Source: a virus. Taken from it: 64,000 nucleotides of DNA. The notes beneath the pieces are model-generated. The model was not told where the DNA came from and searched no databases. It saw nothing but the letters and a program-made list of their open reading frames with translations. The DNA lies in IMG/VR virus record IMGVR_UViG_3300035070_003385, positions 96,001 through 160,000 of that record; one strand, written 5' to 3'. This document shows positions 1-64,000 of the stretch, one piece after another. Made by a program: the position numbers and the translations under genes. Within the stretch, counting starts at the first letter, position 1; every line of letters begins with the position of its first letter.

Positions 1-5
1 AAATA

Positions 6-239
6 ATGCATGGCGATCAAAATCTAGATAATATAATATTAGATATTAGAAAAAGAATTTCCGATTTGAGAGCTCATTTGGAAACAAATGAGCCAAGTAA
101 AGATATTGTTAATGTCGACCATGAAAACCCGCCAATTCAAGTAATAGACGAAGCTGAAGAAAAAAAGAAAGAGCAGGCTAAAAAGAAGTTAGCTGAACTC
201 AGTGCAATGAAAGCTAAACTGTTAGGAAAGAAAAAATGA
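6..239 (+). CDS. hypothetical protein, charged C-terminal helix
   Basis: ORF track; stop overlaps the next ATG (ATGA coupling). Confidence 0.55.
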   Translation: MHGDQNLDNIILDIRKRISDLRAHLETNEPSKDIVNVDHENPPIQVIDEAEEKKKEQAKKKLAELSAMKAKLLGKKK

Positions 240-388
240 ACTGGATTAAAAAAAGATTAACAGAAAGAACTACTCTTGACGGGGCTGTTCTTATTGCAAC
301 TGGTGTAGCAATGATTTTAATTCCAATAGATTTAATTGCGTATGCAGTTATTTTTTATGGTGCATGGACTATTTGGAAAAAAGAATAA
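236..388 (+). CDS. small membrane protein (50 aa)
   Basis: Translated by hand: MNWIKKRLTERTTLDGAVLIATGVAMILIPIDLIAYAVIFYGAWTIWKKE; hydrophobic hairpin; not in the ORF track. Confidence 0.7.
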   Translation: MNWIKKRLTERTTLDGAVLIATGVAMILIPIDLIAYAVIFYGAWTIWKKE

Positions 389-397
389 ATTAATCTA

Positions 398-426
398 TTG
401 ACAAATACAAATATATGTAATATAAT
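398..426 (+). promoter_or_regulatory. sigma70-type early promoter
   Basis: TTGACA-17bp-TATAAT upstream of heme oxygenase. Confidence 0.8.
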
Positions 427-462
427 AAAACAATAAGACTAGTAAAAAGCGAATTGAGATTA

Positions 463-1056
463 ATGGATAATTTAAAAAACCTAACAAAATCAGAACATCG
501 GAATGCTGAAAGAACTACGTTTATGCGTAGGCTAATAAAAAAGAATATTACGCCAGAACAATATTACGTCTATTTAAAAAACCAGCTGGCTGTATATACT
601 ACGTTAGAATTTTATGCTGGCCGTAAAAATATATTTGAAGGTGAAATGTCAAAATTAGAAAGATCTCCTGCGCTGCTTGCAGATCTTTTGGAAATGGAAT
701 CGGCTGAAAATTTTAATTCGCTAGGTGACAATTTAATCCTTTCAACTGCTATAAATTACATAAAATATATTGAAGAAATACAAAACAATAAAGATAGACT
801 TTTTGCTCATATTTATGTAAGGCATATGGGTGATTTGTCTGGCGGCCAAATGATTAAAAAACTAGTACCAGGTCCTACATCCTTTTATGAATTTGATAGT
901 GATACTGAATATCTTAAAAGCAAAATAAGAGAAAAATTGCACGATGGGCTAGTTGATGAAGCTAAAGTTTGTTTCGGCATGGTTCAAGATTTTTTAGAAG
1001 AATTGGAACAATATTTCAATGGAACAGACTCCGAAGTTATGGCAAAGATTAAATAA
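463..1056 (+). CDS. hemO: heme oxygenase (phage HemO/Ho1 type)
   Basis: Proximal His (SEHRNAE), AHIYVRHMGDLSGGQ distal-helix motif, EAKVCF C-terminal motif. Confidence 0.92.
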   Translation: MDNLKNLTKSEHRNAERTTFMRRLIKKNITPEQYYVYLKNQLAVYTTLEFYAGRKNIFEGEMSKLERSPALLADLLEMESAENFNSLGDNLILSTAINYIKYIEEIQNNKDRLFAHIYVRHMGDLSGGQMIKKLVPGPTSFYEFDSDTEYLKSKIREKLHDGLVDEAKVCFGMVQDFLEELEQYFNGTDSEVMAKIK

Positions 1057-1708
1057 ATATGCTGAGTATTTAGAAACAAGGTTCGATAGCTCGTTTGAGA
1101 GATATGAAGAACCAAAAATGAATAACCTAAATTTTAAAAATTGGAACGACACGTTTTGGTGCTCCAATGTTATTCGCAAATGCCATTTAAAAACAATTTC
1201 GCCAAAAGATGGCAAAGGCCTTTGGTTAATGCATGTAAATGTGTTTCCAAGAGTGAATATAGAGTTGCCAATTCTTGGATTTGATATCGTAGCCGGGCCC
1301 AAAAAAATTACTGGCTCGTTTATGGATTATAGCCCATTATATGGCTTTCCACACCCATATCACGAATATATGGAAATGTGTGTTGCCGGTTTGGAATGGA
1401 ACAAGCCACGCGAATTGCCACCCTGGGCCAGTGAAATTTTTTCAAGTGATATGATTGCAGTAAGCAATATTAATACTGATAAAGAACTTGACCAATTTAT
1501 TCAAGTTACAACTGATTTAGTAGATTATTATTTAGATAATTTAAATATGTTTGCGCTCGAGTCTCGGCGTGACATAAGACCGTTGTTAAACAAATATTGC
1601 CAAAACCAAAAACTAAATCCGCATTTGCATCGTTCTATTTTGGCTATGGGAATATCAGAAAAAGATAAAAACGATTACATAAATAACATATTATTTGAAG
1701 AAATTTAA
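1019..1708 (+). CDS. pcyX: ferredoxin-dependent bilin reductase, PcyX-like
   Basis: HVNVFP..LPILGFDIVAG, LEWNKPRELPPWASEIFS, YCQNQKLNPH, SILAMG motifs resemble phage PcyX; adjacent to hemO. Confidence 0.85.
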   Translation: MEQTPKLWQRLNKYAEYLETRFDSSFERYEEPKMNNLNFKNWNDTFWCSNVIRKCHLKTISPKDGKGLWLMHVNVFPRVNIELPILGFDIVAGPKKITGSFMDYSPLYGFPHPYHEYMEMCVAGLEWNKPRELPPWASEIFSSDMIAVSNINTDKELDQFIQVTTDLVDYYLDNLNMFALESRRDIRPLLNKYCQNQKLNPHLHRSILAMGISEKDKNDYINNILFEEI

Positions 1709-1726
1709 ATAAGAATATTCAAAGTT

Positions 1727-1924
1727 GTGCGTGCATATATGGAAAATAACAATTCACCAAAAAAGCAGTTGACATACATGCACTGTTGTGATAATATTAA
1801 TATTATTAGAAATCAAACAGCCCTTACCTTTTCAGGACACAAATATTTAATAGCTGTGGTTTGCTGTAGCAATTGCGGTAGTAAAAAAGCGACCTCTTAC
1901 ATTAAACACATAAAGGAGATATAA
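1727..1924 (+). CDS. possible Cys-rich small protein
   Basis: HCCD...CCSNCG; but GTG start and an internal consensus promoter, so may be spurious. Confidence 0.35.
   Translation: MRAYMENNNSPKKQLTYMHCCDNINIIRNQTALTFSGHKYLIAVVCCSNCGSKKATSYIKHIKEI
1769..1797 (+). promoter_or_regulatory. sigma70-type promoter
   Basis: TTGACA-17bp-TAATAT. Confidence 0.55.
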
Positions 1925-2125
1925 ATGATTGTAAATAAATTCCTAAAAGAAAAGTCAGGACAAAATTTACGTGCTGAAATTCATTCTGACACGGATGGAT
2001 ATAATATTAAATATTTTATAAATGAAACCATGCAAACTCAAAAAACATTTGCTGGTCAAACTATCCAGCAAGTTGAAAATGAGGCAAAGGCATGGATTGA
2101 TTCGGTAGGGGTTATAAACGGTTAA
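1925..2125 (+). CDS. hypothetical protein
   Basis: AAGGAG RBS; coupled to gene 33. Confidence 0.7.
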   Translation: MIVNKFLKEKSGQNLRAEIHSDTDGYNIKYFINETMQTQKTFAGQTIQQVENEAKAWIDSVGVING

Positions 2126-2358
2126 TGATAGAAACTAAAACCCCTGAAAAAATTCATATGGCTATTCAAGATAAATTAACAAAAGGAGCAACTTATATTG
2201 ATGCTCTTGTTACCTATGCTAAAGAAAACAACCTTGAAATTGAAACAGTAGCAAATATAGTTAAAAAGTCCACAATTATAAAGCAAAAAATAAAAACCGA
2301 AGCTTTAGAATTAAGACTAGTAAAAAAGGAAGAAAATGACGTCACTAAACTATGCTAA
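2125..2358 (+). CDS. 33: late promoter transcription co-activator gp33
   Basis: YIDALVTYAKENNLEIE...IKQKIKTEA motif; T4 synteny 33-59-32. Confidence 0.85.
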   Translation: MIETKTPEKIHMAIQDKLTKGATYIDALVTYAKENNLEIETVANIVKKSTIIKQKIKTEALELRLVKKEENDVTKLC

Positions 2359-2932
2359 TGAAGCATCGTTTCGAGTCTATGTGAACTACTTAGCACTCAA
2401 AAAGCATTTTGATACAGACGGTTACGATTATCACAAATATAACGGTAAGATCCGTGCTTCCTTTGATAAATTCCAAACTCGAAACGATGCATTTTTTTTC
2501 TATAAGCTATCAAAGAAAAAAGATCCACTCAAGATTCTTATTGCTAACCTTGTTCGAAATCCTAAAGCATGGATTCGTGAAATAGTTGAAGAACGCGGAG
2601 AAGAAATCTATAACGAATGGGAAAAAAAGATGGACTCTTTGTCATATTTGTATAAAATGGATCTGCATAAACTCAAGGACAATTATCATGACAATCTATC
2701 CGTCATTGACGGTCAGCATCCATATGTTATGACTATGTATTTTCAAAAGGAAATATCTATTGAAACTTTTACTATACTTTCAAAGATTTCTAATGTTTAT
2801 GACTACTGGGAAGAAAAAGTAGTTGACAAATTCGTTGCACGTGATATAATAAGATTATCCAAGAAATATTATCCATTCTTGGAAATAGACCAAAAAAAGT
2901 TTTCTGCAATCACTAAAGAGTACTTTTTTTAA
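2336..2932 (+). CDS. 59: helicase loader gp59
   Basis: YLALKKHF..YDYHKYNGKI, FFYKLSKK, ISIETF motifs; synteny. Confidence 0.9.
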   Translation: MTSLNYANEASFRVYVNYLALKKHFDTDGYDYHKYNGKIRASFDKFQTRNDAFFFYKLSKKKDPLKILIANLVRNPKAWIREIVEERGEEIYNEWEKKMDSLSYLYKMDLHKLKDNYHDNLSVIDGQHPYVMTMYFQKEISIETFTILSKISNVYDYWEEKVVDKFVARDIIRLSKKYYPFLEIDQKKFSAITKEYFF

Positions 2933-2940
2933 TATAAATA
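2933..2940 (+). promoter_or_regulatory. T4-type late promoter
   Basis: TATAAATA upstream of gene 32. Confidence 0.65.
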
Positions 2941-3015
2941 GATGGTGGAATAAATCCACAATATACATCGCAATATAAACCAATGCTATATAACGCAAAA
3001 CTAGGAGACACAAAT

Positions 3016-3954
3016 ATGACAATGTCATTTGATGCACTTAAAAAGAACCGTTCATCTTCACTCGATAAGTTGAACTCACAGCTCTCACAAATCGCAACAA
3101 AGAGCTATTCAGATCCCAACGAAGGTAAATTTTGGAAACCAACCCGTGATAAGGCAGGTAACGGCTTCGCCATCATTCGCTTTCTTCCTCCTACATCAGG
3201 AGAAGAAATGCCATTCGTCAGACTCTGGGACCATGGATTTCAAGGTCCAACCGGTTTGTGGTATATCGAGAACTCACTCACAACTATCGGAAAAGATGAT
3301 CCAGTTTCAGAATTTAACTCCAAACTCTGGAACAGTGGTGTTGACGCAGATAAAGAACAAGCTCGTAAACAGAAACGCCGCCTTAAATACGTATCGAACA
3401 TTTATGTAGTTAAGGATAGCGGTAACCCTGAGAACGAAGGCAAGGTCTTTATGTATCAGTTTGGTAAGAAAATCTTTGACAAGCTCAACGATTTGATGAA
3501 CCCATCCTTTGAAGACGAAAACCCAATCAATCCGTTTGACTTTTGGGAAGGCGCAAACTTTCGTTTGAAAATTCGTCAGTTTGAAGGTTACCCAAATTAC
3601 GACAAGTCAGAGTTCGACGGTCCGTCTCCACTCTTCGAGGATGATGATAAACTCGAAGGAGTTTGGAAACAGCAACACGCACTCCAAGAACTCGTTGACG
3701 AAAAGAACTTCAAATCCTATGGAGATCTTAAAGCAAAACTATATCGTGTTTTAAATTTAACAGGAGACTCTCCGCTGTCAACGAGCACAGCAGAAGATGA
3801 AACGGATAACGAGCTCGATATGAGCAAGTTTGGAAAAAGCGACGACGCCCCTACGATGAAAGAAGAAACATCTTCCCCGCAGACATCACAGTCTGACGAT
3901 ATCAGCGATGACGATGAAGATCTTGCAATGTTTAGAGACCTCGTTAAAGGTTAA
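3016..3954 (+). CDS. 32: single-stranded DNA-binding protein gp32
   Basis: GNGFAIIRFLP, YIENSLTT, GKKIFDK, GANFRLK, NYDKSEF; acidic C-terminal tail; AGGAG RBS. Confidence 0.95.
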   Translation: MTMSFDALKKNRSSSLDKLNSQLSQIATKSYSDPNEGKFWKPTRDKAGNGFAIIRFLPPTSGEEMPFVRLWDHGFQGPTGLWYIENSLTTIGKDDPVSEFNSKLWNSGVDADKEQARKQKRRLKYVSNIYVVKDSGNPENEGKVFMYQFGKKIFDKLNDLMNPSFEDENPINPFDFWEGANFRLKIRQFEGYPNYDKSEFDGPSPLFEDDDKLEGVWKQQHALQELVDEKNFKSYGDLKAKLYRVLNLTGDSPLSTSTAEDETDNELDMSKFGKSDDAPTMKEETSSPQTSQSDDISDDDEDLAMFRDLVKG

Positions 3955-3959
3955 CAAAG

Positions 3960-3984
3960 AGAAGGGGCTTCGGCCCCTTCTTAC
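3960..3984 (+). terminator. rho-independent terminator, UUCG tetraloop
   Basis: AGAAGGGGC-TTCG-GCCCCTTCT then TTA. Confidence 0.8.
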
Positions 3985-3999
3985 ATCCAGGAGGTAAAC

Positions 4000-4326
4000 A
4001 TGGCTAACAAAATATACGAAGAAGTTTTGGATTTTGACTTCGGATTTACTTTTATAGACGAAGAGCTGCAAGAAAAGGAACTTGCCGCCGAAGAAACTAT
4101 TCAGCAAGTAAGTTCTGAAAAACAAACACTTGAGGATCAATTAGTTGATGCTAAATTGGCAGCAGATGATTTAGAATATAGATTAGAACTTTTATATAAA
4201 TCTATTGTACCATTTCTTAATAATCTTTGCAAAAATCCAGACAAATCAACAATCTATTGGCCTGACCGAGTTTCTAAAATTGAATCTTATCAGGGTAAAC
4301 TACTTTCAATCGTAGAAGGAAAATAA
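4000..4326 (+). CDS. conserved hypothetical protein (coiled coil)
   Basis: GGAGG RBS; FDFGFT and IYWPDR motifs seen in T4-like phages. Confidence 0.75.
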   Translation: MANKIYEEVLDFDFGFTFIDEELQEKELAAEETIQQVSSEKQTLEDQLVDAKLAADDLEYRLELLYKSIVPFLNNLCKNPDKSTIYWPDRVSKIESYQGKLLSIVEGK

Positions 4327-4327
4327 T

Positions 4328-5434
4328 ATGAGTCTACTCGACAAACTTGTGAAAAACTCTACTATTAAACTTACAGCTCAATTAACAGAGTCAAAAGTTT
4401 TTGGTAAAAAAGAAATGGCACCAACGCCTGTTCCTATGGTAAATGTGGCCCTTTCTGGTGACATCGATGGAGGATTATCCCCAGGCCTTTTGGTTTTGGC
4501 TGGTCCGTCTAAACACTTTAAGTCTGCGTTTGCACTATTAACAGCAGCTGCATATATGAACAAATATGAAGATGCAATTTTACTGTTTTATGATTCAGAA
4601 TTTGGTACACCACAAGCATATTTTGAGTCGTTTGGTATTGACATGGATCGAGTAGTCCATACACCAATTACTAATGTTGAAGAACTTAAATTTGACATTG
4701 CAAGCCAACTCGATGCAATTGATAAAAAAGATCATGTATGTATTATCATTGACTCCGTTGGTAACCTTGCTTCAAAGAAAGAAGTTGAGGACGCAATGAA
4801 CGAAAAATCAGTTGCCGATATGTCTCGCGCAAAGGCTCTGAAATCTTTGTTCCGTATTGTAACACCACATCTTAATCTTAAAGATATTCCATTGATTGCT
4901 GTCAACCACACGTATCAAGAGATCGGTCTGTTCCCAAAGGCAATCGTATCAGGTGGTACAGGCATCTATTATTCAGCTGATGCCATTTGGATTGTTGGTC
5001 GCCAACAAGATAAAGTTGGCACTGAAATCCAAGGTTATCACTTTGTTATTAATATTGAAAAATCTCGACACGTTAAGGAAAAATCCAAAATTCCAATTTC
5101 CGTATCTTGGGAAGGCGGTATTGTTAAATGGTCAGGTTTGATGGACGTTGCTGAAAAAGGTGGATATCTACGTAAACCAAAGGTTGGTTGGTATGAAGCA
5201 GTAGATCCAGCAACTGGTGAAATACTTTCGGCAAAACTAATGCGAGCTAAGGAAGTAAATGATAATGGTGATTTTTGGAATATGATGTTTGAAAAAACTG
5301 ATTTCAAAGCCTACGTTCACGATCGCTTTACAATCGGTGCATCTGGTAGTATTATGCGTGAAGATGATGGTAATAGCAGATCAAAGGCATTGGACGATTT
5401 GGCAGAAGCTGATAGCGAAGATGATCTAATTTAA
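4328..5434 (+). CDS. uvsX: RecA-like recombinase UvsX
   Basis: Walker A AGPSKHFKS, FYDSEFG, IDSVGNLAS, SGGTGIYYSAD. Confidence 0.95.
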   Translation: MSLLDKLVKNSTIKLTAQLTESKVFGKKEMAPTPVPMVNVALSGDIDGGLSPGLLVLAGPSKHFKSAFALLTAAAYMNKYEDAILLFYDSEFGTPQAYFESFGIDMDRVVHTPITNVEELKFDIASQLDAIDKKDHVCIIIDSVGNLASKKEVEDAMNEKSVADMSRAKALKSLFRIVTPHLNLKDIPLIAVNHTYQEIGLFPKAIVSGGTGIYYSADAIWIVGRQQDKVGTEIQGYHFVINIEKSRHVKEKSKIPISVSWEGGIVKWSGLMDVAEKGGYLRKPKVGWYEAVDPATGEILSAKLMRAKEVNDNGDFWNMMFEKTDFKAYVHDRFTIGASGSIMREDDGNSRSKALDDLAEADSEDDLI

Positions 5435-5437
5435 TTG

Positions 5438-5466
5438 TTGACAATTCTATGATATAGTGATATATT
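5438..5466 (+). promoter_or_regulatory. sigma70-type promoter
   Basis: TTGACA-17bp-TATATT. Confidence 0.75.
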
Positions 5467-5540
5467 AAAATTAATTACAAAGGTGATGGCATTGATCTGT
5501 GATTGGTGCCATTACTCATCTTAACAATGGAAAAATTTGT

Positions 5541-6971
5541 ATGATTGAAAAAACAATATTATCTAATTTGATTTACAACGAAGAATATTGCAGAAGAGTA
5601 TTTCCTTACATTAAGGAAGAATATTTCGATGATAATAGTCTTCGTAAAATCTTTTCAACATATTCGGACTATATGAACGAATATAAAGAGCCGCCATCAA
5701 TCGAAGCTCTTAAAATTTCAATAGATAAACGTAAAGATCTAAATGAAAGCGCATATAAAGAAGTCACGAATTTAATTGATGAATTAAAGACAGACGATAA
5801 TACAAATGAAACGTTTCTTGTAGATGAAACTGAAAAGTTTTGCCAGAATAAAGATCTTTATAATTCAATTCGTAAGGCTATTCTTATTCTCGACGGTCAA
5901 GATAAAGAAAACGATAAAGGAGCAATTCCAGGAATTCTTTCTGATTCGCTTGGCATTAGTTTCGATACACATATTGGCCACGACTTTCTTGAAGATTTTG
6001 AGTCTAGGCACGAGTATTACCATCGTAAAGAAGAACGCATTCCGTTTGATATCGACATCCTAAATACTATTACAAAAGGTGGATTACCTCGTAAATCTAT
6101 GTCAGTTCTTTTGGCAACAACTGGTGGTGGTAAGTCCCTCGTTAAATGTCACATGGCCGCATCGAGTCTAATGCACGGCAAGAATGTTCTATACGTTACA
6201 ATGGAATTGGCGGAAGAAGAAGTTGCTCGGCGTATTGATGCAAACATTATGAATATTACTCTTGACGAAGTTAAGGAAGTTCCTCTTAACGTATTTGAAA
6301 AAAGAATGGATCGTTATAAAAGTAAGACTCCTGGAAAATTGGTTATTAAAGAGTACCCAACAGGTTCTGCGCACTCCGGCCACTTCCGCCATCTCCTCAA
6401 CGAAATGCGTATGAAAAAGAACTTTATTCCAGATATTGTGTTTATTGACTATCTTAACATTTGTGCATCAGCGAGAGTAAAAGGCGCGGCCGCGGCAAAC
6501 TCTTATACACTTGTTAAATCAATCGCTGAAGAAATTCGCGGTCTTGCCATGGAATTTGACATGGCTATTGTTACCTCCTCTCAGTTTAATCGAGATGGTT
6601 ATGGAAACTCTGATGTTGATCTTACGAACACCTCTGAGTCTATGGGTATTACTCACACCGCGGACCTTATCCTCGGTCTTATCACATCAGAAGAATTAGA
6701 TCAACGCGGACAGCTTATGATTAAACAACTTAAAAATCGCTATGGAGATTTAGGCTATTATCGTAGATTTGTTGTAGGGATTGAAAGAGCAAAAATGAAA
6801 TTGTTCAATCTTGAAGAGCGTGCTCAAGATACTATTCAATCCGAGTCTTCAAATGGTAAAGGCGGTAATGATCCTCGCCCGACATTTGATAAGTCTTCGT
6901 TTGGAGAACAGTGGGACATGGGTTCCAAAAATAAAAAGAAAAGTTTGTTTGAAGTAGGAGAATTACAATGA
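5541..6971 (+). CDS. 41: replicative DNA helicase gp41
   Basis: Walker A ATTGGGKS, IKEYPTG, IDYLNI, SESMG, KQLKNRYGD. Confidence 0.95.
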   Translation: MIEKTILSNLIYNEEYCRRVFPYIKEEYFDDNSLRKIFSTYSDYMNEYKEPPSIEALKISIDKRKDLNESAYKEVTNLIDELKTDDNTNETFLVDETEKFCQNKDLYNSIRKAILILDGQDKENDKGAIPGILSDSLGISFDTHIGHDFLEDFESRHEYYHRKEERIPFDIDILNTITKGGLPRKSMSVLLATTGGGKSLVKCHMAASSLMHGKNVLYVTMELAEEEVARRIDANIMNITLDEVKEVPLNVFEKRMDRYKSKTPGKLVIKEYPTGSAHSGHFRHLLNEMRMKKNFIPDIVFIDYLNICASARVKGAAAANSYTLVKSIAEEIRGLAMEFDMAIVTSSQFNRDGYGNSDVDLTNTSESMGITHTADLILGLITSEELDQRGQLMIKQLKNRYGDLGYYRRFVVGIERAKMKLFNLEERAQDTIQSESSNGKGGNDPRPTFDKSSFGEQWDMGSKNKKKSLFEVGELQ

Positions 6972-7159
6972 GTTATTCATTAAAGAAAAACGAAAACCAA
7001 TACAGCATTTTGGAAATAGATAGTGGTACTTTAATTCAAGTTGGAACAGACTATAAAAATGCAAGAGTTACTTGCAGAAAATTAAATTTAGGATTTGGGT
7101 TTCAAGGATGGACTCCATTGTTTTTTTCGAAAAAAAATATTTCTACCAATTTACAATAA
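6968..7159 (+). CDS. hypothetical protein
   Basis: Coupled to gene 41; LNLGFGFQGWTP motif. Confidence 0.65.
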   Translation: MSYSLKKNENQYSILEIDSGTLIQVGTDYKNARVTCRKLNLGFGFQGWTPLFFSKKNISTNLQ

Positions 7160-7179
7160 GCGCCTAAAGCATGTTATTT

Positions 7180-7187
7180 TATAAATA
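7180..7187 (+). promoter_or_regulatory. T4-type late promoter
   Basis: TATAAATA about 30 bp upstream of ORF 7219. Confidence 0.7.
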
Positions 7188-7218
7188 GTTTAAATTAATC
7201 CTATACAAGAGAATATGT

Positions 7219-8514
7219 ATGATTTCGTTTAAAAAATATTTAAGAGAGAACAGTGAAATGCTTTTTGTGTCTCAGCAAGACAAGGCTAGATTTGATGCAG
7301 CCATTCAGCCATATACTTACACCGTAAAGAGTACAACAAATAACAAAACAGTATTGGTCGTTCGTTCTCAGAAAAATGATCGTGACTCTGTCAAGAAAAA
7401 TATAGAACAAAAATTAGATAAAGCAAACATAGATTACGAACTAAGCACATCCGGCGGGTCCGTCGGTTCTACTATCGTAAAGCTTGGATCTAAAAAGGTT
7501 CAAATTACATTTAAGCCAACGTCAGGGGGCATGTCAGAGACTACTCTTAATTCAACGATTACGGAGTTGGTTCCTTCTCTAGCATTTATGTCAAAGAAAA
7601 AGTTTTCAAACATAAACGACCTATATGATTTTATATCTGAAGCCGATGGAAACAAATATGGCGTATATGTAAATAGTAGAGACGCAGAAGCCGGTAAACA
7701 ATTTATCGAACAAATGCCAACGTCTTCAAAATATTCTGAAAAAATGGAAAACGCTTTAGCTATTTTAGACTATCTTAATGATTTAAACAAACAATCTCCT
7801 ATTCAACAAGTGTTTTGGGGTTATCGAGCGAAGCCAACCGGCATACCTGCGTCTCATAAAGGTGATTTATTCATCAAGTTTAAAAATAAAAATATGCTTG
7901 GCGTATCGCTTAAAGCTGGTGGTGAAAAAACCGCTGAACCTCAATTAAATACTTACGTGAATAAATTCTTTGATGATTTTTCGTATGCACGTGAAAAATC
8001 AGATCTACAGAAACTAATATTTAACAAAGTACATTCAAAACTTGGGTTACCTTTTGATTGGGACTCGAGAGGAAAGAAACGAAATTCAATTAAAATTATT
8101 ACAGAATTTAAGAAAAAGAATTCTAGAGAATACGAAAGTATGTACGACCAAATGCTTGATCTTATACGCGATGGTATTATAAGTGCAGTAAATAAGAATA
8201 AATCTAAAGCTATTGATTATATACAAAAACAAGTACTTAAAAAAGACAAAAACGTACCTTTAGTTGTCGTTAAAGCATTTGGTAATAAGTATAAAATGGT
8301 TACAGACGAAGATGATCTAGGAGCATTTTTGCCGAGGGTAAAAACTGTTAAAGCATATAAGTCTACCTCATCTAAACAAAATTGGTTTATTGAATTAAAC
8401 GCTGGTGGTAGCGAAAAGCTAACGATGAATATGTCAGTTCGTTCGAACAAATCTCCACCTGAAAATAAAATTGCTCAAGGTTTTAATCTTGCTATCAAAT
8501 TTAATGGAATTTAA
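7219..8514 (+). CDS. putative PD-(D/E)xK nuclease-fold protein with capsid-targeting-like N-terminus
   Basis: ITEL...KGDLFIKF...GVSLKAG pattern; N-terminus MISFKKYLRE. Confidence 0.5.
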   Translation: MISFKKYLRENSEMLFVSQQDKARFDAAIQPYTYTVKSTTNNKTVLVVRSQKNDRDSVKKNIEQKLDKANIDYELSTSGGSVGSTIVKLGSKKVQITFKPTSGGMSETTLNSTITELVPSLAFMSKKKFSNINDLYDFISEADGNKYGVYVNSRDAEAGKQFIEQMPTSSKYSEKMENALAILDYLNDLNKQSPIQQVFWGYRAKPTGIPASHKGDLFIKFKNKNMLGVSLKAGGEKTAEPQLNTYVNKFFDDFSYAREKSDLQKLIFNKVHSKLGLPFDWDSRGKKRNSIKIITEFKKKNSREYESMYDQMLDLIRDGIISAVNKNKSKAIDYIQKQVLKKDKNVPLVVVKAFGNKYKMVTDEDDLGAFLPRVKTVKAYKSTSSKQNWFIELNAGGSEKLTMNMSVRSNKSPPENKIAQGFNLAIKFNGI

Positions 8515-8517
8515 TAA

Positions 8518-9759
8518 ATGATTCGTTTTAAAAAGTTTTTGTCCGAAGAAAAGAACCTGCACATGACACATGCAGAAGATGCTGTTATTGATGGCGGCAT
8601 TGTTGGTACACGAAACGTAATAAACTATCTTCGTGATATTAGAGATATGCTAGCAGGTAATACTAAAGCACCCGTCAATATTAGCGTCAAGTGGGATGGC
8701 GCACCAGCAGTATTTGCTGGCATCGATCCAAGTGATGGAAAATTCTTTGTAGCTAAAAAAGGTATTTTTAATAAGAACCCAAAGCTATATAAAACACACG
8801 CCGATATTGATGCTGATACCGTGGGTAAGGCAGAGCTAAATGCAAAACTAAAAATTGCGTTAGATGAATTTTCAAAACTAGGAATTAAAGGTGTAGTACA
8901 AGGCGATTTTTTATATGAAAAAAGTGATATTAAAGAAGATACGATTGACGGTGAACCGCATATTACTTTCCATCCTAATACGATTGTTTATGCGATACCT
9001 AAATCATCAAAGCTTGCTAAAACAATACTCAGATCCAAGGTCGGAGTGGTCTGGCATACTGTATACCGAGGATCAAGCCTTGAAAAAATGTCTGCAAATT
9101 TTGGAAAGGAGATTGCAAGCGGCCTTAAAACAGTCCCGTCGGTCTGGTCAGTAGACGCAGTATTCAAAGATCAATCTGGCAATGCAACATTTACCGCAAA
9201 AGAGACTGCTGATATTACAAAAATAATATCTCAAATTGGTTCACTGCTTAAGACAATTCCAAAAAACACATTTGATGCTCTCAAGCCAGGATCTCAGTAT
9301 GATATTAATATGCGCCTCAATACTTACATCAATACAAAAGTTCGCGCCGGCGAAAGAATTGGTAATCCAAAAACTTTTGTTAAAGGCTTTCAGAAATACT
9401 TAAGTGATTATTACGATAAAGAAATTGATAGTAAAAAATCGCCAAAAGGTAAAGCAACCTGGCAAGCTAAAAAAGATAATGCCATGATGTTTTTCAAAAA
9501 AGTCAAACCGCGCGATCTTGAAAATTTATTTACTATGTATAACCTAATCGTTGACGCAAAGCATACAATTATTCGTAAACTTGAAAACGTTGATGGCTTA
9601 AAAACACTACTTAAAACCAATAAAGGCTATGAAGTTACAGGGCAAGAAGGTTTTGTTGCAATTGATCGTTATGGTAAGAATGCGTTAAAACTTGTTGACC
9701 GCTTACAATTTTCAGCTGCAAACTTTTCAGATAAATATATTAAGGGATGGCAAAAGTAA
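8518..9759 (+). CDS. conserved T4-like protein with ligase-type covalent nucleotidyltransferase motifs (DUF6267-like)
   Basis: SVKWDGAP (KxDG), QGDFL, QEGFV, LKLVDR; N-terminus MIRFKKFLSEE. Confidence 0.6.
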   Translation: MIRFKKFLSEEKNLHMTHAEDAVIDGGIVGTRNVINYLRDIRDMLAGNTKAPVNISVKWDGAPAVFAGIDPSDGKFFVAKKGIFNKNPKLYKTHADIDADTVGKAELNAKLKIALDEFSKLGIKGVVQGDFLYEKSDIKEDTIDGEPHITFHPNTIVYAIPKSSKLAKTILRSKVGVVWHTVYRGSSLEKMSANFGKEIASGLKTVPSVWSVDAVFKDQSGNATFTAKETADITKIISQIGSLLKTIPKNTFDALKPGSQYDINMRLNTYINTKVRAGERIGNPKTFVKGFQKYLSDYYDKEIDSKKSPKGKATWQAKKDNAMMFFKKVKPRDLENLFTMYNLIVDAKHTIIRKLENVDGLKTLLKTNKGYEVTGQEGFVAIDRYGKNALKLVDRLQFSAANFSDKYIKGWQK

Positions 9760-10544
9760 TGGCTATTTGGAACAAATTAACTCAAGCGTATTTACAAAAT
9801 AATAAAACTTTATTTGAAGCATTTATTCTAGCAGATAAAGACGGCAATATTATCAACTCATTTGGAGTTGCATCTAATATTCCAATTGCTGCGGGCGACG
9901 TTGACGGTTATGACCATATTAACAAATTTGGCGCAACTGATGGAGACGTTACAGCTGGAACTATCTGGGACGGTAATTCAGCAGCAGTAACATATCCGTA
10001 CCCAGCTGCCGGTGTTGTAGCTGTAACTTCTACTCAAAACAGTGGCGCATCAGTTGAAATCCAAGGTCTTGACGCAGACTACGCACCACAAACAGTAACG
10101 ACTACTATTGGTGGAACAACCACTGAAACATTTTCACGAGTATTTAGAGCTCGTATGGTAGATACTAATAACGATGCAGATGTTACTATCAATCAAGGTG
10201 GCGCTTTAGCTGCAAAAATTCTTGAAGATAAAGGCCAAACTCTTATGGCTGTTTATACTGTGCCGGCAGGTAAAACGGCGTATCTAATCAAAACTCAAAT
10301 GGGTTCTGACAAAGCATCAACCAATGCCTCGTTACAATATACATTGTTTGCAAGACCTTTCGGTGGTACATTTAATGTTAAAGGTATTTCGTACGCTGCC
10401 GGCGGTCAAAATGTTATTGTAGAATATCCAGTACCATTAAAGTTTGAAGAAAAGACAGATATTAAAATTGATGTTGTTGCTGCATCGGGTGGTCAAACTT
10501 GTTCAGCAATGTTTGACCTTATATTGGTAGACAACCCGACATAA
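9759..10544 (+). CDS. probable virion structural protein (beta-rich)
   Basis: Ala/Gly/Thr/Val-rich; in a late transcript; coupled to the previous gene. Confidence 0.5.
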   Translation: MAIWNKLTQAYLQNNKTLFEAFILADKDGNIINSFGVASNIPIAAGDVDGYDHINKFGATDGDVTAGTIWDGNSAAVTYPYPAAGVVAVTSTQNSGASVEIQGLDADYAPQTVTTTIGGTTTETFSRVFRARMVDTNNDADVTINQGGALAAKILEDKGQTLMAVYTVPAGKTAYLIKTQMGSDKASTNASLQYTLFARPFGGTFNVKGISYAAGGQNVIVEYPVPLKFEEKTDIKIDVVAASGGQTCSAMFDLILVDNPT

Positions 10545-10675
10545 TGTCACGGTTGACACTAGTGAATACCGTCTATACCAAATTGGCAACCCAAATTAAG
10601 CCTTATTTTTACATTTCCTTAATAAATATAATTGTAATTCAATAAAAACAATCATATGCGTTAAGGAGATGCAAC

Positions 10676-10963
10676 ATGTCACACACACTTCAATCACAAT
10701 CTTTATATAAATTTATTACGTTATCAATAGTAATTGAAAAAATCAAAGCCTTGTTTGTAGCTTTAGACAAATTTATGTATAAGCGTGCATTAAGACGCCA
10801 ATCATATAGAGAATTATCCTCCCTTTCAAATAGAGAATTAAAAGACATTGGCTTGTGCCGTGGCGACATCATGGCTGTTGTTAACGACCAGTTTTACGGT
10901 GACTCTATCCGCGAAAAAGAAACAACTGCAGAAATAAACAAAAATCTTAAAGGGTGGGCATAA
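10676..10963 (+). CDS. DUF1127 (YjiS-like) small protein
   Basis: RRQSYRELSSLSNRELKDIGLCRGDI signature; AAGGAG RBS. Confidence 0.88.
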   Translation: MSHTLQSQSLYKFITLSIVIEKIKALFVALDKFMYKRALRRQSYRELSSLSNRELKDIGLCRGDIMAVVNDQFYGDSIREKETTAEINKNLKGWA

Positions 10964-10964
10964 T

Positions 10965-11162
10965 ATGTTAGAACGTATATACGCAAGATTAGAAATCATT
11001 GGTTATAGCAGAGCTATTGGTGCAATGATTGGATCACCAGGAATTACCGCAGCGCATATGAAAGGCATGTATGAAGCCCGCGAAGACGCAGTTCAAAGAT
11101 TAGCAAAGTTAAAAGCAATAACTAAAGAAGAAAGCTTTGGAAGAACACTATATAATGCTTAA
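10965..11162 (+). CDS. hypothetical small protein
   Basis: ORF track; directly follows the DUF1127 gene. Confidence 0.65.
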   Translation: MLERIYARLEIIGYSRAIGAMIGSPGITAAHMKGMYEAREDAVQRLAKLKAITKEESFGRTLYNA

Positions 11163-11265
11163 TTTTATATTAAATAGTATTAGCGCATTTAATAACGCAG
11201 TTCTTGCCTCAAAATTGTGTGAACAAGGCTACATAGAAGAAGCAAGAAAAGTAATGCTAAGATAA
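11155..11265 (+). CDS. hypothetical 36-aa protein
   Basis: Hand translation MLNFILNSISAFNNAVLASKLCEQGYIEEARKVMLR; overlaps previous stop. Confidence 0.5.
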   Translation: MLNFILNSISAFNNAVLASKLCEQGYIEEARKVMLR

Positions 11266-11299
11266 CAGTAAATTTAGTATAATTAGGTTTGTAAGTAAA

Positions 11300-11307
11300 T
11301 ATAAATA
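11300..11307 (+). promoter_or_regulatory. T4-type late promoter heading the glycan island
   Basis: TATAAATA. Confidence 0.65.
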
Positions 11308-11310
11308 AAG

Positions 11311-11336
11311 GCAGGGACAAGTTCTCTGCTTTTTTT
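11311..11336 (+). terminator. rho-independent terminator
   Basis: GCAGGGA-CAAGT-TCTCTGC then TTTTTTT. Confidence 0.7.
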
Positions 11337-11356
11337 GTTAACAGGGATAATATACT

Positions 11357-11893
11357 ATGAAAGAATGGTTTGAAGGCAAGACCGTAGCGGTTGTAGGAAA
11401 TGCTGCATCTATCATACAACAGAAATATGGCGATGAAATAGATTCTGCGGATGTGGTTGTAAGAATCAATCGTGGTGGGTATCGGTTTCCTCAGTACAAA
11501 AAGCAGATGGGAACGCGTATTGATGTATGGTGTATGCAGAACATCCGACAGAACAAATCTCATTTTAACACTGCTCATAATAAAGGTGTTCTTAAAATGC
11601 AAATGGATACCGAAAGTGTATCTCCTAAATTTATAGAAATGGCCGATGTAGTGTTTTCTGAAGAGGATAGAATAGCTCTTGACAGCAACCTAACAAAGAA
11701 ATCCTCAACCGGGCTCAGAGTCCTCTATTACATTTCTAAACAGGATCCAAAGAGCGTACGCGTATATGGTTTTGATTGGAAAGAAACGTACTCTTGGCAC
11801 GAGAGAAGAAAGTGTGTTGCTCACGTTTTTAGCGAAGAAAAAGAATACTGCTTTAATAATTTTTTTAATAAACAATTCAAATTAAAGATTTAA
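11357..11893 (+). CDS. GT29 (sialyltransferase-like) glycosyltransferase, copy 1
   Basis: Sialylmotif-L-like VAVVGNA..EIDSADVVVRIN; motif-S-like SSTGL..VRVYGFDW. Confidence 0.75.
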   Translation: MKEWFEGKTVAVVGNAASIIQQKYGDEIDSADVVVRINRGGYRFPQYKKQMGTRIDVWCMQNIRQNKSHFNTAHNKGVLKMQMDTESVSPKFIEMADVVFSEEDRIALDSNLTKKSSTGLRVLYYISKQDPKSVRVYGFDWKETYSWHERRKCVAHVFSEEKEYCFNNFFNKQFKLKI

Positions 11894-12949
11894 ATGAAGT
11901 TTTTTGTAGCATCCTCTTCTAAGGCGACCGCTTCTTTTGCGAGTAGAGCACAGTGCCCAAGAATAAAGTATTTTTCTAGGAATAGAGTCATTCCAAGACG
12001 CGTTGTCCCTGAGAACTACATGCATAGCTTTAACAATGCTGATGTTTTAATTTTAAATGGAACTTGGGGTTCAGAAATTAGAAAGAACGCATATCTAGAA
12101 GGATACTTAAACGGAGATTATACAGACGGTTACATACCAGATATAGAATACGAATGTGATAGTATACCACGTTTAAATAGATCAGCAACATTAGATTATA
12201 TTAACGTTGAGCTCTTGAGGATGGCAAATGAACAAAATAAACCCGTAGTCGTATTTGAAAGCTCTACAGTGTCAAGAGCAGAAGCAAACTATGAAACGAC
12301 GTTTAACATTAAGGATTACGCGAGAGTAGGATTATATAGCTGGATGCACGGTGATGGAAAGTGGCTTCATCCTGATGATTTCGAATCTCTTCAGATAGTA
12401 AAAGCCCCTCGTTTGTATAATCATATTTGGAAACACGATAAAGATAACGGTGCAATATATATCTTTACCGGTTTTGAAATGGATCCAACGGGCACAAAAC
12501 ACCCAAAGGATTTTTTATTAGAAACAGTAGAAACAATAAGAAACAAAACGAACCGAAGAATATGCATAAAGGTTCATCCTATGTCTAAATTACAAAATTA
12601 CGTTAAAGAACTATTAATTGAGTATAAAAACATTCATATCATTGGTAAAAACATTACAATGCAAAACCTTTATCATGATATGTATTGTGCAGTGATTGAT
12701 AATTCAACGAGTATATTTGAATTGATAGACGCAGGAATACCGACCTTTTGTTCAAAAATGAACTTTGGTTCAGAACTATTGAATACGAACATAGAAAATA
12801 TATGTGATCCGTATCTTGCTCCAAAAAAAGAAGTCTTGGACTGGACTGTAAGAATGTCTTGCACAGAACTTCATAAAGACATCATACTGTCAGATGATAT
12901 AGTAACATACGTAGAAAAGTTAGTAAGGAGACACTGGGATGGATTTTAA
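11894..12949 (+). CDS. KpsC/KpsS-like GT-B glycosyltransferase, copy 1
   Basis: IKVHP and CAVIDNSTSIFELIDAGIPTF C-terminal motifs. Confidence 0.55.
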   Translation: MKFFVASSSKATASFASRAQCPRIKYFSRNRVIPRRVVPENYMHSFNNADVLILNGTWGSEIRKNAYLEGYLNGDYTDGYIPDIEYECDSIPRLNRSATLDYINVELLRMANEQNKPVVVFESSTVSRAEANYETTFNIKDYARVGLYSWMHGDGKWLHPDDFESLQIVKAPRLYNHIWKHDKDNGAIYIFTGFEMDPTGTKHPKDFLLETVETIRNKTNRRICIKVHPMSKLQNYVKELLIEYKNIHIIGKNITMQNLYHDMYCAVIDNSTSIFELIDAGIPTFCSKMNFGSELLNTNIENICDPYLAPKKEVLDWTVRMSCTELHKDIILSDDIVTYVEKLVRRHWDGF

Positions 12950-13502
12950 AGAGAATCAGCACGGAGGTGGAACAAACATTGACATAGAAGCGTTAAAATA
13001 TGCTATGAAAAAATGGAATGTAAATTCTATGATTGACATTGGTTGCGGCACGGGCGACCAAGTGTTCGAAGGAATAAAACTTGGTATAGATTCTTACGGT
13101 GTAGATGGTACACAATCAATACCAAATACCTCTAATTTTCAAAGAGTAGATTATCGTGTTGGAGCTTCAACGTTTGACAGAGAATTTGATTTAGGCTGGA
13201 GCGTGGAGTTTGTTGAACATATTGAAGAAGAATGCATACCTATTTTTATGAAAGATTTTCAGAAATGCAAGAGAGTTATATTAACAGCGGCTCCTCCTTT
13301 TTGGGGTGGTAAGAACCACGTAAACGAACAATCAGAAATATATTGGATTGATGTGTTCCAAAAATATGGTTTTAAAATAAATATTGAAGAGTCTTTGCTT
13401 TTAAGAAAGGCGTCTATAACGCTAATGAATAATAAAATAAGACCTCCACGACAACAATTTGTGTCAATAAGAGGTCTCGTATTTGAAATAAATAATAAAT
13501 GA
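12939..13502 (+). CDS. class I SAM-dependent methyltransferase
   Basis: MIDIGCGTG glycine loop; SVEFVEHI. Confidence 0.85.
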   Translation: MDFKENQHGGGTNIDIEALKYAMKKWNVNSMIDIGCGTGDQVFEGIKLGIDSYGVDGTQSIPNTSNFQRVDYRVGASTFDREFDLGWSVEFVEHIEEECIPIFMKDFQKCKRVILTAAPPFWGGKNHVNEQSEIYWIDVFQKYGFKINIEESLLLRKASITLMNNKIRPPRQQFVSIRGLVFEINNK

Positions 13503-14404
13503 AAAGTACGATATTTTATAATACCTTAAAATCAAATAGAGTTGATAATAGGTTTAACGCGATTGCTAACGCATTTCCTAACTGTAACATTGTAAGAGGT
13601 TACGAAGGTGTTCAGGATTGCGATATTGCAATTATACAAGGGTGGTCAAAGAAAAAAGGTAAAGGCGCACACAATCTTTTACGAAAGCTAGTTATCGAAA
13701 CCCAGTTAGAAAAAAACAAAAACATTCTCACAATAGATGGAAATATATTTAATTATTTGTCAAAAGGCATATATTTTAGATATAGTTTAAATGGGATTTA
13801 TGCAAACACTGGATATTATTTTGATAATACAATAGATCCTAATAGGTGGAAAAAAATAAAAAGCACAATAGGATTTGATTTAAAAAGTTGGAGACAAGAA
13901 GGCGAACATATTCTTATATTATTACAAAAAGATTCTGGGTGGACAATGGAAGAAAAAAGTAACATATCATGGTGTTCTGAAACTATAAATAAAATAAGAA
14001 AATATACGGATAGGCCAATTGTAATAAGAATGCATCCGTCTGATGTAAAACACAAAGAAAATTATTTAATGATGGCGCGGAATAAAAAAGTAACTTTATC
14101 TGAAAATAAAAACATTATGCAAGATTTAAAAAATGCATGGTGTTCAATATCACACAACAGCTCTCCAGGCGCTGTGAGTGTATTAGAAGGTATACCAGTT
14201 TTTATAACTGATAAAGATTGGCAGAAAAGCCCTGCAGGACTTGTTGGTAATTATGACATGTCTAAAATAGAAAATCCCGTTTTACCAAATAGAGAATCTT
14301 GGGTACAAAAACTTGCTATGTCTCATTTTAGTATTGAAGATATTAAAAAAGGTCTATTATGGGAAAGCATAAACGAATATTTTTATAGGTGTAAACAAAA
14401 ATGA
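13499..14404 (+). CDS. KpsC/KpsS-like GT-B glycosyltransferase, copy 2
   Basis: IVIRMHP and CSISHNSSPGAVSVLEGIPVF. Confidence 0.6.
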   Translation: MKSTIFYNTLKSNRVDNRFNAIANAFPNCNIVRGYEGVQDCDIAIIQGWSKKKGKGAHNLLRKLVIETQLEKNKNILTIDGNIFNYLSKGIYFRYSLNGIYANTGYYFDNTIDPNRWKKIKSTIGFDLKSWRQEGEHILILLQKDSGWTMEEKSNISWCSETINKIRKYTDRPIVIRMHPSDVKHKENYLMMARNKKVTLSENKNIMQDLKNAWCSISHNSSPGAVSVLEGIPVFITDKDWQKSPAGLVGNYDMSKIENPVLPNRESWVQKLAMSHFSIEDIKKGLLWESINEYFYRCKQK

Positions 14405-15192
14405 AAACAATTAGCGCAGTTACGTGTTTCAATCTTCAAGGATGGAGAGAAACTGGTGGTCTTTTAGTACAAGGGTTTATAAAAAATTGGCCTGATGACG
14501 TGTCACTAACTGTTTATGTTGACAATCCAATTCCAAAAAAAGATTTAATAAGAGATCCAAGAGTTTCGTATAAAATATTAAATTATAAAGATCTTATTTC
14601 CTTTAAGGATAGACATAAAAACAATCCTGAAGCAAATGGATTGGGAAAATATGCTTCGAAAGGAGCTTCAAATTATCGCTATAACGCTGTGCGATTTAGT
14701 CATAAAGTATTTGCTCTTTTTCAATTTTTACAAGAAAATAAAACTGATATTTTAATATGGTTAGATGGAGATAGCAGAACACATTCACCAGTTAAAAGAA
14801 GTGACATATCAAATTGGTGCCCAGAAGGAAAGTTTGCAGGATATCTTGCCCGCCCTTGGATGTATACTGAAACCGGATTTCACATCTTTAATATGAATCA
14901 TGACATTGCTAAAGACTTTTTAAATGCATGGAAACAATATTATTTAGATGACAGTATTTTTAAATTAGAGTTTTGGACTGATTGTCATACATATGACGCG
15001 GCAATGCAAAACTTTAATCAAATACATTGGCATAACCTAAGCCCGCAAATTAAAAACAACCATCCTTTCATCAACGGGCCTCTTGGAGAATTTATGGATC
15101 ATATGAAAGGTCCAAGAAAACAAAAAGGAACTAGTCATAAAAAAGATCTTGTTGTTCAAAGAAAAACTTCGTATTGGAATAACGTAAAATGA
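14401..15192 (+). CDS. GT-A fold glycosyltransferase
   Basis: RFSHKVFA, IWLDGDS (DxD), ETGF, DHMKG motifs. Confidence 0.75.
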   Translation: MKTISAVTCFNLQGWRETGGLLVQGFIKNWPDDVSLTVYVDNPIPKKDLIRDPRVSYKILNYKDLISFKDRHKNNPEANGLGKYASKGASNYRYNAVRFSHKVFALFQFLQENKTDILIWLDGDSRTHSPVKRSDISNWCPEGKFAGYLARPWMYTETGFHIFNMNHDIAKDFLNAWKQYYLDDSIFKLEFWTDCHTYDAAMQNFNQIHWHNLSPQIKNNHPFINGPLGEFMDHMKGPRKQKGTSHKKDLVVQRKTSYWNNVK

Positions 15193-16073
15193 TATATTCA
15201 TTTCTGACAGGCAAAAAAGAACAGGACATTTACGTAAAGTATTTTGGGGCTTCGGTTGGCGCAAAAACAATTTGGACAAAACATTTTTTAGCGAAGTCAA
15301 AAGGTAACAGTCAGGTACCGCCTAGTATTAGACCACGCCCTTTGCCAAAAGAAGTAAACGCAATTATATTTGCGGGCATGCTTCGTGGAAACGCACATTT
15401 ATTTCAATTGGCGAAGCAACATAATATTGATTTTTATTACATTGACCATGCATATTTCAATCGAGGATATAAAAATCCATATTGGATGCGAATTACAAAA
15501 AATGGCTTTGTACAAAATGCAATCCTTTCTGAAATAGATCACGACAGGTATAATTCTAACTTTAATGTTAATTTTGAAAACTACAATTTTAAAAATAAGC
15601 AAAATATTGTTATACTACCGCCCAGTGATGTTGTGTCACAGGTTTTTGATAAAGGAAAATGGGAAAAAAATGTAATTACAACATTAAAAAAATACACAGA
15701 TCGCCCTATTGTTATAAGGAGAAAGTCCTCTCCTTGGGTTCTTGATAAATTATCATATGACTCAGTTAGACCAAAACATCAAGTTAAAAATGATACATCT
15801 TTTGAAGAAGAATTAAAAAACGCATATTGTGTTATTGCGTTTAATAGTTCAGGAGCACTAGACGCATTAAGACTAGGAATTCCAGTTATATGCGATAAAA
15901 TGTGTCCAGCATATCCATTATCTCATTCTATTTCCCAAATTGAAAACTTACAAGAAAAAGATAGAAAACAATTATTCGGTAGTTTGGCTAATGGGCAATA
16001 TACACTGGCAGAAGCTAGAAATGTCAAAACATTTAATTTTATTAATAGAAATAGACAATGGATCGGAAATTAA
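15189..16073 (+). CDS. KpsC/KpsS-like GT-B glycosyltransferase, copy 3
   Basis: FYYIDHAYF, IVIRRK, CVIAFNSSGALDALRLGIPVI. Confidence 0.55.
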   Translation: MIYSFLTGKKEQDIYVKYFGASVGAKTIWTKHFLAKSKGNSQVPPSIRPRPLPKEVNAIIFAGMLRGNAHLFQLAKQHNIDFYYIDHAYFNRGYKNPYWMRITKNGFVQNAILSEIDHDRYNSNFNVNFENYNFKNKQNIVILPPSDVVSQVFDKGKWEKNVITTLKKYTDRPIVIRRKSSPWVLDKLSYDSVRPKHQVKNDTSFEEELKNAYCVIAFNSSGALDALRLGIPVICDKMCPAYPLSHSISQIENLQEKDRKQLFGSLANGQYTLAEARNVKTFNFINRNRQWIGN

Positions 16074-16075
16074 CA

Positions 16076-17236
16076 ATGAAATATAAATTAGCAAGTGATA
16101 CCTGGGGTGATGAAGAAGTTAACGCTATTCATCGAGTAATCTCAAGTGGTAAGTACACGATGGGTGAAGAAGTAAAGAAATACGAAAACCAATTTGCCGA
16201 ATTTTTTGGAAGCAAGCATGCTGTTATGACAAATAGCGGAAGTAGTGCTAATCTTATTACTATATCAGCTCTCGCATTAAATCCAAAATATAAAAATAAA
16301 GGGAATATTATTGTACCGGCCGTAAGCTGGAGCACAACTTATTTTCCAATACACCAATTAGGTTATACTATTCGATTTGTTGATGTTGACCCATATACGT
16401 TTAACATAGATCCTAGTAAAGTAGAGGCAGCTATTGATGAAAACACGGCGGCTGTTTTTGTTGTAAACCTTTTAGGTAATCCAGCAGAACTCAACAAAAT
16501 TAAAGAGATATGTGATAAGCGAAACATTACCTTATTAGAAGATAATTGCGAAAGCTTAGGTGCATTAGAATACAATAAGCACTGCGGATCTGTTGGAGAA
16601 ATGGGTACCTTTAGTTTTTTCTTTAGCCACCACATGCAAACTATGGAAGGCGGAATGGTTCTTACTAATGACGATACCACCTATGAATATTTAAAGAGCC
16701 TACGAGCTCACGGGTGGATAAGAGATAGCACTTCAGATGATCCTTTGTTTGCAAAATCCGGTGATCCATTTGAAGACAGTTTCAAGTTTATATTACCCGG
16801 GTATTGTGTAAGACCACTCGAAATGAGTGGTGCTATTGGCCAAGAGCAATTAAAAAAATGGCCGCAGATGATGATAGATCGAAGAAAGAATGCTGAAATC
16901 GCAAAAAAGGTTTTTGCAGATGTTCCTAATATAAGATTACAAGATGAACACGAAAAAAGCAGTTGGTTTGGTTTTGGACTAGTTCTTGAAGGTGATTTAG
17001 CCGGAAAAAGAAAAATGGTAATTGAAGAGCTCACGAAAAACGGTGTTGAAACACGCCCTATCGTAGCAGGAAACTTTATGCGCAATCCTGTAATAGACCG
17101 ATTAAATTGGGATAGTGTTGGAGATTTTACTGGAACTGATAAATTACATTTTGATGGTTTTTTTATTGGTAACGATTGTGTAGATCTTTCTGATAATATA
17201 CAAATGGCAGCAAATGTAATAAGGAATATAAAATGA
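16076..17236 (+). CDS. colD: GDP-4-keto-6-deoxy-D-mannose 3-dehydratase (ColD-like, PLP-dependent DegT family)
   Basis: FFSHHMQTMEGG with His at the Schiff-base Lys position; NSGSSANL, VSWSTT, EDNCES, PGYCVRPLEM, ETRPIVAGNF. Confidence 0.85.
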   Translation: MKYKLASDTWGDEEVNAIHRVISSGKYTMGEEVKKYENQFAEFFGSKHAVMTNSGSSANLITISALALNPKYKNKGNIIVPAVSWSTTYFPIHQLGYTIRFVDVDPYTFNIDPSKVEAAIDENTAAVFVVNLLGNPAELNKIKEICDKRNITLLEDNCESLGALEYNKHCGSVGEMGTFSFFFSHHMQTMEGGMVLTNDDTTYEYLKSLRAHGWIRDSTSDDPLFAKSGDPFEDSFKFILPGYCVRPLEMSGAIGQEQLKKWPQMMIDRRKNAEIAKKVFADVPNIRLQDEHEKSSWFGFGLVLEGDLAGKRKMVIEELTKNGVETRPIVAGNFMRNPVIDRLNWDSVGDFTGTDKLHFDGFFIGNDCVDLSDNIQMAANVIRNIK

Positions 17237-18234
17237 AAACTGCTTTAATTACTGGTTTCCCAGGACAAGACGCATGCTATCTTGCCGACCTTCTTTTAGG
17301 AAAAGGTTATAATGTATATGGATTAGTAAAAAGATATACAAGCCCAAATTGGTCAAACATCGAATATTTAAATTTATTTGAAAAAGGTCTTAAAACTGTT
17401 ATTGGGGATGTCACCGACCTGTGTAGTATCATGGATGTAATGGAAATAGCAAAACCTGATGAATTTTATAATCTTGCAGCTCAAAGCTTTGTTGGTGGTT
17501 CATGGAGATTACCTTATGTAACTACTCATGTTGATGCTATCGGACCACTTAATTGTCTTGAAGCTATACGACGAATCAAACCTAACACTAAATTTTATCA
17601 GGCTGGCACAAGTGAAATGTTTGGTAACAGCAACATAGACGGAAGACAAACAGAAAATACACCGTTTGAACCTGCGAGCCCGTATGGAATAGCAAAATTG
17701 TATGGTTACCATATAACAAAAAATTACCGTGAAAGTTATGACGCGTTTGCGTGTACTGGTATACTTTTTAATCATGAATCTTCGATACGCGGTATTGAAT
17801 TTGTTTCAAGAAAAATCACAGACGGCGTAGCAAAAATATCATTAGGTAAATCTGATAAAATTGTATTAGGAAATCTTGATGCCGAAAGAGACTGGGGCCA
17901 TGCTAAAGATTATGTAAAAGCCCAATGGCTTATGCTTCAAGAAGACAAACCTGAAGATTTTATTATTGCAACTGGTATTAAACACAGTGTGCGTGATCTA
18001 TGTAAAATAGCTTTTGAAACTGTAGGAATATCAAATTGGGAACAATATGTCAAATCCGATGAAGAATTTCAAAGGCCAAACGAATTACACAGTTTACACG
18101 CTGATTCAAATAAAGCAAAGAATACATTAAATTGGGAACCGGAATATACATTTGAAAAAATGATATCTGAAATGGTTGAAGATGATATATCTAGACATAA
18201 AATTTTAAATGTTGGCGGTACTTTTAAATTATGA
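17233..18234 (+). CDS. gmd: GDP-mannose 4,6-dehydratase
   Basis: ITGFPGQD, YNLAAQSFV, GTSEMFG, SPYGIAKLY (YxxxK), FNHES, RDWGHAKDYV. Confidence 0.92.
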   Translation: MKTALITGFPGQDACYLADLLLGKGYNVYGLVKRYTSPNWSNIEYLNLFEKGLKTVIGDVTDLCSIMDVMEIAKPDEFYNLAAQSFVGGSWRLPYVTTHVDAIGPLNCLEAIRRIKPNTKFYQAGTSEMFGNSNIDGRQTENTPFEPASPYGIAKLYGYHITKNYRESYDAFACTGILFNHESSIRGIEFVSRKITDGVAKISLGKSDKIVLGNLDAERDWGHAKDYVKAQWLMLQEDKPEDFIIATGIKHSVRDLCKIAFETVGISNWEQYVKSDEEFQRPNELHSLHADSNKAKNTLNWEPEYTFEKMISEMVEDDISRHKILNVGGTFKL

Positions 18235-18770
18235 AAATAGTAATCACTGGCCATACGAGTGGTCTTGGAAAAACATTGTATGAAACCTTTTCAAAAAATC
18301 ATGAAGTCGTAGGATTGAGTCGAGCAACTGGTAATGATTTAAATGATGGTGTTAATTCTTTTTTAATAAATGATTTTGATTTATATATTAATAATGCGCA
18401 TTGTAAATACTTTCAAACAGATCTTTTATATGAATTGTTTAAAAAAAATAAATATAGAGAGTGCACAATACTTAATATTGGAAGTGTAAGTGCTGACGGT
18501 AATAAAGACACAGTTAACGAATATGCCATTTATAAATCCTCTCTTGAAAAGGCATGTTCGCAGCTGCAGCTTATTGACACTGATTGCAAAATAATTCATA
18601 TGAAGCTAGGAAGAATGAATACTCCTATGACTGAGCACAGAAAAGAATATCCTAGGATGGGAACCGATTACATAACTAATATTATCGAATGGATTGTGAA
18701 TCAGCCAAAAGAAATAATAATAAAAAATTTGACATTAGATATAATGCACAGTAGAAGGAAACTTGTATAA
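18231..18770 (+). CDS. short-chain dehydrogenase/reductase (compact SDR)
   Basis: ITGHTSGLG, NNAH, NIGS, YAIYK (YxxxK). Confidence 0.75.
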   Translation: MKIVITGHTSGLGKTLYETFSKNHEVVGLSRATGNDLNDGVNSFLINDFDLYINNAHCKYFQTDLLYELFKKNKYRECTILNIGSVSADGNKDTVNEYAIYKSSLEKACSQLQLIDTDCKIIHMKLGRMNTPMTEHRKEYPRMGTDYITNIIEWIVNQPKEIIIKNLTLDIMHSRRKLV

Positions 18771-19447
18771 TGATACCAATTTTTATGGGATACGATAAAA
18801 GAGAAGCAACTGCGTATCATGTTTGTGCTAACTCTATTATTCGTCATGCAACATCCCCAATAAGTTTAAATCCTTTATCACTTAATCTCTTAAATGGTTA
18901 CGAAGAAAAACATTCTGATGGCAGTAATCATTTTATATATAGTCGATTTCTTATTCCACATTTAATGGAATATAAAGGCTGGGCAATTTTTATTGACGGG
19001 GATATGATATTACGTGATGACATATCAAAGCTTTGGGAAATGCGAGACGAATCAAAAGCAGTCATGGTAGTAAAGCATGACTATAAAACTAAAACAGCTA
19101 AAAAATATTTAGGATCAAAAAACGAAGATTACCCTCGAAAAAATTGGTCAAGTGTAATTTTATGGAACTGTGAACATCCTGAAAATAGAATTGTTACTAC
19201 AGATTTTGTTTCAAATGCAACTGGCGCACAAGTTCACAGATTTACATGGTTAGAAGATAATTTAATTGGTGAATTGCCTATTGAATGGAATTGGCTGCCA
19301 GACGAATTTGGTCCAAATAAAAATGCTAAACTATTACATTACACTTTAGGTACTCCGTGTTTTCACGACTTTGCAACAACGTCTATGGCAGATGAATGGC
19401 ACCGCGAAAGAATATATATGGATTACAGTCAACAATACGGATTATGA
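18770..19447 (+). CDS. GT-A glycosyltransferase (CDI-like)
   Basis: IFMGYDKRE, FIYSRFLIP, IFIDGDM (DxD), YPRKNWSSV, LHYTLGTP. Confidence 0.75.
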   Translation: MIPIFMGYDKREATAYHVCANSIIRHATSPISLNPLSLNLLNGYEEKHSDGSNHFIYSRFLIPHLMEYKGWAIFIDGDMILRDDISKLWEMRDESKAVMVVKHDYKTKTAKKYLGSKNEDYPRKNWSSVILWNCEHPENRIVTTDFVSNATGAQVHRFTWLEDNLIGELPIEWNWLPDEFGPNKNAKLLHYTLGTPCFHDFATTSMADEWHRERIYMDYSQQYGL

Positions 19448-19453
19448 TATATT

Positions 19454-19963
19454 ATGAAAGAAGTATTTGAAGGTAAAACAGTTTCTGTTGTTGGCAATGC
19501 AAGAAGTTTGTTTAATAAAAAATACGGAAATGAAATAGATTCTGCAGATGTAGTTTGTAGGATTAAAAGAGGGTTTTTTCTACTCAAACCATCTGATATT
19601 ATTTCACATGGTGCAAAAACGAATGTTTGGTTTTTAAACTGGTTTAAAACAATGAATCCGAACAAAGTAACCAATAAAAAATGTGATAATATTATTGAAA
19701 TTTTACATCATCCTGAAATAAATAAAGAGTGGTTAGTAAAAGATTTAGGCCACCACCGCCCGTCAACTGGGTTAAGAATATTACATTTAATATCTTTATA
19801 TAACCCAAAGACTGTAAATGTTTACGGTTTTGATTGGAAAGAAACCCCATCGTTTCATGATAAAAAAATGATTGATGAAAGACATAATTTTGCCTTAGAA
19901 AAAGATTATTGTAATAGGCGGTTTTTTGAAAAACAAAAAGAGGTTTTTAAATTAAGAAAATGA
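19454..19963 (+). CDS. GT29-like glycosyltransferase, copy 2
   Basis: VSVVGNA..EIDSADVVCRI; PSTGL..VNVYGFDW. Confidence 0.72.
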   Translation: MKEVFEGKTVSVVGNARSLFNKKYGNEIDSADVVCRIKRGFFLLKPSDIISHGAKTNVWFLNWFKTMNPNKVTNKKCDNIIEILHHPEINKEWLVKDLGHHRPSTGLRILHLISLYNPKTVNVYGFDWKETPSFHDKKMIDERHNFALEKDYCNRRFFEKQKEVFKLRK

Positions 19964-20520
19964 AAGAATGGTTTGAAGAAAAAACTGTTGCTGTAGTTGG
20001 AAACTCTATGGGACTGTTCAGTAAAAAATATGGAAACGAAATTGATTCGCACGACGTTGTAGTACGCTTAAATAAGGCGGCTATGTTATACACGAGAATG
20101 AATGTTCCGCTGAGTCATGGAAGTAAAAGTGACATTTGGGTGTTTTGGAATACTTCCGAATATAAGTTATTCTTTGAAAAAATACCAAAACATGTTAAAA
20201 AAATGCATGCGGGTCATCAGGCCAGGACTCCTAGTAATCTTAGCAAAGTAGATTTTGTGTACCCAGATTCTTTATATAAACACTTGAAGTTAAAATCAGG
20301 TAAACATAAAAATCCTACAACAGGTTTAATTACATTAGATTATATATCAACGTGCAATCCAAAAAGTGTTACCGTTTATGGGTTTGATTGGAAAGAAACC
20401 GCAACGTTTACAGATCCAGAAAGGAAAAGAGAACGTGGATGTCCGCATGATTATCCTGTAGAAAAGGAATATTGTATGACAACATTTTTTTCGAAGAATA
20501 ACTTTACTTTAAAAATCTAA
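19960..20520 (+). CDS. GT29-like glycosyltransferase, copy 3
   Basis: VAVVGNS..EIDSHDVVVRLN; PTTGL..VTVYGFDW. Confidence 0.75.
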   Translation: MKEWFEEKTVAVVGNSMGLFSKKYGNEIDSHDVVVRLNKAAMLYTRMNVPLSHGSKSDIWVFWNTSEYKLFFEKIPKHVKKMHAGHQARTPSNLSKVDFVYPDSLYKHLKLKSGKHKNPTTGLITLDYISTCNPKSVTVYGFDWKETATFTDPERKRERGCPHDYPVEKEYCMTTFFSKNNFTLKI

Positions 20521-20532
20521 TATCATCAATAT

Positions 20533-20540
20533 TATAAATA
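20533..20540 (+). promoter_or_regulatory. T4-type late promoter
   Basis: TATAAATA upstream of ORF 20572. Confidence 0.7.
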
Positions 20541-20571
20541 AAATATAATTCATATGACCTAGGGGTATTTC

Positions 20572-22860
20572 ATGGTTGAGAAGAAAAAAAATAAAAAAGA
20601 TCTTAAAAAAATAAAAGATCATAATCCTAGTGATTATATTGAAACAAAGCCAACTATGTCCGAGGCTTTGAAGAAAACTGTGGTTATAACTTTTGGTAGG
20701 TTTAACCCTATTACAGTTGGACACGAAAAATTAATAAACAAAGTAATAACAGAAGCTGTAAAGCGCAAGGCTGATGCTGCAGTTTATATGTCACATTCTC
20801 AAGATTCAAAAAAGAACCCTATGAGTTATAATCAAAAAATATCTCTTGGGCAAAAAGCTTTTGGCGGAATTGTAAAAAAATCACCAGCAAAAACAATCAT
20901 TGAAGTAGCTAAAGAATTATCTAAAAAATATAATAATTTTGTACTTGTTGTTGGGTCTGATAGAGTTAAAGAATTTGAAGTTCTTTTGAAAAAATATAAT
21001 GAATTAGATTATACTTTTGAAAATATCGAAATAGTTTCTGCTGGTGAAAGAGATCCTGATTCTGACGGCGTGTCCGGAATGTCAGCATCAAAGATGCGAC
21101 AGTCAGCTGCAAAAGGAAATATTGTTTCTTTTAAACAGGGGTTGCCTAAAAAGTTAAAAATATCCGCAGTGTCTATAATGAACATGGTTCGTAAAGGTAT
21201 GAATATTACAGAAGAACTTGAAGAGCAAAATCTTTCAGAAAGAGAACCGCTTTCAATTCAACAAAGACGTAAAAAAGCTTTGGTAATGAGAAAGTATAAA
21301 ACAAAAATAAAAATGGCTCGTGAAAGATCCAAAAGAAAAATGGCCCCAAAAGAAAAGTTATTAAAAAGATCTAGAAAAGCAGCTCTTAATTTTATGAAAG
21401 ATAGATTATCTAAAAATAAAAAGTATTCTCAAATGTCTACCGCAGAAAAAATTACTTTAGATAGAAGATTGCAAAAAATTCCTGGCAAAACAATAGATCG
21501 TATTGCGTCTCGTCTTTTACCTAAAGTTAGAGCCGCCGAAAAAGAACGTCTTGCTGGTGTTTTAAATCCAAAAAAGAATGAAGATGTTTATGATATAAAC
21601 AATATGTTTGAACTATTTTTAGAATCAAAATCAATAAAACCTCAAGATCCTGATGTAAAAGATATGCCTGGTTCACAGCCAAAGGGTTATTACAAAGGTG
21701 TTGAAAAAGATAAAAAAGATGATAGAGCTAGACATTTTGCCAAGTACGGTAAAATGGACGATGATAATCCTGATGCATATAAACCAGCACCTGGTGATAA
21801 AGAAGCTAAAACAAAACCGTCTGTTCATACAAAAAAATTTAAAGATATGTTTGGCGAAGCTATACACGCTGATATACCAATTCGCAAAAGACCGCATATG
21901 GCTTTAGAAAAAAACGGCTCTGTTAAATTTGACAAGCGGTTTAAAATATTCAAGCCAAAAGAAGACACTGTAAGTGAAACCTACGAGGACTTTGGCGAAG
22001 ATATATCAAAACTTATTTCTGGTATGAGTGATTTTATTATGTCTGAAGAATTTGATGTTTTAATGGAATCAAATCCAAAAGCAGCACTTAAGAAAAAAGC
22101 AGAAAAAACCGGAATATCATATGGTATATTAAAAACAGTTTTTGATAGGGGGGTCGCTGCCTGGAGAACAGGTCATCGCCCAGGAACAAACCCAACACAA
22201 TGGGGGTTTGCCAGAGTTAATTCGTTTGCTACCAAAGGTAAAGGAACCTGGGGAAAAGCAGACAAAGACTTAGCTGACAAAGTTAGAAAGGAACAGTTTG
22301 ATTTGGCAACAGGACAAGAGCAACTCTTAAACCTTGATGAACAAATTATGCTAAATAAAATTCTTGAAAAAATACATAATCATATTTTAAATGGCGAAAA
22401 ATTAAAAGACGTAATTGAAGAAATTGAAACTCTTGCGAATATTGGAATTCCAGGGCGCCGTCTAGAAACAGAATATTTTAAAAAATATAATAACGAGCAT
22501 GCAGATCTTACACAAAATGAAGACACTGAAAGTTTATTAAAAAGAAATCAACTTCTTAAAAAATATGGATATAAAGTTGAGGCAAAAGACGAAAAAGATT
22601 CTCCATCGAAAAGAGAATACGGTACTGATGCTTTAACAAAAAAATATAAAGAAGATACTCCAGGGCAAGAAATTGAAGAAGCAGCATTAAATGCAAATAT
22701 ATACCGTGGTGATGTAATAAAGTTTATGCATACTTATGTGACTGGCGAAAAAGATGAATTAGAAGGAACCCTTGTAGGAACCGATTCAGAAACAGGGCGC
22801 GCAAAAATAAGAACAGGGGACGGTAAATTGTATATCGTAAAACACGATGAAATCATTTAA
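20572..22860 (+). CDS. multidomain protein: N-terminal cytidylyltransferase-like (HxGH) domain plus several small basic modules
   Basis: TFGRFNPITVGHEKL, VVGSDR, MSASKMR; later modules e.g. ALKKKAEKTGISYGILKTVFDRGVAAW. Confidence 0.7.
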   Translation: MVEKKKNKKDLKKIKDHNPSDYIETKPTMSEALKKTVVITFGRFNPITVGHEKLINKVITEAVKRKADAAVYMSHSQDSKKNPMSYNQKISLGQKAFGGIVKKSPAKTIIEVAKELSKKYNNFVLVVGSDRVKEFEVLLKKYNELDYTFENIEIVSAGERDPDSDGVSGMSASKMRQSAAKGNIVSFKQGLPKKLKISAVSIMNMVRKGMNITEELEEQNLSEREPLSIQQRRKKALVMRKYKTKIKMARERSKRKMAPKEKLLKRSRKAALNFMKDRLSKNKKYSQMSTAEKITLDRRLQKIPGKTIDRIASRLLPKVRAAEKERLAGVLNPKKNEDVYDINNMFELFLESKSIKPQDPDVKDMPGSQPKGYYKGVEKDKKDDRARHFAKYGKMDDDNPDAYKPAPGDKEAKTKPSVHTKKFKDMFGEAIHADIPIRKRPHMALEKNGSVKFDKRFKIFKPKEDTVSETYEDFGEDISKLISGMSDFIMSEEFDVLMESNPKAALKKKAEKTGISYGILKTVFDRGVAAWRTGHRPGTNPTQWGFARVNSFATKGKGTWGKADKDLADKVRKEQFDLATGQEQLLNLDEQIMLNKILEKIHNHILNGEKLKDVIEEIETLANIGIPGRRLETEYFKKYNNEHADLTQNEDTESLLKRNQLLKKYGYKVEAKDEKDSPSKREYGTDALTKKYKEDTPGQEIEEAALNANIYRGDVIKFMHTYVTGEKDELEGTLVGTDSETGRAKIRTGDGKLYIVKHDEII

Positions 22861-23152
22861 ACAACATATAAAAAATACTCCAAATTTAAAAGAGCAACAT
22901 TCAAACTGTGGTACTCAACAGTGTTGTGGTAAATGCAGCACTGCAGTTACAGAAGGCTCAGAAACTTGGGAAGCTGGTTATAAGCGTAGAGTAGTCAAAA
23001 CTACAAAACCAGAGCACAAAGAAAAAGGTATGAATTGGAGAATTAAAGGTAAAGACCGTCCTGAAATTTCCATTAAATTGTATAAAGAAAAACCTTCCCA
23101 GGAAGAATTCAACAAACAAATGAAACGTGTTGCAGGACACGAGTTCGGATGA
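22847..23152 (+). CDS. hypothetical, capsid-targeting-like N-terminus
   Basis: MKSFKQHIKNTPNLKE; Cys cluster CGTQQCCGKC. Confidence 0.65.
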   Translation: MKSFKQHIKNTPNLKEQHSNCGTQQCCGKCSTAVTEGSETWEAGYKRRVVKTTKPEHKEKGMNWRIKGKDRPEISIKLYKEKPSQEEFNKQMKRVAGHEFG

Positions 23153-23715
23153 AAAGATTTAAGCAATACATATCAGAAGAAACAGAAACACTTAATGAAA
23201 GCGCACTTAAAGCTTTACGGGTTGCTACTAAAGCCCATTCAGGACAGACACGTAAAAGCGGTGGTAAATATATTGAGCATCCAAAAGAAGTTGCTCGGTT
23301 CGTACAAAAGTTTAAAAAATCAAACAATCTTTCGGCGTTAGTACAGGCGGCTTATCTACACGATACTATTGAAGATACTGATACAACATATGATGATTTG
23401 GTTAAACAGTTTGGTGCTCTTATAGCTGATATGGTTCAGGAATTAACAACTGATAAAGCTGCATCTGATGCAATTGGTAAAGGTGAATATATTGCCAATA
23501 AGATGGCTAAAATGTCAAGTTGGTCATTAGTTATTAAACTCGCAGATAGATTAGCAAACGTACAAGACATTGATACACGGCCTGCAGATTTTCAAAAGAA
23601 ATATGCTGCACAGACTGCGCTTGCTATTAAACGTCTTCGTAGTGATAGATATTTAAGTAAAACACATAATAAAATCATATCAGCTATTGAGAAAAAAATT
23701 AAAGAATATGTATAG
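23149..23715 (+). CDS. HD-domain small alarmone hydrolase (Mesh1/SpoT hydrolase-like)
   Basis: AHSGQTRKSGGKYIEHP, AYLHDTIEDT, IKLADRLAN; N-terminus MKRFKQYISEE. Confidence 0.88.
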   Translation: MKRFKQYISEETETLNESALKALRVATKAHSGQTRKSGGKYIEHPKEVARFVQKFKKSNNLSALVQAAYLHDTIEDTDTTYDDLVKQFGALIADMVQELTTDKAASDAIGKGEYIANKMAKMSSWSLVIKLADRLANVQDIDTRPADFQKKYAAQTALAIKRLRSDRYLSKTHNKIISAIEKKIKEYV

Positions 23716-24001
23716 TTTCAAACAATATATTTCCGAAGGTATCATGGTTAAACTGATTCGTGGTAAAGGCCAGGATACTTTAAAAATGAGAGACACTAAA
23801 GAAAAAAGTTGGGTTGAATTACGAGGTAAACCTAATTTTGAAACTAAATATGATAAAAGAGATCCATTACATAAAGCAATTACAGCATTAGGTAAATCGG
23901 CAAATATATCTGATTTTATGAACGGTGATGAAGTCAGTATTAATCCAAACCATCCTGACGGTAAAAAGGCATTGGCAGCAATGAAGAAGTTAATGAAATG
24001 A
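23708..24001 (+). CDS. hypothetical, capsid-targeting-like N-terminus
   Basis: MYSFKQYISEG. Confidence 0.65.
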   Translation: MYSFKQYISEGIMVKLIRGKGQDTLKMRDTKEKSWVELRGKPNFETKYDKRDPLHKAITALGKSANISDFMNGDEVSINPNHPDGKKALAAMKKLMK

Positions 24002-24306
24002 AAAATTTTAAAAAATTCTTAGAAGAAAAAGATCCTCGATTGGCGAAGGCTGGAGTGGATGGTTATAATAAACCAAAAAGAACTCCTAGTCATCCTACTA
24101 AAAGTCATATTGTCGTTGCTAAAGACGGTAATAAAATTAAAACTATTAGATTTGGTGAGCAAGGCGCATCCACTGCCGGTGATCCAAAAAAAGGTGAATC
24201 TGATAGAATGAAGGCTAAGAGAAAATCGTTTAAAGCACGCCATGCTAAAAATATCGCTAAAGGTAAAATGTCTGGGGCATATTGGGCAGATAAAGAAAAG
24301 TGGTAA
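23998..24306 (+). CDS. small basic conserved viral protein, capsid-targeting-like N-terminus
   Basis: MKNFKKFLEE; KTIRFGEQG, RKSFKARH, YWA motifs. Confidence 0.7.
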   Translation: MKNFKKFLEEKDPRLAKAGVDGYNKPKRTPSHPTKSHIVVAKDGNKIKTIRFGEQGASTAGDPKKGESDRMKAKRKSFKARHAKNIAKGKMSGAYWADKEKW

Positions 24307-24356
24307 TTTAAATTTGATAAATATTAACAGTAATCAGGAACAAAGGTCTAAAACAA

Positions 24357-24575
24357 ATGAAAAGTTTTAAGCAATTTACACTTAATGAAAAAGTCAAGGT
24401 TGAATGCCCTAAATGTGATGGTGCTGGCTGTGATCATTGTGACGGTAAAGGTTATCACGCCGAACCTGAGCTTAACGAGTTATCCGCCGAAGAAAAAAAA
24501 CTTGTTAATCAAATGTACGATAAAAAGGGTAACTTAACACCACTTGGTAAAAAAGTTATGAACTATAATAAATAA
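24357..24575 (+). CDS. small DnaJ-type zinc-finger protein, capsid-targeting-like N-terminus
   Basis: MKSFKQFTLNE; CPKCDGAGCDHCDGKG. Confidence 0.6.
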   Translation: MKSFKQFTLNEKVKVECPKCDGAGCDHCDGKGYHAEPELNELSAEEKKLVNQMYDKKGNLTPLGKKVMNYNK

Positions 24576-24604
24576 ATTAAACCCAAATAAGGAGAATAAA
24601 AACA

Positions 24605-24919
24605 ATGGCACTTTGGGGAAAAACAGACGCATTAGCTTCAGTACCAACATGGTTGGAAGATGCTGCAGCTAACACAAACAAATCAAATGATCGTGATAAC
24701 GCGATATTTGTTGACACAGGAGAAGCTGGTGTCGCAGGAAACCGCGCAAAAGGTATTAAAACGCCAGGTTGGAATATTTATTATACTTACACAGATCAAA
24801 ACGGCGCTACACGCCATAAAAACGAAGCACTTATACCAATGAAAGTTTCAGCCGGTGATGCTGGTGATTTAGGTGTTGCTGGTACTGGTGATGACTCTGT
24901 TGTAGCTGACCCAGCTTAA
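24605..24919 (+). CDS. probable virion protein
   Basis: MALWGKTD start and KTPGW..Y..Y motif common in marine T4-like phages; AGGAG RBS; TAATAAATA upstream. Confidence 0.55.
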   Translation: MALWGKTDALASVPTWLEDAAANTNKSNDRDNAIFVDTGEAGVAGNRAKGIKTPGWNIYYTYTDQNGATRHKNEALIPMKVSAGDAGDLGVAGTGDDSVVADPA

Positions 24920-24936
24920 TTAAAGAAATATACATT

Positions 24937-25311
24937 ATGAAATTGACAGAATCAACCTTTCTATTATATGCTGCAAAATACTATGAAAATCCGCATTGCT
25001 CGGATATATCTGAGTTTGAAGAAGATCTAAAAAGATTGCAATACTTAAGAAAACTTTTTAGTAGATTTAAACAAACTGGAGAACTTAAAGAAAGGTTGAT
25101 TCTAAATCATTTGATTATTTTATATAATTGTTTTGGCACTGAAACAACAAATATATTGTTTATGAAGTTAGAGGAATACCACGAGTATTTGAAGCCTTTT
25201 GTGGCATACTTAAATTTTATGCCAGAATTTATTGAATATGAAGATGAAAAAATTCATAATCGTCATTTTAGATCAAATGAATTTATAGAAGAAATTTTAA
25301 GGAAAATATAA
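24937..25311 (+). CDS. conserved T4-like hypothetical protein
   Basis: YAAKYYENP, EFEEDLKR, ERLILNHLIILYNCFG. Confidence 0.75.
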   Translation: MKLTESTFLLYAAKYYENPHCSDISEFEEDLKRLQYLRKLFSRFKQTGELKERLILNHLIILYNCFGTETTNILFMKLEEYHEYLKPFVAYLNFMPEFIEYEDEKIHNRHFRSNEFIEEILRKI

Positions 25312-25312
25312 A

Positions 25313-26374
25313 GTGGTAGTAGATCTATTCTTAGTTTATCAATTTATCCGTAGATTAGCTACGCCATTTGAAAAGTGGCCTGCTTACGAAGCAGGGGTTA
25401 TAGATAAAAAAGGAAATATACTCAAAGGAAAAAACCAAAGAAATTTAAAATCTGAAAAAGATTCATTTGGTATTTTTGATTTGATGATATTAAAAATCAA
25501 AAAGCTTTTAGCTAAACTACCAGGCGGATCATCAAATTTTGCTTCCTATGCCGCAGCGCTGTTTCTCATAAAAGAATGGAAACATTTTACTAATGATAGC
25601 ATGCTTAATGAATCTATTTCTGAAGAGAATATTGACCAGTCACTGGATTTGTTTTTTAGTAGATATAATCATTATAACACACTTTCAGAAAATGTCAATA
25701 GTTTTTTAGATGAAAAACTTAAAAAATCAGATGATATGGGTACATGGATTAAAGATTTTTATGACTCAGATGCTCCTCAATTCAAAGGTAAATCAAAAGC
25801 AAAACGCCGGCAAATGGCCGTTGCTGCAAAACTTGACGCTATGGATGAAGCACGAAAACTACAACCTCCTAAATGGAAAAAGGCTGGACCCAATGGAGAA
25901 AAAGAAATTACTTTTCCGACTGGCCGTCGCTTTAAGATAGAAAAACAATATGATGAAAATATTCGTCATAAGGGTGAGTGGAAAGTAATGGAATGGGATC
26001 CTCGCTCTCGTGATTGGGAATGGCATGAAACATTTAGTCCACAATGGTATGCGAAAGAAAAAGTAATGGAACTAGGTAAATATGATTCCAAAGGTAAAAA
26101 AGTTACTGAGTCAGCAATTAATATGCGTACTTTAAAACTTATCAATAAAATTAAAAAGTCCGGTGTTGTAAAATCCGGTTCTATGTCAAAAAATGTAAAC
26201 ACAAAACCGACGATGAAAGAAGAACCAACAAATAGCGTTGGATCTGGCGCTGTTGCTGGTTTAGGCGTTGGTCCACAGGGAGAGCCAGGATTGACTCCTG
26301 CTCAAATGAAAAAGTATAAAAAGAAAAACAAAGGTCCAAAAAGACTAAGGGATATTATAGGAGCGAATACATGA
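25313..26374 (+). CDS. T4 gp30.3-like N-terminal domain extended by extra modules
   Basis: YQFIRRLATPFEKWPAYEAGVIDKKG resembles T4 30.3 as recalled; GTG start. Confidence 0.55.
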   Translation: MVVDLFLVYQFIRRLATPFEKWPAYEAGVIDKKGNILKGKNQRNLKSEKDSFGIFDLMILKIKKLLAKLPGGSSNFASYAAALFLIKEWKHFTNDSMLNESISEENIDQSLDLFFSRYNHYNTLSENVNSFLDEKLKKSDDMGTWIKDFYDSDAPQFKGKSKAKRRQMAVAAKLDAMDEARKLQPPKWKKAGPNGEKEITFPTGRRFKIEKQYDENIRHKGEWKVMEWDPRSRDWEWHETFSPQWYAKEKVMELGKYDSKGKKVTESAINMRTLKLINKIKKSGVVKSGSMSKNVNTKPTMKEEPTNSVGSGAVAGLGVGPQGEPGLTPAQMKKYKKKNKGPKRLRDIIGANT

Positions 26375-27231
26375 TTACTCTTGAACAATTTAGCGCAATG
26401 ATACCAAGAAATAAAGAACCTGAAGCCTGGTATGAAAATGTTGTTGACATGTTTAAAAAATATGATATAATAACACCATTACGTATTGCTGGTTTTATGG
26501 CACAATGTGGTCATGAATCAGCTGACTTTACTGCACTCGAAGAAAATTTAAATTATAGCGAAAAAGCTTTGAATGGTGTATTTGGTAGGTATTTTGGAAA
26601 AGATAAAAGAAACGCAGCTGATTATGCTCGTAAACCTGAAAAGATTGCTAACTATGTGTACCAAGATGAATTCCGTTCTAAACGCGGGGCAATGGGTAAT
26701 ACAGAAGACGGTGATGGTTGGAGATTCCGCGGTAGAGGAATTAAACAGTTAACCGGGCGCAACAACTATACTGCATTTGGCAAATCTGTTGGAATGTCAG
26801 CAGAAGAAGCGGCTGAATACGTAGCAACGAAAAAGGGTGCTCTTGAGTCAGCTTGCTGGTTTTGGGCCACAAACAAAATTGATAGATATGCAGACAATGA
26901 CGATATTGTAGGAATGACAAAACGTATTAACGGCGGTACAATTGGTTTAGACGACCGTAAATCACGATATGCAAGGGCAAAAAGTATTTTAGGTGGTGAA
27001 AGTATTCCAACGCCAAAGAAAACTTCAAGCAGCTCCTCGTCTAATAAAAGAACACTGCGCAAAGGCATGAAAGGCGACGATGTTGCTAAAATGCAAAAAG
27101 CTCTCGGTGTTACTGCAGACGGCGATTTTGGGTTTGGTACTTTGGGTGTAGTAAAAAAATGGCAGCGATCAAACGGATTAACTCCAGACGGTATAGTTGG
27201 TCCAAAGACTCAAGCAAAAATGTTTAGATGA
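26371..27231 (+). CDS. endolysin: GH19 lysozyme plus C-terminal peptidoglycan-binding domain
   Basis: AQCGHES, EENLNYS, DGWRFRGRGIKQLTGRNNY; LRKGMKGDDV..DGDFG..DGIVGPKT. Confidence 0.92.
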   Translation: MITLEQFSAMIPRNKEPEAWYENVVDMFKKYDIITPLRIAGFMAQCGHESADFTALEENLNYSEKALNGVFGRYFGKDKRNAADYARKPEKIANYVYQDEFRSKRGAMGNTEDGDGWRFRGRGIKQLTGRNNYTAFGKSVGMSAEEAAEYVATKKGALESACWFWATNKIDRYADNDDIVGMTKRINGGTIGLDDRKSRYARAKSILGGESIPTPKKTSSSSSSNKRTLRKGMKGDDVAKMQKALGVTADGDFGFGTLGVVKKWQRSNGLTPDGIVGPKTQAKMFR

Positions 27232-27276
27232 TAAATAATAAATAAGTTAAACCACAAACGAATAAGGAGACAGTAA

Positions 27277-27621
27277 ATGTCAATTAGAGATATTATAGAG
27301 CACTCGGTTAATAAAAATCCTCTCGCTATGAAAGAAGCATTGGACGAAGAAATGCGTAATCGTATTGCTATAGCAATCCAAGAAAAAATGATGGCAGAAA
27401 AAAATGATGAAATGTTGGAAGCATCTGATGATGATGAAGACGACGAAGATGAAGATGATGCCGATGACAATGATGATGACGAAGACGAAATGGCGTCTGA
27501 AATGAAAAATCTCCATGCTTCTTCATGTGGCAAAACAGAAATGTATGCCAAAATGAAAGAAAAATATGGTTGTGATAAAGCAACATTTGAAGGTTTATAC
27601 GCTTCTTACTGCAATAGTTAA
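27277..27621 (+). CDS. gp67-like prohead core / acidic protein
   Basis: N-terminal helix then DDDEDDEDEDDADDNDDDEDE tract, same architecture as T4 gp67. Confidence 0.45.
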   Translation: MSIRDIIEHSVNKNPLAMKEALDEEMRNRIAIAIQEKMMAEKNDEMLEASDDDEDDEDEDDADDNDDDEDEMASEMKNLHASSCGKTEMYAKMKEKYGCDKATFEGLYASYCNS

Positions 27622-27630
27622 AAAGTTCAT

Positions 27631-28080
27631 ATGGCAAAATTATATCTTTTAATCATATTAGCTAGCATTATCGGTGGCTTAGGTTACGCTGCTAAAAGCT
27701 ACTATGAATGGTCAGAAGAAACCATTGGAACACTTCGTGAAAATAACGTTAAATTAGCATCTGCAGCCGAAACTCTACAAAATACAGTAGATCAAATGGT
27801 TGCAGATGCTGAACGCAACGAAGAGCTGAATCAAAATCTTACAATACAGTTAGCAGCATCACGTGAATATTTAAACACTTTACGAAATAAATTTGCGCGT
27901 ATTGATTTAACTATGGAAGCCTTACAGGATCCTACAAACTTAGAGGAAAGGGTACAGCGTGCAGTTGACAGACTTATCAGTGACATCGCTGAAGACACTA
28001 CCGCTCCTGGTGATATCACTGATGCTCCTGACGGGGTGTCTGGGGAGAACGCCGGAACCGACAGTAGTAGTTCAGACTGA
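27631..28080 (+). CDS. i-spanin (Rz-like)
   Basis: N-terminal TM helix plus periplasmic coiled coil, downstream of endolysin. Confidence 0.7.
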   Translation: MAKLYLLIILASIIGGLGYAAKSYYEWSEETIGTLRENNVKLASAAETLQNTVDQMVADAERNEELNQNLTIQLAASREYLNTLRNKFARIDLTMEALQDPTNLEERVQRAVDRLISDIAEDTTAPGDITDAPDGVSGENAGTDSSSSD

Positions 28081-28339
28081 ATATCAAAAACAAAATATTC
28101 CAATTCAAGCAAGACCTCCTAAGGTAGAGTTTCCACCAGTTGAGTGGAGTGTTATTACCGAAGATAACATTGACGTAAAAATGGAAGAGCTGAAAGGTTC
28201 AACTGGCAATTTCGTCGTGTTTGCTGTAGGACCTAAAGGTTACGAAAATCTTGCTATTGGTATTGGTGAATTACGTCGATATATTAATGAACAAAAAGCT
28301 ATAATTGTTTACTATGAAGATGCTTTAAAGAATAAATAA
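27980..28339 (+). CDS. o-spanin lipoprotein (Rz1-like), overlapping i-spanin
   Basis: Lipobox LLTG-C; Pro-rich (ARPPKVEFPP); start codon uncertain (GTG 27980). Confidence 0.7.
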   Translation: MTSLKTLPLLVISLMLLTGCLGRTPEPTVVVQTEYQKQNIPIQARPPKVEFPPVEWSVITEDNIDVKMEELKGSTGNFVVFAVGPKGYENLAIGIGELRRYINEQKAIIVYYEDALKNK

Positions 28340-28369
28340 ATTTTATAAACTTCATTATGTTAAATATTG

Positions 28370-28393
28370 GGAGGTGTAATACCTCCTTTTTTA
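28370..28393 (+). terminator. rho-independent terminator
   Basis: GGAGGT-GTAAT-ACCTCC then TTTTTT. Confidence 0.8.
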
Positions 28394-28419
28394 ATTTAAA
28401 AACAAAGAAGTAAACACAA

Positions 28420-28887
28420 ATGGCCAATGAAGAATTAAATACACTAAAAACAGATGTTGCTGTTATAAAAAAAGATATAAAACAAATAGATCGTGTATTC
28501 AATAAAGTTGATGGCGCAATCGAAGACATGTCTGAACTTCATAAAATCGCGGCAGTGCAAGATACGATATTAGAAAATACCGAAAGAAGACTCGTAAGTC
28601 TAGAAAACAATTTCGTAAAACACGGTGATGATGAACTTGCGTTTAGGAAAGATCTAAATAAATCTTTAAATGAAATGAAAGAAGAGGCACAAATCCAAAG
28701 AGAGCGTCGACATAAAGAAGTTTTAGAAACGCTCAACTCAATGAACTCGTCAGTAAAAAAACGCCTTGAAATACAAGATGAAAGAGTACGAGCATTGGAA
28801 AATTGGAGATGGTGGATCCTAGGTGCGTCAGCAGGACTTGTTTTCGTTTTAACAAAATATAATATGTTAATGTCTTTTTTTAGTTGA
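28420..28887 (+). CDS. coiled-coil protein with C-terminal TM (gp61.1-like)
   Basis: LENWRWWILG..TM; directly upstream of primase as in other T4-like phages. Confidence 0.6.
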   Translation: MANEELNTLKTDVAVIKKDIKQIDRVFNKVDGAIEDMSELHKIAAVQDTILENTERRLVSLENNFVKHGDDELAFRKDLNKSLNEMKEEAQIQRERRHKEVLETLNSMNSSVKKRLEIQDERVRALENWRWWILGASAGLVFVLTKYNMLMSFFS

Positions 28888-28912
28888 CATTTTATAATAT
28901 TGGTGTTATATT
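28884..28912 (+). promoter_or_regulatory. sigma70-type promoter
   Basis: TTGACA-17bp-TATATT. Confidence 0.75.
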
Positions 28913-28947
28913 GAATAGTAACCATATAAATCAACTTGTGAGGCGAA

Positions 28948-29961
28948 ATGGTAGATTTCGTAGACCTTCATTATGCAACTTTGTTATCAAACAGGCTCGA
29001 ACGCTTTCGAGTTAGATCTACAAACCCATATAAAATAAATTTTAGATGCCCAGCGTGTGGTGATTCGCAAACATCACGAACAAAGGCTAGAGGATGGTTG
29101 TTAGAAAAAGATAACACGTTTCATTTTTATTGTCATAATTGTGGAGCAAGCCAATCTTTTTCATATTTCCTAAAAAGCGTTGATAACCTAGTTTATAACG
29201 ATTACATATCTGAAAAGTTTGTAAAAAAAGTAAGTGAAAAACAACCAGAAAAAACGGCAATAGAAAAAACAAAATTTGAAAAACCAGTATTTAATACAAA
29301 TCCATTAAAAAAACTTAAAAAGATAAGTCAATTGGATGTTAACCATCCTTTAAAAAAATATATAATGAAGCGTGGCATTCCACCTGAGCATCATTATCGA
29401 ATGTTTTACGCACAAAAATTTAAAACATGGATCAATAGTGTCATTCCAAATAAATTTGAAAATGTTGGAAAAGATGAGCCTCGTTTAGTAATACCATTCG
29501 TGGATAAAAAAGGTAAAGTCTTTGGAGTTTCAGCAAGAGGTTTCGACCCAAAGGGAATGCGCTATATTACAATTATGTTTGACGATCGCCCAAAGATTTT
29601 TGGCCTTGATAAAGTTGATTTTAATAAAAAATATTTTGTAGTTGAAGGAGCACTTGACAGCATGTTTCTTTCAAACGCAGTAGCGATGGCCGGTGCAGAA
29701 GGTAGTACTGCCGCGCTACAAAATATAACTAATGCGACGTTTGTATTCGATGCCGAGCCAAGAAACAAAGAAATTCACAAACGAATGGAAAAAATAATTC
29801 GTAACGGTAATAAAATTTGTATTTGGCCGTCTGATGTTCCAGCAAAAGATATTAACGAAATGGTATTGGCTGGTGCAAATAACGTTGAAGAAATCATTTG
29901 TAATAATACATATACTAGCTTAGAAGCTAATTTAAAATTAATGGCATGGAGAAAAGCATGA
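28948..29961 (+). CDS. 61: DNA primase gp61
   Basis: CPACGDS..CHNC zinc finger, EPRLVIP, VVEGALDS TOPRIM, KDINEM. Confidence 0.95.
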   Translation: MVDFVDLHYATLLSNRLERFRVRSTNPYKINFRCPACGDSQTSRTKARGWLLEKDNTFHFYCHNCGASQSFSYFLKSVDNLVYNDYISEKFVKKVSEKQPEKTAIEKTKFEKPVFNTNPLKKLKKISQLDVNHPLKKYIMKRGIPPEHHYRMFYAQKFKTWINSVIPNKFENVGKDEPRLVIPFVDKKGKVFGVSARGFDPKGMRYITIMFDDRPKIFGLDKVDFNKKYFVVEGALDSMFLSNAVAMAGAEGSTAALQNITNATFVFDAEPRNKEIHKRMEKIIRNGNKICIWPSDVPAKDINEMVLAGANNVEEIICNNTYTSLEANLKLMAWRKA

Positions 29962-30431
29962 TACGGGCAATATTAGCATGTGATGATGATTGGGGTATAG
30001 GTAAAGGTGGTCAACTTCCTTGGCCTAATAACAAAGCTGACTTAAAATGGTTTAAAGAAACGACACTAAACGGGACAGTTATTATGGGTCGAAAAACGTG
30101 GGATAGTTTACCATTCAAACCGTTGCCAAACAGAAAAAATATTGTAGTTTCTAATACTATGAAACACCAGGAAGGTATTGAAGTAATTCGTTCTGATATT
30201 TTTAATTCGAGAATGAGCATTCTTAGTAAAGAAAATAATGTGTGGATGATTGGCGGTTGCCATTTAATAGAAAATAACTTACCTATTATTGATGAATTTT
30301 GGTTGAGCCGCATCAATGGTGTATATGATTGTGAAATATTTTTGCCTAAAACGTTAATTGAATTAACGTACGAATTATATAGTAGTGAGCGTGAAGGTGA
30401 AGTATATGTAGACAAATGGAAAAAGATATAA
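29958..30431 (+). CDS. frd: dihydrofolate reductase
   Basis: GIGKGGQLPW, DLKWFKETT, IMGRKTWDSL, PLPNRKN, IGG. Confidence 0.93.
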   Translation: MIRAILACDDDWGIGKGGQLPWPNNKADLKWFKETTLNGTVIMGRKTWDSLPFKPLPNRKNIVVSNTMKHQEGIEVIRSDIFNSRMSILSKENNVWMIGGCHLIENNLPIIDEFWLSRINGVYDCEIFLPKTLIELTYELYSSEREGEVYVDKWKKI

Positions 30432-31321
30432 TGCATCAATATAAAAAACTAATTAATGATATTATCGCAAATGGCGAAAACGTAAGTGATAGAACTGGTG
30501 TAGGAACACGCTCTATCTTTGGTTATCAAATGAAGTTTGATCTCGGTGAAGGCTTTCCTGCAGTCACCATAAAAAAGCTTGCGTGGAAAGCAGTTGTTGG
30601 GGAACTGCTGTGGTTTCTTGAAGGTGGTACTGATGAACGTCGTTTAGCCGAACTTACATTTGGTAAAGACCGTGAAGATTTGGTTAAAAAGAAAACCATT
30701 TGGACAGCAAATGCTGATAAGCAAGGCGTGGAGCTTGGGCATTATAATGACGAATACATCAAGGATCTTGGTCCAGTATATGGATCCCAGTGGAGAAAGT
30801 TTTCTTATTATCAGGATGATCCAAGAGGTGTAGACCAAGTACTAAGTGTAATTAAACAAATTAAACAAACGCCTGATTCTCGACGCATTATTATGTCGGC
30901 CTGGAACCCTATGGTATTGAATACAATGGCTTTACCTCCTTGTCACGTTATGGCACAATTCGTAGTACGCAATGGAAAACTACATTGTCAAATGTATCAA
31001 AGGTCTGCAGACGTAGGTCTCGGGGTTCCATTTAATATTGCATCATATGCACTACTTACTCATATTATTGCAAGAGAATGTAAGCTTGATGTTGGTACAT
31101 ATGTACATACGATTGGCGATGCTCATATCTATAACGACCATTCATATAGTTTGGTGGAAATATTAGAAAGAGAACCATATCCGCTTCCAACTCTTGAAAT
31201 AGACGAGTCTTTCGATTTAATTGAACGTCTTTCAGTTGGTTTTAAAAAGGAAGATTCTTCTTTATTTAAACTAATTAACTATAATCACCATTCAGAAATT
31301 AAAATGAATATGGCGGTGTAA
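30431..31321 (+). CDS. td: thymidylate synthase (ThyA)
   Basis: DRTGVGT, ELLWFL, GPVYG.QWR, ALPPCH, YQRSADVGLGVPFNIASY, DAHIY. Confidence 0.96.
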   Translation: MHQYKKLINDIIANGENVSDRTGVGTRSIFGYQMKFDLGEGFPAVTIKKLAWKAVVGELLWFLEGGTDERRLAELTFGKDREDLVKKKTIWTANADKQGVELGHYNDEYIKDLGPVYGSQWRKFSYYQDDPRGVDQVLSVIKQIKQTPDSRRIIMSAWNPMVLNTMALPPCHVMAQFVVRNGKLHCQMYQRSADVGLGVPFNIASYALLTHIIARECKLDVGTYVHTIGDAHIYNDHSYSLVEILEREPYPLPTLEIDESFDLIERLSVGFKKEDSSLFKLINYNHHSEIKMNMAV

Positions 31322-31486
31322 AAAATTAAAAATATGTGAAACAATTAAAGCATATTGCGTGTAATACTAATAAATATAACATGTTGTTGACATTACCTGT
31401 CTAAAAATTCAAAAAATAAAAAATAAAAATAAAAACCGTATTGCGGAATACGTTTTCTTTACTTAATCAACAAAAAAGGTACTTGT

Positions 31487-32767
31487 ATGTTACAAAATTC
31501 TTTGACTCCAGAATATTTCAAAAAAGTAAATTATGTTTTAAAGCGAGACGGCACTACTGAAGGATTTGACGCAAGCAAAATAGAAACCGCAGTTTCTAAG
31601 GCAATGAAATCTATTGGAATTAGGAGTAAGAATCTTTCTAACGAAGTTACTGATGAGGTGGAAACGCTTTTAAACAATGATCCAAAAGATGTTATAGTAG
31701 ATGTTGACTCAGTCCATAAAGCAGTAGAAAACGTAATTATGGATATGGGTTTACACGATTTGGCTCGTGAGTATATTCTTTTCCGTTTTAATAACAAACC
31801 GAATATTTTTCGTAAACGTGCAGCATTAAAACCATACGAGTATCCACAGCTAGTTGAATACACAGATGCAATTCGTCATTCATATTGGGTACATACAGAA
31901 TTTAATTATTCTTCAGATATTCAAGATATGAAAGTCAAAATGGATCCATCTGAAGTTGAAATCGTAAAGAAAGCTATGTTAGCTATTTCACAAATCGAAG
32001 TTGCTGTTAAAACATTTTGGTCTAAGATTGGCGATCGTTTTCCTAAACCTGAAGTAGCTGCTGTCGGTATTACATTTGGTGAATCAGAAGTACGCCACGC
32101 CGATGCATATTCGAACTTAATTGAAATCATGGGTCTTAACGAAGAGTTTGAAAAAGTCGTAGAAGTGCCTGCTATGAAAAAGCGTATCGCTTACCTTGAG
32201 CAATCAATTGGATCGCCAGCAGATGATAAAGACTATTTCCATAAAATTATTTTATTTTCGATGTTCGTGGAAAACGTTTCGTTATTTAGCCAATTCCTTA
32301 TTATGATGGCTTTCAATAAACACAAAAATGTACTCAAAGGTATTTCAAACGCCGTTGAAGCTACATCCAAAGAAGAAGATATTCACGCTCGTTTTGGGTT
32401 TGAACTTGTGAATATTATTCGTGAAGAAAACCCAGATTGGTTTGATAAAGATAGTAACGCAGAAGTCAATCGTCTTTGCCGTGACGCATTCAAAGCAGAA
32501 TCAGCAATTGTTGATTGGATTTATGGCGACCACGATCTAGACTTTTTACCTAAAGCAACAGTGAAAGAATTTTTAAAGCACCGTTTTAATCAATCACTCA
32601 AAGCAATTGATATGAAGCCTTTGTATGAAGTAGATGAAGAAGCGGTCCGCAGCACTGACTGGTTTGTAGAAGAAATTTTAAGCACTAAAAACGTCGACTT
32701 TTTTGTTAAGCGTTCAACCGCGTATTCAAAGAAAACAAAAGCTTTCACTGAAGATGATTTATTTTAA
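31487..32767 (+). CDS. nrdB: ribonucleotide reductase beta subunit with N-terminal ATP-cone (class Id/NrdBi-like)
   Basis: VLKRDG..FDASKI ATP-cone; KPYEYP, QIEVAVKTFW, ESEVRHADAY, ENVSLFSQF, EEDIH, DFFVKRSTAY. Confidence 0.9.
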   Translation: MLQNSLTPEYFKKVNYVLKRDGTTEGFDASKIETAVSKAMKSIGIRSKNLSNEVTDEVETLLNNDPKDVIVDVDSVHKAVENVIMDMGLHDLAREYILFRFNNKPNIFRKRAALKPYEYPQLVEYTDAIRHSYWVHTEFNYSSDIQDMKVKMDPSEVEIVKKAMLAISQIEVAVKTFWSKIGDRFPKPEVAAVGITFGESEVRHADAYSNLIEIMGLNEEFEKVVEVPAMKKRIAYLEQSIGSPADDKDYFHKIILFSMFVENVSLFSQFLIMMAFNKHKNVLKGISNAVEATSKEEDIHARFGFELVNIIREENPDWFDKDSNAEVNRLCRDAFKAESAIVDWIYGDHDLDFLPKATVKEFLKHRFNQSLKAIDMKPLYEVDEEAVRSTDWFVEEILSTKNVDFFVKRSTAYSKKTKAFTEDDLF

Positions 32768-32778
32768 GGAAATATGTA

Positions 32779-34476
32779 ATGAGAAAATACAAAAAATTCT
32801 ATTGGCTAAATGATGACGCAAAGACATTTTTGTCGCGTGGTTATTTAGAAGAAAAAGAAAAGCCACAGGACCGTATTCGTGTCATTGCTGATAAAGCTGA
32901 ATGGTACCTTAAGGATATGGCAAAAACAAAAGCAGGTAAAACTACATATGATGGTTTTGCAGATAAGTTTTACGATTATATGAGCCGTGGATTTTATTCC
33001 TTAGCATCTCCTATTTGGGCTAACTACGGTAAAGAGCGTGGACTACCAGTATCATGCTTTGGTTCTTACATCGATGATAGCATGGAAGCAATACTATTTG
33101 GTCATGCTGAAAATGGTATGTTAATGAAAAACGGTGGTGGTACGTCAGGTTACTTTGGCGCTGTTCGTCATCGTGGTGCTCCAATTCGTGATTCAGGCGA
33201 GTCTTCAGGTTCAGTGCACTTTATGCAGATGTATGATACTTTGGCATCAGTTGTATCGCAAGGTTCAGTTCGCCGCGGTTTCTTTGCGGCATACCAAGAC
33301 ATTGAGCATCCTGATGCTGACGAGTTTCTAGACATTGGCACAGAAGGTAATCCTATCCAAGGGCTTACAACTGGTATCACTGTTAGTAATAAATTCATTG
33401 ATGAAATGAAAGCAGGCGATCCTGAGAAACGTCGTTTGTGGGCTAAGGTGCTACAGCGTCGTTCTGAAATTGGTTATCCTTATATCCTATTCTCGGATAA
33501 CGTAAACAACGGTCGCCCTCAAGTTTATAAAGATAAGGATATGCGAGTATATGCTTCCAATATGTGTGCCGAGATTGCATTGCCATCCTCACACGAAGAA
33601 ACGTTTACTTGTGTGCTATCATCTCTTAATGTTTTACATTGGGATGAAATCAAAGAAACAGATGCTATTGAAGTATTAACAATGTTTCTTGATACAGTAT
33701 GTGAAGAGTTTGTTCGTAAAACCGCCGGCCAAATCTATATGAAACGTGCTCGTGATTTTGCTGTGAAACACAGAGCCCTTGGTGCTGGTATTTTGGGCTG
33801 GCATTCGCATTTACAATCTAAAATGATTTCCTTTGAGTCAAAAGAAGCTGCGCAACTAAATCTTGAAATTGCTAAAACAATGCAAGAAAAATCATATCAA
33901 GCTTCGCGTGAAATGGCTAAGACATTAGGTGAGCCAGAATTGCTAGAAGGTTATGGAATGCGTAATACCACAACAATGGCTATTGCTCCTACAAAATCAT
34001 CGAGCTTTATCCTTGGGCAAGTATCACAATCCATTGAGCCAGAATTCTCTAACGCTTACGTTAAAGATTTGGCGAAAATGAAAGTTACTATTCGCAATCC
34101 ATATCTTAAGGAATTGCTTGTATCTAAAGATCAAGATACAGTTGATGTATGGGACTCTATTAAAACCCGCGATGGCTCAGTACAGCATCTTGAGTTCTTG
34201 ACTGAAGACGAACGCGCAGTATTTAAAACATTCTCTGAGATTAGTCCTAATACTATTGTTGACCAGGCAGCTATTCGTCAGCAATTCATTGACCAATCAC
34301 AAAGCTTAAACTTGATGCTTGATCCAGACATGACAGTTAAAGATATTAATTCGTTATATCTATATGCGGCTGAAATGGGCGTAAAAAGCTTGTATTATGC
34401 GTATTCTATGTCCGCGGCGCAATCACTAACTCGTAAACGCGTTATGTCTGATGATTGCGCAGCATGCGAAGCATAA
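32779..34476 (+). CDS. nrdA: ribonucleotide reductase alpha subunit, short, no ATP-cone (NrdAi-like)
   Basis: GLPVSCF, GGGTS, SNMCAEI, FTCVLSS, AIAPTKSSS, LYYAY, C-terminal CAACEA. Confidence 0.95.
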   Translation: MRKYKKFYWLNDDAKTFLSRGYLEEKEKPQDRIRVIADKAEWYLKDMAKTKAGKTTYDGFADKFYDYMSRGFYSLASPIWANYGKERGLPVSCFGSYIDDSMEAILFGHAENGMLMKNGGGTSGYFGAVRHRGAPIRDSGESSGSVHFMQMYDTLASVVSQGSVRRGFFAAYQDIEHPDADEFLDIGTEGNPIQGLTTGITVSNKFIDEMKAGDPEKRRLWAKVLQRRSEIGYPYILFSDNVNNGRPQVYKDKDMRVYASNMCAEIALPSSHEETFTCVLSSLNVLHWDEIKETDAIEVLTMFLDTVCEEFVRKTAGQIYMKRARDFAVKHRALGAGILGWHSHLQSKMISFESKEAAQLNLEIAKTMQEKSYQASREMAKTLGEPELLEGYGMRNTTTMAIAPTKSSSFILGQVSQSIEPEFSNAYVKDLAKMKVTIRNPYLKELLVSKDQDTVDVWDSIKTRDGSVQHLEFLTEDERAVFKTFSEISPNTIVDQAAIRQQFIDQSQSLNLMLDPDMTVKDINSLYLYAAEMGVKSLYYAYSMSAAQSLTRKRVMSDDCAACEA

Positions 34477-34490
34477 ATTAAAATAAACTA

Positions 34491-34519
34491 TTGACATTGT
34501 AATAGAATCAGTATATAAA
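34491..34519 (+). promoter_or_regulatory. sigma70-type promoter with GAATC in spacer
   Basis: TTGACA(34491), GAATCAG(34505), TATAAA. Confidence 0.65.
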
Positions 34520-34548
34520 TTATTAACGGTGAAAAAAAGGTTTGAACA

Positions 34549-35037
34549 ATGAAAAAAATACTAACTGGTTTATTAATTATATTTGCATCAGCTACGTCAT
34601 CCGCTGCAAATTGCAATAAAGAAAATCAAATCCACGCGCTAGCAATGAACATGTATCACGAGGCGCGTGGAGAAGGATCTGAAGCAATGCAATTGGTTGG
34701 AGAAGTGACTTTGAATAGAACTGGCAGTAAGCATTTTCCAAATAACATTTGTGATGTTGTTTATCAAGCGCGGCTTGATAGTAAAGGAAATCCAAAGCGT
34801 CATAAATGTCAATTTTCGTGGTTTTGCGATGGACGATCAGATAAACCTTATGATGCAAAATCATGGAAACTAGCTGAAGCCATAGCAAGCGGCCTTGTAA
34901 ATAAATCTATTTCATTAATTGGAATTAATGCCACGCACTATCATACAACGCGTGTAAAACCATATTGGGCAAAAAAATATAATAGGCTTGGTAGACATGG
35001 AGATCACATTTTTTATCAAATGGGAAACAAGCTGTGA
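34549..35037 (+). CDS. SleB-like cell wall hydrolase with signal peptide
   Basis: LAMNMYHEARGE, VTLNR, FPNNICDVVYQ, QFSWFCDG, ATHYH, HIFY. Confidence 0.9.
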   Translation: MKKILTGLLIIFASATSSAANCNKENQIHALAMNMYHEARGEGSEAMQLVGEVTLNRTGSKHFPNNICDVVYQARLDSKGNPKRHKCQFSWFCDGRSDKPYDAKSWKLAEAIASGLVNKSISLIGINATHYHTTRVKPYWAKKYNRLGRHGDHIFYQMGNKL

Positions 35038-35195
35038 TACGATGGTATGATTATATAGTAGCATTTTGGGCAGCATATATAATGCTAACTACAGCGTTTA
35101 CTATTCCTTGGGTTGGCTTTGTTATAGCATATGCTATGTATGAATACGGTTGGGACTATTATTGCCAATTTAGGCTACGGCTAGAAAATAATTAA
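35034..35195 (+). CDS. small membrane protein (53 aa)
   Basis: Hand translation from GTG: VIRWYDYIVAFWAAYIMLTTAFTIPWVGFVIAYAMYEYGW...; coupled to the previous stop. Confidence 0.55.
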   Translation: MIRWYDYIVAFWAAYIMLTTAFTIPWVGFVIAYAMYEYGWDYYCQFRLRLENN

Positions 35196-35217
35196 AAAAA
35201 TAGGAGTTATATTTAAA

Positions 35218-35442
35218 ATGTTACATACTATTGAATCTCTTATACAGCGTCTTGATATAATGAAAGATAAAGCAATTCAATTACATCGCATTCGCAATCA
35301 ATATAGCGAATTAAGTGAAAAAGAATATGATAAAGATTTTGCAAAAATGTTGTTAGACGACATACAAAGTATGGCATTATTGATTGCGCAAGATCGGGAA
35401 GGTAAAGAAATATTGACTGATATGGATGAATGGAAAAAATGA
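35218..35442 (+). CDS. hypothetical protein
   Basis: AGGAG RBS; ORF track. Confidence 0.7.
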   Translation: MLHTIESLIQRLDIMKDKAIQLHRIRNQYSELSEKEYDKDFAKMLLDDIQSMALLIAQDREGKEILTDMDEWKK

Positions 35443-35512
35443 AATATATGATTGACATCGATGACAAAGCATTTTGGAGTGAAAACTTCTTTCGTGAAAC
35501 AGGAGAAAAGCT

Positions 35513-35662
35513 ATGAATAATTTTAATGGATTATTTTTATCATTTGTATTGATTACCATTATGATGGTGGTGATTCCTATTATTTGGTTAGCAATCGCGT
35601 ATCCAAATAATTGTAAACAATCTGTTCTTATCCCATGCTTTGATTTGGAGGATACTCGATGA
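35513..35662 (+). CDS. small membrane protein (49 aa)
   Basis: Hand translation MNNFNGLFLSFVLITIMMVVIPIIWLAIAYPNNCK...; AGGAG RBS; coupled to next gene. Confidence 0.6.
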   Translation: MNNFNGLFLSFVLITIMMVVIPIIWLAIAYPNNCKQSVLIPCFDLEDTR

Positions 35663-35976
35663 GAGACTTTATTTTAGATAACTGGAACCTAGTAATGGAT
35701 TACGAAAAGAATCCATTGAGCAATATTCCATCACTGCCAGTACGACATATGGTTATGCAAGTGCTAGCATGGATGTGGGTAATTATATTTACTATCGCAA
35801 GCGGTACATGGGCCTGGGCTGGTATTAATGCTATTGTGCATACTGCACTAATTGCAGGTATTGTATTAACTGTTGCGGTATTTGAAACTGCAAAGCGCAA
35901 GCCTAGCGCATTTAATGCTTATAAAAATGTATTTGGCGCTTATAATGGTCGTGCTCGCGGCGGTGAACATGAATAA
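35659..35976 (+). CDS. membrane protein
   Basis: Two TM helices; GGAGG RBS. Confidence 0.7.
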   Translation: MRDFILDNWNLVMDYEKNPLSNIPSLPVRHMVMQVLAWMWVIIFTIASGTWAWAGINAIVHTALIAGIVLTVAVFETAKRKPSAFNAYKNVFGAYNGRARGGEHE

Positions 35977-36472
35977 AGTACAAAAGTTTCGAAGTAAAAT
36001 TGATAACTTCTTTGGCTGGGTAAAAGTTACCGAGCTAGTTGAACTTGACAATATTGATGTTAGTGAAGATCCAGTACGCCCAGAGCTTGATGTAAAATGG
36101 CGTACAAGCTACGGTAGAAAAATATACGGACTAAAATATAAAGATGAAATCGAAGGCGTCATTTGTATTGCATATACAAATGACGTACCCTCAAGTGTAA
36201 AAGAATTAGACCTAATGAGTCAAAATGCACACTTGCAGAATAATAGCGATACTGCGGTTGCTTACACTGTGTGGAGCCGTAAACGTGGTGCTGGTAAAGA
36301 AATTATCGGTAAAATTGGAGAAATGATGAAAGCTAGTGACAACATCACTACGTTAGTAACATTGTCTCCTTTGACGCCAATGGCAACACATTTTCATATT
36401 CGTAATGGCGCAAAGCAATTTGCTATTAACAGTACCACTCAAAACTTTAAGTATGATTTAGTAAAGAAATAA
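35969..36472 (+). CDS. hypothetical protein, possibly GNAT-like
   Basis: AVAYTVWSRKRGAGKEII resembles an acetyl-CoA-binding motif; TLSPLTPMA. Confidence 0.5.
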   Translation: MNKVQKFRSKIDNFFGWVKVTELVELDNIDVSEDPVRPELDVKWRTSYGRKIYGLKYKDEIEGVICIAYTNDVPSSVKELDLMSQNAHLQNNSDTAVAYTVWSRKRGAGKEIIGKIGEMMKASDNITTLVTLSPLTPMATHFHIRNGAKQFAINSTTQNFKYDLVKK

Positions 36473-36524
36473 TTAAATGAATCAATTAGAACATGCGTTT
36501 TTTAATCGCAAAAAGGATAATAAT

Positions 36525-36953
36525 ATGATAAAAATTAAAAAGGCTTTTTGGTTTATGTTAGGAGTTATTTTAGTAGGAGTAGCTTACATTGGTATATTTC
36601 TTCCAGGATTGCCATGGAGCACCCCAATCCTTGGAGCGACATTTTGTTTTGCCAAGTCCTCCGACCGTCTCCATAACTGGATTATGAACCACCCACGCTT
36701 CGGGCCGTTCGTTAAAAATTGGTCTAAGTATCGTGTATATCCACAAAAAGCAAAATATCTTATGGTAGCTGTTATGGCCTCATCATTGGGGTTTATGTAT
36801 TTTGGCACAGGTAACGTAATGGCAACACTATATTTGTTTATTACGTTTGCGATCATTATAACATGGGCATGGCGTTATCCTGGATCTCAAGCAGAAGCAG
36901 AACGTCGTATTGCAGCCGGTGAACGTATTGGTTGGTTAAAAATAAAAAAATGA
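36525..36953 (+). CDS. YbaN / DUF454 family inner-membrane protein
   Basis: IGIFLPGLPWSTPILGATFCFAKSSDRLHNWIMNHPRFGPFVKNW signature. Confidence 0.85.
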   Translation: MIKIKKAFWFMLGVILVGVAYIGIFLPGLPWSTPILGATFCFAKSSDRLHNWIMNHPRFGPFVKNWSKYRVYPQKAKYLMVAVMASSLGFMYFGTGNVMATLYLFITFAIIITWAWRYPGSQAEAERRIAAGERIGWLKIKK

Positions 36954-36982
36954 TTGTTAATGAATTTAATTTCATTTTTTAG

Positions 36983-37011
36983 TTGACATTCCTTTTAGAA
37001 TCAGTTATATT
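36983..37011 (+). promoter_or_regulatory. early promoter cassette with GAATC
   Basis: TTGACA-17bp-TATATT; GAATC at 36998. Confidence 0.8.
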
Positions 37012-37045
37012 GTTTATATAAGGTAAATAAAAAGGAATCGATCTT

Positions 37046-37414
37046 ATGAAATTCGCAGTATACCAAATTCAAATGACTAAAGCAATCTCTGATGCTGTAA
37101 ATGCTGGTGAAATTGTACCATCCTTTGAAGCTAAAAATAAAATGAACATTGATTTCTCTGGTAACAAAATTGGTGGTCTAGCTTCTGATGCATTTGATGC
37201 TGGTTATTACACTCATGTTGCTAACATCGAAGCTGAAGACTACAACGATTGTTTCGAGGTTGGTAACATCGGTCCTGATGAAAACATTGAGCGTTTAGGT
37301 CGTATGTCTTCACTTTCAGTTGGTGATGTTATTGTCGCTGAAGATGGTACAGTAGCGGTTATTGCTCCAATGGGTTTCGTTGCTTTTTCTCACAATCCAA
37401 AGGTAACAGCATAA
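37046..37414 (+). CDS. hypothetical early protein (YodL-like motif)
   Basis: SSLSVGDVIV motif; AAGGA RBS. Confidence 0.7.
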   Translation: MKFAVYQIQMTKAISDAVNAGEIVPSFEAKNKMNIDFSGNKIGGLASDAFDAGYYTHVANIEAEDYNDCFEVGNIGPDENIERLGRMSSLSVGDVIVAEDGTVAVIAPMGFVAFSHNPKVTA

Positions 37415-37494
37415 TGGGAGCTTTTGTTGGATGTTTAGTTTTTTTCGTATTCTTAATCATTGTTACGGCAATTTACGAAAAATTTTATCCTTGA
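37414..37494 (+). CDS. tiny membrane peptide (26 aa)
   Basis: Hand translation MGAFVGCLVFFVFLIIVTAIYEKFYP; TAATG coupling. Confidence 0.4.
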   Translation: MGAFVGCLVFFVFLIIVTAIYEKFYP

Positions 37495-37495
37495 A

Positions 37496-37993
37496 TCATT
37501 TTGACCATCTTCGTATAGAAATAGCAGTTTTTGCTTTATAATATGAATAACTTACCTTATCATTTTGGTTGCCTCCTAAAATGGTATAATATTCTATTCC
37601 TTGACTTGTAAAAGAATTTATATAAAAACCTACATGCCCTTGCCAAACAGAACCGCCTCGAGGAAATATTATTATATCGCCTCGCTGCGGAGATTCTACT
37701 TCATTTCCCCAATCAAGAAAGCTTCGTGCCATTAAAGGATGATCGTGAAATTCGCTAGATCCCGGGATGTCAACGGAATCAAGAATAACATTGACGAATG
37801 CTGCACACCATTCAGTGCGTGTTGGATCTATTCCTAGAAGTGATTTTAATGAACTGCGGTGATTATTTTCATGCATGCCAACGTACTTATCCGCGTTAGC
37901 AATTAGGCTGCTGATTTTAGTTTCTTTTTTAATGGTTTCTACGCTAGAGCAAGAGACTAGAAAAACTAAAATAAATAGAAATAGTATTTTCAT
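37496..37993 (-). CDS. TIGR02594-like (NlpC/P60-CHAP fold) peptidase lipoprotein
   Basis: EWCAAFVN, ARSFLDWG, RGDIIIFPRG, GHVGFY, ILGGNQ; signal LFILVFLVS-C. Confidence 0.82.
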   Translation of the reverse strand: MKILFLFILVFLVSCSSVETIKKETKISSLIANADKYVGMHENNHRSSLKSLLGIDPTRTEWCAAFVNVILDSVDIPGSSEFHDHPLMARSFLDWGNEVESPQRGDIIIFPRGGSVWQGHVGFYINSFTSQGIEYYTILGGNQNDKVSYSYYKAKTAISIRRWSK

Positions 37994-38014
37994 ATAATAA
38001 AAGGAAACCTTTTT

Positions 38015-38236
38015 ATGTATACTGCAATGATTCTCGTATGTCTTTCTGATCATATTGTAGACATTAATAACTGTTTAGTTTTATCTAATCAATACGTACA
38101 CAAAACCGAAGTGGAATGTGTAAATTCTATTGCTGATTTTTTAAATAATGAAATGTTTTATGTGATGTATAACGATTACAATTTGGAAAATTTTTCATGT
38201 TACGAATGGTTTAACAATTCTGGCAGTAAAATATAG
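38015..38236 (+). CDS. hypothetical protein
   Basis: ORF track; AAGGA RBS. Confidence 0.55.
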   Translation: MYTAMILVCLSDHIVDINNCLVLSNQYVHKTEVECVNSIADFLNNEMFYVMYNDYNLENFSCYEWFNNSGSKI

Positions 38237-38292
38237 TGATATTCTGTTATTTATCTATTTACAAACAACACAATGTATAATATAATAAATTT

Positions 38293-38604
38293 ATGTTAGA
38301 AAATTTTATAAAAAAAGACGACACCGATTCTGTAAAGTGGGGCTCAAAAATTGAGGTTGAGGTCCGCAGGAGAATTAAACTTGCAGTCGCGGCATATGCA
38401 TATGAGTATGAAAATGAATCTATTTTATCAGATGCTGAATACGATAAAGAGTCTTTACTCGTAAACCCAAAACAAAAAACTGGAAACTCGAGATTAGATC
38501 GTTTCTTTCGTAATAATTTTAATCCAGACACTGGGCAATGGATCCGAAAACATCCAGACATTCCTCAAATAAAAAAAATATATAATGATTATTACAAGAG
38601 GTGA
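38293..38604 (+). CDS. stand-alone protein resembling NAD-dependent DNA ligase subdomain Ia
   Basis: AAYAYEYENESILSDAEYDK resembles LigA Y..D.P.ISDAEYD. Confidence 0.55.
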   Translation: MLENFIKKDDTDSVKWGSKIEVEVRRRIKLAVAAYAYEYENESILSDAEYDKESLLVNPKQKTGNSRLDRFFRNNFNPDTGQWIRKHPDIPQIKKIYNDYYKR

Positions 38605-38606
38605 AT

Positions 38607-39707
38607 ATGTGGTCATCACAACAAAAACTGGCTCTTAAGGCTGTAGACAAATGGTTCTATACAGAATCAAAAAATAAACAGGTATTTCGCATCTTTGGAT
38701 ATGCCGGTACCGGTAAGACCACTCTTGCCACACACTTTGCTCAAAACATTGATGGGTTAGTTCTCTTTGCTGCTTTTACTGGTAAGGCTGCACTTGTAAT
38801 GAAAAAGCGAGGTTGTGTTGGCGCAAGAACCATCCACAGCCTAATTTATATCGCAAAGCAAAACAAAAAGACCGGCGAAATTACTTGGAAAATGAATAAA
38901 GACAGTTCTCTTAAAGACGCGTCTCTTCTTATTATTGACGAATGTTCTATGGTAGATAAAGATTTAGCAGAAGATCTTTTATCGTTTGGCATACCTATTC
39001 TAGTTCTCGGAGATCCGGCCCAGCTTCCGCCAGTTTCAGGCGCTGGATACTTTACTGACGCAAAGCCAGACATCATGCTAACTGAAATACATCGTCAGGC
39101 TAAAGATAATCCTATTGTCTATCTTGCTTCCGAAATTCGAGAAGGGCGGTATCCAAATCATGGATCTTACGGTGAGTCTAGGATCGTCTCTAAGATCGCA
39201 TCAACCGACGCACTAAATTCTAGTCAAATTTTGGTAGGTCGAAACGCAACTCGTGATAATATGAATATAAAAATGCGCAAGCTTTTAAAAATAAACGGCG
39301 AATATCCAATTCAAAAAGAAAAGCTCATATGCCTTAGTAATGACAAAGACTTAGGAATATTTAACGGCGGAATATTTAGCGTTGATAGAGTAATCGATAC
39401 AAGACAAAAAAGTAATTTTTTGCATATGAGTTTGTATCCAGAAGATGATGATGAAGGTATGCCGGTATTAGTAAAAGTTCACAAAAGTCAGTTTAGTGGA
39501 GAAGTATCAGCTCCAAACTGGAAGTTGTTAAAAGGAAGTCAACAATTTGATTTTGGCTACGCAATTACATGTCATAAATCACAAGGATCCCAATGGGATA
39601 ACGTATTAATATACGATGAGTCTTGGTGCTTTCGTGACGATTGGCAACGTTGGCTGTATACTGCAATTACCCGCGCGTCTGAAAAGGTAACGTTAGTTAA
39701 AAATTAA
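38607..39707 (+). CDS. dda: SF1B helicase (Dda/RecD-like)
   Basis: GYAGTGKTT, IDECSMV, GDPAQLPPV, HRQA, YAITCHKSQGSQW, YTAITRA. Confidence 0.88.
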   Translation: MWSSQQKLALKAVDKWFYTESKNKQVFRIFGYAGTGKTTLATHFAQNIDGLVLFAAFTGKAALVMKKRGCVGARTIHSLIYIAKQNKKTGEITWKMNKDSSLKDASLLIIDECSMVDKDLAEDLLSFGIPILVLGDPAQLPPVSGAGYFTDAKPDIMLTEIHRQAKDNPIVYLASEIREGRYPNHGSYGESRIVSKIASTDALNSSQILVGRNATRDNMNIKMRKLLKINGEYPIQKEKLICLSNDKDLGIFNGGIFSVDRVIDTRQKSNFLHMSLYPEDDDEGMPVLVKVHKSQFSGEVSAPNWKLLKGSQQFDFGYAITCHKSQGSQWDNVLIYDESWCFRDDWQRWLYTAITRASEKVTLVKN

Positions 39708-39730
39708 CAAATCTTATGATGTATTTTTAG

Positions 39731-39759
39731 TTGACAAATTTTAAAAAATGTGTTAAAAT
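39731..39759 (+). promoter_or_regulatory. sigma70-type promoter
   Basis: TTGACA-17bp-TAAAAT. Confidence 0.7.
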
Positions 39760-39783
39760 TGTTCTTAGATAAGGAGAACAAAA

Positions 39784-40215
39784 ATGAATATCCATCACCG
39801 TCCGATCCTTGACACAAAGCGAGTATGTGAACTTTATTCTGAAAAGGATGGGGTTCCTGTAACGTATGTTTGCACTTCAGCTATTGGCGGAGGAACTCAA
39901 GCAATCGATATTTTCTATCGTGAGACCCCTCATCCTGAGTTTGGTAATCGTTACTTTGGTTTGTATCGTAATCAACATTTTAGTGCGGATGGAATGATTA
40001 TGATCACTAACGCAGACAAGATTGAAGAAGCTGAATTTGGTATGCTTGAAGGTCCCGAAGGTTGGGAATACAGCCAACACCGACACGACTTCCGCTATGT
40101 CGGTGCTTGTGCTGTTGATGGTGGTCGTGCATACTTTAAACGTGTTGGTGACTTGAGTGTGCCAGTGAAATACTTTGTTGTAAAAGATGGAAAATTTGTG
40201 GGATTAACAATGTGA
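39784..40215 (+). CDS. hypothetical protein
   Basis: AAGGAG RBS; SQHRHDF..AVDGGRAY motif. Confidence 0.75.
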   Translation: MNIHHRPILDTKRVCELYSEKDGVPVTYVCTSAIGGGTQAIDIFYRETPHPEFGNRYFGLYRNQHFSADGMIMITNADKIEEAEFGMLEGPEGWEYSQHRHDFRYVGACAVDGGRAYFKRVGDLSVPVKYFVVKDGKFVGLTM

Positions 40216-40424
40216 GTAAGATACAAGAAAAACTAAATGGCATTATGAACGAAATACAAGCTCTTATGGAATCACATCCTAGAGCTCATCTCGAGCCTGA
40301 TACTAAAATACATGAACTGATGTATAATGCAGGCATATACTTTGCTCATATGGATGATGAAAACAGAGATTATTATCAATTTGTTCAAATAGCTATAAAA
40401 GAAGAAATGGAGTGGAAATTATGA
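40212..40424 (+). CDS. hypothetical protein
   Basis: GTG start overlapping previous stop. Confidence 0.6.
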   Translation: MSKIQEKLNGIMNEIQALMESHPRAHLEPDTKIHELMYNAGIYFAHMDDENRDYYQFVQIAIKEEMEWKL

Positions 40425-40603
40425 CAGACGGACCGTTTAAATTTGCATTTAATGCCGATACAACTGGTGTTATTCGTAGGGAAATTATAACCTATCGTAT
40501 GCGAGATGATGGTAGAATATTTAAAGAGGAAGCTGTTCGTGATTATTACCAAAGCGGAGATTATCATGACTCGCAAACAGCTGTTCCATTAGTGGAGAGG
40601 TAA
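40421..40603 (+). CDS. hypothetical protein
   Basis: ATGA coupling; ORF track. Confidence 0.6.
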   Translation: MTDGPFKFAFNADTTGVIRREIITYRMRDDGRIFKEEAVRDYYQSGDYHDSQTAVPLVER

Positions 40604-40604
40604 A

Positions 40605-40835
40605 ATGGCTACATTACCCCAAGGTAGAAACCCGCTAACACAAGCGGATTTATTAAAGATGATACCTGGCAATAATATTTATGATACAGAAGAAATCATT
40701 AAAAAGGACACTGAAATGTTAGCTTGGCTCCGACTTGCAGCTGAAAACAGCGAAATCGCTACACAGGTTGCAGATCGATTTGAAACACTTACAAACACAG
40801 CTCACAACCGTAAACATTGGACAGGACACGAATGA
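40605..40835 (+). CDS. hypothetical protein
   Basis: GAGG RBS. Confidence 0.6.
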   Translation: MATLPQGRNPLTQADLLKMIPGNNIYDTEEIIKKDTEMLAWLRLAAENSEIATQVADRFETLTNTAHNRKHWTGHE

Positions 40836-41155
40836 TGAAAAAAGAATACGTTGTTATAACTACAATTTCAACTCACAAATCTCGATTTGTTATTCATAAA
40901 GATGAATTGCAAAAAATGAACACTGATATTACTCTTACAGACGAATTGGCTTTTGACTGGGCAAAAGACTCTGTTTTGTGTAATGAAATTAAAGAATTTT
41001 CTCAAGAATGGCTAGGAGACAGTTTTATTGATGCCGATATTAAAACTGAAGAAGAAATTTTACAATTGTTTGACCGTGAAAATGATTACCTGAAAAACTG
41101 GCCGGTTAGCCAAAAAATGGATTGGATAAAAAATTGGAGAGAAACAGATGTCTGA
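40832..41155 (+). CDS. hypothetical protein
   Basis: Coupled ORF. Confidence 0.65.
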   Translation: MMKKEYVVITTISTHKSRFVIHKDELQKMNTDITLTDELAFDWAKDSVLCNEIKEFSQEWLGDSFIDADIKTEEEILQLFDRENDYLKNWPVSQKMDWIKNWRETDV

Positions 41156-41414
41156 CATAGTAGTGACTATATATGGAAAAGATAATTGCCATTGGTGCAA
41201 AGAAGCAAAATCTTTAGCTGAAAATTATTCTCTTAAGTACGAATATAAAAATATAGGCACATCAGAAAATAGAAACGAAATGTTTAAATTGGTTCCTAAT
41301 GCTAAAACTGTACCACAAATATTTTGGAATAATAAACATATAGGTGGATATAATGAATTTGCTTCTGAAATCGAAAATACGTTAGGTAGCAATTTTGGGC
41401 AAGAACTTTTTTAA
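41148..41414 (+). CDS. nrdC: glutaredoxin (NrdC-like)
   Basis: CHWC active site, KTVPQIF, HIGGY. Confidence 0.9.
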   Translation: MSDIVVTIYGKDNCHWCKEAKSLAENYSLKYEYKNIGTSENRNEMFKLVPNAKTVPQIFWNNKHIGGYNEFASEIENTLGSNFGQELF

Positions 41415-41429
41415 ATTGTCATTTGGCTA

Positions 41430-41463
41430 TTGACATTTACTTAATAATAGTATAGATTGATTC
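41430..41463 (+). promoter_or_regulatory. early promoter cassette, GATTC directly after -10
   Basis: TTGACA-17bp-TAGATT-GATTC. Confidence 0.75.
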
Positions 41464-41485
41464 TATAAACAAAAGGAATCAAAAT

Positions 41486-41728
41486 ATGCCATATACAGTT
41501 GAACTCGACATTTCTCACGAAGCTGACCATTCAGAAGTTGTAGAATTTGCATCTAATTTGGATTGTGCAGCTAAACTTTTAATGGAAAATGGCCCAGCAG
41601 GCGGTAACCCTCTTTATGAATTCTCATCTGATAACTATAATAAGATTCGAGAATTACTTGTTGAACTCTTTGGCCAAGGCCACGGTTTCGATGAAGAAGA
41701 ACTTAAAACTATGATCGTAGAGGTATAA
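41486..41728 (+). CDS. hypothetical early protein
   Basis: AAGGA RBS; GPAGGNP motif. Confidence 0.7.
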   Translation: MPYTVELDISHEADHSEVVEFASNLDCAAKLLMENGPAGGNPLYEFSSDNYNKIRELLVELFGQGHGFDEEELKTMIVEV

Positions 41729-41731
41729 ATT

Positions 41732-41920
41732 ATGATTGATTATATTGAATTTGCAAAACGTCTTCGCGGCTTGGCAAGACGTGCTGATAATTTTGGAAAA
41801 AACCGTAAAGACGTTCTTTGGGAAATTATTGCAATTGCTGAAGATTACGAACAAAAAGCAAATCGTATTGAAATGGAAATGATTATCCAAGCTCAGCGCG
41901 ACGCAGTAGAGGCATCTTAA
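41732..41920 (+). CDS. hypothetical protein
   Basis: GAGG RBS. Confidence 0.65.
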   Translation: MIDYIEFAKRLRGLARRADNFGKNRKDVLWEIIAIAEDYEQKANRIEMEMIIQAQRDAVEAS

Positions 41921-41921
41921 C

Positions 41922-42263
41922 ATGAGTATGCATATGATACATGGTGTACAAGTACACGGCAAATCTAAAAAGAAACTAACACCTAAAGACCGGTTAGCTG
42001 CTGTTGAACATGAAAAATGGCTTAAGTCAATTGGAGTTGGTAAAACAAAAGCACGGAATACAAATACAATTCCAGACTACAGTACAGGACCAAGAATGAC
42101 TTCAGATAAAATTGCTGGGCATGGCCGCGCTAAAGAGCGTAGTATATACAGTGGTGAACGACGTCTACTTGGTATTGCTACAATGCATAAGTCAAACATG
42201 GTACCTATCTTTGCCGATAAAAAAGAAGATGCAAAAGATATTGCAGAAATGCGGAGAAATTAA
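41922..42263 (+). CDS. hypothetical basic protein
   Basis: IATMHKSNMVPIF motif common in marine T4-like phages. Confidence 0.7.
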   Translation: MSMHMIHGVQVHGKSKKKLTPKDRLAAVEHEKWLKSIGVGKTKARNTNTIPDYSTGPRMTSDKIAGHGRAKERSIYSGERRLLGIATMHKSNMVPIFADKKEDAKDIAEMRRN

Positions 42264-42467
42264 ATGAAGCTTACTTCCGATATGATCATAGATGATGAAT
42301 ATATTATGTTTGGTAATAAGATTACACGCTTTGAAGTTATTGATGATGACGGCCGATCTTATACAAAAAATAACATAAAAGAAATAAAGTTTCAATTACA
42401 AGATGACAACCTAACATTGAAGGCTTTTATTCATTATGTTAAAGAAGATGAAATATGTATTGACTGA
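42264..42467 (+). CDS. hypothetical protein
   Basis: RFEVIDDDGRSY..QLQDDNLTLK. Confidence 0.65.
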   Translation: MKLTSDMIIDDEYIMFGNKITRFEVIDDDGRSYTKNNIKEIKFQLQDDNLTLKAFIHYVKEDEICID

Positions 42468-42487
42468 TAAATTAATATAAGCATGCT

Positions 42488-42514
42488 TAATAAATAACTC
42501 TGTAAAAGGAGTTA
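42488..42514 (+). promoter_or_regulatory. late-promoter-like TAATAAATA with a short RBS-occluding hairpin
   Basis: TAACTC / GAGTTA 6-bp stem overlapping AGGAG. Confidence 0.35.
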
Positions 42515-42518
42515 CATC

Positions 42519-42953
42519 ATGTGGTATTATCAAGGTAAAGAATTTACTTCGGAAATGATTGGGGATTATATTGGTTTCGTATATATAATTACTGACACTT
42601 CAAACGATAAAAAATATATCGGAAAAAAAATCTTTAAATCCAAAAGAAAACTTCAACCGCTTAAGGGTAAAACCCGAAAACGGACTAAAATTGTTGAATC
42701 TGATTGGATGAAATATTACGGCTCATCAGAAGAAGTTAAGCTTATGGTTGAAGAAAAAGGTGCAAATACCTTTTACCGAGAAATAATTCATCTTTGTGAT
42801 AAGAAAGGAGAAATGGGATATCTTGAGCTTTATGAACAAATCACTCGTCACGCGTTATTAGACGATTCATATTATAACGGTATTTGTCAAGCAAAAATCC
42901 ACAGAAGCCATGTTAAAGGATTAAAATGGCTTATGAGTCATACTAATGGTTGA
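42519..42953 (+). CDS. GIY-YIG family endonuclease
   Basis: GFVYIITDT..KKYIGKK, DWMKYYGSS, YYNG. Confidence 0.8.
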   Translation: MWYYQGKEFTSEMIGDYIGFVYIITDTSNDKKYIGKKIFKSKRKLQPLKGKTRKRTKIVESDWMKYYGSSEEVKLMVEEKGANTFYREIIHLCDKKGEMGYLELYEQITRHALLDDSYYNGICQAKIHRSHVKGLKWLMSHTNG

Positions 42954-42978
42954 CATTTATATTTAGTTGTGTTATATT
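42950..42978 (+). promoter_or_regulatory. sigma70-type promoter
   Basis: TTGACA-17bp-TATATT. Confidence 0.7.
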
Positions 42979-43013
42979 AGAAATATAGAATCAAACATGC
43001 CGGAGAAAAGCAA

Positions 43014-43262
43014 ATGATTATTAAAAGAAAAAGTGTTATTAGCGGAATTATTCGTTCATTGGATATTCCTGTTAATCCTGACGATTATGCTATATGGAAA
43101 TCTGGCCTTGAAAGTATTCAAATGGCTATGCCTTATCTTAATGACGATGATCGTGAGTTTATTCTTTCTGGTATTATTGCTAGCGAATGGGATAGCGCCT
43201 TTTCTGAAACGATTGAGGATATTATTTCTGACACGGTTGCAAACAGAAAGATTTCAGCTTGA
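43014..43262 (+). CDS. hypothetical protein
   Basis: GGAG RBS; IQMAMPYL..DDREFILSGI. Confidence 0.7.
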   Translation: MIIKRKSVISGIIRSLDIPVNPDDYAIWKSGLESIQMAMPYLNDDDREFILSGIIASEWDSAFSETIEDIISDTVANRKISA

Positions 43263-43909
43263 TTATATTATTTAATGGCCCTCCCAGGTCAGGAAAAGAT
43301 GAAGCTGCCAGTTACTTTAAACAGAAAGGATTTAAACATCTTTCTTTTAAGTACCAACTATACAAAGAAACGTGCAACTATTTTAAATGTAATTACGAAT
43401 GGTTCATGGATCGTTATGATAACCGCGCTGTGAAGGAAGTCCCACATATTAATTTAGGCCATATGTCTTGTCGTGAGGCTATGATATATGTATCAGAAAA
43501 AATTATTAAGCCAAAGCTCGGTTTAGATTTTTTTGGAAAACAGGTTGCAAATGAAATTGATATATCAAAAAACTATTGTATTTCAGACGGTGGCTTTATT
43601 GATGAACTCATTCCAGTTATAAATAGAATTGGTTCCGATAATTTTGTTTTGGTACAACTTACTAGAGACGGCTGTGATTATTCCTCAGATTCAAGAAGGT
43701 ATTTCGACGGAAATCTTTACCGTGAATATGTAAATTCATACGCAACACCAATTCAAAAAAAATATGTTTTGCCTCACAAATTTAATGTCAAAACGTATAG
43801 AATTCATAATAACGGCGAACTCGGAGCCTTTCACAATGTATTAAAAGATATTTACACAAAGGAATGTCATGAGAGCGCACCAGGAGCAAAAGAAAGCTGC
43901 AAAGTCTAA
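43259..43909 (+). CDS. deoxynucleoside monophosphate kinase-like (gp1-like)
   Basis: NGPPRSGKD P-loop, SFKYQL, ISDGGF. Confidence 0.75.
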   Translation: MIILFNGPPRSGKDEAASYFKQKGFKHLSFKYQLYKETCNYFKCNYEWFMDRYDNRAVKEVPHINLGHMSCREAMIYVSEKIIKPKLGLDFFGKQVANEIDISKNYCISDGGFIDELIPVINRIGSDNFVLVQLTRDGCDYSSDSRRYFDGNLYREYVNSYATPIQKKYVLPHKFNVKTYRIHNNGELGAFHNVLKDIYTKECHESAPGAKESCKV

Positions 43910-44093
43910 AATATTTTGCGAAAATCCATATGATTTAGAAACTTTTTTTGAATCTTTAGAAATTGCGGCATACGGAAATAAAGAGCTTATTTTTATGGAT
44001 AAATTTATAGCTTATTTGCGACTAGACCCGTTAGTCGACACGACAAAAATAAGTTATAAAATATTACAAGAATTAAATCTTATAAAAATTTAA
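43869..44093 (+). CDS. hypothetical protein
   Basis: ORF track; start uncertain. Confidence 0.5.
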   Translation: MRAHQEQKKAAKSKIFCENPYDLETFFESLEIAAYGNKELIFMDKFIAYLRLDPLVDTTKISYKILQELNLIKI

Positions 44094-44111
44094 ATTTGAG
44101 GAAATTATATT

Positions 44112-44375
44112 ATGTACGATAAAAATGAAATTATCGAGTCTTTGAAAAAAGGCTCATGTAAAATTGTTTTTACAAAAGTAAATGGCGATGAACGTGTAAT
44201 GAACTGCACCCTCCACGAGTCCTTTCTCCCAGAGCAGATTGACGTAGAAGAACATATTCAAAAGAAAAAACCGAATCAAGATGTGCTTGCGGTCTGGGAT
44301 AGCGATATTGGCGGCTGGCGGTCATTTCGCTGGGATTCAATTAAAGAGTTTAATGTAGATTTTTGGATAAGTTAA
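44112..44375 (+). CDS. small beta-barrel (WYL/Sm-like) protein
   Basis: FTKVNGDERVMNCTL..VWD....GWRSFRWD. Confidence 0.7.
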   Translation: MYDKNEIIESLKKGSCKIVFTKVNGDERVMNCTLHESFLPEQIDVEEHIQKKKPNQDVLAVWDSDIGGWRSFRWDSIKEFNVDFWIS

Positions 44376-45319
44376 TGAGCTGCGTTTATAAAGGAAAAGT
44401 AATAGAAACAGATTTGTCGAAAAATTCACAAGGCGGAACTGAAATGATGCGCAGTCGCCTCGTAAAAAATATAGATAAAACTTTACTTGAAAAATACGCT
44501 ATTCATTTATCAAGACCTCGCGAATTTCATGATGATGTAAAGAATATTCTTTGGTGCCACGATCTTGCCTTGGATCCTGAAAACAAAATTCTTAAAAACA
44601 ATGGTTGGGAAAAATTCGATCATTTTGTATTTGTTTCATATTGGCAAAGAGATCAATATATTTTAATTTACGGAATTCCTTATTCTAAATGCACAGTTAT
44701 TCAAAATGCTATTGAATTAGAATATTCGCCGGTTATGAAACAAACAGATCAAATTCGTTTAATATATCATACAACTCCACATAGGGGTCTTGAACTCGTG
44801 TATCCAATTGTAGATGCATTATCAAAACAATACGATAATATTCATTTAGACGTATATTCATCTTTTTCAATATACGGTTGGAAGCAAAGAGATAAACCGT
44901 TTAAAGAACTTTTTGATAAGATTAAAAATCACAGTCATATGACATATCATGGCTCTGTTAATAACAACGATATTCTTATGGCATTGAGTAAAAGTCATAT
45001 ATTTTTATTCCCTTCTATTTGGCAAGAAACATCGTGCATTGCTATGATTGAAGCTATACGCTCTGGTGTTTTAGTAATTCATCCTAGCTACGGCGCTCTT
45101 CAAGAAACTGCTGTTGATGCAACTGTGATGTACGAATATACTGAAATTGCAAATGATAATGCAAACATGGCTTTTTCCGTGACCAAAAATTTATTAGAAG
45201 CTCAAAAAGTTGAGCCGAATTTATTTAATACTATGACTTCGTCCGAGCGATTTGTGCTTCCTAAAAATAGTATAAATAATTTTACTAACTCTTGGAATAA
45301 CTTATTGAGGCATTTATAA
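44375..45319 (+). CDS. GT-B (GT4-like) glycosyltransferase
   Basis: GGTE, WCHD, YHTTPHRGL, PSIWQETSCIAMIEA, YGALQET. Confidence 0.82.
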   Translation: MSCVYKGKVIETDLSKNSQGGTEMMRSRLVKNIDKTLLEKYAIHLSRPREFHDDVKNILWCHDLALDPENKILKNNGWEKFDHFVFVSYWQRDQYILIYGIPYSKCTVIQNAIELEYSPVMKQTDQIRLIYHTTPHRGLELVYPIVDALSKQYDNIHLDVYSSFSIYGWKQRDKPFKELFDKIKNHSHMTYHGSVNNNDILMALSKSHIFLFPSIWQETSCIAMIEAIRSGVLVIHPSYGALQETAVDATVMYEYTEIANDNANMAFSVTKNLLEAQKVEPNLFNTMTSSERFVLPKNSINNFTNSWNNLLRHL

Positions 45320-45661
45320 TTGGGCGAGCTCATTTCCTTTCCAAAAATCAAATTGGATACACCACCACAATCAGCTGAAGAATTGGCTGAAAAACTAGCT
45401 GATTATAGAATTAGCTTTTCAACCGACGTTGCTGAACAATTGTGGAATTTAGTTCTTCTTGAAATGGTAAGATCTGGGTGTAAATTTGACGACAATATAG
45501 AAGAGTATTTTCCTTCGATTATACTTTTATTAGAAGCAATCAAATCACTACATCTGCATACTAATAAAATTCATCATACACTTCAAGATTTTGCAAAAGA
45601 TTTCGTTATTGAGGAAGATATGGATGAAGAATCTATTGACATTAACGATCTTTTAGATTAA
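45320..45661 (+). CDS. hypothetical protein
   Basis: TTG start; ORF track. Confidence 0.6.
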   Translation: MGELISFPKIKLDTPPQSAEELAEKLADYRISFSTDVAEQLWNLVLLEMVRSGCKFDDNIEEYFPSIILLLEAIKSLHLHTNKIHHTLQDFAKDFVIEEDMDEESIDINDLLD

Positions 45662-45664
45662 TAT
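45636..45664 (+). promoter_or_regulatory. sigma70-type promoter
   Basis: TTGACA-17bp-TAATAT upstream of rnh. Confidence 0.55.
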
Positions 45665-45702
45665 AGATCTGTACAATACAGATATGAAAGAAACAATATA
45701 AT

Positions 45703-46563
45703 ATGGCTATTTTAATTGACTTTAATCAAGTAATGTTGGCATCTTTATTTGCTAGCATTGGAAACCACCACAACATTGACGTTGATGAAAACCTTTTACG
45801 TCACATGTTCCTTAATTCTATTCGATCAAATCGAAAAAAGTTTCACGAAGAATTTGGTGAAATTGTAATTTGCGCTGACGGCCAAAAATCATGGAGGCGT
45901 GAAAGCTTTCCATACTACAAGGCAGCGCGTAAAAAAACCCGTGATGAGTCTGAATTAGATTGGAACCACCTGTTTGGTATCATAAACAACATTCGCTCTG
46001 AGCTAAAGGAATACTTTCCATATAAAGTAATTCACATTGACCATTGCGAAGCAGATGACGTAATTGGAACAGTACTACACAAATATGGAACCGAGCTAAA
46101 CATTGGAGCTGAGCAATTTCTTATTTTATCTGGCGACCATGATTTTAAACAATTGCACAAATATGCAAACGTAAAACAATACGATCCTGTTCGTAAGAAA
46201 TGGATTCAAAATTCCGATCCTGATAAATATTTACGAGAACATGTATTAAAAGGAGATGTTGGCGACGGAGTTCCAAATATTCTATCGGCTGATAACTGTA
46301 TAGTAATTGGCGATCGCCAAAAGCCAATGACAGCAAAAAGAATTGCAAACTTTACTGAAAATCCAGAATCAATGGATTCTCAAACAAAGGCTAGGTTTGA
46401 TCGTAATACTCTTATGATTGATCTTTCTAAAGTTCCGCAAAATTATCAAGATATAATTCTTTCTGAATATGCTATTGAAAAAGAATTTGGAAGATCTAAA
46501 CTATTTAACTATTTCGTACAAAAGAAACTAAAAAACTTAATTACTGACATACAGGATTTTTAA
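45703..46563 (+). CDS. rnh: T4 RNase H (5'-3' exonuclease)
   Basis: IDFNQV, WRRESFPYYKA.RK, EADDVI, SGDHDF, GDVGDGVPN. Confidence 0.93.
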   Translation: MAILIDFNQVMLASLFASIGNHHNIDVDENLLRHMFLNSIRSNRKKFHEEFGEIVICADGQKSWRRESFPYYKAARKKTRDESELDWNHLFGIINNIRSELKEYFPYKVIHIDHCEADDVIGTVLHKYGTELNIGAEQFLILSGDHDFKQLHKYANVKQYDPVRKKWIQNSDPDKYLREHVLKGDVGDGVPNILSADNCIVIGDRQKPMTAKRIANFTENPESMDSQTKARFDRNTLMIDLSKVPQNYQDIILSEYAIEKEFGRSKLFNYFVQKKLKNLITDIQDF

Positions 46564-47003
46564 TGTTATTATCATTATCTGAAATTATTAACAAGGCGTG
46601 CAAACTTGACTCAAAAGAGGAAAAAATAGCATGGCTTCAAAAAAATGACACCGTTCCTCTACGAACAATTCTTAAAAACACGTACGATAAAAGTGTTGAA
46701 TTTTTAATTCCTAGTGTTCCACCCCCTTGGAAAAAGAACGGGTATTTTGACGTTGAAGGAATGTTGTTTAAAGAAGCAAGGCGTTTGCGTATTTTTATAA
46801 AGGGTGGAGGCTATGATAACCTAAACCAAGTAAAAAGAGAAAACCTTTTTATCAGTTTGTTACAAGACGTTGACGATAAAGACGCAGATTTGTTATGTAA
46901 AATGATTGCCCAAAAACCAATTAAGGGATTGCCAAAGGCAGTTGTGATAGAAGCATTCCCGGGCCTAATTACAGCAATAGTAAAAGAGAAAGAAAATGGC
47001 TAA
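46563..47003 (+). CDS. conserved T4-like hypothetical protein
   Basis: EARRL, RENLFISLL motifs; follows rnh. Confidence 0.75.
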   Translation: MLLSLSEIINKACKLDSKEEKIAWLQKNDTVPLRTILKNTYDKSVEFLIPSVPPPWKKNGYFDVEGMLFKEARRLRIFIKGGGYDNLNQVKRENLFISLLQDVDDKDADLLCKMIAQKPIKGLPKAVVIEAFPGLITAIVKEKENG

Positions 47004-47154
47004 ATCGTTCAAAAAATTTAGAGAAGATTATGATGAATGGGACGATGATGATGAAAATTATGATCGTAAAAAGCAAAAAATGAATATCCAAAACCAGCGC
47101 CGTAAAAAAGCAAAGGAAAGATCTTCTATTTTCGACGAAAACGAAAAACCATAA
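46996..47154 (+). CDS. small charged protein (52 aa), capsid-targeting-like N-terminus
   Basis: Hand translation MAKSFKKFREDYDEWDDDDENYDRKKQK... Confidence 0.6.
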   Translation: MAKSFKKFREDYDEWDDDDENYDRKKQKMNIQNQRRKKAKERSSIFDENEKP

Positions 47155-47173
47155 TTCTTTTTCATATTAACTA

Positions 47174-47207
47174 TTGACATTTGAGTACAAATAGCGTATA
47201 TTGATTC
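47174..47207 (+). promoter_or_regulatory. early promoter cassette, GATTC directly after -10
   Basis: TTGACA-17bp-TATATT-GATTC. Confidence 0.8.
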
Positions 47208-47236
47208 TATAAGGTAAAACAAAAGGAATCAATACT

Positions 47237-47626
47237 ATGGGTACTTCATCAATGATCGGCTACTACAACGAAGACGGCTCAGTTACTGCAACGTACTGCC
47301 ATTACGATGGTTACCTTGCTTATAACGGCCGTCTTTTGGTTGAAAGCTACAACACCTCAGAAAAAGCAAAAGCTGTCGCCAACTCAGGTTACCTTTCAAG
47401 TCTCAAGTCTAACTTATATGAAAGTGTAGTTGAAGCAGTACATAACGAACTTGCTGTTGAATATGATTCTCCAAAGGTATTCTTGCAGTGTGGCGATAAC
47501 CACGCAGGTGCTGATTATCTTTACTTCTTTGATGGGGAGGCATGGCTTTATACAGACACGCATACTTCTTACTGGCACCGCCGCTGGGAAGAAGTTGAAA
47601 TGAATTTAAATGAGGTAACTGCATAA
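47237..47626 (+). CDS. hypothetical early protein
   Basis: YCHYDGY, DYLYFFDG motifs; AAGGA RBS. Confidence 0.75.
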   Translation: MGTSSMIGYYNEDGSVTATYCHYDGYLAYNGRLLVESYNTSEKAKAVANSGYLSSLKSNLYESVVEAVHNELAVEYDSPKVFLQCGDNHAGADYLYFFDGEAWLYTDTHTSYWHRRWEEVEMNLNEVTA

Positions 47627-47632
47627 TAACTA

Positions 47633-47661
47633 TTGACATTTGCTCGCGAATCAGATAGATT
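47633..47661 (+). promoter_or_regulatory. early promoter cassette with GAATC
   Basis: TTGACA-17bp-TAGATT; GAATC at 47648. Confidence 0.75.
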
Positions 47662-47689
47662 GTATATATCAAATGAAAAGGACTACATC

Positions 47690-48046
47690 ATGACTAAAGT
47701 AACAAAATTCGACAAACCAACTCTTCGCAATCTTCGTAACGAAATGCAAGCATTGCTTGATGCATATGGCGTCGAAACTAATTTGGAAATCTTAGTAGGA
47801 AACATGAGTTATTCAGACGCTGAAGTTAACATTAAAATCCAAGCAAAAGTAAAAGGTGCGGTTACTATGACTGATCGAATTCTTCAAATGGAGGCCGAAC
47901 GTCTTGGTTTAAAAATGGAAAATAAAGCAGGTGAAAAACTTGTATCGTATAAAACACGCGCTCAAAAATATTCATTCGTATATGAGTCTCGTGGAAAAAT
48001 GTATAAGACCGACGAACGTGGTATCGTAGCACGTTTCGCGGCATAA
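47690..48046 (+). CDS. hypothetical early protein
   Basis: ATG 47690 after AAGGA (MTKVTKFDK...). Confidence 0.7.
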   Translation: MTKVTKFDKPTLRNLRNEMQALLDAYGVETNLEILVGNMSYSDAEVNIKIQAKVKGAVTMTDRILQMEAERLGLKMENKAGEKLVSYKTRAQKYSFVYESRGKMYKTDERGIVARFAA

Positions 48047-48064
48047 GTTAAGAAAGACTATAAT

Positions 48065-48643
48065 ATGAAACTAAATGAAAAACTAATCCTCGTAGATTGT
48101 GATGGTGTATTGCTCGATTGGCAATATTCCTTTTATAAATGGATGGAAGCACGAGGTCATACTCCGCTTTCATATGAAGAATATGATATGGGTAAAGTAT
48201 TTAATATGCCTTATTCAGAAGCAAAGCAAATGTGCGAATACTTTAATACATCGGCCGCAATTGGATGGCTAACTCCATTCCGAGATGCTGTTAAATACGT
48301 ACGCAAACTTCACGAAGATCACGGCTATGTATTCCATTGCATTACATCTCTGTCTACTGATAAGTATGCAGGTAAACTTCGTACAAAAAATCTTGAAGCT
48401 ATTTTTGGCAAAAAGGTTTTTGAGGAAGTTATCTGCCTTGAATGCGGTGGAGATAAGGATGAAGCCCTTGAGCCTTACCGTGACACTGGCTGCTTCTGGG
48501 TTGAAGATAAGCCAGAGAACGCGGACCTTGGAATTAAACTTGGTCTAAACTCGATACTCATCGAACATGAACACAATAAAGATTATGTCGGTTTGGCACA
48601 AAAAGTTGCAAATTGGAAGGAAATTTACGAAATGATTGTATAA
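48065..48643 (+). CDS. HAD-superfamily 5'-(deoxy)nucleotidase (T4 gp30.2-like)
   Basis: LVDCDGVLLDW (DxDxV), ITSL, WVEDK. Confidence 0.85.
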   Translation: MKLNEKLILVDCDGVLLDWQYSFYKWMEARGHTPLSYEEYDMGKVFNMPYSEAKQMCEYFNTSAAIGWLTPFRDAVKYVRKLHEDHGYVFHCITSLSTDKYAGKLRTKNLEAIFGKKVFEEVICLECGGDKDEALEPYRDTGCFWVEDKPENADLGIKLGLNSILIEHEHNKDYVGLAQKVANWKEIYEMIV

Positions 48644-48646
48644 ATA
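48639..48646 (+). promoter_or_regulatory. T4-type late promoter
   Basis: TATAAATA overlapping previous stop. Confidence 0.5.
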
Positions 48647-48675
48647 AAGGTAATACAGATTAGTTATATTATGCT

Positions 48676-48710
48676 AAGGCGATTCTGTATGGATCGCCTT
48701 TTTATTTTTT
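48676..48710 (+). terminator. rho-independent terminator
   Basis: AAGGCGAT..ATCGCCTT then T-rich tract. Confidence 0.7.
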
Positions 48711-48723
48711 TAAAGGAGACTTA

Positions 48724-48957
48724 ATGCCTCATTATAGTTTTGAAGACAAAGAAACGAATGAACAATTTGATAAGATTATGAGTATGTCCGAACGCGAGAC
48801 ATATTTAATAGAAAACCCCACCGTAAAACAAATATTTAAGAGATTTCCGGGAATCGTTGACTCGGTACGCATTGGTGTCCGTAGACCCGATGATAATTTT
48901 CGTGATGTATTACAAAAAGCAAAAGTTCATAAAGATAACACAATAAACATACGATAG
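48724..48957 (+). CDS. FmdB-like small regulatory protein (Cys-less)
   Basis: MPHYSF..E.F...MSMSERE.Y..ENP; typical gene before phoH. Confidence 0.65.
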   Translation: MPHYSFEDKETNEQFDKIMSMSERETYLIENPTVKQIFKRFPGIVDSVRIGVRRPDDNFRDVLQKAKVHKDNTINIR

Positions 48958-48993
48958 GAAACGAAAAATTTTCCTCATTCGTAAGGAGGTTTC

Positions 48994-49746
48994 ATGGCAA
49001 CACAGCAGCGTAGATTATCTAAGAGAGAAAAGCGTAGACAAGAAAGAGAAATGGATCATATGGTCGGTATTTTAAATCAAAAGTTTTCAATGCGAAAGAT
49101 CAGCCCATTAACTCCAAAACAAAACGATTTATTTAGATCTTATAAACAAGGATATAATCTCGCAGCCATCGGAACAGCAGGTACAGGAAAAACAATGTGT
49201 GCTACATACTTGGCACTCAAAGATGTACTAGAGAAAGGAGAGTATGAAAAAATCGTCATAGTTAGATCTGCAGTTCAAACGCGCGAACAGGGATTTGTCC
49301 CAGGTACATTAGAACAAAAGGAAGCAATATTTGAAGCTCCTTATGTTGACATAGTCAACGATTTGTTTGGAAGAAAGGACGCTTATCAAATACTTAAAAT
49401 GAAAGGGATGATTAAATTTACAACTTCTTCGAATATCAGGGGTCTTACGTTTGATAACTCGGTTATAATTGTAGATGAATGCCAATCTATGAATTACCAC
49501 GAGCTTGATACTATTATTACGCGAGTTGGCGAATCGTCAAAAATTATTTTTTGCGGAGATACAGCGCAAGACGACTTAGCTGCTTCTAAAAATAAAGCTG
49601 ATAATTCAGGACTATACGACTTTTTAAAAGTTCTTAAACAAATTACATCCTTTAACGTTATAAATTTTGGAGTAGACGATATTGTTCGCTCTGGGCTTGT
49701 AAAAGAATATATAATTGCAAAAGAAAAAATATTAGAAGCTGCTTAA
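48994..49746 (+). CDS. phoH: PhoH-like ATPase
   Basis: GTAGTGKT, GFVPG, RGLTF, DECQ, GDTAQ, DIVRSGLVK. Confidence 0.93.
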   Translation: MATQQRRLSKREKRRQEREMDHMVGILNQKFSMRKISPLTPKQNDLFRSYKQGYNLAAIGTAGTGKTMCATYLALKDVLEKGEYEKIVIVRSAVQTREQGFVPGTLEQKEAIFEAPYVDIVNDLFGRKDAYQILKMKGMIKFTTSSNIRGLTFDNSVIIVDECQSMNYHELDTIITRVGESSKIIFCGDTAQDDLAASKNKADNSGLYDFLKVLKQITSFNVINFGVDDIVRSGLVKEYIIAKEKILEAA

Positions 49747-49753
49747 ATACTGA

Positions 49754-49792
49754 TTAGTGCCTCTTTATAAATATAAGTAAAAGAGGCACTAA
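49754..49792 (+). promoter_or_regulatory. 13-bp perfect inverted repeat enclosing a late promoter and occluding the downstream RBS
   Basis: TTAGTGCCTCTTT / AAAGAGGCACTAA; TATAAATA at 49766-49773. Confidence 0.8.
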
Positions 49793-49796
49793 CATT

Positions 49797-50099
49797 ATGA
49801 GCAAAGGAATTGTAAGAGATAGAATAGACCGTCATTATGGTCACGCGTCTCCTACTCCAAACCCATTCCACCAAACTCCATATAACTCAACGAAACAAGA
49901 AAAAGTTTTCGTTGAGACACGTAGGGCTATTGTCAAGGGTGATAAAACCGCCTGCGGAGATCCTGCCGTAGGCGCATCTACAAAGGTTTTTGCGCAAGGA
50001 ATTGGTGTGCATAGAAAGCTGGACACTACGGGCGGTCATGGATCTTGGCCTGCAAATGCCGCGAAAGGTGGTTCTGGTAAGGTATTTGCAGGTGGATAA
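49797..50099 (+). CDS. PAAR-like baseplate spike tip (gp5.4-like)
   Basis: GDKTACGD..GASTKVFAQG..HRKLD..GH..GSGKVFAG. Confidence 0.8.
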   Translation: MSKGIVRDRIDRHYGHASPTPNPFHQTPYNSTKQEKVFVETRRAIVKGDKTACGDPAVGASTKVFAQGIGVHRKLDTTGGHGSWPANAAKGGSGKVFAGG

Positions 50100-50102
50100 A
50101 TT

Positions 50103-50363
50103 ATGAGTACGAAACCAAATTATAGAAGTTTTCTTGCTCAAATCGCGGCAGAAACAGACCCTATTGAAAAACAGCGTTTGATTGAACTTACGTATCAATT
50201 TGTGTTTGACGATATTAATGAAGAAGATAAAATAGCCTTTTCGTATGTTAACGACGATTACGTAGTACCAAACCCAGGTTACCAACCTTACGGTCCTGAA
50301 ACAATGGGTCTCTTTGCTGCATACGTCGGGCTGTATTATAGTGACGAAGGAGAAACCACATAA
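50103..50363 (+). CDS. hypothetical virion-region protein
   Basis: YVNDDYVVPNPG; late operon. Confidence 0.6.
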   Translation: MSTKPNYRSFLAQIAAETDPIEKQRLIELTYQFVFDDINEEDKIAFSYVNDDYVVPNPGYQPYGPETMGLFAAYVGLYYSDEGETT

Positions 50364-51394
50364 TGGCTATAATATTACGCCGCGATAAAGGTTTTGCACT
50401 TACTTTTGATGAGTTAGACGATAACTTCGCTCAACTTTCTGGTGGATCTAGTTTAATTATCGCTAATACCGCTCCTTTAGAGCCAAGCGATGGCCAAATG
50501 TGGTTGGATACAGGTATCACTCAAAGAACCTTTGCATGGTCGGTTGAAGCTGGTGGTGTATGGCTTGACATTTCTCCTAGTAATAAAACAACAATATCAG
50601 AGACTGAACCTCTCGTAAAAAATACTGGAGACGGTTGGTTTGATACGTCAGCTGGTGGTGTAGGTTCTTTAGTATTATGGAATGGCACCTCTTGGGTTGA
50701 AGTAATTGGAACTGGTGGTAATAATGATGTAGCCATTGCTACTGTTCAAGAGATTACAGCATCAGGTACAATTGCTCTAGATAAAACAACAGGTGGTGCG
50801 TGGGTAAGGTTCCACGGTGCAACAGGTTCTGGTGGTGGTGCAGGTCTTTATACTTCGAATAACGGAAACTTTTACGCAGTAGCCTCCAGATCTGGTGCTG
50901 CAGGCGAAGCAGTGTTCTACGTTTCGGACGTATCGACACTCCAAGGTACATCTGTAACATTAGGTGCTGGTGGTGCAGCCCACTTGTTGGGTGTACCTAA
51001 TGGTAGTGCTAGAACGGATAGTGGTACAGAAGGTACTACTTCAAGTTGGACATTAGGTTCTGGCGCTATCGACATCACGCCAGGTACAGCAGGCGGGTCA
51101 GGTGTGGTAACAGCAATATCTAACGGATATCCTACACCTGCAAATGGTACAGATGGTACAGTAACAAACACATCCGGTATTACACTTGATCCTTCATACT
51201 CAGGTATGGCATCGGTTTATGAGGATAATGCCACAAACTACTTGATTGGAACCTCGAGGTTTATTGAACAGGGTGGAGGCCAGACCAGTGGTGGAGTGGG
51301 TTTAGCTACGGCAAGTAGCGAGTCCGCAGCGGCCATTGTTGTGGCATCTCCAGCTGGTTGGAATGGTGCTATCTACATCGTGTACGATAATTAG
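50363..51394 (+). CDS. Gly-rich tail fibre / fibre-associated protein
   Basis: IILRRDKG..LTFDELDDNF N-terminus; DGQMWLDT / GDGWFDT repeats; glycine-rich C-terminus. Confidence 0.65.
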   Translation: MAIILRRDKGFALTFDELDDNFAQLSGGSSLIIANTAPLEPSDGQMWLDTGITQRTFAWSVEAGGVWLDISPSNKTTISETEPLVKNTGDGWFDTSAGGVGSLVLWNGTSWVEVIGTGGNNDVAIATVQEITASGTIALDKTTGGAWVRFHGATGSGGGAGLYTSNNGNFYAVASRSGAAGEAVFYVSDVSTLQGTSVTLGAGGAAHLLGVPNGSARTDSGTEGTTSSWTLGSGAIDITPGTAGGSGVVTAISNGYPTPANGTDGTVTNTSGITLDPSYSGMASVYEDNATNYLIGTSRFIEQGGGQTSGGVGLATASSESAAAIVVASPAGWNGAIYIVYDN

Positions 51395-51405
51395 AGGATT
51401 AACAA

Positions 51406-51723
51406 ATGACTAAAATATTTGAAAAAGACGGGCGCCGCATTGTAGTAGCAGATGATGCCAACTTGGCTGATTGGCCTGGTTATGTTGAGGAAGGGTTAGC
51501 CGAAGAAGTTAGAACAGAACGTGATGCCCTCTTGTTAGCATCTGATGCAAATTGGGCAAAATGCACTTCAATACTTTGGGGCGGTGGAAGCTATGCAGCG
51601 TGGAAAAGCAATACATACTGCCAAGCTTGGGCAATTTATCGTCAAGCACTCAGAGATGTTACAATCCAAGCAGGTTTCCCCGAAACAATTGTTTGGCCAA
51701 CTAAACCAGGAGAAAATTTCTAA
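51406..51723 (+). CDS. tail fibre assembly chaperone-like protein
   Basis: [13 protein letters not shown]...[23 protein letters not shown]. Confidence 0.8.
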
Positions 51724-54700
51724 TGGCTTTTCCAACATCACCATCAGATGGCGACACATATGTTGTTGGGTCTGTTACGTTTACTTATAACGCGGCAACC
51801 AACGTTTGGGTTAGATCAGGAAGCGGTTCTGTTGCAATACAAGGTACTCAAGGTACTACTGGCGAACAAGGTACTCAAGGTACTACTGGCGAACAAGGAA
51901 CGCAAGGCGCAATTGGAGCTGGTCTTCAAGGCGAACAAGGAACGCAAGGTAGTTTTGGCATTCAGGGCCAGGATGGGCGAGGCGAAACTGGCTTCCAAGG
52001 TTTACAAGGTATTACTGGCGAACAGGGTATTCAAGGCGAGCAAGGCGTCCAAGGTATTCAAGGTTGGCAAGGCGTTCAAGGTCTGCAAGGTACTATCGGT
52101 GAATTTGGTCTACAAGGTCTTCAAGGGCGACGTGGTATTCAGGGTATCCAAGGCTTTCAAGGAATCCAAGGACTTCAAGGAAACCAAGGTATTCAAGGTA
52201 TTCAGGGTATCCAAGGACTTCAAGGAAACCAAGGTGTCCAGGGGATGCAAGGTATTCAAGGTATTCAAGGTATCCAAGGACTTCAAGGAAACCAAGGTGT
52301 ACAAGGTACAGGCGGTTTAGGTGAGCAAGGTTTACAAGGCACTAATGGTGAGCAAGGCATTCAAGGTACTGCCGGGTACGGAAATCAAGGTTTACAAGGT
52401 ATTCAAGGCAACTTAGGATTCCAAGGTATTCAAGGTACTCAAGGCGCACAAGGTAACCAAGGTTTTCAAGGACCGCAGGGTATTCAAGGCGAACAGGGTG
52501 TACAGGGTGTTCAAGGCGACTTTGGATTCCAAGGTACAACTGGCGTAGGCTTTCAAGGGACGGTTGGACAACAAGGTATTCAAGGTATTCAAGGACTTCA
52601 AGGAAGTCAAGGTGTACAAGGTACTCAAGGCGTCCAAGGCATTATGGGAGAGCAAGGACTTCAAGGTTCTCAAGGACTCCAAGGTGCGTTCGGCCCTGCT
52701 TTAAATATTATTGGAGCAGTAGGCGATGTTAACGTAAATCCACCTAACAATCCAAACACATTATTAAATGCACAATTCCCGTCAGCTGGTGTTGGTGAAA
52801 CTGTTATTGACGAAGCGTCAAACGATTTGTGGGCATATACTGGCAATAATGTTTGGATAAATGTTGGTCCTGTAAGAGGGGTACAGGGTTTCCAAGGTAT
52901 GCAAGGTGTTCAAGGCGTACAAGGCGTGCAAGGTATGCAAGGTACCCAGGCTCCTCAAGGTATTCAAGGTAATTTGGGTACACAAGGATCCCAAGGTACT
53001 CAGGGTATTCAAGGCGTACAAGGTATTCAAGGTATCCAAGGTGTACAAGGTATACAGGGCGAGCAGGGTGTTCAAGGACTTCAAGGATCTCCTATACAAG
53101 GTATGCAAGGTCGTCAAGGTATCCAAGGTTTCGATGGCATCCAAGGTATTCAGGGCGAACAAGGTATTCAGGGTATTCAAGGCGAGCAAGGCGTACAAGG
53201 TGTACAAGGCATGCAGGGTATCCAAGGTACTCAAGGTATTCAAGGTGGAGGCGGACACCAAGGATTGCAAGGCAGCCAAGGCCTTCAAGGTATTCAGGGC
53301 ATTCAAGGCAAAACTGGTGATCCATTTAGAATAATAGGATCTATCGAAGACGTTAATGTTAACTTCCCGGCGCGCACTCCTGAAGAAATAATAAGAGAAG
53401 CATTCGGGCCGACACTCGATGGGCAACCTCCAACTGAAAGACCTTCTATAGCGGGCCCGGATCTTTCAGACGGTATTATTGATCGCCAGCTAAACGAATT
53501 TTGGTTGTGGGACGGTAATGAATGGATAAACACCGGAGACATAGTTGGTCCGCAGGGTATCCAAGGCACTGCCAATCAAGGCCGGCAAGGTATCCAAGGT
53601 ACTCAAGGTGTGCAAGGTATCCAAGGCCGTCAAGGTATCCAAGGTATACAGGGCGAGCAAGGTTTACAAGGTACTGCAATACAAGGATCGCAAGGTTTTC
53701 AAGGCATTATTGGAAATCGTGGATTTCAAGGTTTTCAAGGTATTCAAGGTATACAGGGTACTGCGATTCAAGGTACACAAGGTATGCAAGGTATCCAAGG
53801 TCGTCAAGGTATCCAAGGTAATACCGGTAACCCGTTTAGAATACTTGGGACCGTGGCAGACGTAAATCAGGCTCCAACATTTGATCCACAAGTAATATTA
53901 GAAACTGCGTTTGCAGATGCTGTTCCAGGTGATGCTGTTATAGATGAATTAACAAATGACTTGTGGACTTTTACTCCTGACGACGGTGGAGAATGGATAA
54001 ATGTAGGAAACATTGTTGGCCCACAGGGTATTCAAGGAATCCAAGGTATTCAAGGTATTCAAGGTATTCAGGGTGTGCAGGGTAATGCGGGCGAACAGGG
54101 TGTCCAAGGTATTCAAGGATCGTACGGCCGGCAGGGTATCCAAGGTACTGGAAATGAAGGTTCTCAAGGTGTCCAAGGTACAACTGGCGCGCAGGGTGTA
54201 CAAGGTTTACGTGGACCCGGCCAAGGTGTCCAAGGTATACAAGGTACTGCCACACAAGGTATACAAGGTATACAAGGTACTCGTGGCGTGCAAGGTAGAC
54301 AAGGTATTCAAGGACGCCAAGGTTTACAGGGCATTCAAGGTCGTCAAGGTATTCAAGGTTTACAAGGTAGCCAGGGTGTACAAGGTATTCAAGGTCTACA
54401 AGGTACTCAAGGTCGTCAGGGTATTCAGGGTATTCAGGGTATTCAAGGTGTGCAGGGTATCCAAGGTATTCAAGGTTTACAAGGTATCCAAGGTATTCAG
54501 GGTCGTCAGGGTATTCAGGGTATTCAAGGTATGCAAGGCCGCCAAGGCCGGCAAGGTATTCAAGGTCGTCAAGGTACACAGGGTACACAAGGTCGCCAAG
54601 GTACACAAGGTATCCAAGGTCGCCGAGGTGCACAAGGTATCCAAGGTCGCCAAGGTACTCGAGGTGCTACTGGATACCAAGGTATGCAAGGACGGAGAGG

Positions 54701-56897
54701 TATTACTGGAGCTCAAGGTGTACGTGGCTGGCAAGGCGTTATGGGCCGGCAAGGTTTTCAAGGTATCCGCGGGTTCACCGGTGCTGGTACTCAGGGTACG
54801 CAAGGTATCCAAGGTATTCAAGGTCGTCAAGGTATTCAAGGTCGTCAAGGTATTCAAGGTACTCAAGGACTTACTGGTCAAGGTCTCCAAGGTCAGGCCG
54901 GGTCAACACAAGGTGCTCAAGGTAATCAAGGTATTGCCGGCGAAGGTGGGGGAGATCCGTTACCTATAGGTCAAGAAGGTGAAGTATTATATAATACTCA
55001 AGATAATACGAACAAAGCTAAGTTTGACGATCTAGTTAACATAGAACCAATTATTGTAACTGCAGAAGACCAAGTGCCTGCTTACTTTACTGAACCAGGG
55101 CCTCCGCCACCGTCTAGCCAGGAGATCTTTAATAATTGGTATAGGTTTTCACACAATTCAGGAACCAATTACCCAGCAAATGCGTCAGACGTTACCGCAT
55201 CGCAATGGCAGTTTGACGCCGTAAACGATGAAATCGTTGGGTTAAACAACACTGGCACTGCCGTTGGTTTTGTTTCGGATCTTAAGTATTCATACTACAC
55301 CTTAACATCCACTTTAAGAAGTGGCCAATACGACAACGATACGATTGGCATTGTTCTTGCATTCACGACAGAAGGAACTCCTGGACAGCCAGATTACAGG
55401 GAACATACACTAACAGCATTCAGAACTGGTGGTGGTACTGAAGGCGGGCGCACATGGGGTGTTACATATAATGCTCAACCCGGCGTATCTGTCATTATTG
55501 CTAACGGTTCCACTGCGGTACCTACTACTGGTGTGTGGTTTACGCTTGGTTCTACGATCGTCGACGTGGATCGACAAGGTGATACAATAATTGTAAAGAC
55601 TTCTCCGTTTGGTAGCGCAACATTGAGCGCAGCTTCAACTCTCACTATTGATTTAACGGATGCAACATTCGTTGACGGTAACGGTGATCCAATTCTAGAA
55701 AGGTTTAGAGGTCCTCAAGCTTACGGTTACATGGCTTATAGCCAAGGGGATGCGAGATTTAGCGGTAATTTTAGTGGTGTTTCATCCACAGACAATGTTG
55801 TTTATGATGTTATATCTGGTAAAGTTTATGGCTCACAAGTAAGCCCGCCGTATTATAAAGAGTTAGTGGGAGCTGCATCGTTTAATGACATTGCAGAACC
55901 TGGCAGATTTTACAATAACCCAGACACTCGAATTACTACTTGGAAATCTTCATTTGATAACAACAATTACCTGATAGGAGGAAGTGGCGGTGGATCGCAA
56001 GGCGTCCAAGGTATTCAAGGAACAACCGGTGGCGGCTCAATCGATTGCGTAGACTGTGACTATGACGAGCCAACCGATACGAATAACAGTGTAGCAATAC
56101 ACTCAAAGCAGTCAATGTACCTATTCATCGATGATAATAACACCGCAGGAGAAGATTCAAATTACTTTGGTTTCTATAATAACCTTGATCCATACTCAGA
56201 TACGGTAAATAGAGATAATACCATTTTTAGAATCGATGAGGATGGTTCAGTTAGAACAACAAATACAATATATGCAACAACAAGCGGAATACGTTTCCCT
56301 GATGATGCATACGGTGGTAGCGGTGACACTGCAAAGATCTACCTAGGCAGTGCTGGGGGAGAAGCTACTCAGCTTACTCTTGAAGTGACCAACGATATAA
56401 ATGATGAGATACATCTAAAAGTTCCAGACGATGACGGTGTAAAGATCAACGGATACATCGTTTACCATGAAGGGAACCATGTATGTGGTAATACAGGCGG
56501 TGGCGATGGTGCTGGGCTTTCTTCAAGAACTAATCTGCTAGCAACTACATCTTCTTTGGCAGACAACGCAAGTGAAGATGTAAACCTAACCGGATTTAAA
56601 GGTTACGCAGTATATGCAATCACAACAGATAGGGCGGCTTGGGTTAGATTATATATTAATGCTGCATCAAGAACTGCTGATGCTAGTAGAAACGAATTGA
56701 CAGATCCGGACCCAGACGCAGGAGTAATCTTAGAAGTTATAACGAATGGTGCTGAAACCGTTGTTATTTCACCAGCAGTATTTGGATACAACGGCGAAGT
56801 TCCAGCAACAACAAATATACCAATGACGATTACAAATAAATCAGGATCGAGTGGAGCTGTCCAAGTAACTGTTACTGCTCTTCAATTAGAGGTATAA
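51723..56897 (+). CDS. giant collagen-like (Gly-X-Gln) fibre protein with globular C-terminal domains
   Basis: About 1000 aa of G-X-Q triplets interrupted by three related globular inserts; C-terminal [25 protein letters not shown] module. Confidence 0.85.
51840..54945 (+). repeat. 9-bp-period collagen-coding repeat (CAAGGTATT-like)
   Basis: CAAGGN/CAGGGN recurring every 9 bp; exact 27-bp tandem duplication 51840-51893. Confidence 0.95.
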
Positions 56898-56900
56898 TAA

Positions 56901-58613
56901 ATGTTAAGAGAATGGATAGTTACTCTTTATAATCACGAGGATCTAGATGATTTTTATGATGATATGGAAACTCCTGGTGGTAGCTTATACATTCCTGACA
57001 GGGAAGTTACTGTTGAAAAAAAGAGACTTATAAGCCGCAATACTCATTATATGTTAACAGATGAAGAAGCCGAAGCGATAAAAAATGACAATAGGGTTCG
57101 TGGAGTCGATTTAGCAGAACTGGTAAATCTCACTATTCAGCCTTCCGGGTATAAGATAGAGGATGGTATATTTGCTAAAGATTGGGGTGCAGGTGGACCC
57201 CCATATACTTCTTTAACTGATTTAAATTGGGGTCTTTTACGCCAGTCTGAATCTTCCAATAGGTCAAATTGGGGCGATAACGGCACTCCTGAATTAACAT
57301 CCGATTTGATCATAACGGCATCTGGAAGAAATGTTGATGTAGTTATTTTTGATGGGCACATAGATCCAAATCACCCAGAATTTACTGTCAACTCAGATGG
57401 CTCTGGCGGATCGAGAATTAATCAATATAACTGGTTTCAAAACAACATAGGGTTTGGAACTGGTACATACACTTATACACCGTATGTTGATGGTAGTAAC
57501 GCTGCAAGGACTAGCGATAACGATCATGGTGTTCACGTGGGCGGAACCGTAGCAGGGAATACTCAAGGTTGGGCTCGAGACGCCAATATATACAATATAA
57601 ATCCACTTGGGTCAAATTCAAATTTTGGTACTCTTGGTCTAGACTCTTCAACTTATTGGGATTACGTAAGAGCTTGGCATAATAATAAACCAATTAATCC
57701 AGTGACTGGGAGGAAAAATCCTACTATTACAAATCATAGTTACGGGTCATCAATTACATACAATTCTGATGGTTTTGGGCCGGTGACTTCAGTAACTTTT
57801 CGTGGTGTAACGTACTCACCAGGAAGAGCACTAACCGTCGCAGAACTTCAAGCGCGAGGTTTCTTTACAAATGACACTTCACCCGGACCGATCCCGTATT
57901 ATTTTACATCATCAATTTCAGACTTTGAAGATGCAATAAACGATGGTATATTGACGATGTCAGCTGCAGGTAACGAATCGTGGAAAATAGTTAATCCTTC
58001 AGACCAAGACTATAACAATTCTTTTTTGGCAACATATAACGGTAGTAATTTTTTATGGTGGTTACATCGTGGAAACGGTATGGGTGCTGGCATTGATTCT
58101 AATATAACTGTTGGCGCTGTTGGGGTTAATGTAGAAGATTATAAAGGCAATTTTAGTAACTGCGGTAGCCAAGTAGATATATTTGCTGCTGGAACCGCAA
58201 TACAAAGCTCTCTTCACACTGTATCTGGCGAACAAGGTTCTACAGTTTATGACGCAAGAAACACTACTTACTATCTCGGGAAATACAGTGGTACGAGTAT
58301 GGCTTGTCCTCAGATATGTGGCATGTTAGCATGTCTTGCTGAACATTGGCCAAATATGACTCAGGCAGAAGCGACTCAGTGGCTCGTAGATTTTTGTAAC
58401 AAAAATCAAATGGGTGATACTGGCGCAGATAACGCAATGGACGTGCAAAGCTTGCAAGGGGCCCCAAACAAGTTTGCGAGATGGATCAATCAAAGGCCGG
58501 TCAACGGTGGAACATATCCTCGAAAAAACTTTAGACCGAGAACAGTTGATGACGACCCTGTTCATTATGGAAAAAGAGTGTACCCAAGACCTCGTATACG
58601 ACGAAGAGGTTAA
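56901..58613 (+). CDS. subtilisin-like serine protease (S8)
   Basis: Catalytic triad: VIFDGHID, DHGVHVGGTVAG, GTSMACP; oxyanion AAGNE. Confidence 0.93.
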   Translation: MLREWIVTLYNHEDLDDFYDDMETPGGSLYIPDREVTVEKKRLISRNTHYMLTDEEAEAIKNDNRVRGVDLAELVNLTIQPSGYKIEDGIFAKDWGAGGPPYTSLTDLNWGLLRQSESSNRSNWGDNGTPELTSDLIITASGRNVDVVIFDGHIDPNHPEFTVNSDGSGGSRINQYNWFQNNIGFGTGTYTYTPYVDGSNAARTSDNDHGVHVGGTVAGNTQGWARDANIYNINPLGSNSNFGTLGLDSSTYWDYVRAWHNNKPINPVTGRKNPTITNHSYGSSITYNSDGFGPVTSVTFRGVTYSPGRALTVAELQARGFFTNDTSPGPIPYYFTSSISDFEDAINDGILTMSAAGNESWKIVNPSDQDYNNSFLATYNGSNFLWWLHRGNGMGAGIDSNITVGAVGVNVEDYKGNFSNCGSQVDIFAAGTAIQSSLHTVSGEQGSTVYDARNTTYYLGKYSGTSMACPQICGMLACLAEHWPNMTQAEATQWLVDFCNKNQMGDTGADNAMDVQSLQGAPNKFARWINQRPVNGGTYPRKNFRPRTVDDDPVHYGKRVYPRPRIRRRG

Positions 58614-58619
58614 AAACTA

Positions 58620-58647
58620 TTGACATTTTTTAATATTAGTATATAAT
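58620..58647 (+). promoter_or_regulatory. sigma70-type promoter
   Basis: TTGACA-16bp-TATAAT. Confidence 0.7.
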
Positions 58648-58672
58648 AAAACAAATATTAAAGGAATCAAAA

Positions 58673-59341
58673 ATGTTTAATCACGTAGAGCACGGTTTAG
58701 TGCTCCCAAAACTCACTCGCAAGACTAGTGAAACAGGCCGTAAATATTTTACACCTGATGGTAATGCGTATCCATCTATTACAACGGTATTAGGTATCTT
58801 AAGTAAAGAAGGAATTTTGGCTTGGCGGGCTCGTGTTGGCGAAGAAGAAGCAAACAAAATTTCTCGTCAGGCTGCTGGGCGAGGAACGGCTGTTCACACA
58901 CTTGCAGAAGATTACCTAAACAATAAAGAAGATTGGAAAGGCAAACACATGCCTGCCAATTTGAACACATTCAACGATCTGCGTAAAGTTATCGACAATC
59001 GCATAGACAACGTATGGATGCAAGAAGAATTTCTTTATAGTGATAAATTAAAATGTGCAGGTCAGGTTGACTGCATTGCAGAGTATGATGGCGAGCTATC
59101 AATTATCGACTTTAAAACTTCTCGCAAACCCAAGAAAGAAGAATGGATCCAATCATATTTTATTCAGGCCTCTTTTTATGCGGCTGCGTTTTTTGAACGC
59201 ACGGGAATTCCAATCAAACAGGCCGTGATCCTAATCGCGGTTGACGGCTCGGAATCTCAAGTTTTTAAGATTAATACTTTTGATTACTTATCGCATTTTC
59301 TCGCAGTTCGTAAAAAATATAAAGAAATAAAAGGTGTTTAA
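58673..59341 (+). CDS. PD-(D/E)xK exonuclease (Cas4-like fold, conserved in T4-like phages)
   Basis: YPSITTVL, RGTAVH, AGQVDCIAE, IDFKTS, QASFYA. Confidence 0.88.
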   Translation: MFNHVEHGLVLPKLTRKTSETGRKYFTPDGNAYPSITTVLGILSKEGILAWRARVGEEEANKISRQAAGRGTAVHTLAEDYLNNKEDWKGKHMPANLNTFNDLRKVIDNRIDNVWMQEEFLYSDKLKCAGQVDCIAEYDGELSIIDFKTSRKPKKEEWIQSYFIQASFYAAAFFERTGIPIKQAVILIAVDGSESQVFKINTFDYLSHFLAVRKKYKEIKGV

Positions 59342-59353
59342 GGTAATTAACTA

Positions 59354-59405
59354 TTGACATTTCGTTTAGAATCAGTTATATTGATATTAACAAATGAAAA
59401 GGAAT
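59354..59405 (+). repeat. early promoter cassette, copy A (52 bp)
   Basis: 51/52 identical to 60813-60864; TTGACA-17-TATATT, GAATC, AAGGA RBS. Confidence 0.9.
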
Positions 59406-59410
59406 AGATT

Positions 59411-59716
59411 ATGACAAAGTTCAACAAAGAAGACTTCAACTACTACGGCGGATACCTTACATACACTGGTGAATATGAAGGTCGTCCAACATATGAAGAT
59501 AAGCCAGGAGTTCATCCTACACGCGTCGGCAAAGGTAAAGATCTTTTTATTGCGCGCTTCAAGCATAAAGGTCCAATCACTAAAGCAAAATTCCTGAAAG
59601 AGCTTATTAAAAACCATACTGTTGAGGATTATGCAAATGCTTATCTTTTTGGAATGGCTCCGATAGCTATCCTTAAAAATAAAAATCCAGCTTGGCATGA
59701 AAAGGCAATGGCATAA
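59411..59716 (+). CDS. hypothetical early protein
   Basis: YYGGYLTY, FIARFKHKGP motifs. Confidence 0.75.
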   Translation: MTKFNKEDFNYYGGYLTYTGEYEGRPTYEDKPGVHPTRVGKGKDLFIARFKHKGPITKAKFLKELIKNHTVEDYANAYLFGMAPIAILKNKNPAWHEKAMA

Positions 59717-59929
59717 ATGAAGTATTTTAAATCTAAATTTATTAATACCGTTGGGCATGCTTTTAATGGAACTGCGTGGACCTTTAAAGGCTGTGAAGTA
59801 ATAATGGACGAAACAGGGTTTGCATGTACTTGTATGAAAAGAATGAAATATAAATGCAATCATATAAAATCAGTAGAACTAGGAATTTTAGGAGTAGGAC
59901 AAACATACTATGAACTTATTCATTCTTGA
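59717..59929 (+). CDS. SWIM-type zinc-finger protein
   Basis: FACTC...KCNHI (CxC-n-CxH). Confidence 0.6.
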   Translation: MKYFKSKFINTVGHAFNGTAWTFKGCEVIMDETGFACTCMKRMKYKCNHIKSVELGILGVGQTYYELIHS

Positions 59930-60467
59930 TAAATCGCCAGTAAAATCTGCACAATTGCAGTGCGATAAGCATATTGTTAAAATGATTGTTGAATCAGCAC
60001 AAATGCTTTCAACGACCCACAGAATGCTAGACGGGGAGCTAGAACGCCGTCGATCAAAATCAGGCAAGACTGTAGTTAAGTACTGGAAGCTTCCTGACAG
60101 CCGTGAAAACTTCTTCTACAAGGCTGTTCATATGTACCATCCATGTACCGTATGGACCGCTGAATCTAATAACAATTATAATTGGCATTGGGTACATTTT
60201 GCTGCACTTTGTGATGAATATAAATATCGTTACGGAAAAATACACGCAACTGATAAATTACTTCGTGAAGAGCTACGTTCTTTACCCAAGAACATACCAA
60301 TTGGTCATTTGACACCACAGCCGTTAGCTATGAAAGCAAATCCTGAATGCATGGATCCAAATAACATTGTGGGTTCTTATAGAAAATTTTACCAAACAAA
60401 ACAGCATCGTTTTAAAATGGCTTGGACTAAAAGAGAAATACCAGAATGGTTTGAATTTGCTGCTTAA
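59910..60467 (+). CDS. pyrimidine-dimer DNA glycosylase-like (DenV family)
   Basis: MNLFILD, CDKHIVKM..ESAQML, HPCTVW, YRYGKIH. Confidence 0.78.
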   Translation: MNLFILDKSPVKSAQLQCDKHIVKMIVESAQMLSTTHRMLDGELERRRSKSGKTVVKYWKLPDSRENFFYKAVHMYHPCTVWTAESNNNYNWHWVHFAALCDEYKYRYGKIHATDKLLREELRSLPKNIPIGHLTPQPLAMKANPECMDPNNIVGSYRKFYQTKQHRFKMAWTKREIPEWFEFAA

Positions 60468-60494
60468 TTTTATAGTAGGAGAAAATAAATTTTA

Positions 60495-60794
60495 ATGCGA
60501 TATATAGTAGCCGAAGAAGAGCTCGGGGTTTTTTTAGGTGCCTTTAAAAATCACGGTGTTTTTGCAAAAACAGATATATTTGGTATATCAAAAGCCTTTA
60601 GTTTTAACACTAAAGAAGACGCTAAAGAATTTATAGACGATTACGCTGGTGAAAAAAAAGATACTTGGAAAATTATTGAAATAAAAACCAATAACAAATA
60701 TGTTGACGTTATTGATCTTATAAAAAACGGCCATGAAAAATATACACACGGAATGATAGACTCTATGCACATGTATTCTACTGAGCTACACTAA
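60495..60794 (+). CDS. hypothetical protein
   Basis: AGGAG RBS. Confidence 0.7.
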   Translation: MRYIVAEEELGVFLGAFKNHGVFAKTDIFGISKAFSFNTKEDAKEFIDDYAGEKKDTWKIIEIKTNNKYVDVIDLIKNGHEKYTHGMIDSMHMYSTELH

Positions 60795-60812
60795 TTTTTT
60801 TGATTTTATCCA

Positions 60813-60864
60813 TTGACATTTCATTTAGAATCAGTTATATTGATATTAACAAATGAAAAGGAAT
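60813..60864 (+). repeat. early promoter cassette, copy B (52 bp)
   Basis: 51/52 identical to 59354-59405. Confidence 0.9.
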
Positions 60865-60868
60865 CACA

Positions 60869-61045
60869 ATGGAATCTTATACTGTAAAAGCATATGTTTG
60901 GAAGAATGGATCTAAAGAATTGGTTGAATGGGCATCTGGATTTACACACCGCCAAGCAGATCAATACTTTAAAGCTCTTCGTGACTCCGAAAAATTTGCT
61001 AAAATTGAAATGTCTATGGATAAATTAAACGAAATTAACTATTGA
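60869..61045 (+). CDS. small early protein (58 aa)
   Basis: Hand translation MESYTVKAYVWKNGSKELVEWASGF...; follows cassette RBS. Confidence 0.7.
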   Translation: MESYTVKAYVWKNGSKELVEWASGFTHRQADQYFKALRDSEKFAKIEMSMDKLNEINY

Positions 61046-61070
61046 CATTCCGGATAGAATCAGATATAAT
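61042..61070 (+). promoter_or_regulatory. early promoter cassette with GAATC
   Basis: TTGACA-17bp-TATAAT; GAATC at 61057. Confidence 0.85.
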
Positions 61071-61106
61071 AATTATATCAAATGAAACCAAACTAGGATA
61101 TATATC

Positions 61107-62063
61107 ATGGCACACGAACTTGAAATGGTTAACGGCGAAGCACAAATGGCGTATCGCGCAAGCAAAGGTCTACCTTGGCACGGTCTTGGCACACCAGTAT
61201 CTGACGATATGACACCATTAGAAATGATGGATGCAGCTGGTCTTAACTGGGAAGTTGAAGAATCAGAATGTTTTGCGCGTTGGAATGGTGATAACGTACC
61301 AACTGGTCAAAAGGCACTCATTCGTTCAACGGATGGTAAAGTACTTACACAAGTTGGCGCTGGCTGGAACCCGGTACAAAACGCTGACGCATTTGAATTT
61401 TTTAATGATTTTGTTTCCGCAGGAGACATGCAAATGGATACGGCTGGTTCTTTAAAAGACGGCCGGTTGGTTTGGGCTTTGGCTGACGTAAAAGATGGCT
61501 TTTCTCTGTTTGGAGGAGACGAAGTAAAAGGTTATCTTTTATTTTCAAACCCCCATATGTATGGAAAGTCCATTGATATTAAATTCGTAATGGAACGTGT
61601 TGTTTGCAATAACACCTTGTCTGTTGCGTTAAACGAAGTTGGTCAGCCATCTGTTCGCGTTAATCATCGTTCAGTATTTAATCCTGATAGTGTCAAGGAA
61701 ATTCTTGGCCTAGGTCATAACAAAGTTGAAAAGTTTAAAGAAGCTGCAGAATTCCTTGGCTCAAAACGTTATACCGATAATCAACTTACTCAGTTCTTTG
61801 GAGTTGTTTTTGGCAAATCAACAAAAGAAAAAGAAGAGCTTGCACGCAACGCAAAAGAAGCGATGGACATCGTTGAAAATCAGCCAGGCGATCATTTTGT
61901 ACCAGGAACATGGTGGAATGCATATAATGCAGTTACTTACATGACAGACCATAAACTAGGTCGCTCAGCCGATACTCGTATGGCTTCTGCCTGGTTTGGT
62001 GGGAATGCAAAGCGTAAAGTTGATGCACTTAGCCTTGCTATAGAAATGGCGGAGACAGTATAA
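61107..62063 (+). CDS. DUF932/DUF945 family protein
   Basis: PWHGLG, MDTAGSL..GRLVWALA, RVVCNNTL, GTWWNAYNAVTY..DH. Confidence 0.85.
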   Translation: MAHELEMVNGEAQMAYRASKGLPWHGLGTPVSDDMTPLEMMDAAGLNWEVEESECFARWNGDNVPTGQKALIRSTDGKVLTQVGAGWNPVQNADAFEFFNDFVSAGDMQMDTAGSLKDGRLVWALADVKDGFSLFGGDEVKGYLLFSNPHMYGKSIDIKFVMERVVCNNTLSVALNEVGQPSVRVNHRSVFNPDSVKEILGLGHNKVEKFKEAAEFLGSKRYTDNQLTQFFGVVFGKSTKEKEELARNAKEAMDIVENQPGDHFVPGTWWNAYNAVTYMTDHKLGRSADTRMASAWFGGNAKRKVDALSLAIEMAETV

Positions 62064-62146
62064 TGAAAATTAAAAAAGTAATCTTTTGGGGAGTCTGGTT
62101 TGGACTCCTCCTTATTCTCATCGATCCATTGAAAATTATTAATTAA
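62063..62146 (+). CDS. tiny membrane peptide (27 aa)
   Basis: Hand translation MKIKKVIFWGVWFGLLLILIDPLKIIN; TAATG coupling. Confidence 0.4.
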   Translation: MKIKKVIFWGVWFGLLLILIDPLKIIN

Positions 62147-62170
62147 ATATCCTGCAATTTTTTTAATCTT

Positions 62171-62569
62171 TTGAATAAACACATAATAAACAAAAAAGGT
62201 GATTCATTGTTTTCAAGTAACCCATATTCTGCTTCCATAAATGCGTTGTTACAAGCGACTGCTTTATTTGCTTCGTCACAAGGTGTAATCTGGGCAATGT
62301 ATCCAGTTATGGTAATGATGTGTTATATGGCATTTATGCAATCTGTTGCGGCGGCAAGTTTATTTTCCGGATTTATTGAAAAAAATATTGGAAATAAAGA
62401 TGCAGATCTAAATCATAGCATTTCCATATTAGTAGCTTTTTTATATTTAACATCTTCTTATCAGACATATATTTTAGGATATGAAGTTATGTCTGGTATT
62501 ATGTTTGCGCATGCAACAATATTTTTAATTACAAACGTTCTTGGTGTTTTAAAGGAATATAAGGGTTAA
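62171..62569 (+). CDS. membrane protein
   Basis: Several hydrophobic helices. Confidence 0.65.
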   Translation: MNKHIINKKGDSLFSSNPYSASINALLQATALFASSQGVIWAMYPVMVMMCYMAFMQSVAAASLFSGFIEKNIGNKDADLNHSISILVAFLYLTSSYQTYILGYEVMSGIMFAHATIFLITNVLGVLKEYKG

Positions 62570-62572
62570 TTA

Positions 62573-63004
62573 ATGAAAATACTAATTTTTGGGCTTCCTG
62601 GAAGTGGTAAATCTACATTAGCAAAACCATTTGCAGAACTGGTAGGCGGTGTGCATATTAATGCAGATGATATTCGCTCACATTATAACGATTGGGACTT
62701 TAGTTTATCTGGAAGAATACGCCAAGCAGTTCGCATGAAACACTTATCTGATGGTGTTGTGATGGCTAATAAGATTGCGGTTACGGATTTCGTATGCCCC
62801 ACAGAAGCCGCGCGGGCCGCTTTTGAACCTGATTTTACAGTATGGATGGATACTATTAAAGAAAGTAAATTTAAAGATACCAACGATATTTTTGAAAAGC
62901 CTAATCAAGTAGATTACCATGTTAAGGAATGGTTTACAGATACCCATAATACATTAATGCTTGCTTTAAAAAGATATCAGCAATGGAAAGAAAACAATGT
63001 TTGA
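62573..63004 (+). CDS. P-loop kinase, adenylylsulfate-kinase-like
   Basis: GLPGSGKST, NADDIR, DWDFS..GRIRQA, DFVCPT. Confidence 0.7.
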   Translation: MKILIFGLPGSGKSTLAKPFAELVGGVHINADDIRSHYNDWDFSLSGRIRQAVRMKHLSDGVVMANKIAVTDFVCPTEAARAAFEPDFTVWMDTIKESKFKDTNDIFEKPNQVDYHVKEWFTDTHNTLMLALKRYQQWKENNV

Positions 63005-63407
63005 TTTACAAAAACCAACTACTATGCTACTTGGGAGGTGGCAGCCGTGGCATGACGGTCATACTGAATTATTCAAACGAGCATATGCAGAAACTGGGCA
63101 AGTATGTATTATGGTTCGTAACGTAAGTTTCATTGTTGGGCAGGATGCTGGCGCTGGGCGAACAGTTGCACAGGACGATAATCCTTTTAGTTATGATTAT
63201 GTAGTAGACGGTATTGAAGACGCTTTACATTCAGCAGGATTTACAAGAGGCACAGAATATGTTATAATGCAAGTACCAAATATTGTAGACATCAGTTATG
63301 GACGTGGCGTAGGATATACCTTGACAGAACACGATCTTGGTGATAAAATACATAATATAAGCGCAACTAAAATAAGAAAACAAATGAGAGAAGAAGGAAC
63401 ATTATGA
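62997..63407 (+). CDS. HxGH nucleotidyltransferase (cytidylyltransferase/NadM-like)
   Basis: LGRWQPWHDGH, DDNPF, ISATKIR. Confidence 0.75.
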   Translation: MFDLQKPTTMLLGRWQPWHDGHTELFKRAYAETGQVCIMVRNVSFIVGQDAGAGRTVAQDDNPFSYDYVVDGIEDALHSAGFTRGTEYVIMQVPNIVDISYGRGVGYTLTEHDLGDKIHNISATKIRKQMREEGTL

Positions 63408-63712
63408 ATATACAAACACCGCAGGCACTCCCTTCAACAATTACAGATCATGATCGAAAAGTTATTCAAAATGCTTTGCGAGAAATGTCAGACTCAATGA
63501 CTCGAATTTCTGCAGAAAAGGATTTACAAAAAGAAATTGCTGAAGCTATTCTTGAAAATGTAAATGTCCCAAAGAAAGACTTTAATAAATTAGCGCGCAT
63601 TTTTCATGCGTCAAGTATTATGGAAGAAGCTGCTCGTAATGAAGAATTCATGGGGTTTGCAGAAGCCGTGATGGCGCCAATTTCAAACAGAATTGAAAAT
63701 AAGGAAACATAA
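63404..63712 (+). CDS. dsbA: dsDNA-binding protein (T4 DsbA-like)
   Basis: EMSDSMTRI..EKD..KEI..KDFNKLARIFH pattern resembles T4 DsbA. Confidence 0.65.
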   Translation: MNIQTPQALPSTITDHDRKVIQNALREMSDSMTRISAEKDLQKEIAEAILENVNVPKKDFNKLARIFHASSIMEEAARNEEFMGFAEAVMAPISNRIENKET

Positions 63713-63741
63713 AGAATGAATAAGATTGTAAATATATTAAA

Positions 63742-63957
63742 ATGAAACCAAATACGCAATTTAATTTATCTGTAAAAGATATTGAACTAATTGAAAAGTC
63801 TTTAAGGGTTCAAATGCGCAATTTAAACATTCTTAAGGAAAAAGAAACGCACCATGTTCAATCGATTGAAGCCAAGTTAAGAGAAATAAATGAGCTGTTA
63901 GGCCGCATTCACAATCAAAAAAACTTTTATAGGCCAGGAAACAGATTTAATCTTTAA
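63742..63957 (+). CDS. hypothetical protein
   Basis: MKPNTQFNLSVKDIELIE..LLGRIHNQKNFYRP. Confidence 0.7.
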   Translation: MKPNTQFNLSVKDIELIEKSLRVQMRNLNILKEKETHHVQSIEAKLREINELLGRIHNQKNFYRPGNRFNL

Positions 63958-63958
63958 G

Positions 63959-63988
63959 AAACAGGAGTATTTAGGTACTCCTGTTTTT
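63959..63988 (+). terminator. rho-independent terminator
   Basis: AACAGGAGTA-TTTAGG-TACTCCTGTT then TTT. Confidence 0.85.
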
Positions 63989-64000
63989 ATAAAAAGGTTG

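Follow-up and report, generated by a model that had tools for sequence, protein, structure and literature searches.

A putative glycan-assembly island with a hairpin-overlapped late promoter in an uncultured marine T4-like phage

The window analysed here is a 64,000-nucleotide stretch (positions 96,001 to 160,000) of IMG/VR record IMGVR_UViG_3300035070_003385, a 183-kb, 91% complete record of an uncultured marine T4-like phage. Within it, twelve plus-strand open reading frames form an island at 11357-20520 that, as judged from its genes, should make a rare deoxy-sugar and build an acidic glycan chain of Kdo type inside the infected cell. Neighbouring genes overlap by 1-16 nt or are separated by at most 6 nt, in agreement with an earlier sequence-only reading of this DNA that described twelve tightly coupled genes. 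The features are as follows.

11300..11307, + strand: T4-type late promoter box TATAAATA at the operon head, 49 nt 5' of the g1 ATG
11307..11337, + strand: intrinsic-terminator-like hairpin with U-run, overlapping the 3' end of the promoter box
11357..11893, + strand: g1, minimal GT29-like transferase, 178 aa; PF00777 42.3 bits
11894..12949, + strand: g2, distant paralogue of g4 and g6, 351 aa; HP motif; in the island's variable stretch
12939..13502, + strand: g3, probable SAM-dependent methyltransferase, weakly supported, 187 aa; DIGCGTG motif
13499..14404, + strand: g4, GT-B protein with a retaining beta-Kdo-transferase fold, 301 aa; HP motif; model pLDDT 89.6
14401..15192, + strand: g5, retaining-type GT-A transferase, 263 aa; invariant WLDGD; model pLDDT 95.3
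15189..16073, + strand: g6, g4 paralogue, 294 aa; in all core-island relatives; HP motif replaced
16058..17236, + strand: g7, ColD (GDP-4-keto-6-deoxy-D-mannose 3-dehydratase); full-length match to 2gms
17233..18234, + strand: g8, GDP-mannose 4,6-dehydratase (Gmd); PF16363 368.6 bits, full length
18231..18770, + strand: g9, compact classical SDR, 179 aa; TGHTSGLG, NNAH, GSVS and YAIYK motifs
18770..19447, + strand: g10, GT8-like GT-A transferase, 225 aa; FIDGD motif; PF01501 36.4 bits; phrog_28018
19454..19963, + strand: g11, minimal GT29-like transferase, 169 aa; PF00777 39.5 bits
19960..20520, + strand: g12, minimal GT29-like transferase, 186 aa; PF00777 48.4 bits
20533..20540, + strand: next late promoter box TATAAATA, serving the NMNAT-like/DUF5824 gene (20572-22860) and marking the 3' operon border

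The box TATAAATA occurs 42 times in the genome, always co-oriented with genes (42/42), and 24 of the 42 are intergenic, though intergenic DNA makes up only 10% of the genome; one lies 31 nt upstream of gp23. By this distribution TATAAATA behaves as a late promoter in the phage genome. A NATAAATA box at the island-head position is kept in nine loci, and the box upstream of the NMNAT-like/DUF5824 gene is retained in most relatives. Late promoters had been proposed at 11300 and 20533, with no early promoter in the island; TATAAATA is present at both positions, and sigma-70-like matches within the island number 73 compared with 72.7 in shuffles.

The hairpin that overlaps the head promoter is the top terminator-like site within 7000-24000. 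RNA reading through it folds at -13.9 kcal/mol (z -4.1), whereas RNA starting at 11313-11315 folds at only -2 to -2.8. We propose that the hairpin halts transcripts arriving from upstream genes, while late-promoter RNA would read on because it starts inside the hairpin's 5' arm, such that the island would constitute a single transcription unit, presumably expressed late. Nine loci (eight distinct sequences) share this layout but differ in the stem, and a compensatory pair in the hairpin (C11312T/G11328A) was seen in one run; within the genome, only two of the 42 boxes have an overlapping hairpin. Near-identical short pieces of the island are found in two marine RNA libraries, where DNA carry-over is possible and which hold no timing information.

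Genes g7 to g9 encode a nucleotide-sugar route. The g7 product is 56% identical to E. coli ColD (E 4e-115) over its full length, and its SHH segment retains the active-site His that stands in for the usual Lys; g8 just misses the TIGR01472 cut-off (371.6 bits against 415), and g9, with weak SDR matches and a size of 179-181 aa across relatives, is a candidate for the pathway 4-ketoreductase, its substrate being suggested by context. Gmd and ColD would convert GDP-mannose to GDP-4-keto-3,6-dideoxymannose, which the compact SDR probably reduces to GDP-3,6-dideoxyhexose. Adjacent Gmd and ColD are also found in the GDP-L-colitose pathway of E. coli O55 and Yersinia (Gmd, ColD, ColC), but the phage has the 179-aa classical SDR in place of ColC, an extended SDR epimerase/reductase of ~300 aa. 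Since a ColC-type epimerase/reductase is lacking, the product need not be colitose, and may be a D-series 3,6-dideoxyhexose. The phage also encodes KdsA, which scores above NCBIfam equivalog cut-offs, and a KdsB-like enzyme whose best matches are all KdsB, both 19 kb upstream of the island and outside the window; together these would boost the supply of CMP-Kdo. NeuB and SIS have no match in the 183-kb record (91% complete).

The three GT29-like proteins (g1, g11 and g12) are 39-43% identical to one another and all exceed the Pfam PF00777 cut-off of 23 bits. The L, S and H-x4-E (VS) motifs are invariant in the family, a family profile matches solely GT29 sialyltransferases in the PDB (E 1e-7), and the L and S motifs of g12 align to pig ST3Gal-I. 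The phage proteins thus share the Pfam threshold and the sialylmotifs with eukaryotic GT29 sialyltransferases (ST3Gal-I, PDB 2wnb), but they are prokaryotic/viral, are 169-186 aa long compared with roughly 270 aa for the GT29 catalytic domain, and are without a signal anchor or the disulfide pattern. CMP-Kdo is the likelier donor, as the phage has Kdo synthesis only and no sialic-acid pathway. The most widely conserved gene at the site is g12, present in 27 IMG/VR loci and in 754 representative clusters among 1.84 billion proteins. Natural MTase+GT29 and Capsule_synth+GT29 fusions occur in bacteria, the latter apparently linking the two transferase families beyond this phage too.

The other family (g2, g4 and g6) is recognised through the g4 model: there is no Pfam match, and no sequence-level relationship to Capsule_synth by Pfam, PDB profile or hhalign. 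Foldseek searches with the g4 model return KpsC, KrkA and WbbB as best matches (E 3e-7 to 4e-5), and VIA-align gives Z scores of 14.5, 13.6, 13.2 and 12.1 compared with 10.8 for the next fold, such that KpsC/KpsS (GT107), WbbB (GT99) and KrkA are the best structural matches over nearly the whole of g4 (Z 12-14.5). They share two Rossmann-like domains, an N-S-S/T motif and solubility, g4 and g2 have the R-x-H-P motif in the corresponding position, and the phage encodes enzymes for Kdo supply; the phage proteins differ in being single-domain and ~300 aa. The g6 product is 30% identical to g4 and has RRKSSP and similar sequences where RxHP is expected, and the residue at the position that could carry the nucleophilic Asp varies in the family alignment, so that the donor, and even catalysis, is uncertain for some copies.

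Of the GT-A proteins, g5 has 360 homologues, none with a Pfam domain, and its model matches GT6/GT8 enzymes, PBCV-1 A64R and glycogenin (Z 13.7-14.2), while g10 passes the Pfam GT8 threshold and aligns to the WbbM GT8 domain. The matches of g3 are all sub-threshold (TehB and Methyltransf_11/25, E 0.01-0.1). None of the twelve proteins has a membrane segment (no window of 19 residues exceeds a Kyte-Doolittle hydropathy of 1.15), which supports all twelve products being soluble cytoplasmic enzymes. Together, eight transferases (three GT29-like, three KpsC/WbbB-fold and two retaining GT-A) would assemble a heteroglycan with donors and step order as predicted here, the GT29-like and KpsC/WbbB-fold enzymes most likely using CMP-Kdo or a similar CMP-ulosonate and the methyltransferase trimming the product in this phage.

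These assignments largely bear out the sequence-only reading. Its three GT29-like genes, two GT-A genes, ColD, Gmd and SDR were all recovered through profile matches, motifs or folds, and its three KpsC/S-like genes through the g4 model, the identity of g6 to g4 and the distant relationship of g2; the HMM and structure searches that it called for gave PF00777 matches for g1, g11 and g12 and GT folds for the g4 and g5 models. The ulosonate and dideoxyhexose chemistry that it envisaged is strengthened by the enzymes beyond the window, and for its SAM methyltransferase the motif stands without an above-threshold match.

The island site is a swappable sugar-gene cassette in ~25 related contigs, with sugar cassettes exchanged at the same site among relatives and g3 found in only three of them (L014, L016 and L017). 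A comparable module is present in the cultured Caulobacter phage CcrColossus, where gp126-gp131, flanked by a tail protein gene and the lysis cassette, include a sialyltransferase-like protein, two g4-family proteins (gp127, hhalign probability 97.6%; gp128 region, tblastn E 1e-13), a GT-A and a GT9; the sialyltransferase-like protein matches the GT29-like family weakly (probability 60%). This module also lies in a late region and its function, as in the marine phage, is predicted from its genes, but CcrColossus belongs to an unrelated siphovirus lineage and is without Gmd/ColD. In a spring-water podovirus, genes for a TibC-like transferase, terminase and portal are accompanied by g5-like and g4-like genes.

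The best explanation, held tentatively, is that the glycan is made late and attached to a phage-made structure, with a virion protein ranked first as acceptor because of the predicted late expression, the absence of membrane, initiation or export functions, the late genes on both flanks, and the similar module that an unrelated phage carries between its tail and lysis genes. Neither a PGT (PF02397, PF00953) nor a true ABC ATPase is present in the 183-kb record (91% complete), as had been noted for export and initiating functions. Virion glycosylation is plausible. In mycobacteriophages (Freeman et al. 2023, as cited in PMC12619734 and PMC12801897) and in chlorovirus/mimivirus capsid and fibril glycosylation, virus-encoded soluble transferases likewise act in the cytoplasm with no host export route, and the g5 fold ties with the capsid-glycosylating PBCV-1 A64R. 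The mycobacteriophage genes, however, reportedly belong to the structural operon, and their glycans were measured on subunits of the capsid and tail tube, neither of which holds here. The earlier step from late to virion was too direct, as TATAAATA also drives genes outside the structural set, the NMNAT-like gene directly downstream among them, and the island sits among RNR, helicase, nucleotide-metabolism and accessory genes, ~44 kb from gp23. The collagen-like fibre (51723) suggested as acceptor lends no support, as it consists of GxQ triplets (GIQ 70 times) and is poor in Ser/Thr, and the phage has no Ser/Thr-packed fibre; co-occurrence of fibre and island is uninformative because the fibre occurs in all relatives with enough coverage, one of which has a swapped cassette.

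Host LPS and DNA had been set aside as acceptors, which the comparisons do not sustain. The enzymes could instead rewrite the host envelope: lipid-linked acceptors of the host (lipid A-core, an undecaprenyl-linked O-chain, or a KpsS/KpsC-type lyso-phosphatidylglycerol/poly-Kdo anchor) would be modified on the cytoplasmic side of the inner membrane, the product would be exported by the host, and the changed surface would block superinfection or keep progeny off debris. The closest folds, KpsC, KpsS and WbbB, are soluble or peripheral enzymes whose lipid-linked acceptors are exported through separate ABC systems, bacterial mini-GT29 homologues have GT4 genes as neighbours or occur as fusions with Capsule_synth, and the cassettes are swapped like O-antigen and capsule loci; moreover, variable-region GT/LPS genes of pelagimyophages and cyanomyophages are usually read as modifying the host O-chain or surface (PMC7029224; PMC12801897). 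We nevertheless consider this less likely than a virion acceptor, as an insulated late promoter gives a lytic T4-like phage scant time to have the product exported before the cell lyses, and the 183-kb record encodes neither an initiating transferase nor a flippase, polymerase or ABC exporter.

Less probable still is another acceptor or none, such as a soluble or released glycoconjugate, a non-virion phage glycoprotein, or the draining of nucleotide sugars from the host. The sequence itself does not point to an acceptor, and the g5 fold ties with self-glycosylating, protein-glycosylating and glycan-extending enzymes alike, but twelve conserved, translationally coupled genes and swappable pathways argue for a selected, defined product over a sink. 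We give least credence to DNA hypermodification, in which the island would extend a sugar on hydroxymethylcytosine into a DNA oligosaccharide that blocks restriction. Phage transferases are published that install Kdo and short glycans (mono- to trisaccharides) on the cytosine of hmC DNA (bioRxiv 10.1101/2023.12.21.572611), and diversifying cassettes would suit an arms race against restriction systems. A basic pI (9.2-9.7) is seen in most of the island's transferases, but this is general in the AT-rich genome; eight transferases far exceed known DNA glycans, the operon is headed by a late promoter, and the twelve proteins all lack a C-terminal clamp-binding tail and show no resemblance to BGT/AGT-type DNA transferases in fold searches.

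Sugar-gene islands in marine T4-like phages are already published, including those of pelagimyophages (PMC7029224) and of the cyanomyoviruses P-SSM2, S-SCSM1 and S-SCSM2R (PMC12801897), which belong to the same phage group and habitat; S-SCSM2R is reported to carry both kdsA and kdsB (PMC12801897). In common with the island, these clusters have several transferases and nucleotide-sugar enzymes in a non-syntenic region, with function predicted from the genes. This enzyme set and promoter-terminator layout differ: three mini-GT29-like and three KpsC-fold proteins with a Gmd-ColD-SDR route are undescribed in PMC7029224 and PMC12801897, and the island has a defined late promoter with overlapping terminator and lies outside the tail-fibre 'host recognition cluster'. 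Pelagibacter phage Mosig carries an analogous block with a g5-like gene.

The twelve island genes probably direct the late, cytoplasmic assembly of a glycan containing Kdo-type and 3,6-dideoxyhexose sugars. The source record is 182.7 kb long and 91% complete. For its major capsid protein, identity is 65% with Sinorhizobium phage phiM12 and ~62% with Methylophilales phage Melnitz and with marine cyanomyoviruses. Metagenomes of seawater, estuaries and other marine settings (15 studies) contain near-identical DNA; none of 50,697 phage records does. The island encodes three GT29-like transferases (g1, g11 and g12), three KpsC-fold proteins (g2, g4 and g6), two GT-A enzymes (g5 and g10), a candidate methyltransferase (g3), ColD (g7), Gmd (g8) and a compact SDR (g9). 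A PHROGs search yields a name for g10 only, and none of the 12 proteins contains a segment hydrophobic enough to span a membrane. The main features of this phage are listed here, L035 being the same phage upstream of the window.

11357-20520, + strand: twelve island ORFs, g1-g12, with neighbours overlapping by 1-16 nt or separated by gaps of at most 6 nt
20572-22860: 762-aa protein with an NMN-adenylyltransferase-like N-terminal domain and DUF5824; late box kept in most relatives
51723-58613: collagen-like protein, 1724 aa, PF01391, with GxQ triplets (GIQ 70 times) and few Ser/Thr
L035:10013-10792 and L035:10931-11611 (genome 88013-89611): KdsA and KdsB-like genes, 19 kb upstream of the island and outside the window

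The three GT29-like proteins score 42.3, 39.5 and 48.4 bits (g1, g11 and g12) against PF00777, whose gathering threshold is 23, and share 39–43% pairwise identity. Sialylmotif L (VVGN...G..ID..D.V.R.N) and sialylmotif S (P.TG...V.VYGF) are invariant or nearly so across 20 aligned family members and align to ST3Gal-I residues 97-254, bearing out the GT29-like assignment made for these genes in the sequence-only reading. H163 and E168 are invariant in the same alignment (HDYPVE), and the spacing of this H-x4-E pattern suggests that it corresponds to the GT29 VS motif with its catalytic His. A profile of the family matches only GT29 sialyltransferases in the PDB (ST3Gal-I, E 1e-7). A full GT29 catalytic domain has ~270 residues; g1, g11 and g12 are 169–186 aa long, with a Pfam match spanning at most profile positions 56-162 of 272, and as judged from their sequences are a minimal core, short of the full domain. 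The family comprises 754 representative clusters among 1.84 billion proteins, and its bacterial members are found in Rhodobacterales, Rhizobiales, Pseudovibrio, Melainabacteria and others; in Celeribacter and Paracoccus the gene comes after a GT4 gene. Two natural fusions occur in bacteria:

L047:6129-8678: Capsule_synth (KpsC/S) joined to a GT29-like domain, in a gammaproteobacterial MAG
L042:7296-8531: methyltransferase joined to a GT29-like domain, in Pseudovibrio

The first of these links both transferase families of the island to a single pathway.

Sequence searches against Pfam, NCBIfam and the PDB return nothing of use for g2, g4, g5 and g6, whose assignment depended on folds. There are no sequence-level matches to g4 in Pfam, NCBIfam or a PDB profile search, PF05159 (Capsule_synth) is not detected in g2, g4 or g6 at E values up to 10 (the PDB profile search is also negative), and hhalign of the g4 family with a bacterial Capsule_synth protein gives a probability of 0.6%, which is not significant. 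The predicted model of g4 (pLDDT 89.6) has KpsC, WbbB and KrkA as its top Foldseek matches (E from 3e-7), and the same three proteins supply the top four VIA-align matches, with Z scores of 14.5, 13.6, 13.2 and 12.1 and the next fold at 10.8. Two independent aligners agree, and the assignment of the modelled g4 to the retaining beta-Kdo transferase fold (GT107/GT99) is sound. Since g6 shares 30% identity with g4, and g2 is distantly related to both, these proteins are placed in the same predicted fold through homology; the earlier description of three KpsC/S-like genes thus holds at the level of fold but not as a PF05159 sequence match. An R-x-H-P sequence, the putative counterpart of the HP motif of these enzymes, is present throughout the g4 and g2 families and replaced in all g6 orthologues. 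At the candidate nucleophile site (QxxxKD) g4 reads LLQKD, and in the alignments its orthologues have S, N, T or H, those of g6 have D, N or H, and D is kept only in the g2 orthologues. Given the variable Asp position and the loss of HP in g6, Kdo-type catalysis by g2, g4 and g6 is a candidate activity.

The g5 family includes at least 360 proteins, none with a Pfam domain, and WLDGD is invariant among them. Its predicted model (pLDDT 95.3) has a retaining-type GT-A fold, with tied matches to GT6/GT8 enzymes, glycogenin and chlorovirus A64R, a capsid-glycosylating enzyme. Structure prediction, proposed by the sequence-only reading as a check for GT folds, accordingly returns one in both cases, KpsC/WbbB/KrkA-like for g4 and retaining GT-A for g5. 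The g10 product is GT8-like with a FIDGD motif. As for g3, the SAM methyltransferase named earlier, its DIGCGTG motif agrees with that name, but all methyltransferase family matches stay sub-threshold.

The ColD and Gmd assignments are secure. The g7 protein matches E. coli ColD (2gms) over its full length (residues 7-387, E 4e-115), and its SHH segment aligns with SHH of 2gms and with SNH of the H188N mutant entry; g7 thus retains, as the first His of that segment, the active-site residue that in ColD replaces the usual PLP-binding Lys. The g8 protein scores 368.6 bits against PF16363 (profile positions 1-332 of 332) and 371.6 bits against TIGR01472, under the equivalog cut-off of 415. The g9 product is a 179-aa classical SDR with TGHTSGLG, NNAH, GSVS and YAIYK motifs, its length kept in relatives. 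Together g7–g9 would make up an almost complete pathway for a rare 3,6-dideoxy sugar; a ColC-type epimerase/reductase is absent, g9 being the only further reductase in the island, and naming the product colitose is thus an assumption.

Upstream, the KdsA gene (Kdo-8-phosphate synthase) scores above two NCBIfam equivalog cut-offs, and the best matches of the KdsB-like cytidylyltransferase (CMP-Kdo synthetase-like) are all KdsB, below their cut-offs. KdsC and KdsD are not found in the phage genome, and neither NeuB nor the SIS domain (KdsD) has a match in the 91% of it that is represented; on brief inspection no clear late box is seen directly before KdsA or KdsB. Given the presence of KdsA and a KdsB-like gene and the absence of NeuB, Kdo is the only ulosonic acid with phage-supported synthesis, and we therefore infer CMP-Kdo to be the most likely donor for the six transferases of CMP-ulosonate type, the GT29-like and KpsC-fold enzymes.

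The sequence-only reading placed a late promoter at the island head, and a TATAAATA box is present there at 11300. The genome has 42 copies of this box, all oriented like the genes around them; 24 are intergenic although intergenic DNA makes up 10% of the genome, 25 are no more than 60 nt from a start codon, and one is 31 nt ahead of gp23. In all these respects it behaves as a T4-type late promoter. The island-head box overlaps a hairpin at 11307-11333 followed by a U-run (site 11300-11337), the strongest terminator-like structure of the surrounding 17 kb. Read-through RNA folds here at -13.9 kcal/mol (z -4.1), whereas RNA starting 5–7 nt past the box reaches no more than -2 to -2.8 kcal/mol, and the terminator should thus halt transcripts from upstream genes and spare late ones. 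A TTGACA-type site lies at 10553, ahead of the upstream genes; only transcripts arriving from these genes would form the hairpin, and late transcripts would read on into the island.

Such overlap is rare, being seen at 2 of the 42 boxes (the other is at genome 43023, - strand). The order of a NATAAATA box, a GC-rich hairpin and a U-run before the g1 orthologue recurs at nine loci (eight distinct sequences) with differing stems, and one estuary metagenome variant has the compensatory pair C11312T/G11328A at hairpin-pairing positions. Pieces of the island are present in two marine metatranscriptome runs as short assembled contigs, which carry no start, strand, level or timing information and may reflect DNA carry-over.

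Relatives of g12 are found at 27 IMG/VR loci; ~25 of these share the site, with additional genes of the island or of its flanks. It is bordered by DUF6267/DUF1127 genes and by the 762-aa NMNAT-like/DUF5824 gene. The stable core consists of g1 and g5–g12, with g2, g3 and g4 variable. Other cassettes occupy the site in further relatives:

L025: UDP-galactopyranose mutase, two methyltransferases and two GT25 enzymes
L020: pyruvyl-transferase-like protein and methyltransferase
L024: GFO/IDH/MocA oxidoreductase and DegT aminotransferase replacing Gmd and ColD
L016: ATP-type PEP carboxykinase (L016:4055-5338) and class-I-aldolase-like gene (L016:5345-6139) inserted between g6 and ColD

With different sugar cassettes at one position, the site behaves like a serotype locus. 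The genes inserted in L016, a feature of some relatives, may supply PEP for ulosonate synthesis.

Related modules are present in other phages. In the cultured Caulobacter phage CcrColossus one is flanked by a 5-kb gene for a tail protein and by the endolysin-holin-spanin genes:

L089:5432-9985: CcrColossus gp126-gp131, comprising sialyltransferase-like, two g4-family, GT-A and GT9 genes

Here gp127 belongs to the g4 family (hhalign probability 97.6%), as does the gp128 region (tblastn E 1e-13); gp126 matches the GT29-like profile weakly (probability 60%), and hhalign finds no relation between gp129 and the g5 family. In a 43-kb spring-water podovirus g5-like and g4-like genes adjoin a TibC-like transferase, terminase and portal. 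Pelagibacter phage Mosig has a g5-like gene in a block of methyltransferases, transferases and a sulfotransferase that adjoins its RNR genes, and probably has a g4-family gene too.

Sugar-gene islands of marine T4-like phages are already known, and phage kdsA and kdsB have been reported together (PMC12801897). What this island adds is its particular combination of enzymes, a ColD route paired with a compact SDR, conservation of the promoter-terminator overlap, a fusion in bacteria that joins both transferase families, and a lead to cultured phages in which the target can be measured.

As to that target, the sequence-only reading had the glycan built on a virion structure, which goes beyond the evidence; we tentatively favour a particle component as acceptor, at somewhat under even confidence. 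Expression that is predicted to be late and insulated points this way, as do the lateness of the flanking genes, the related modules in or beside structural genes of two unrelated phages, and the restriction of the island to soluble enzymes. Unlike a bacterial O-antigen or capsule locus, with its initiating phosphoglycosyl transferase, flippase or ABC exporter, and polymerase, the phage genome has no initiating phosphoglycosyl transferase or ABC exporter (PF02397 and PF00953 have no match in it, and PF00005 has sub-threshold P-loop matches only, with no true ABC ATPase), and the island proteins lack membrane segments, in line with the earlier remark that no export or initiation gene was recognised. 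Against a particle target, late boxes also serve non-structural genes, the one at the NMNAT-like/DUF5824 gene indicating that metabolic genes are among them, and no acceptor can be named. The island lies ~44 kb from gp23 in non-structural surroundings (RNR, helicase, RNase H and PhoH genes), whereas mycobacteriophage virion glycosylation genes are within the structural operon, and in those phages the glycan is shown on capsid or tail subunits. KpsC/WbbB-type fold relatives act on lipid-linked acceptors and have separate exporters, which fits modification of the host envelope, also the published default reading for such genes (PMC7029224; PMC12801897). Late timing in a lytic phage is its weak point, and we regard it as unlikely, if a serious alternative to the particle.

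Known phage transferases attach Kdo and glycans of up to three sugars to cytosine (bioRxiv 10.1101/2023.12.21.572611), but DNA is an improbable target for an island with eight transferases, late control, no BGT-like folds and no clamp-binding tail in any of its 12 proteins. Some further target is a minor prospect, though a better one than DNA. Extending the particle reading, it is possible, if doubtful, that a late module of mini-GT29-like, KpsC-fold and GT-A enzymes, common to marine T4-like phages and to unrelated ones (the Caulobacter phiCbK group), uses phage CMP-Kdo and swappable nucleotide-sugar cassettes to cover some component of the particle in an acidic glycan that differs between strains. 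Phages of Gram-negative bacteria would then have a widespread form of virion glycosylation that is so far undescribed.

Abundant ocean phages commonly carry sugar-gene islands, whose purpose has, to our knowledge, been guessed at and never measured. The present island is a compact, well-defined case, with a late promoter, an insulating terminator and a predicted, nearly complete 3,6-dideoxy-sugar route, and it brings together two transferase families about which little is known: a GT29-like core of 180 aa and, within the Kdo-transferase fold, a branch rich in phage members. The two are fused in some bacteria. Because related modules occur in the cultured phages CcrColossus and Mosig, the choice between particle, host surface and DNA can be settled biochemically. 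If the particle is the target, its glycan coat would matter for phage-host recognition, grazing and particle stability at sea.

The collagen fibre at 51723, suggested earlier as the acceptor, has been dropped as evidence: it consists of GxQ triplets and has few Ser/Thr, and it is present whatever the cassette. Collagen-like genes are found in 4 of the 5 larger related records searched (both complete ones among them), one with a swapped sugar cassette, so that the proposed test of island-collagen co-occurrence is uninformative. The gene is followed directly by a subtilase (Peptidase_S8) gene, in a region of 45–47% GC compared with ~35% elsewhere. A genome-wide search found no mucin-like fibre. 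The most Ser/Thr/Pro-rich stretch of the genome is in a 192-aa protein just after KdsB (L035:12998-13576, genome 90998-91576), which has a TATAAATA box 33 nt upstream and no family match; that this late protein is the glycan acceptor is conceivable, as pure speculation. A further GT-B gene (Glycos_transf_1) lies at 44363-45319 of the window, 24 kb downstream of the island, with TATAAATA near its 3' end (45271).

Follow-up and report, generated by a model that had tools for sequence, protein, structure and literature searches.

Does the ribonucleotide reductase (RNR) of a marine T4-like phage, with an ATP-cone on its beta subunit, belong to the dimanganese class Id, and is this cone likely to act as a dATP off-switch? 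The question is raised by a gene pair in the window, that is, the whole stretch of 64,000 nucleotides analyzed here (positions 96,001 to 160,000 of IMG/VR virus record IMGVR_UViG_3300035070_003385). The original prediction, made from the letters of this stretch, had proposed such an enzyme, taken up by the phage together with its allosteric control. The genes and domains concerned are as follows.

31487..32767, + strand: nrdB, radical-generating beta subunit of 426 aa, ATP-cone plus class Id-type NrdBi R2 core (open reading frame, PF03477, PF00268, full-length match to 5OLK)
31532..31792, + strand: ATP-cone, NrdB residues 16-102, proposed ATP/dATP sensor (PF03477)
31802..32764, + strand: R2 core, NrdB residues 106-426 (metal ligands, Lys175, Trp178, Tyr208, Thr293 and C-terminal Tyr413 read directly)
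32779..34476, + strand: nrdA, minimal catalytic alpha subunit of NrdAi type, 565 aa, without ATP-cone (TIGR02510, matches to 6DQX and 6DQW)

The reading frames and Pfam matches confirmed the predicted order of a cone-bearing NrdB and a short cone-less NrdA, and the motifs that had been quoted for it all lie in NrdB (VLKRDG at residues 17-22, FD at 27-28, KI at 31-32 and QIEVAVKTFW at 169-178).

Genomic setting

The record is from an uncultured marine T4-like phage and is 182,738 bp long, with an estimated completeness of 91%. It encodes a T4-type UvsX, a gp41-like helicase, a gp61-like primase and a Dda helicase. The nrdB-nrdA pair lies mid-record, preceded by the T4-type primase, frd and td and followed by the Dda helicase, and its strand and GC content are those of the neighboring genes. 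The nrdA start is 11 nt past the nrdB stop, and the spacer between td and nrdB is 165 bp. NrdAB is the sole RNR of this 183-kb, 91% complete genome, where neither NrdD nor a second RNR was found. The NrdI flavodoxin (PF07972), whose absence separates class Id from class Ib, was not found in it either. A single ATP-cone match was obtained in the whole 182,738 bp, the one on NrdB.

Searches for regulatory signals gave little. The NrdR box had four matches with three mismatches in the window, none near nrdB, and the T4-type late promoter TATAAATA matched at 10 sites across the window, of which none is upstream of nrdB; neither count exceeded chance. Scanning 28-36 kb for sigma-70 promoters and terminators returned counts at the level of shuffled sequence and nothing convincing in the td-nrdB spacer, for which RNA folding (z = 0.43) supported no structure. 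Megablast of the operon against cultured phages gave no match.

Class assignment of NrdB and NrdA

NrdB contains an ATP-cone (PF03477, residues 16-102, E 5.9e-16, 59 bits against a cut-off of 25.8) followed by Ribonuc_red_sm (PF00268, residues 113-383, E 8.5e-56). It matches the Leeuwenhoekiella blandensis NrdB structure 5OLK over its full length (E 3.5e-143). When PDB entries were ranked, class Id structures matched at E 1e-143 to 1e-82 and every other subclass at 1e-23 or worse, and Foldseek on the predicted NrdB structure placed 5OLK on top over 395 columns, with other class Id beta subunits next.

The residues of the core agree with this ranking. The first-sphere ligands are E171, E201, H204, E262, E297 and H300 (Glu/Glu/His/Glu/Glu/His; the first ligand is Glu, not Asp), and by alignment and the published descriptions they correspond to Glu170, Glu200, His203, Glu263, Glu298 and His301 of L. 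blandensis. The lysine that had been expected near the first metal ligand is indeed there, as Lys175, four residues past Glu171; Trp178, Tyr208 and Thr293 are also present, and at the sequence level these four match Lys174, Trp177, Tyr207 and Thr294 of L. blandensis. Hallmarks of a class Id beta subunit are a Lys on the loop that breaks helix B, a conserved Trp and a Tyr kept off the metal by a Thr. The whole pattern agrees with the L. blandensis structures and with the class Id row in Table 4 of Harrison et al. (PMC6370689), and the six ligands, Lys175, Trp178, Tyr208 and Thr293 do not vary among 130 homologues, of which 81 are viral and 49 bacterial.

NrdA scores 755 bits against NCBIfam TIGR02510 ('NrdE-prime'; cut-off 602). 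The all-alpha and the barrel domain are its only domains, with no PF03477 match. Among solved structures it comes closest to 6DQX (E 1.2e-206) and 6DQW, both alpha subunits of class Id, and the subclasses rank as they do for NrdB. The catalytic set is complete (Cys93, Asn261-x-Cys263-x-Glu265, Cys278, Tyr539-Tyr540 and C-terminal Cys560/Cys563), with each residue assigned to what we take to be its counterpart in the E. coli RNR. For the C-terminal cysteines, a candidate reductant may be the only glutaredoxin match of the genome, 6.7 kb downstream of nrdA; for thioredoxin, the phage genome gave no match.

41148..41414, + strand: glutaredoxin, 88 aa, CHWC motif (PF00462, 49 bits against a cut-off of 22.9)

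We conclude with good confidence that the phage RNR is aerobic, of class I, and belongs to subclass Id (NrdAi/NrdBi), with its ATP-cone carried by NrdB. A Mn2 cofactor and a cone working as dATP off-switch would be expected of it; the metal, the activation chemistry and the response to dATP are inferred from homology. Structure and family ranking, phylogeny and residues thus support the original assignment of a class Id-type RNR with the cone on beta in a T4-like phage. By close homology, NrdB would assemble a dimanganese cofactor, which superoxide would oxidize to Mn2(IV,III), and this cofactor itself, rather than a tyrosyl radical, would start the radical transfer. The route would run through Tyr413 in the C-terminal tail of NrdB and reach Cys263 in the minimal NrdA. 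The on/off sensor of the enzyme as a whole would sit on NrdB and not on NrdA: ATP would favor active alpha2-beta2 complexes, and dATP would shut the enzyme off through cone-mediated beta oligomers, as shown for L. blandensis. Together with the phage thymidylate synthase, dihydrofolate reductase and glutaredoxin, the RNR would supply dNTPs during infection.

Comparison with known enzymes

The closest counterpart is the NrdAi/NrdBi of L. blandensis (5OLK, 6SF4, 6SF5; PMC5794259, PMC6754362), in which NrdB likewise has an N-terminal cone and the gene next downstream encodes a minimal NrdA without one. The metal ligands, Lys loop, Trp, Tyr and Thr are identical and the cores are about 60% identical. 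The cones share about 30%, and the phage protein is shorter by 4 residues where helix 4 ends and the linker follows, with no Arg/Lys cluster there. The same levels, about 60% for the core and about 30% for the cone, hold for the identity to bacterial enzymes. The phage genome has this RNR only, whereas the organisms with cone-NrdB all have further RNRs according to the L. blandensis paper. The class Id enzymes of Flavobacterium johnsoniae, Aggregatibacter actinomycetemcomitans and Actinobacillus ureae (6CWO/P/Q, 8DQ3, 6DQW, 6DQX) have the Mn2 ligand set, the Lys and a minimal alpha in common with the phage, but their beta subunits are without an ATP-cone and the core identity is about 40-51%.

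The same fusion is found in other phages. Staphylococcus Silviavirus phages (e.g. vB_SauM_Remus, NC_022090) and Sporosarcina phage Lietuvens carry a cone::NrdBi gene followed by NrdAi, at 48-56% identity, and their NrdBs fall in the same cone-bearing tree group as the marine clade. These phages have Firmicute hosts, belong to Herelleviridae or are unclassified, and are not T4-like; their nrdA is often interrupted by homing-endonuclease elements. Their cones keep the bacterial-type basic segment of 10 residues, unlike the marine clade. On the other hand, T4 and Kyanoviridae (Melnitz, S-PRM1, ACG-2014f) fill the same role in a T4-like replication module with RNRs of class Ia type. As had been assumed for T4-like phages in general, the nearest cultured relatives by helicase (Melnitz and cyanomyoviruses of Kyanoviridae, about 52% identity) follow this rule. 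The T4 and Kyanoviridae NrdBs have Asp as first ligand, no Lys at +4 and at most 25% identity to the NrdB of the window, and that of Melnitz has an N-terminal glutaredoxin in place of the cone.

The ATP-cone of the marine viral NrdB

The original prediction held that allosteric activity control was kept on the beta subunit. The cone itself is conserved. It was compared with cones of the two-nucleotide type, such as those of L. blandensis NrdB and P. aeruginosa NrdA. Its AlphaFold2 model (pLDDT 78-93) consists of a beta-hairpin (residues 16-18 and 24-26) and four helices (29-42, 50-63, 73-86 and 90-103), and the cone alone matches 5OLK, 8P23 and 5IM3. Residues K19, R20, K31, A39, V80, E81, A93, I97 and R100 are invariant. 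K19, R20 and K31 are inner-site residues (the Lys-Arg past the first strand and the Lys of helix 1), invariant in an alignment of 35 rows, where I32 of helix 1 is kept in at least 90%; among 130 homologues, position 32 is Ile in all but one (Val). At the outer site, F99 of the last helix, which aligns with Tyr83 of P. copri that stacks on the second base, is Phe or Tyr across the clade. Both NrdB domains are under purifying selection: the cone has a dN/dS of 0.13 and the core one of 0.03, values from 73 pairs with dS of about 1.6-1.8, near saturation, of which the ranking is to be trusted (cone looser than core, both well below 1).

What has not been kept are residues that other cones with two nucleotides use. 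Past Arg100, all 82 marine viral rows have a stretch of 6 residues with at most one Lys or Arg, and all 49 bacterial cone-NrdBs have 10 residues with three to six. All 82 marine viral sequences lack the basic residues at +3 and +7 from the conserved Arg of the last helix, the segment being deleted or replaced (FNNKPN); an Arg-Lys pair is present there in all 49 bacterial and both Firmicute-phage sequences. By alignment, the counterparts of the missing residues in P. copri NrdD are Arg87 and Arg91, which touch the phosphates of the second nucleotide, and the L. blandensis equivalents are Arg98 and Arg102. In helix 3, which is part of the tetramer interface in 5OLK, the marine viral clade has His77-Lys/Arg78 in place of Gln-Asp: Gln72 of L. 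blandensis corresponds to His77, and Asp73, which forms the salt bridge of the dATP tetramer, to Lys, Arg or Gln in the clade (Lys78 in the NrdB of the window). Self-association driven by dATP goes through helices 3 and 4 and yields an inactive beta4; other residues of that interface (M85, I97, L98 and E81) are kept, and a Lys has become Arg94. The marine viral cone is in these respects unlike every bacterial and Firmicute-phage cone-NrdB examined. The check for degeneration that came with the prediction thus gave a divided answer, as the inner site and the outer aromatic were retained and the +3/+7 basic residues lost. When the cone (residues 1-106, with its own alignment) was paired with itself in a complex prediction, the median was 0.39 against a mark of 0.42, with controls at 0.00, which we count neither for nor against self-association.

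Because the marine cone has lost four residues together with the basic cluster and has an altered salt-bridge residue, inhibition by dATP through the Leeuwenhoekiella mechanism may be inferred but is not assured. The same enzyme may instead carry a rewired cone, which would bind one nucleotide, or respond to ATP as activator without shut-off by dATP, or form another oligomer; such a change would spare a lytic phage from feedback inhibition with the conserved domain kept in place. Three changes point in this direction: the clade-wide deletion, the missing basic cluster where helix 4 ends, and the Gln-Asp replaced in helix 3. So do H77, G88, L92, R94, N103, P105 and R109, invariant and specific to the clade, which suggest constraint on a different surface. 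Moreover, it was argued that fast lytic phages gain from losing dATP control (Harrison et al.; PMC6370689). We nevertheless regard such rewiring as unlikely, if well worth weighing, given that the inner-site residues, the outer-site aromatic and M85, I97, L98 and E81 are retained, and that the lost arginines may not be essential in NrdB-type cones. The RNR of T4 itself resists dATP inhibition despite its cone, so phage cones are not always off-switches. A class Id RNR with a dATP-responsive cone on beta is still our preferred reading.

Cofactor, distribution and phylogeny

The cofactor might also be Mn/Fe (class Ic-like) or diiron, since the first sphere of E-E-H-E-E-H is common to class Ic (Table 4 of PMC6370689). 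We consider this improbable. Matches to class Ic structures get no better than E 1e-10 to 1e-11 with 19-20% identity, against 43-60% for class Id; the phage NrdB has the Id-specific Lys175 loop as well as Trp178 and the Tyr208-Thr293 pair; and the L. blandensis NrdB, with its core identity of about 60%, is inhibited by Fe2+.

The dimanganese-type enzyme is widely distributed among marine T4-like phages, and the same nrdB-nrdA pair occurs on at least 114 IMG/VR viral contigs at 70-91% identity. That the pair is bacterial DNA, through mis-assembly or a host fragment, is very improbable despite an 88%-identical nrdB on a contig (L006) of a MAG labelled Rhodobacteraceae, as that contig has the phage order primase-nrdB-nrdA-DUF454, the pair of the window lies mid-record between T4-type neighbors of matching strand and GC and is common to those many viral contigs, and bacterial homologues reach at best about 50-55% identity. 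Among cultured phages, the closest NrdB core has 56% identity.

A tree of 49 NrdB core domains was built (our own tree, not the RNRdb reference tree). All cone-bearing NrdBs formed one group (SH-aLRT 93) within an NrdBi-like set that includes cone-less Bacteroidia proteins (SH-aLRT 99). The clade of the window's NrdB thus clusters in the NrdBi-like set, and the NrdBs of T4-like phages, pelagiphages and cyanophages fall outside, in agreement with the PDB ranking. Within the cone-bearing NrdBs the viral clade is monophyletic and long-stemmed, and it does not fall inside the Flavobacteriia clade. The suggested uptake from Flavobacteria is therefore not borne out by the tree, which resolves neither donor nor direction. 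In a sample of 151 genomes from the class of Polaribacter irgensii, which was a source of cone-less references and not an estimate of distribution, four NrdBi-like matches were obtained at E <= 1e-20, one with a cone (in the center genome) and three without.

Implications

The rarity implied by the original prediction was overstated. That viruses encode cone-NrdBi was stated by Rozman Grinberg et al. (eLife 2018; PMC5794259), cyanophage S-TIM5 was assigned to class Id by Harrison et al. (2019; PMC6370689), and the Firmicute phages carry the same fusion. According to a 2026 preprint (PMC12918982), subclass Id always exceeds subclass Ia among RNR-carrying ocean viral populations, and the most abundant type at any depth or latitude is subclass Id or a cyanophage RNR group. 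In the same work, subclass Id viruses rise with predicted iron, so biogeography gives no help to reading the enzyme as an iron-sparing acquisition.

Thus, a manganese-type RNR with a beta-borne switch is common in viruses, and the present case is ordinary save for the lineage-specific change in the sensor. As a discovery it weighs little: work of 2018-2019 had described and solved this type of enzyme with its cofactor and its switch on beta, and had stated that viruses have them, and class Id is already recognized as a dominant class I RNR in ocean viromes. Its main use is in annotation, as database records of related phages still carry the label 'class Ia'.

The marine cone, with its deletion of four residues and lost Arg/Lys cluster, also offers a natural variant, strongly conserved in its clade, for testing which residues serve two-nucleotide binding and dATP tetramerization. 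It is conceivable, though doubtful, that in this very abundant marine T4-like clade a beta cone remodelled by loss of one helical turn and of the second-nucleotide basic cluster, and by recharging of the helix 3 surface, may no longer be a dATP off-switch; it might bind one nucleotide only, work as an activator that responds to ATP alone, or form a different oligomer. If true, this would be a natural case of a phage retuning the feedback control of its RNR, with the cone still under purifying selection.

An Id-type ribonucleotide reductase with the ATP-cone on the beta subunit

The genes for the two subunits of the ribonucleotide reductase (RNR) and for a glutaredoxin lie in the window as follows.

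31487-32767 (+), nrdB: ORF of 426 aa with an ATP-cone and an RNR small-chain domain (Pfam)
32779-34476 (+), nrdA: ORF of 565 aa with all-alpha and barrel domains only
41148-41414, glutaredoxin: CHWC motif

Both RNR ORFs were found where the original prediction had placed them, and the motifs that it quoted (VLKRDG, FD, KI and QIEVAVKTFW) are all present in NrdB. Pfam assigned NrdB residues 16-102 to the ATP-cone (E 5.9e-16) and residues 113-383 to the small chain (E 8.5e-56). NrdA scored 755 bits against NCBIfam TIGR02510 ("NrdE-prime"; cut-off 602), and its catalytic residue set, read directly, is complete. A single R2 domain, a single R1 barrel and a single ATP-cone are present in the whole IMG/VR virus record of 182,738 bp, estimated to be 91% complete; neither class III RNR nor NrdI was found in it, and there was no match to thioredoxin.

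When NrdB was compared with all PDB sequences, the best match was Leeuwenhoekiella blandensis NrdB (5OLK) over the full length including the cone (E 3.5e-143), followed by other class Id beta subunits (6SF4, 8DQ3, 6CWO; 1e-131 to 1e-82), whereas matches outside class Id were 4.5e-23 or worse (class Ic about 1e-10, class Ib 1e-4). Similarly, NrdA matched the two solved class Id alpha subunits first (6DQX, E 1.2e-206; 6DQW, E 4.3e-173) and every other solved alpha subunit at 4e-48 or worse. The NrdB-5OLK alignment was mapped to the residue numbers of the L. blandensis papers.

Residues of the window NrdB and their L. blandensis equivalents
Metal ligands: E171, E201, H204, E262, E297, H300; Glu170, Glu200, His203, Glu263, Glu298, His301
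Lys of the helix-B loop: K175; Lys174
Val beside that Lys: V174; Val173
Conserved Trp: W178; Trp177
Non-radical Tyr: Y208; Tyr207
Thr partner of the non-radical Tyr: T293; Thr294

None of these residues, nor the C-terminal Tyr413, varies among 81 viral and 49 bacterial homologues, and the ligand pattern is that of the class Id row in Table 4 of Harrison et al., 2019 (PMC6370689). An AlphaFold2 model of NrdB, built from 35 aligned sequences (mean pLDDT 73 overall, 78-93 in the cone), shows the cone in its canonical topology, and Foldseek with this model returned four 5OLK chains over both domains at the top and then class Id beta subunits only.

The phage context is evident from T4-type UvsX, gp41-like helicase, gp61-like primase and Dda encoded in the window, the helicase sharing about 52% identity with its counterparts in Methylophilales phage Melnitz and cyanomyoviruses (all Kyanoviridae), and from genes for primase, dihydrofolate reductase and thymidylate synthase upstream of nrdB. 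Thus, the PDB ranking, the residues and the T4-type genes bear out a class Id-like RNR with a beta-borne cone in a phage. The NrdBs of Melnitz, S-PRM1 and ACG-2014f differ in having Asp as the first ligand, lacking the Lys at +4 and sharing at most 25% identity with the window NrdB. Since these nearest cultured relatives carry another enzyme, the contrast first drawn with the usual T4-like phages holds. The Melnitz protein (L165:1225-2442) is class Ia-like with Asp as the first ligand and begins with a glutaredoxin-like region with CPFC; by its sequence, it is a Grx::NrdB fusion and not a cone fusion.

Neighboring genes

In the td-nrdB spacer (31322-31486; 165 bp, AT-rich), a TTGACA hexamer at 31387-31392 lacks a good -10 element, and at about 31436-31456 a weak hairpin of 6 bp precedes TTTTC; neither an NrdR box nor a supported RNA structure was found in it. 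Other features in the window are listed below.

26371-27231 (+), GH19 and peptidoglycan-binding protein
34549-35037 (+), SleB-type Hydrolase_2, immediately following nrdA; its N-terminus resembles a signal peptide
36477-36953 (+), DUF454 membrane protein (PF04304, E 2.8e-29), downstream of nrdA
37496-38053 (-), CHAP-domain protein, the sole sizeable minus-strand gene nearby
42519-42953 (+), SegE-like homing endonuclease of the GIY-YIG type (PF19835, E 4.7e-37); the glutaredoxin gene lies about 1 kb upstream

The GH19, SleB-type and CHAP genes make three cell-wall hydrolase-like genes within 12 kb, and a DUF454 gene lies less than 4 kb from nrdA in 31 of 81 related viral loci. The GC content is 0.45-0.47 at 50000-57000 versus about 0.35 elsewhere; this stretch covers a 1724-aa ORF (51723-56897) and then a 570-aa ORF, whose matches are to a PHROG without a known function and, less strongly, to PHROGs labelled protease and tail fiber.

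Distribution and origin

The best 120 matches of NrdB among 5.8 billion proteins are 80-92% identical, all with both domains, on contigs of up to 223 kb, and at least 114 IMG/VR contigs carry an nrdB 70-91% identical. A cone-less nrdA follows nrdB in all 132 viral and bacterial loci, of 135 with nrdB, for which the downstream flank was obtained, and T4-type primase lies upstream in 53 of 81 viral loci. Identity falls to about 50-55% in the nearest bacterial homologues (Flavobacteriia, several Patescibacteria, Aerococcaceae). An NrdBi-like core (E <= 1e-40) occurs in 138 records of cultured phages, with at most 56% identity to the window NrdB; the cone fusion occurs in staphylococcal Silviavirus phages and Sporosarcina phage Lietuvens, and is absent from the NrdBi-like proteins of Rhizobium, Sinorhizobium and Roseobacter phages.

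In a maximum-likelihood tree of 49 NrdB core domains, the cone-bearing NrdBs form a single group (SH-aLRT 93) within the NrdBi-like set (99), so the fusion looks like one old event. A long stem (0.8) leads to the marine viral sequences, which are monophyletic (100), and Flavobacteriia form a clade apart (97). Uptake from Flavobacteria is therefore not upheld, and the tree favours no particular donor or direction. The phage lineage seems to have acquired an already fused gene or to have carried it for long.

With regard to individual relatives, a 43-kb contig in a "Rhodobacteraceae bacterium" MAG (FZLS01000020.1) carries T4-type primase, nrdB (88% identical), nrdA (95% identical) and DUF454. 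Because its gene order is phage-like, the contig probably comes from a phage and was wrongly assigned to the bacterial MAG, whose label is at most a weak hint of the phage's host. The nrdA of the IMG/VR relative L123 (5313-7421) contains an in-frame 138-aa mini-intein exactly at the catalytic Cys263 codon, with Cys at its start and His-Asn at its end ahead of the extein Cys. In four other relatives (L117, L118, L135, L138), nrdA is in two ORFs, broken at the same codon and separated by an ORF of about 290 aa that may be an intron or homing-endonuclease element. Unlike in these five, nrdA of the window is uninterrupted.

The ATP-cone

The cone is not degenerate, a point that the original prediction had left to be checked. 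Nine residues (K19, R20, K31, A39, V80, E81, A93, I97, R100) are invariant and four (I32, A35, M85, Y96) nearly so in viral and bacterial sequences. Within the viral clade, the cone has a dN/dS of 0.13 and the core one of 0.03, a rough estimate with dS near saturation. A cone-only search recovered three solved two-nucleotide cones (5OLK, P. copri NrdD 8P23, P. aeruginosa NrdA 5IM3). Moreover, F99 (Phe or Tyr across the clade) aligns with P. copri Tyr83, whose aromatic ring stacks on the outer nucleotide. Sensing of adenine nucleotides by the cone is thus a well-supported prediction.

The marine viral clade nevertheless stands apart from all other cone-NrdBs that were compared. Between Arg100 and Ile107, all 82 viral sequences have 6 residues, of which 0-1 are Lys/Arg, and all 49 bacterial ones have 10, of which 3-6 are Lys/Arg; the two Firmicute phages follow the bacterial pattern. 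P. copri Arg87 and Arg91 (L. blandensis Arg98 and Arg102) align with positions that are lost in the viral clade, and in P. copri these two residues sit on phosphates of the second nucleotide. In helix 3, Gln72-Asp73 of L. blandensis is replaced by His77-Lys/Arg78 in phages, and Asp73 contributes to salt bridges of the dATP tetramer (PMC5794259). The interface residues M85, I97, L98 and E81 are retained, with Arg94 for L. blandensis Lys89. Because of the changes in segment, charges and Asp73, a dATP off-switch that works through beta4 as in Leeuwenhoekiella is only likely. A rewired cone in the marine viral clade seems rather improbable. The one feature for which no earlier description was found is that, in this clade alone, the end of the cone is shorter and has lost charge.

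Relation to known class Id enzymes

The beta-borne cone was discovered and characterised by Rozman Grinberg et al. (eLife 2018; PMC5794259), who also state that NrdBi proteins with a cone are encoded by viruses. The Mn2(IV,III) cofactor and its superoxide activation were demonstrated in 2018-2019. The rarity implied by the original prediction is not supported, since cyanophage S-TIM5 was already put in class Id (Harrison et al., 2019; PMC6370689) and a 2026 preprint (PMC12918982) reported that, among ocean viral populations with an RNR, subclass Id viruses always outnumber subclass Ia ones, and that either subclass Id or a cyanophage RNR group ranks first in abundance whatever the depth or latitude. 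Subclass Id virus abundance increases with predicted iron (PMC12918982), and therefore a simple iron-sparing story is not favoured. On the whole, the observation was confirmed and its interpretation supported in part: the RNR of this phage is a further, correctly read case of an already described enzyme type.
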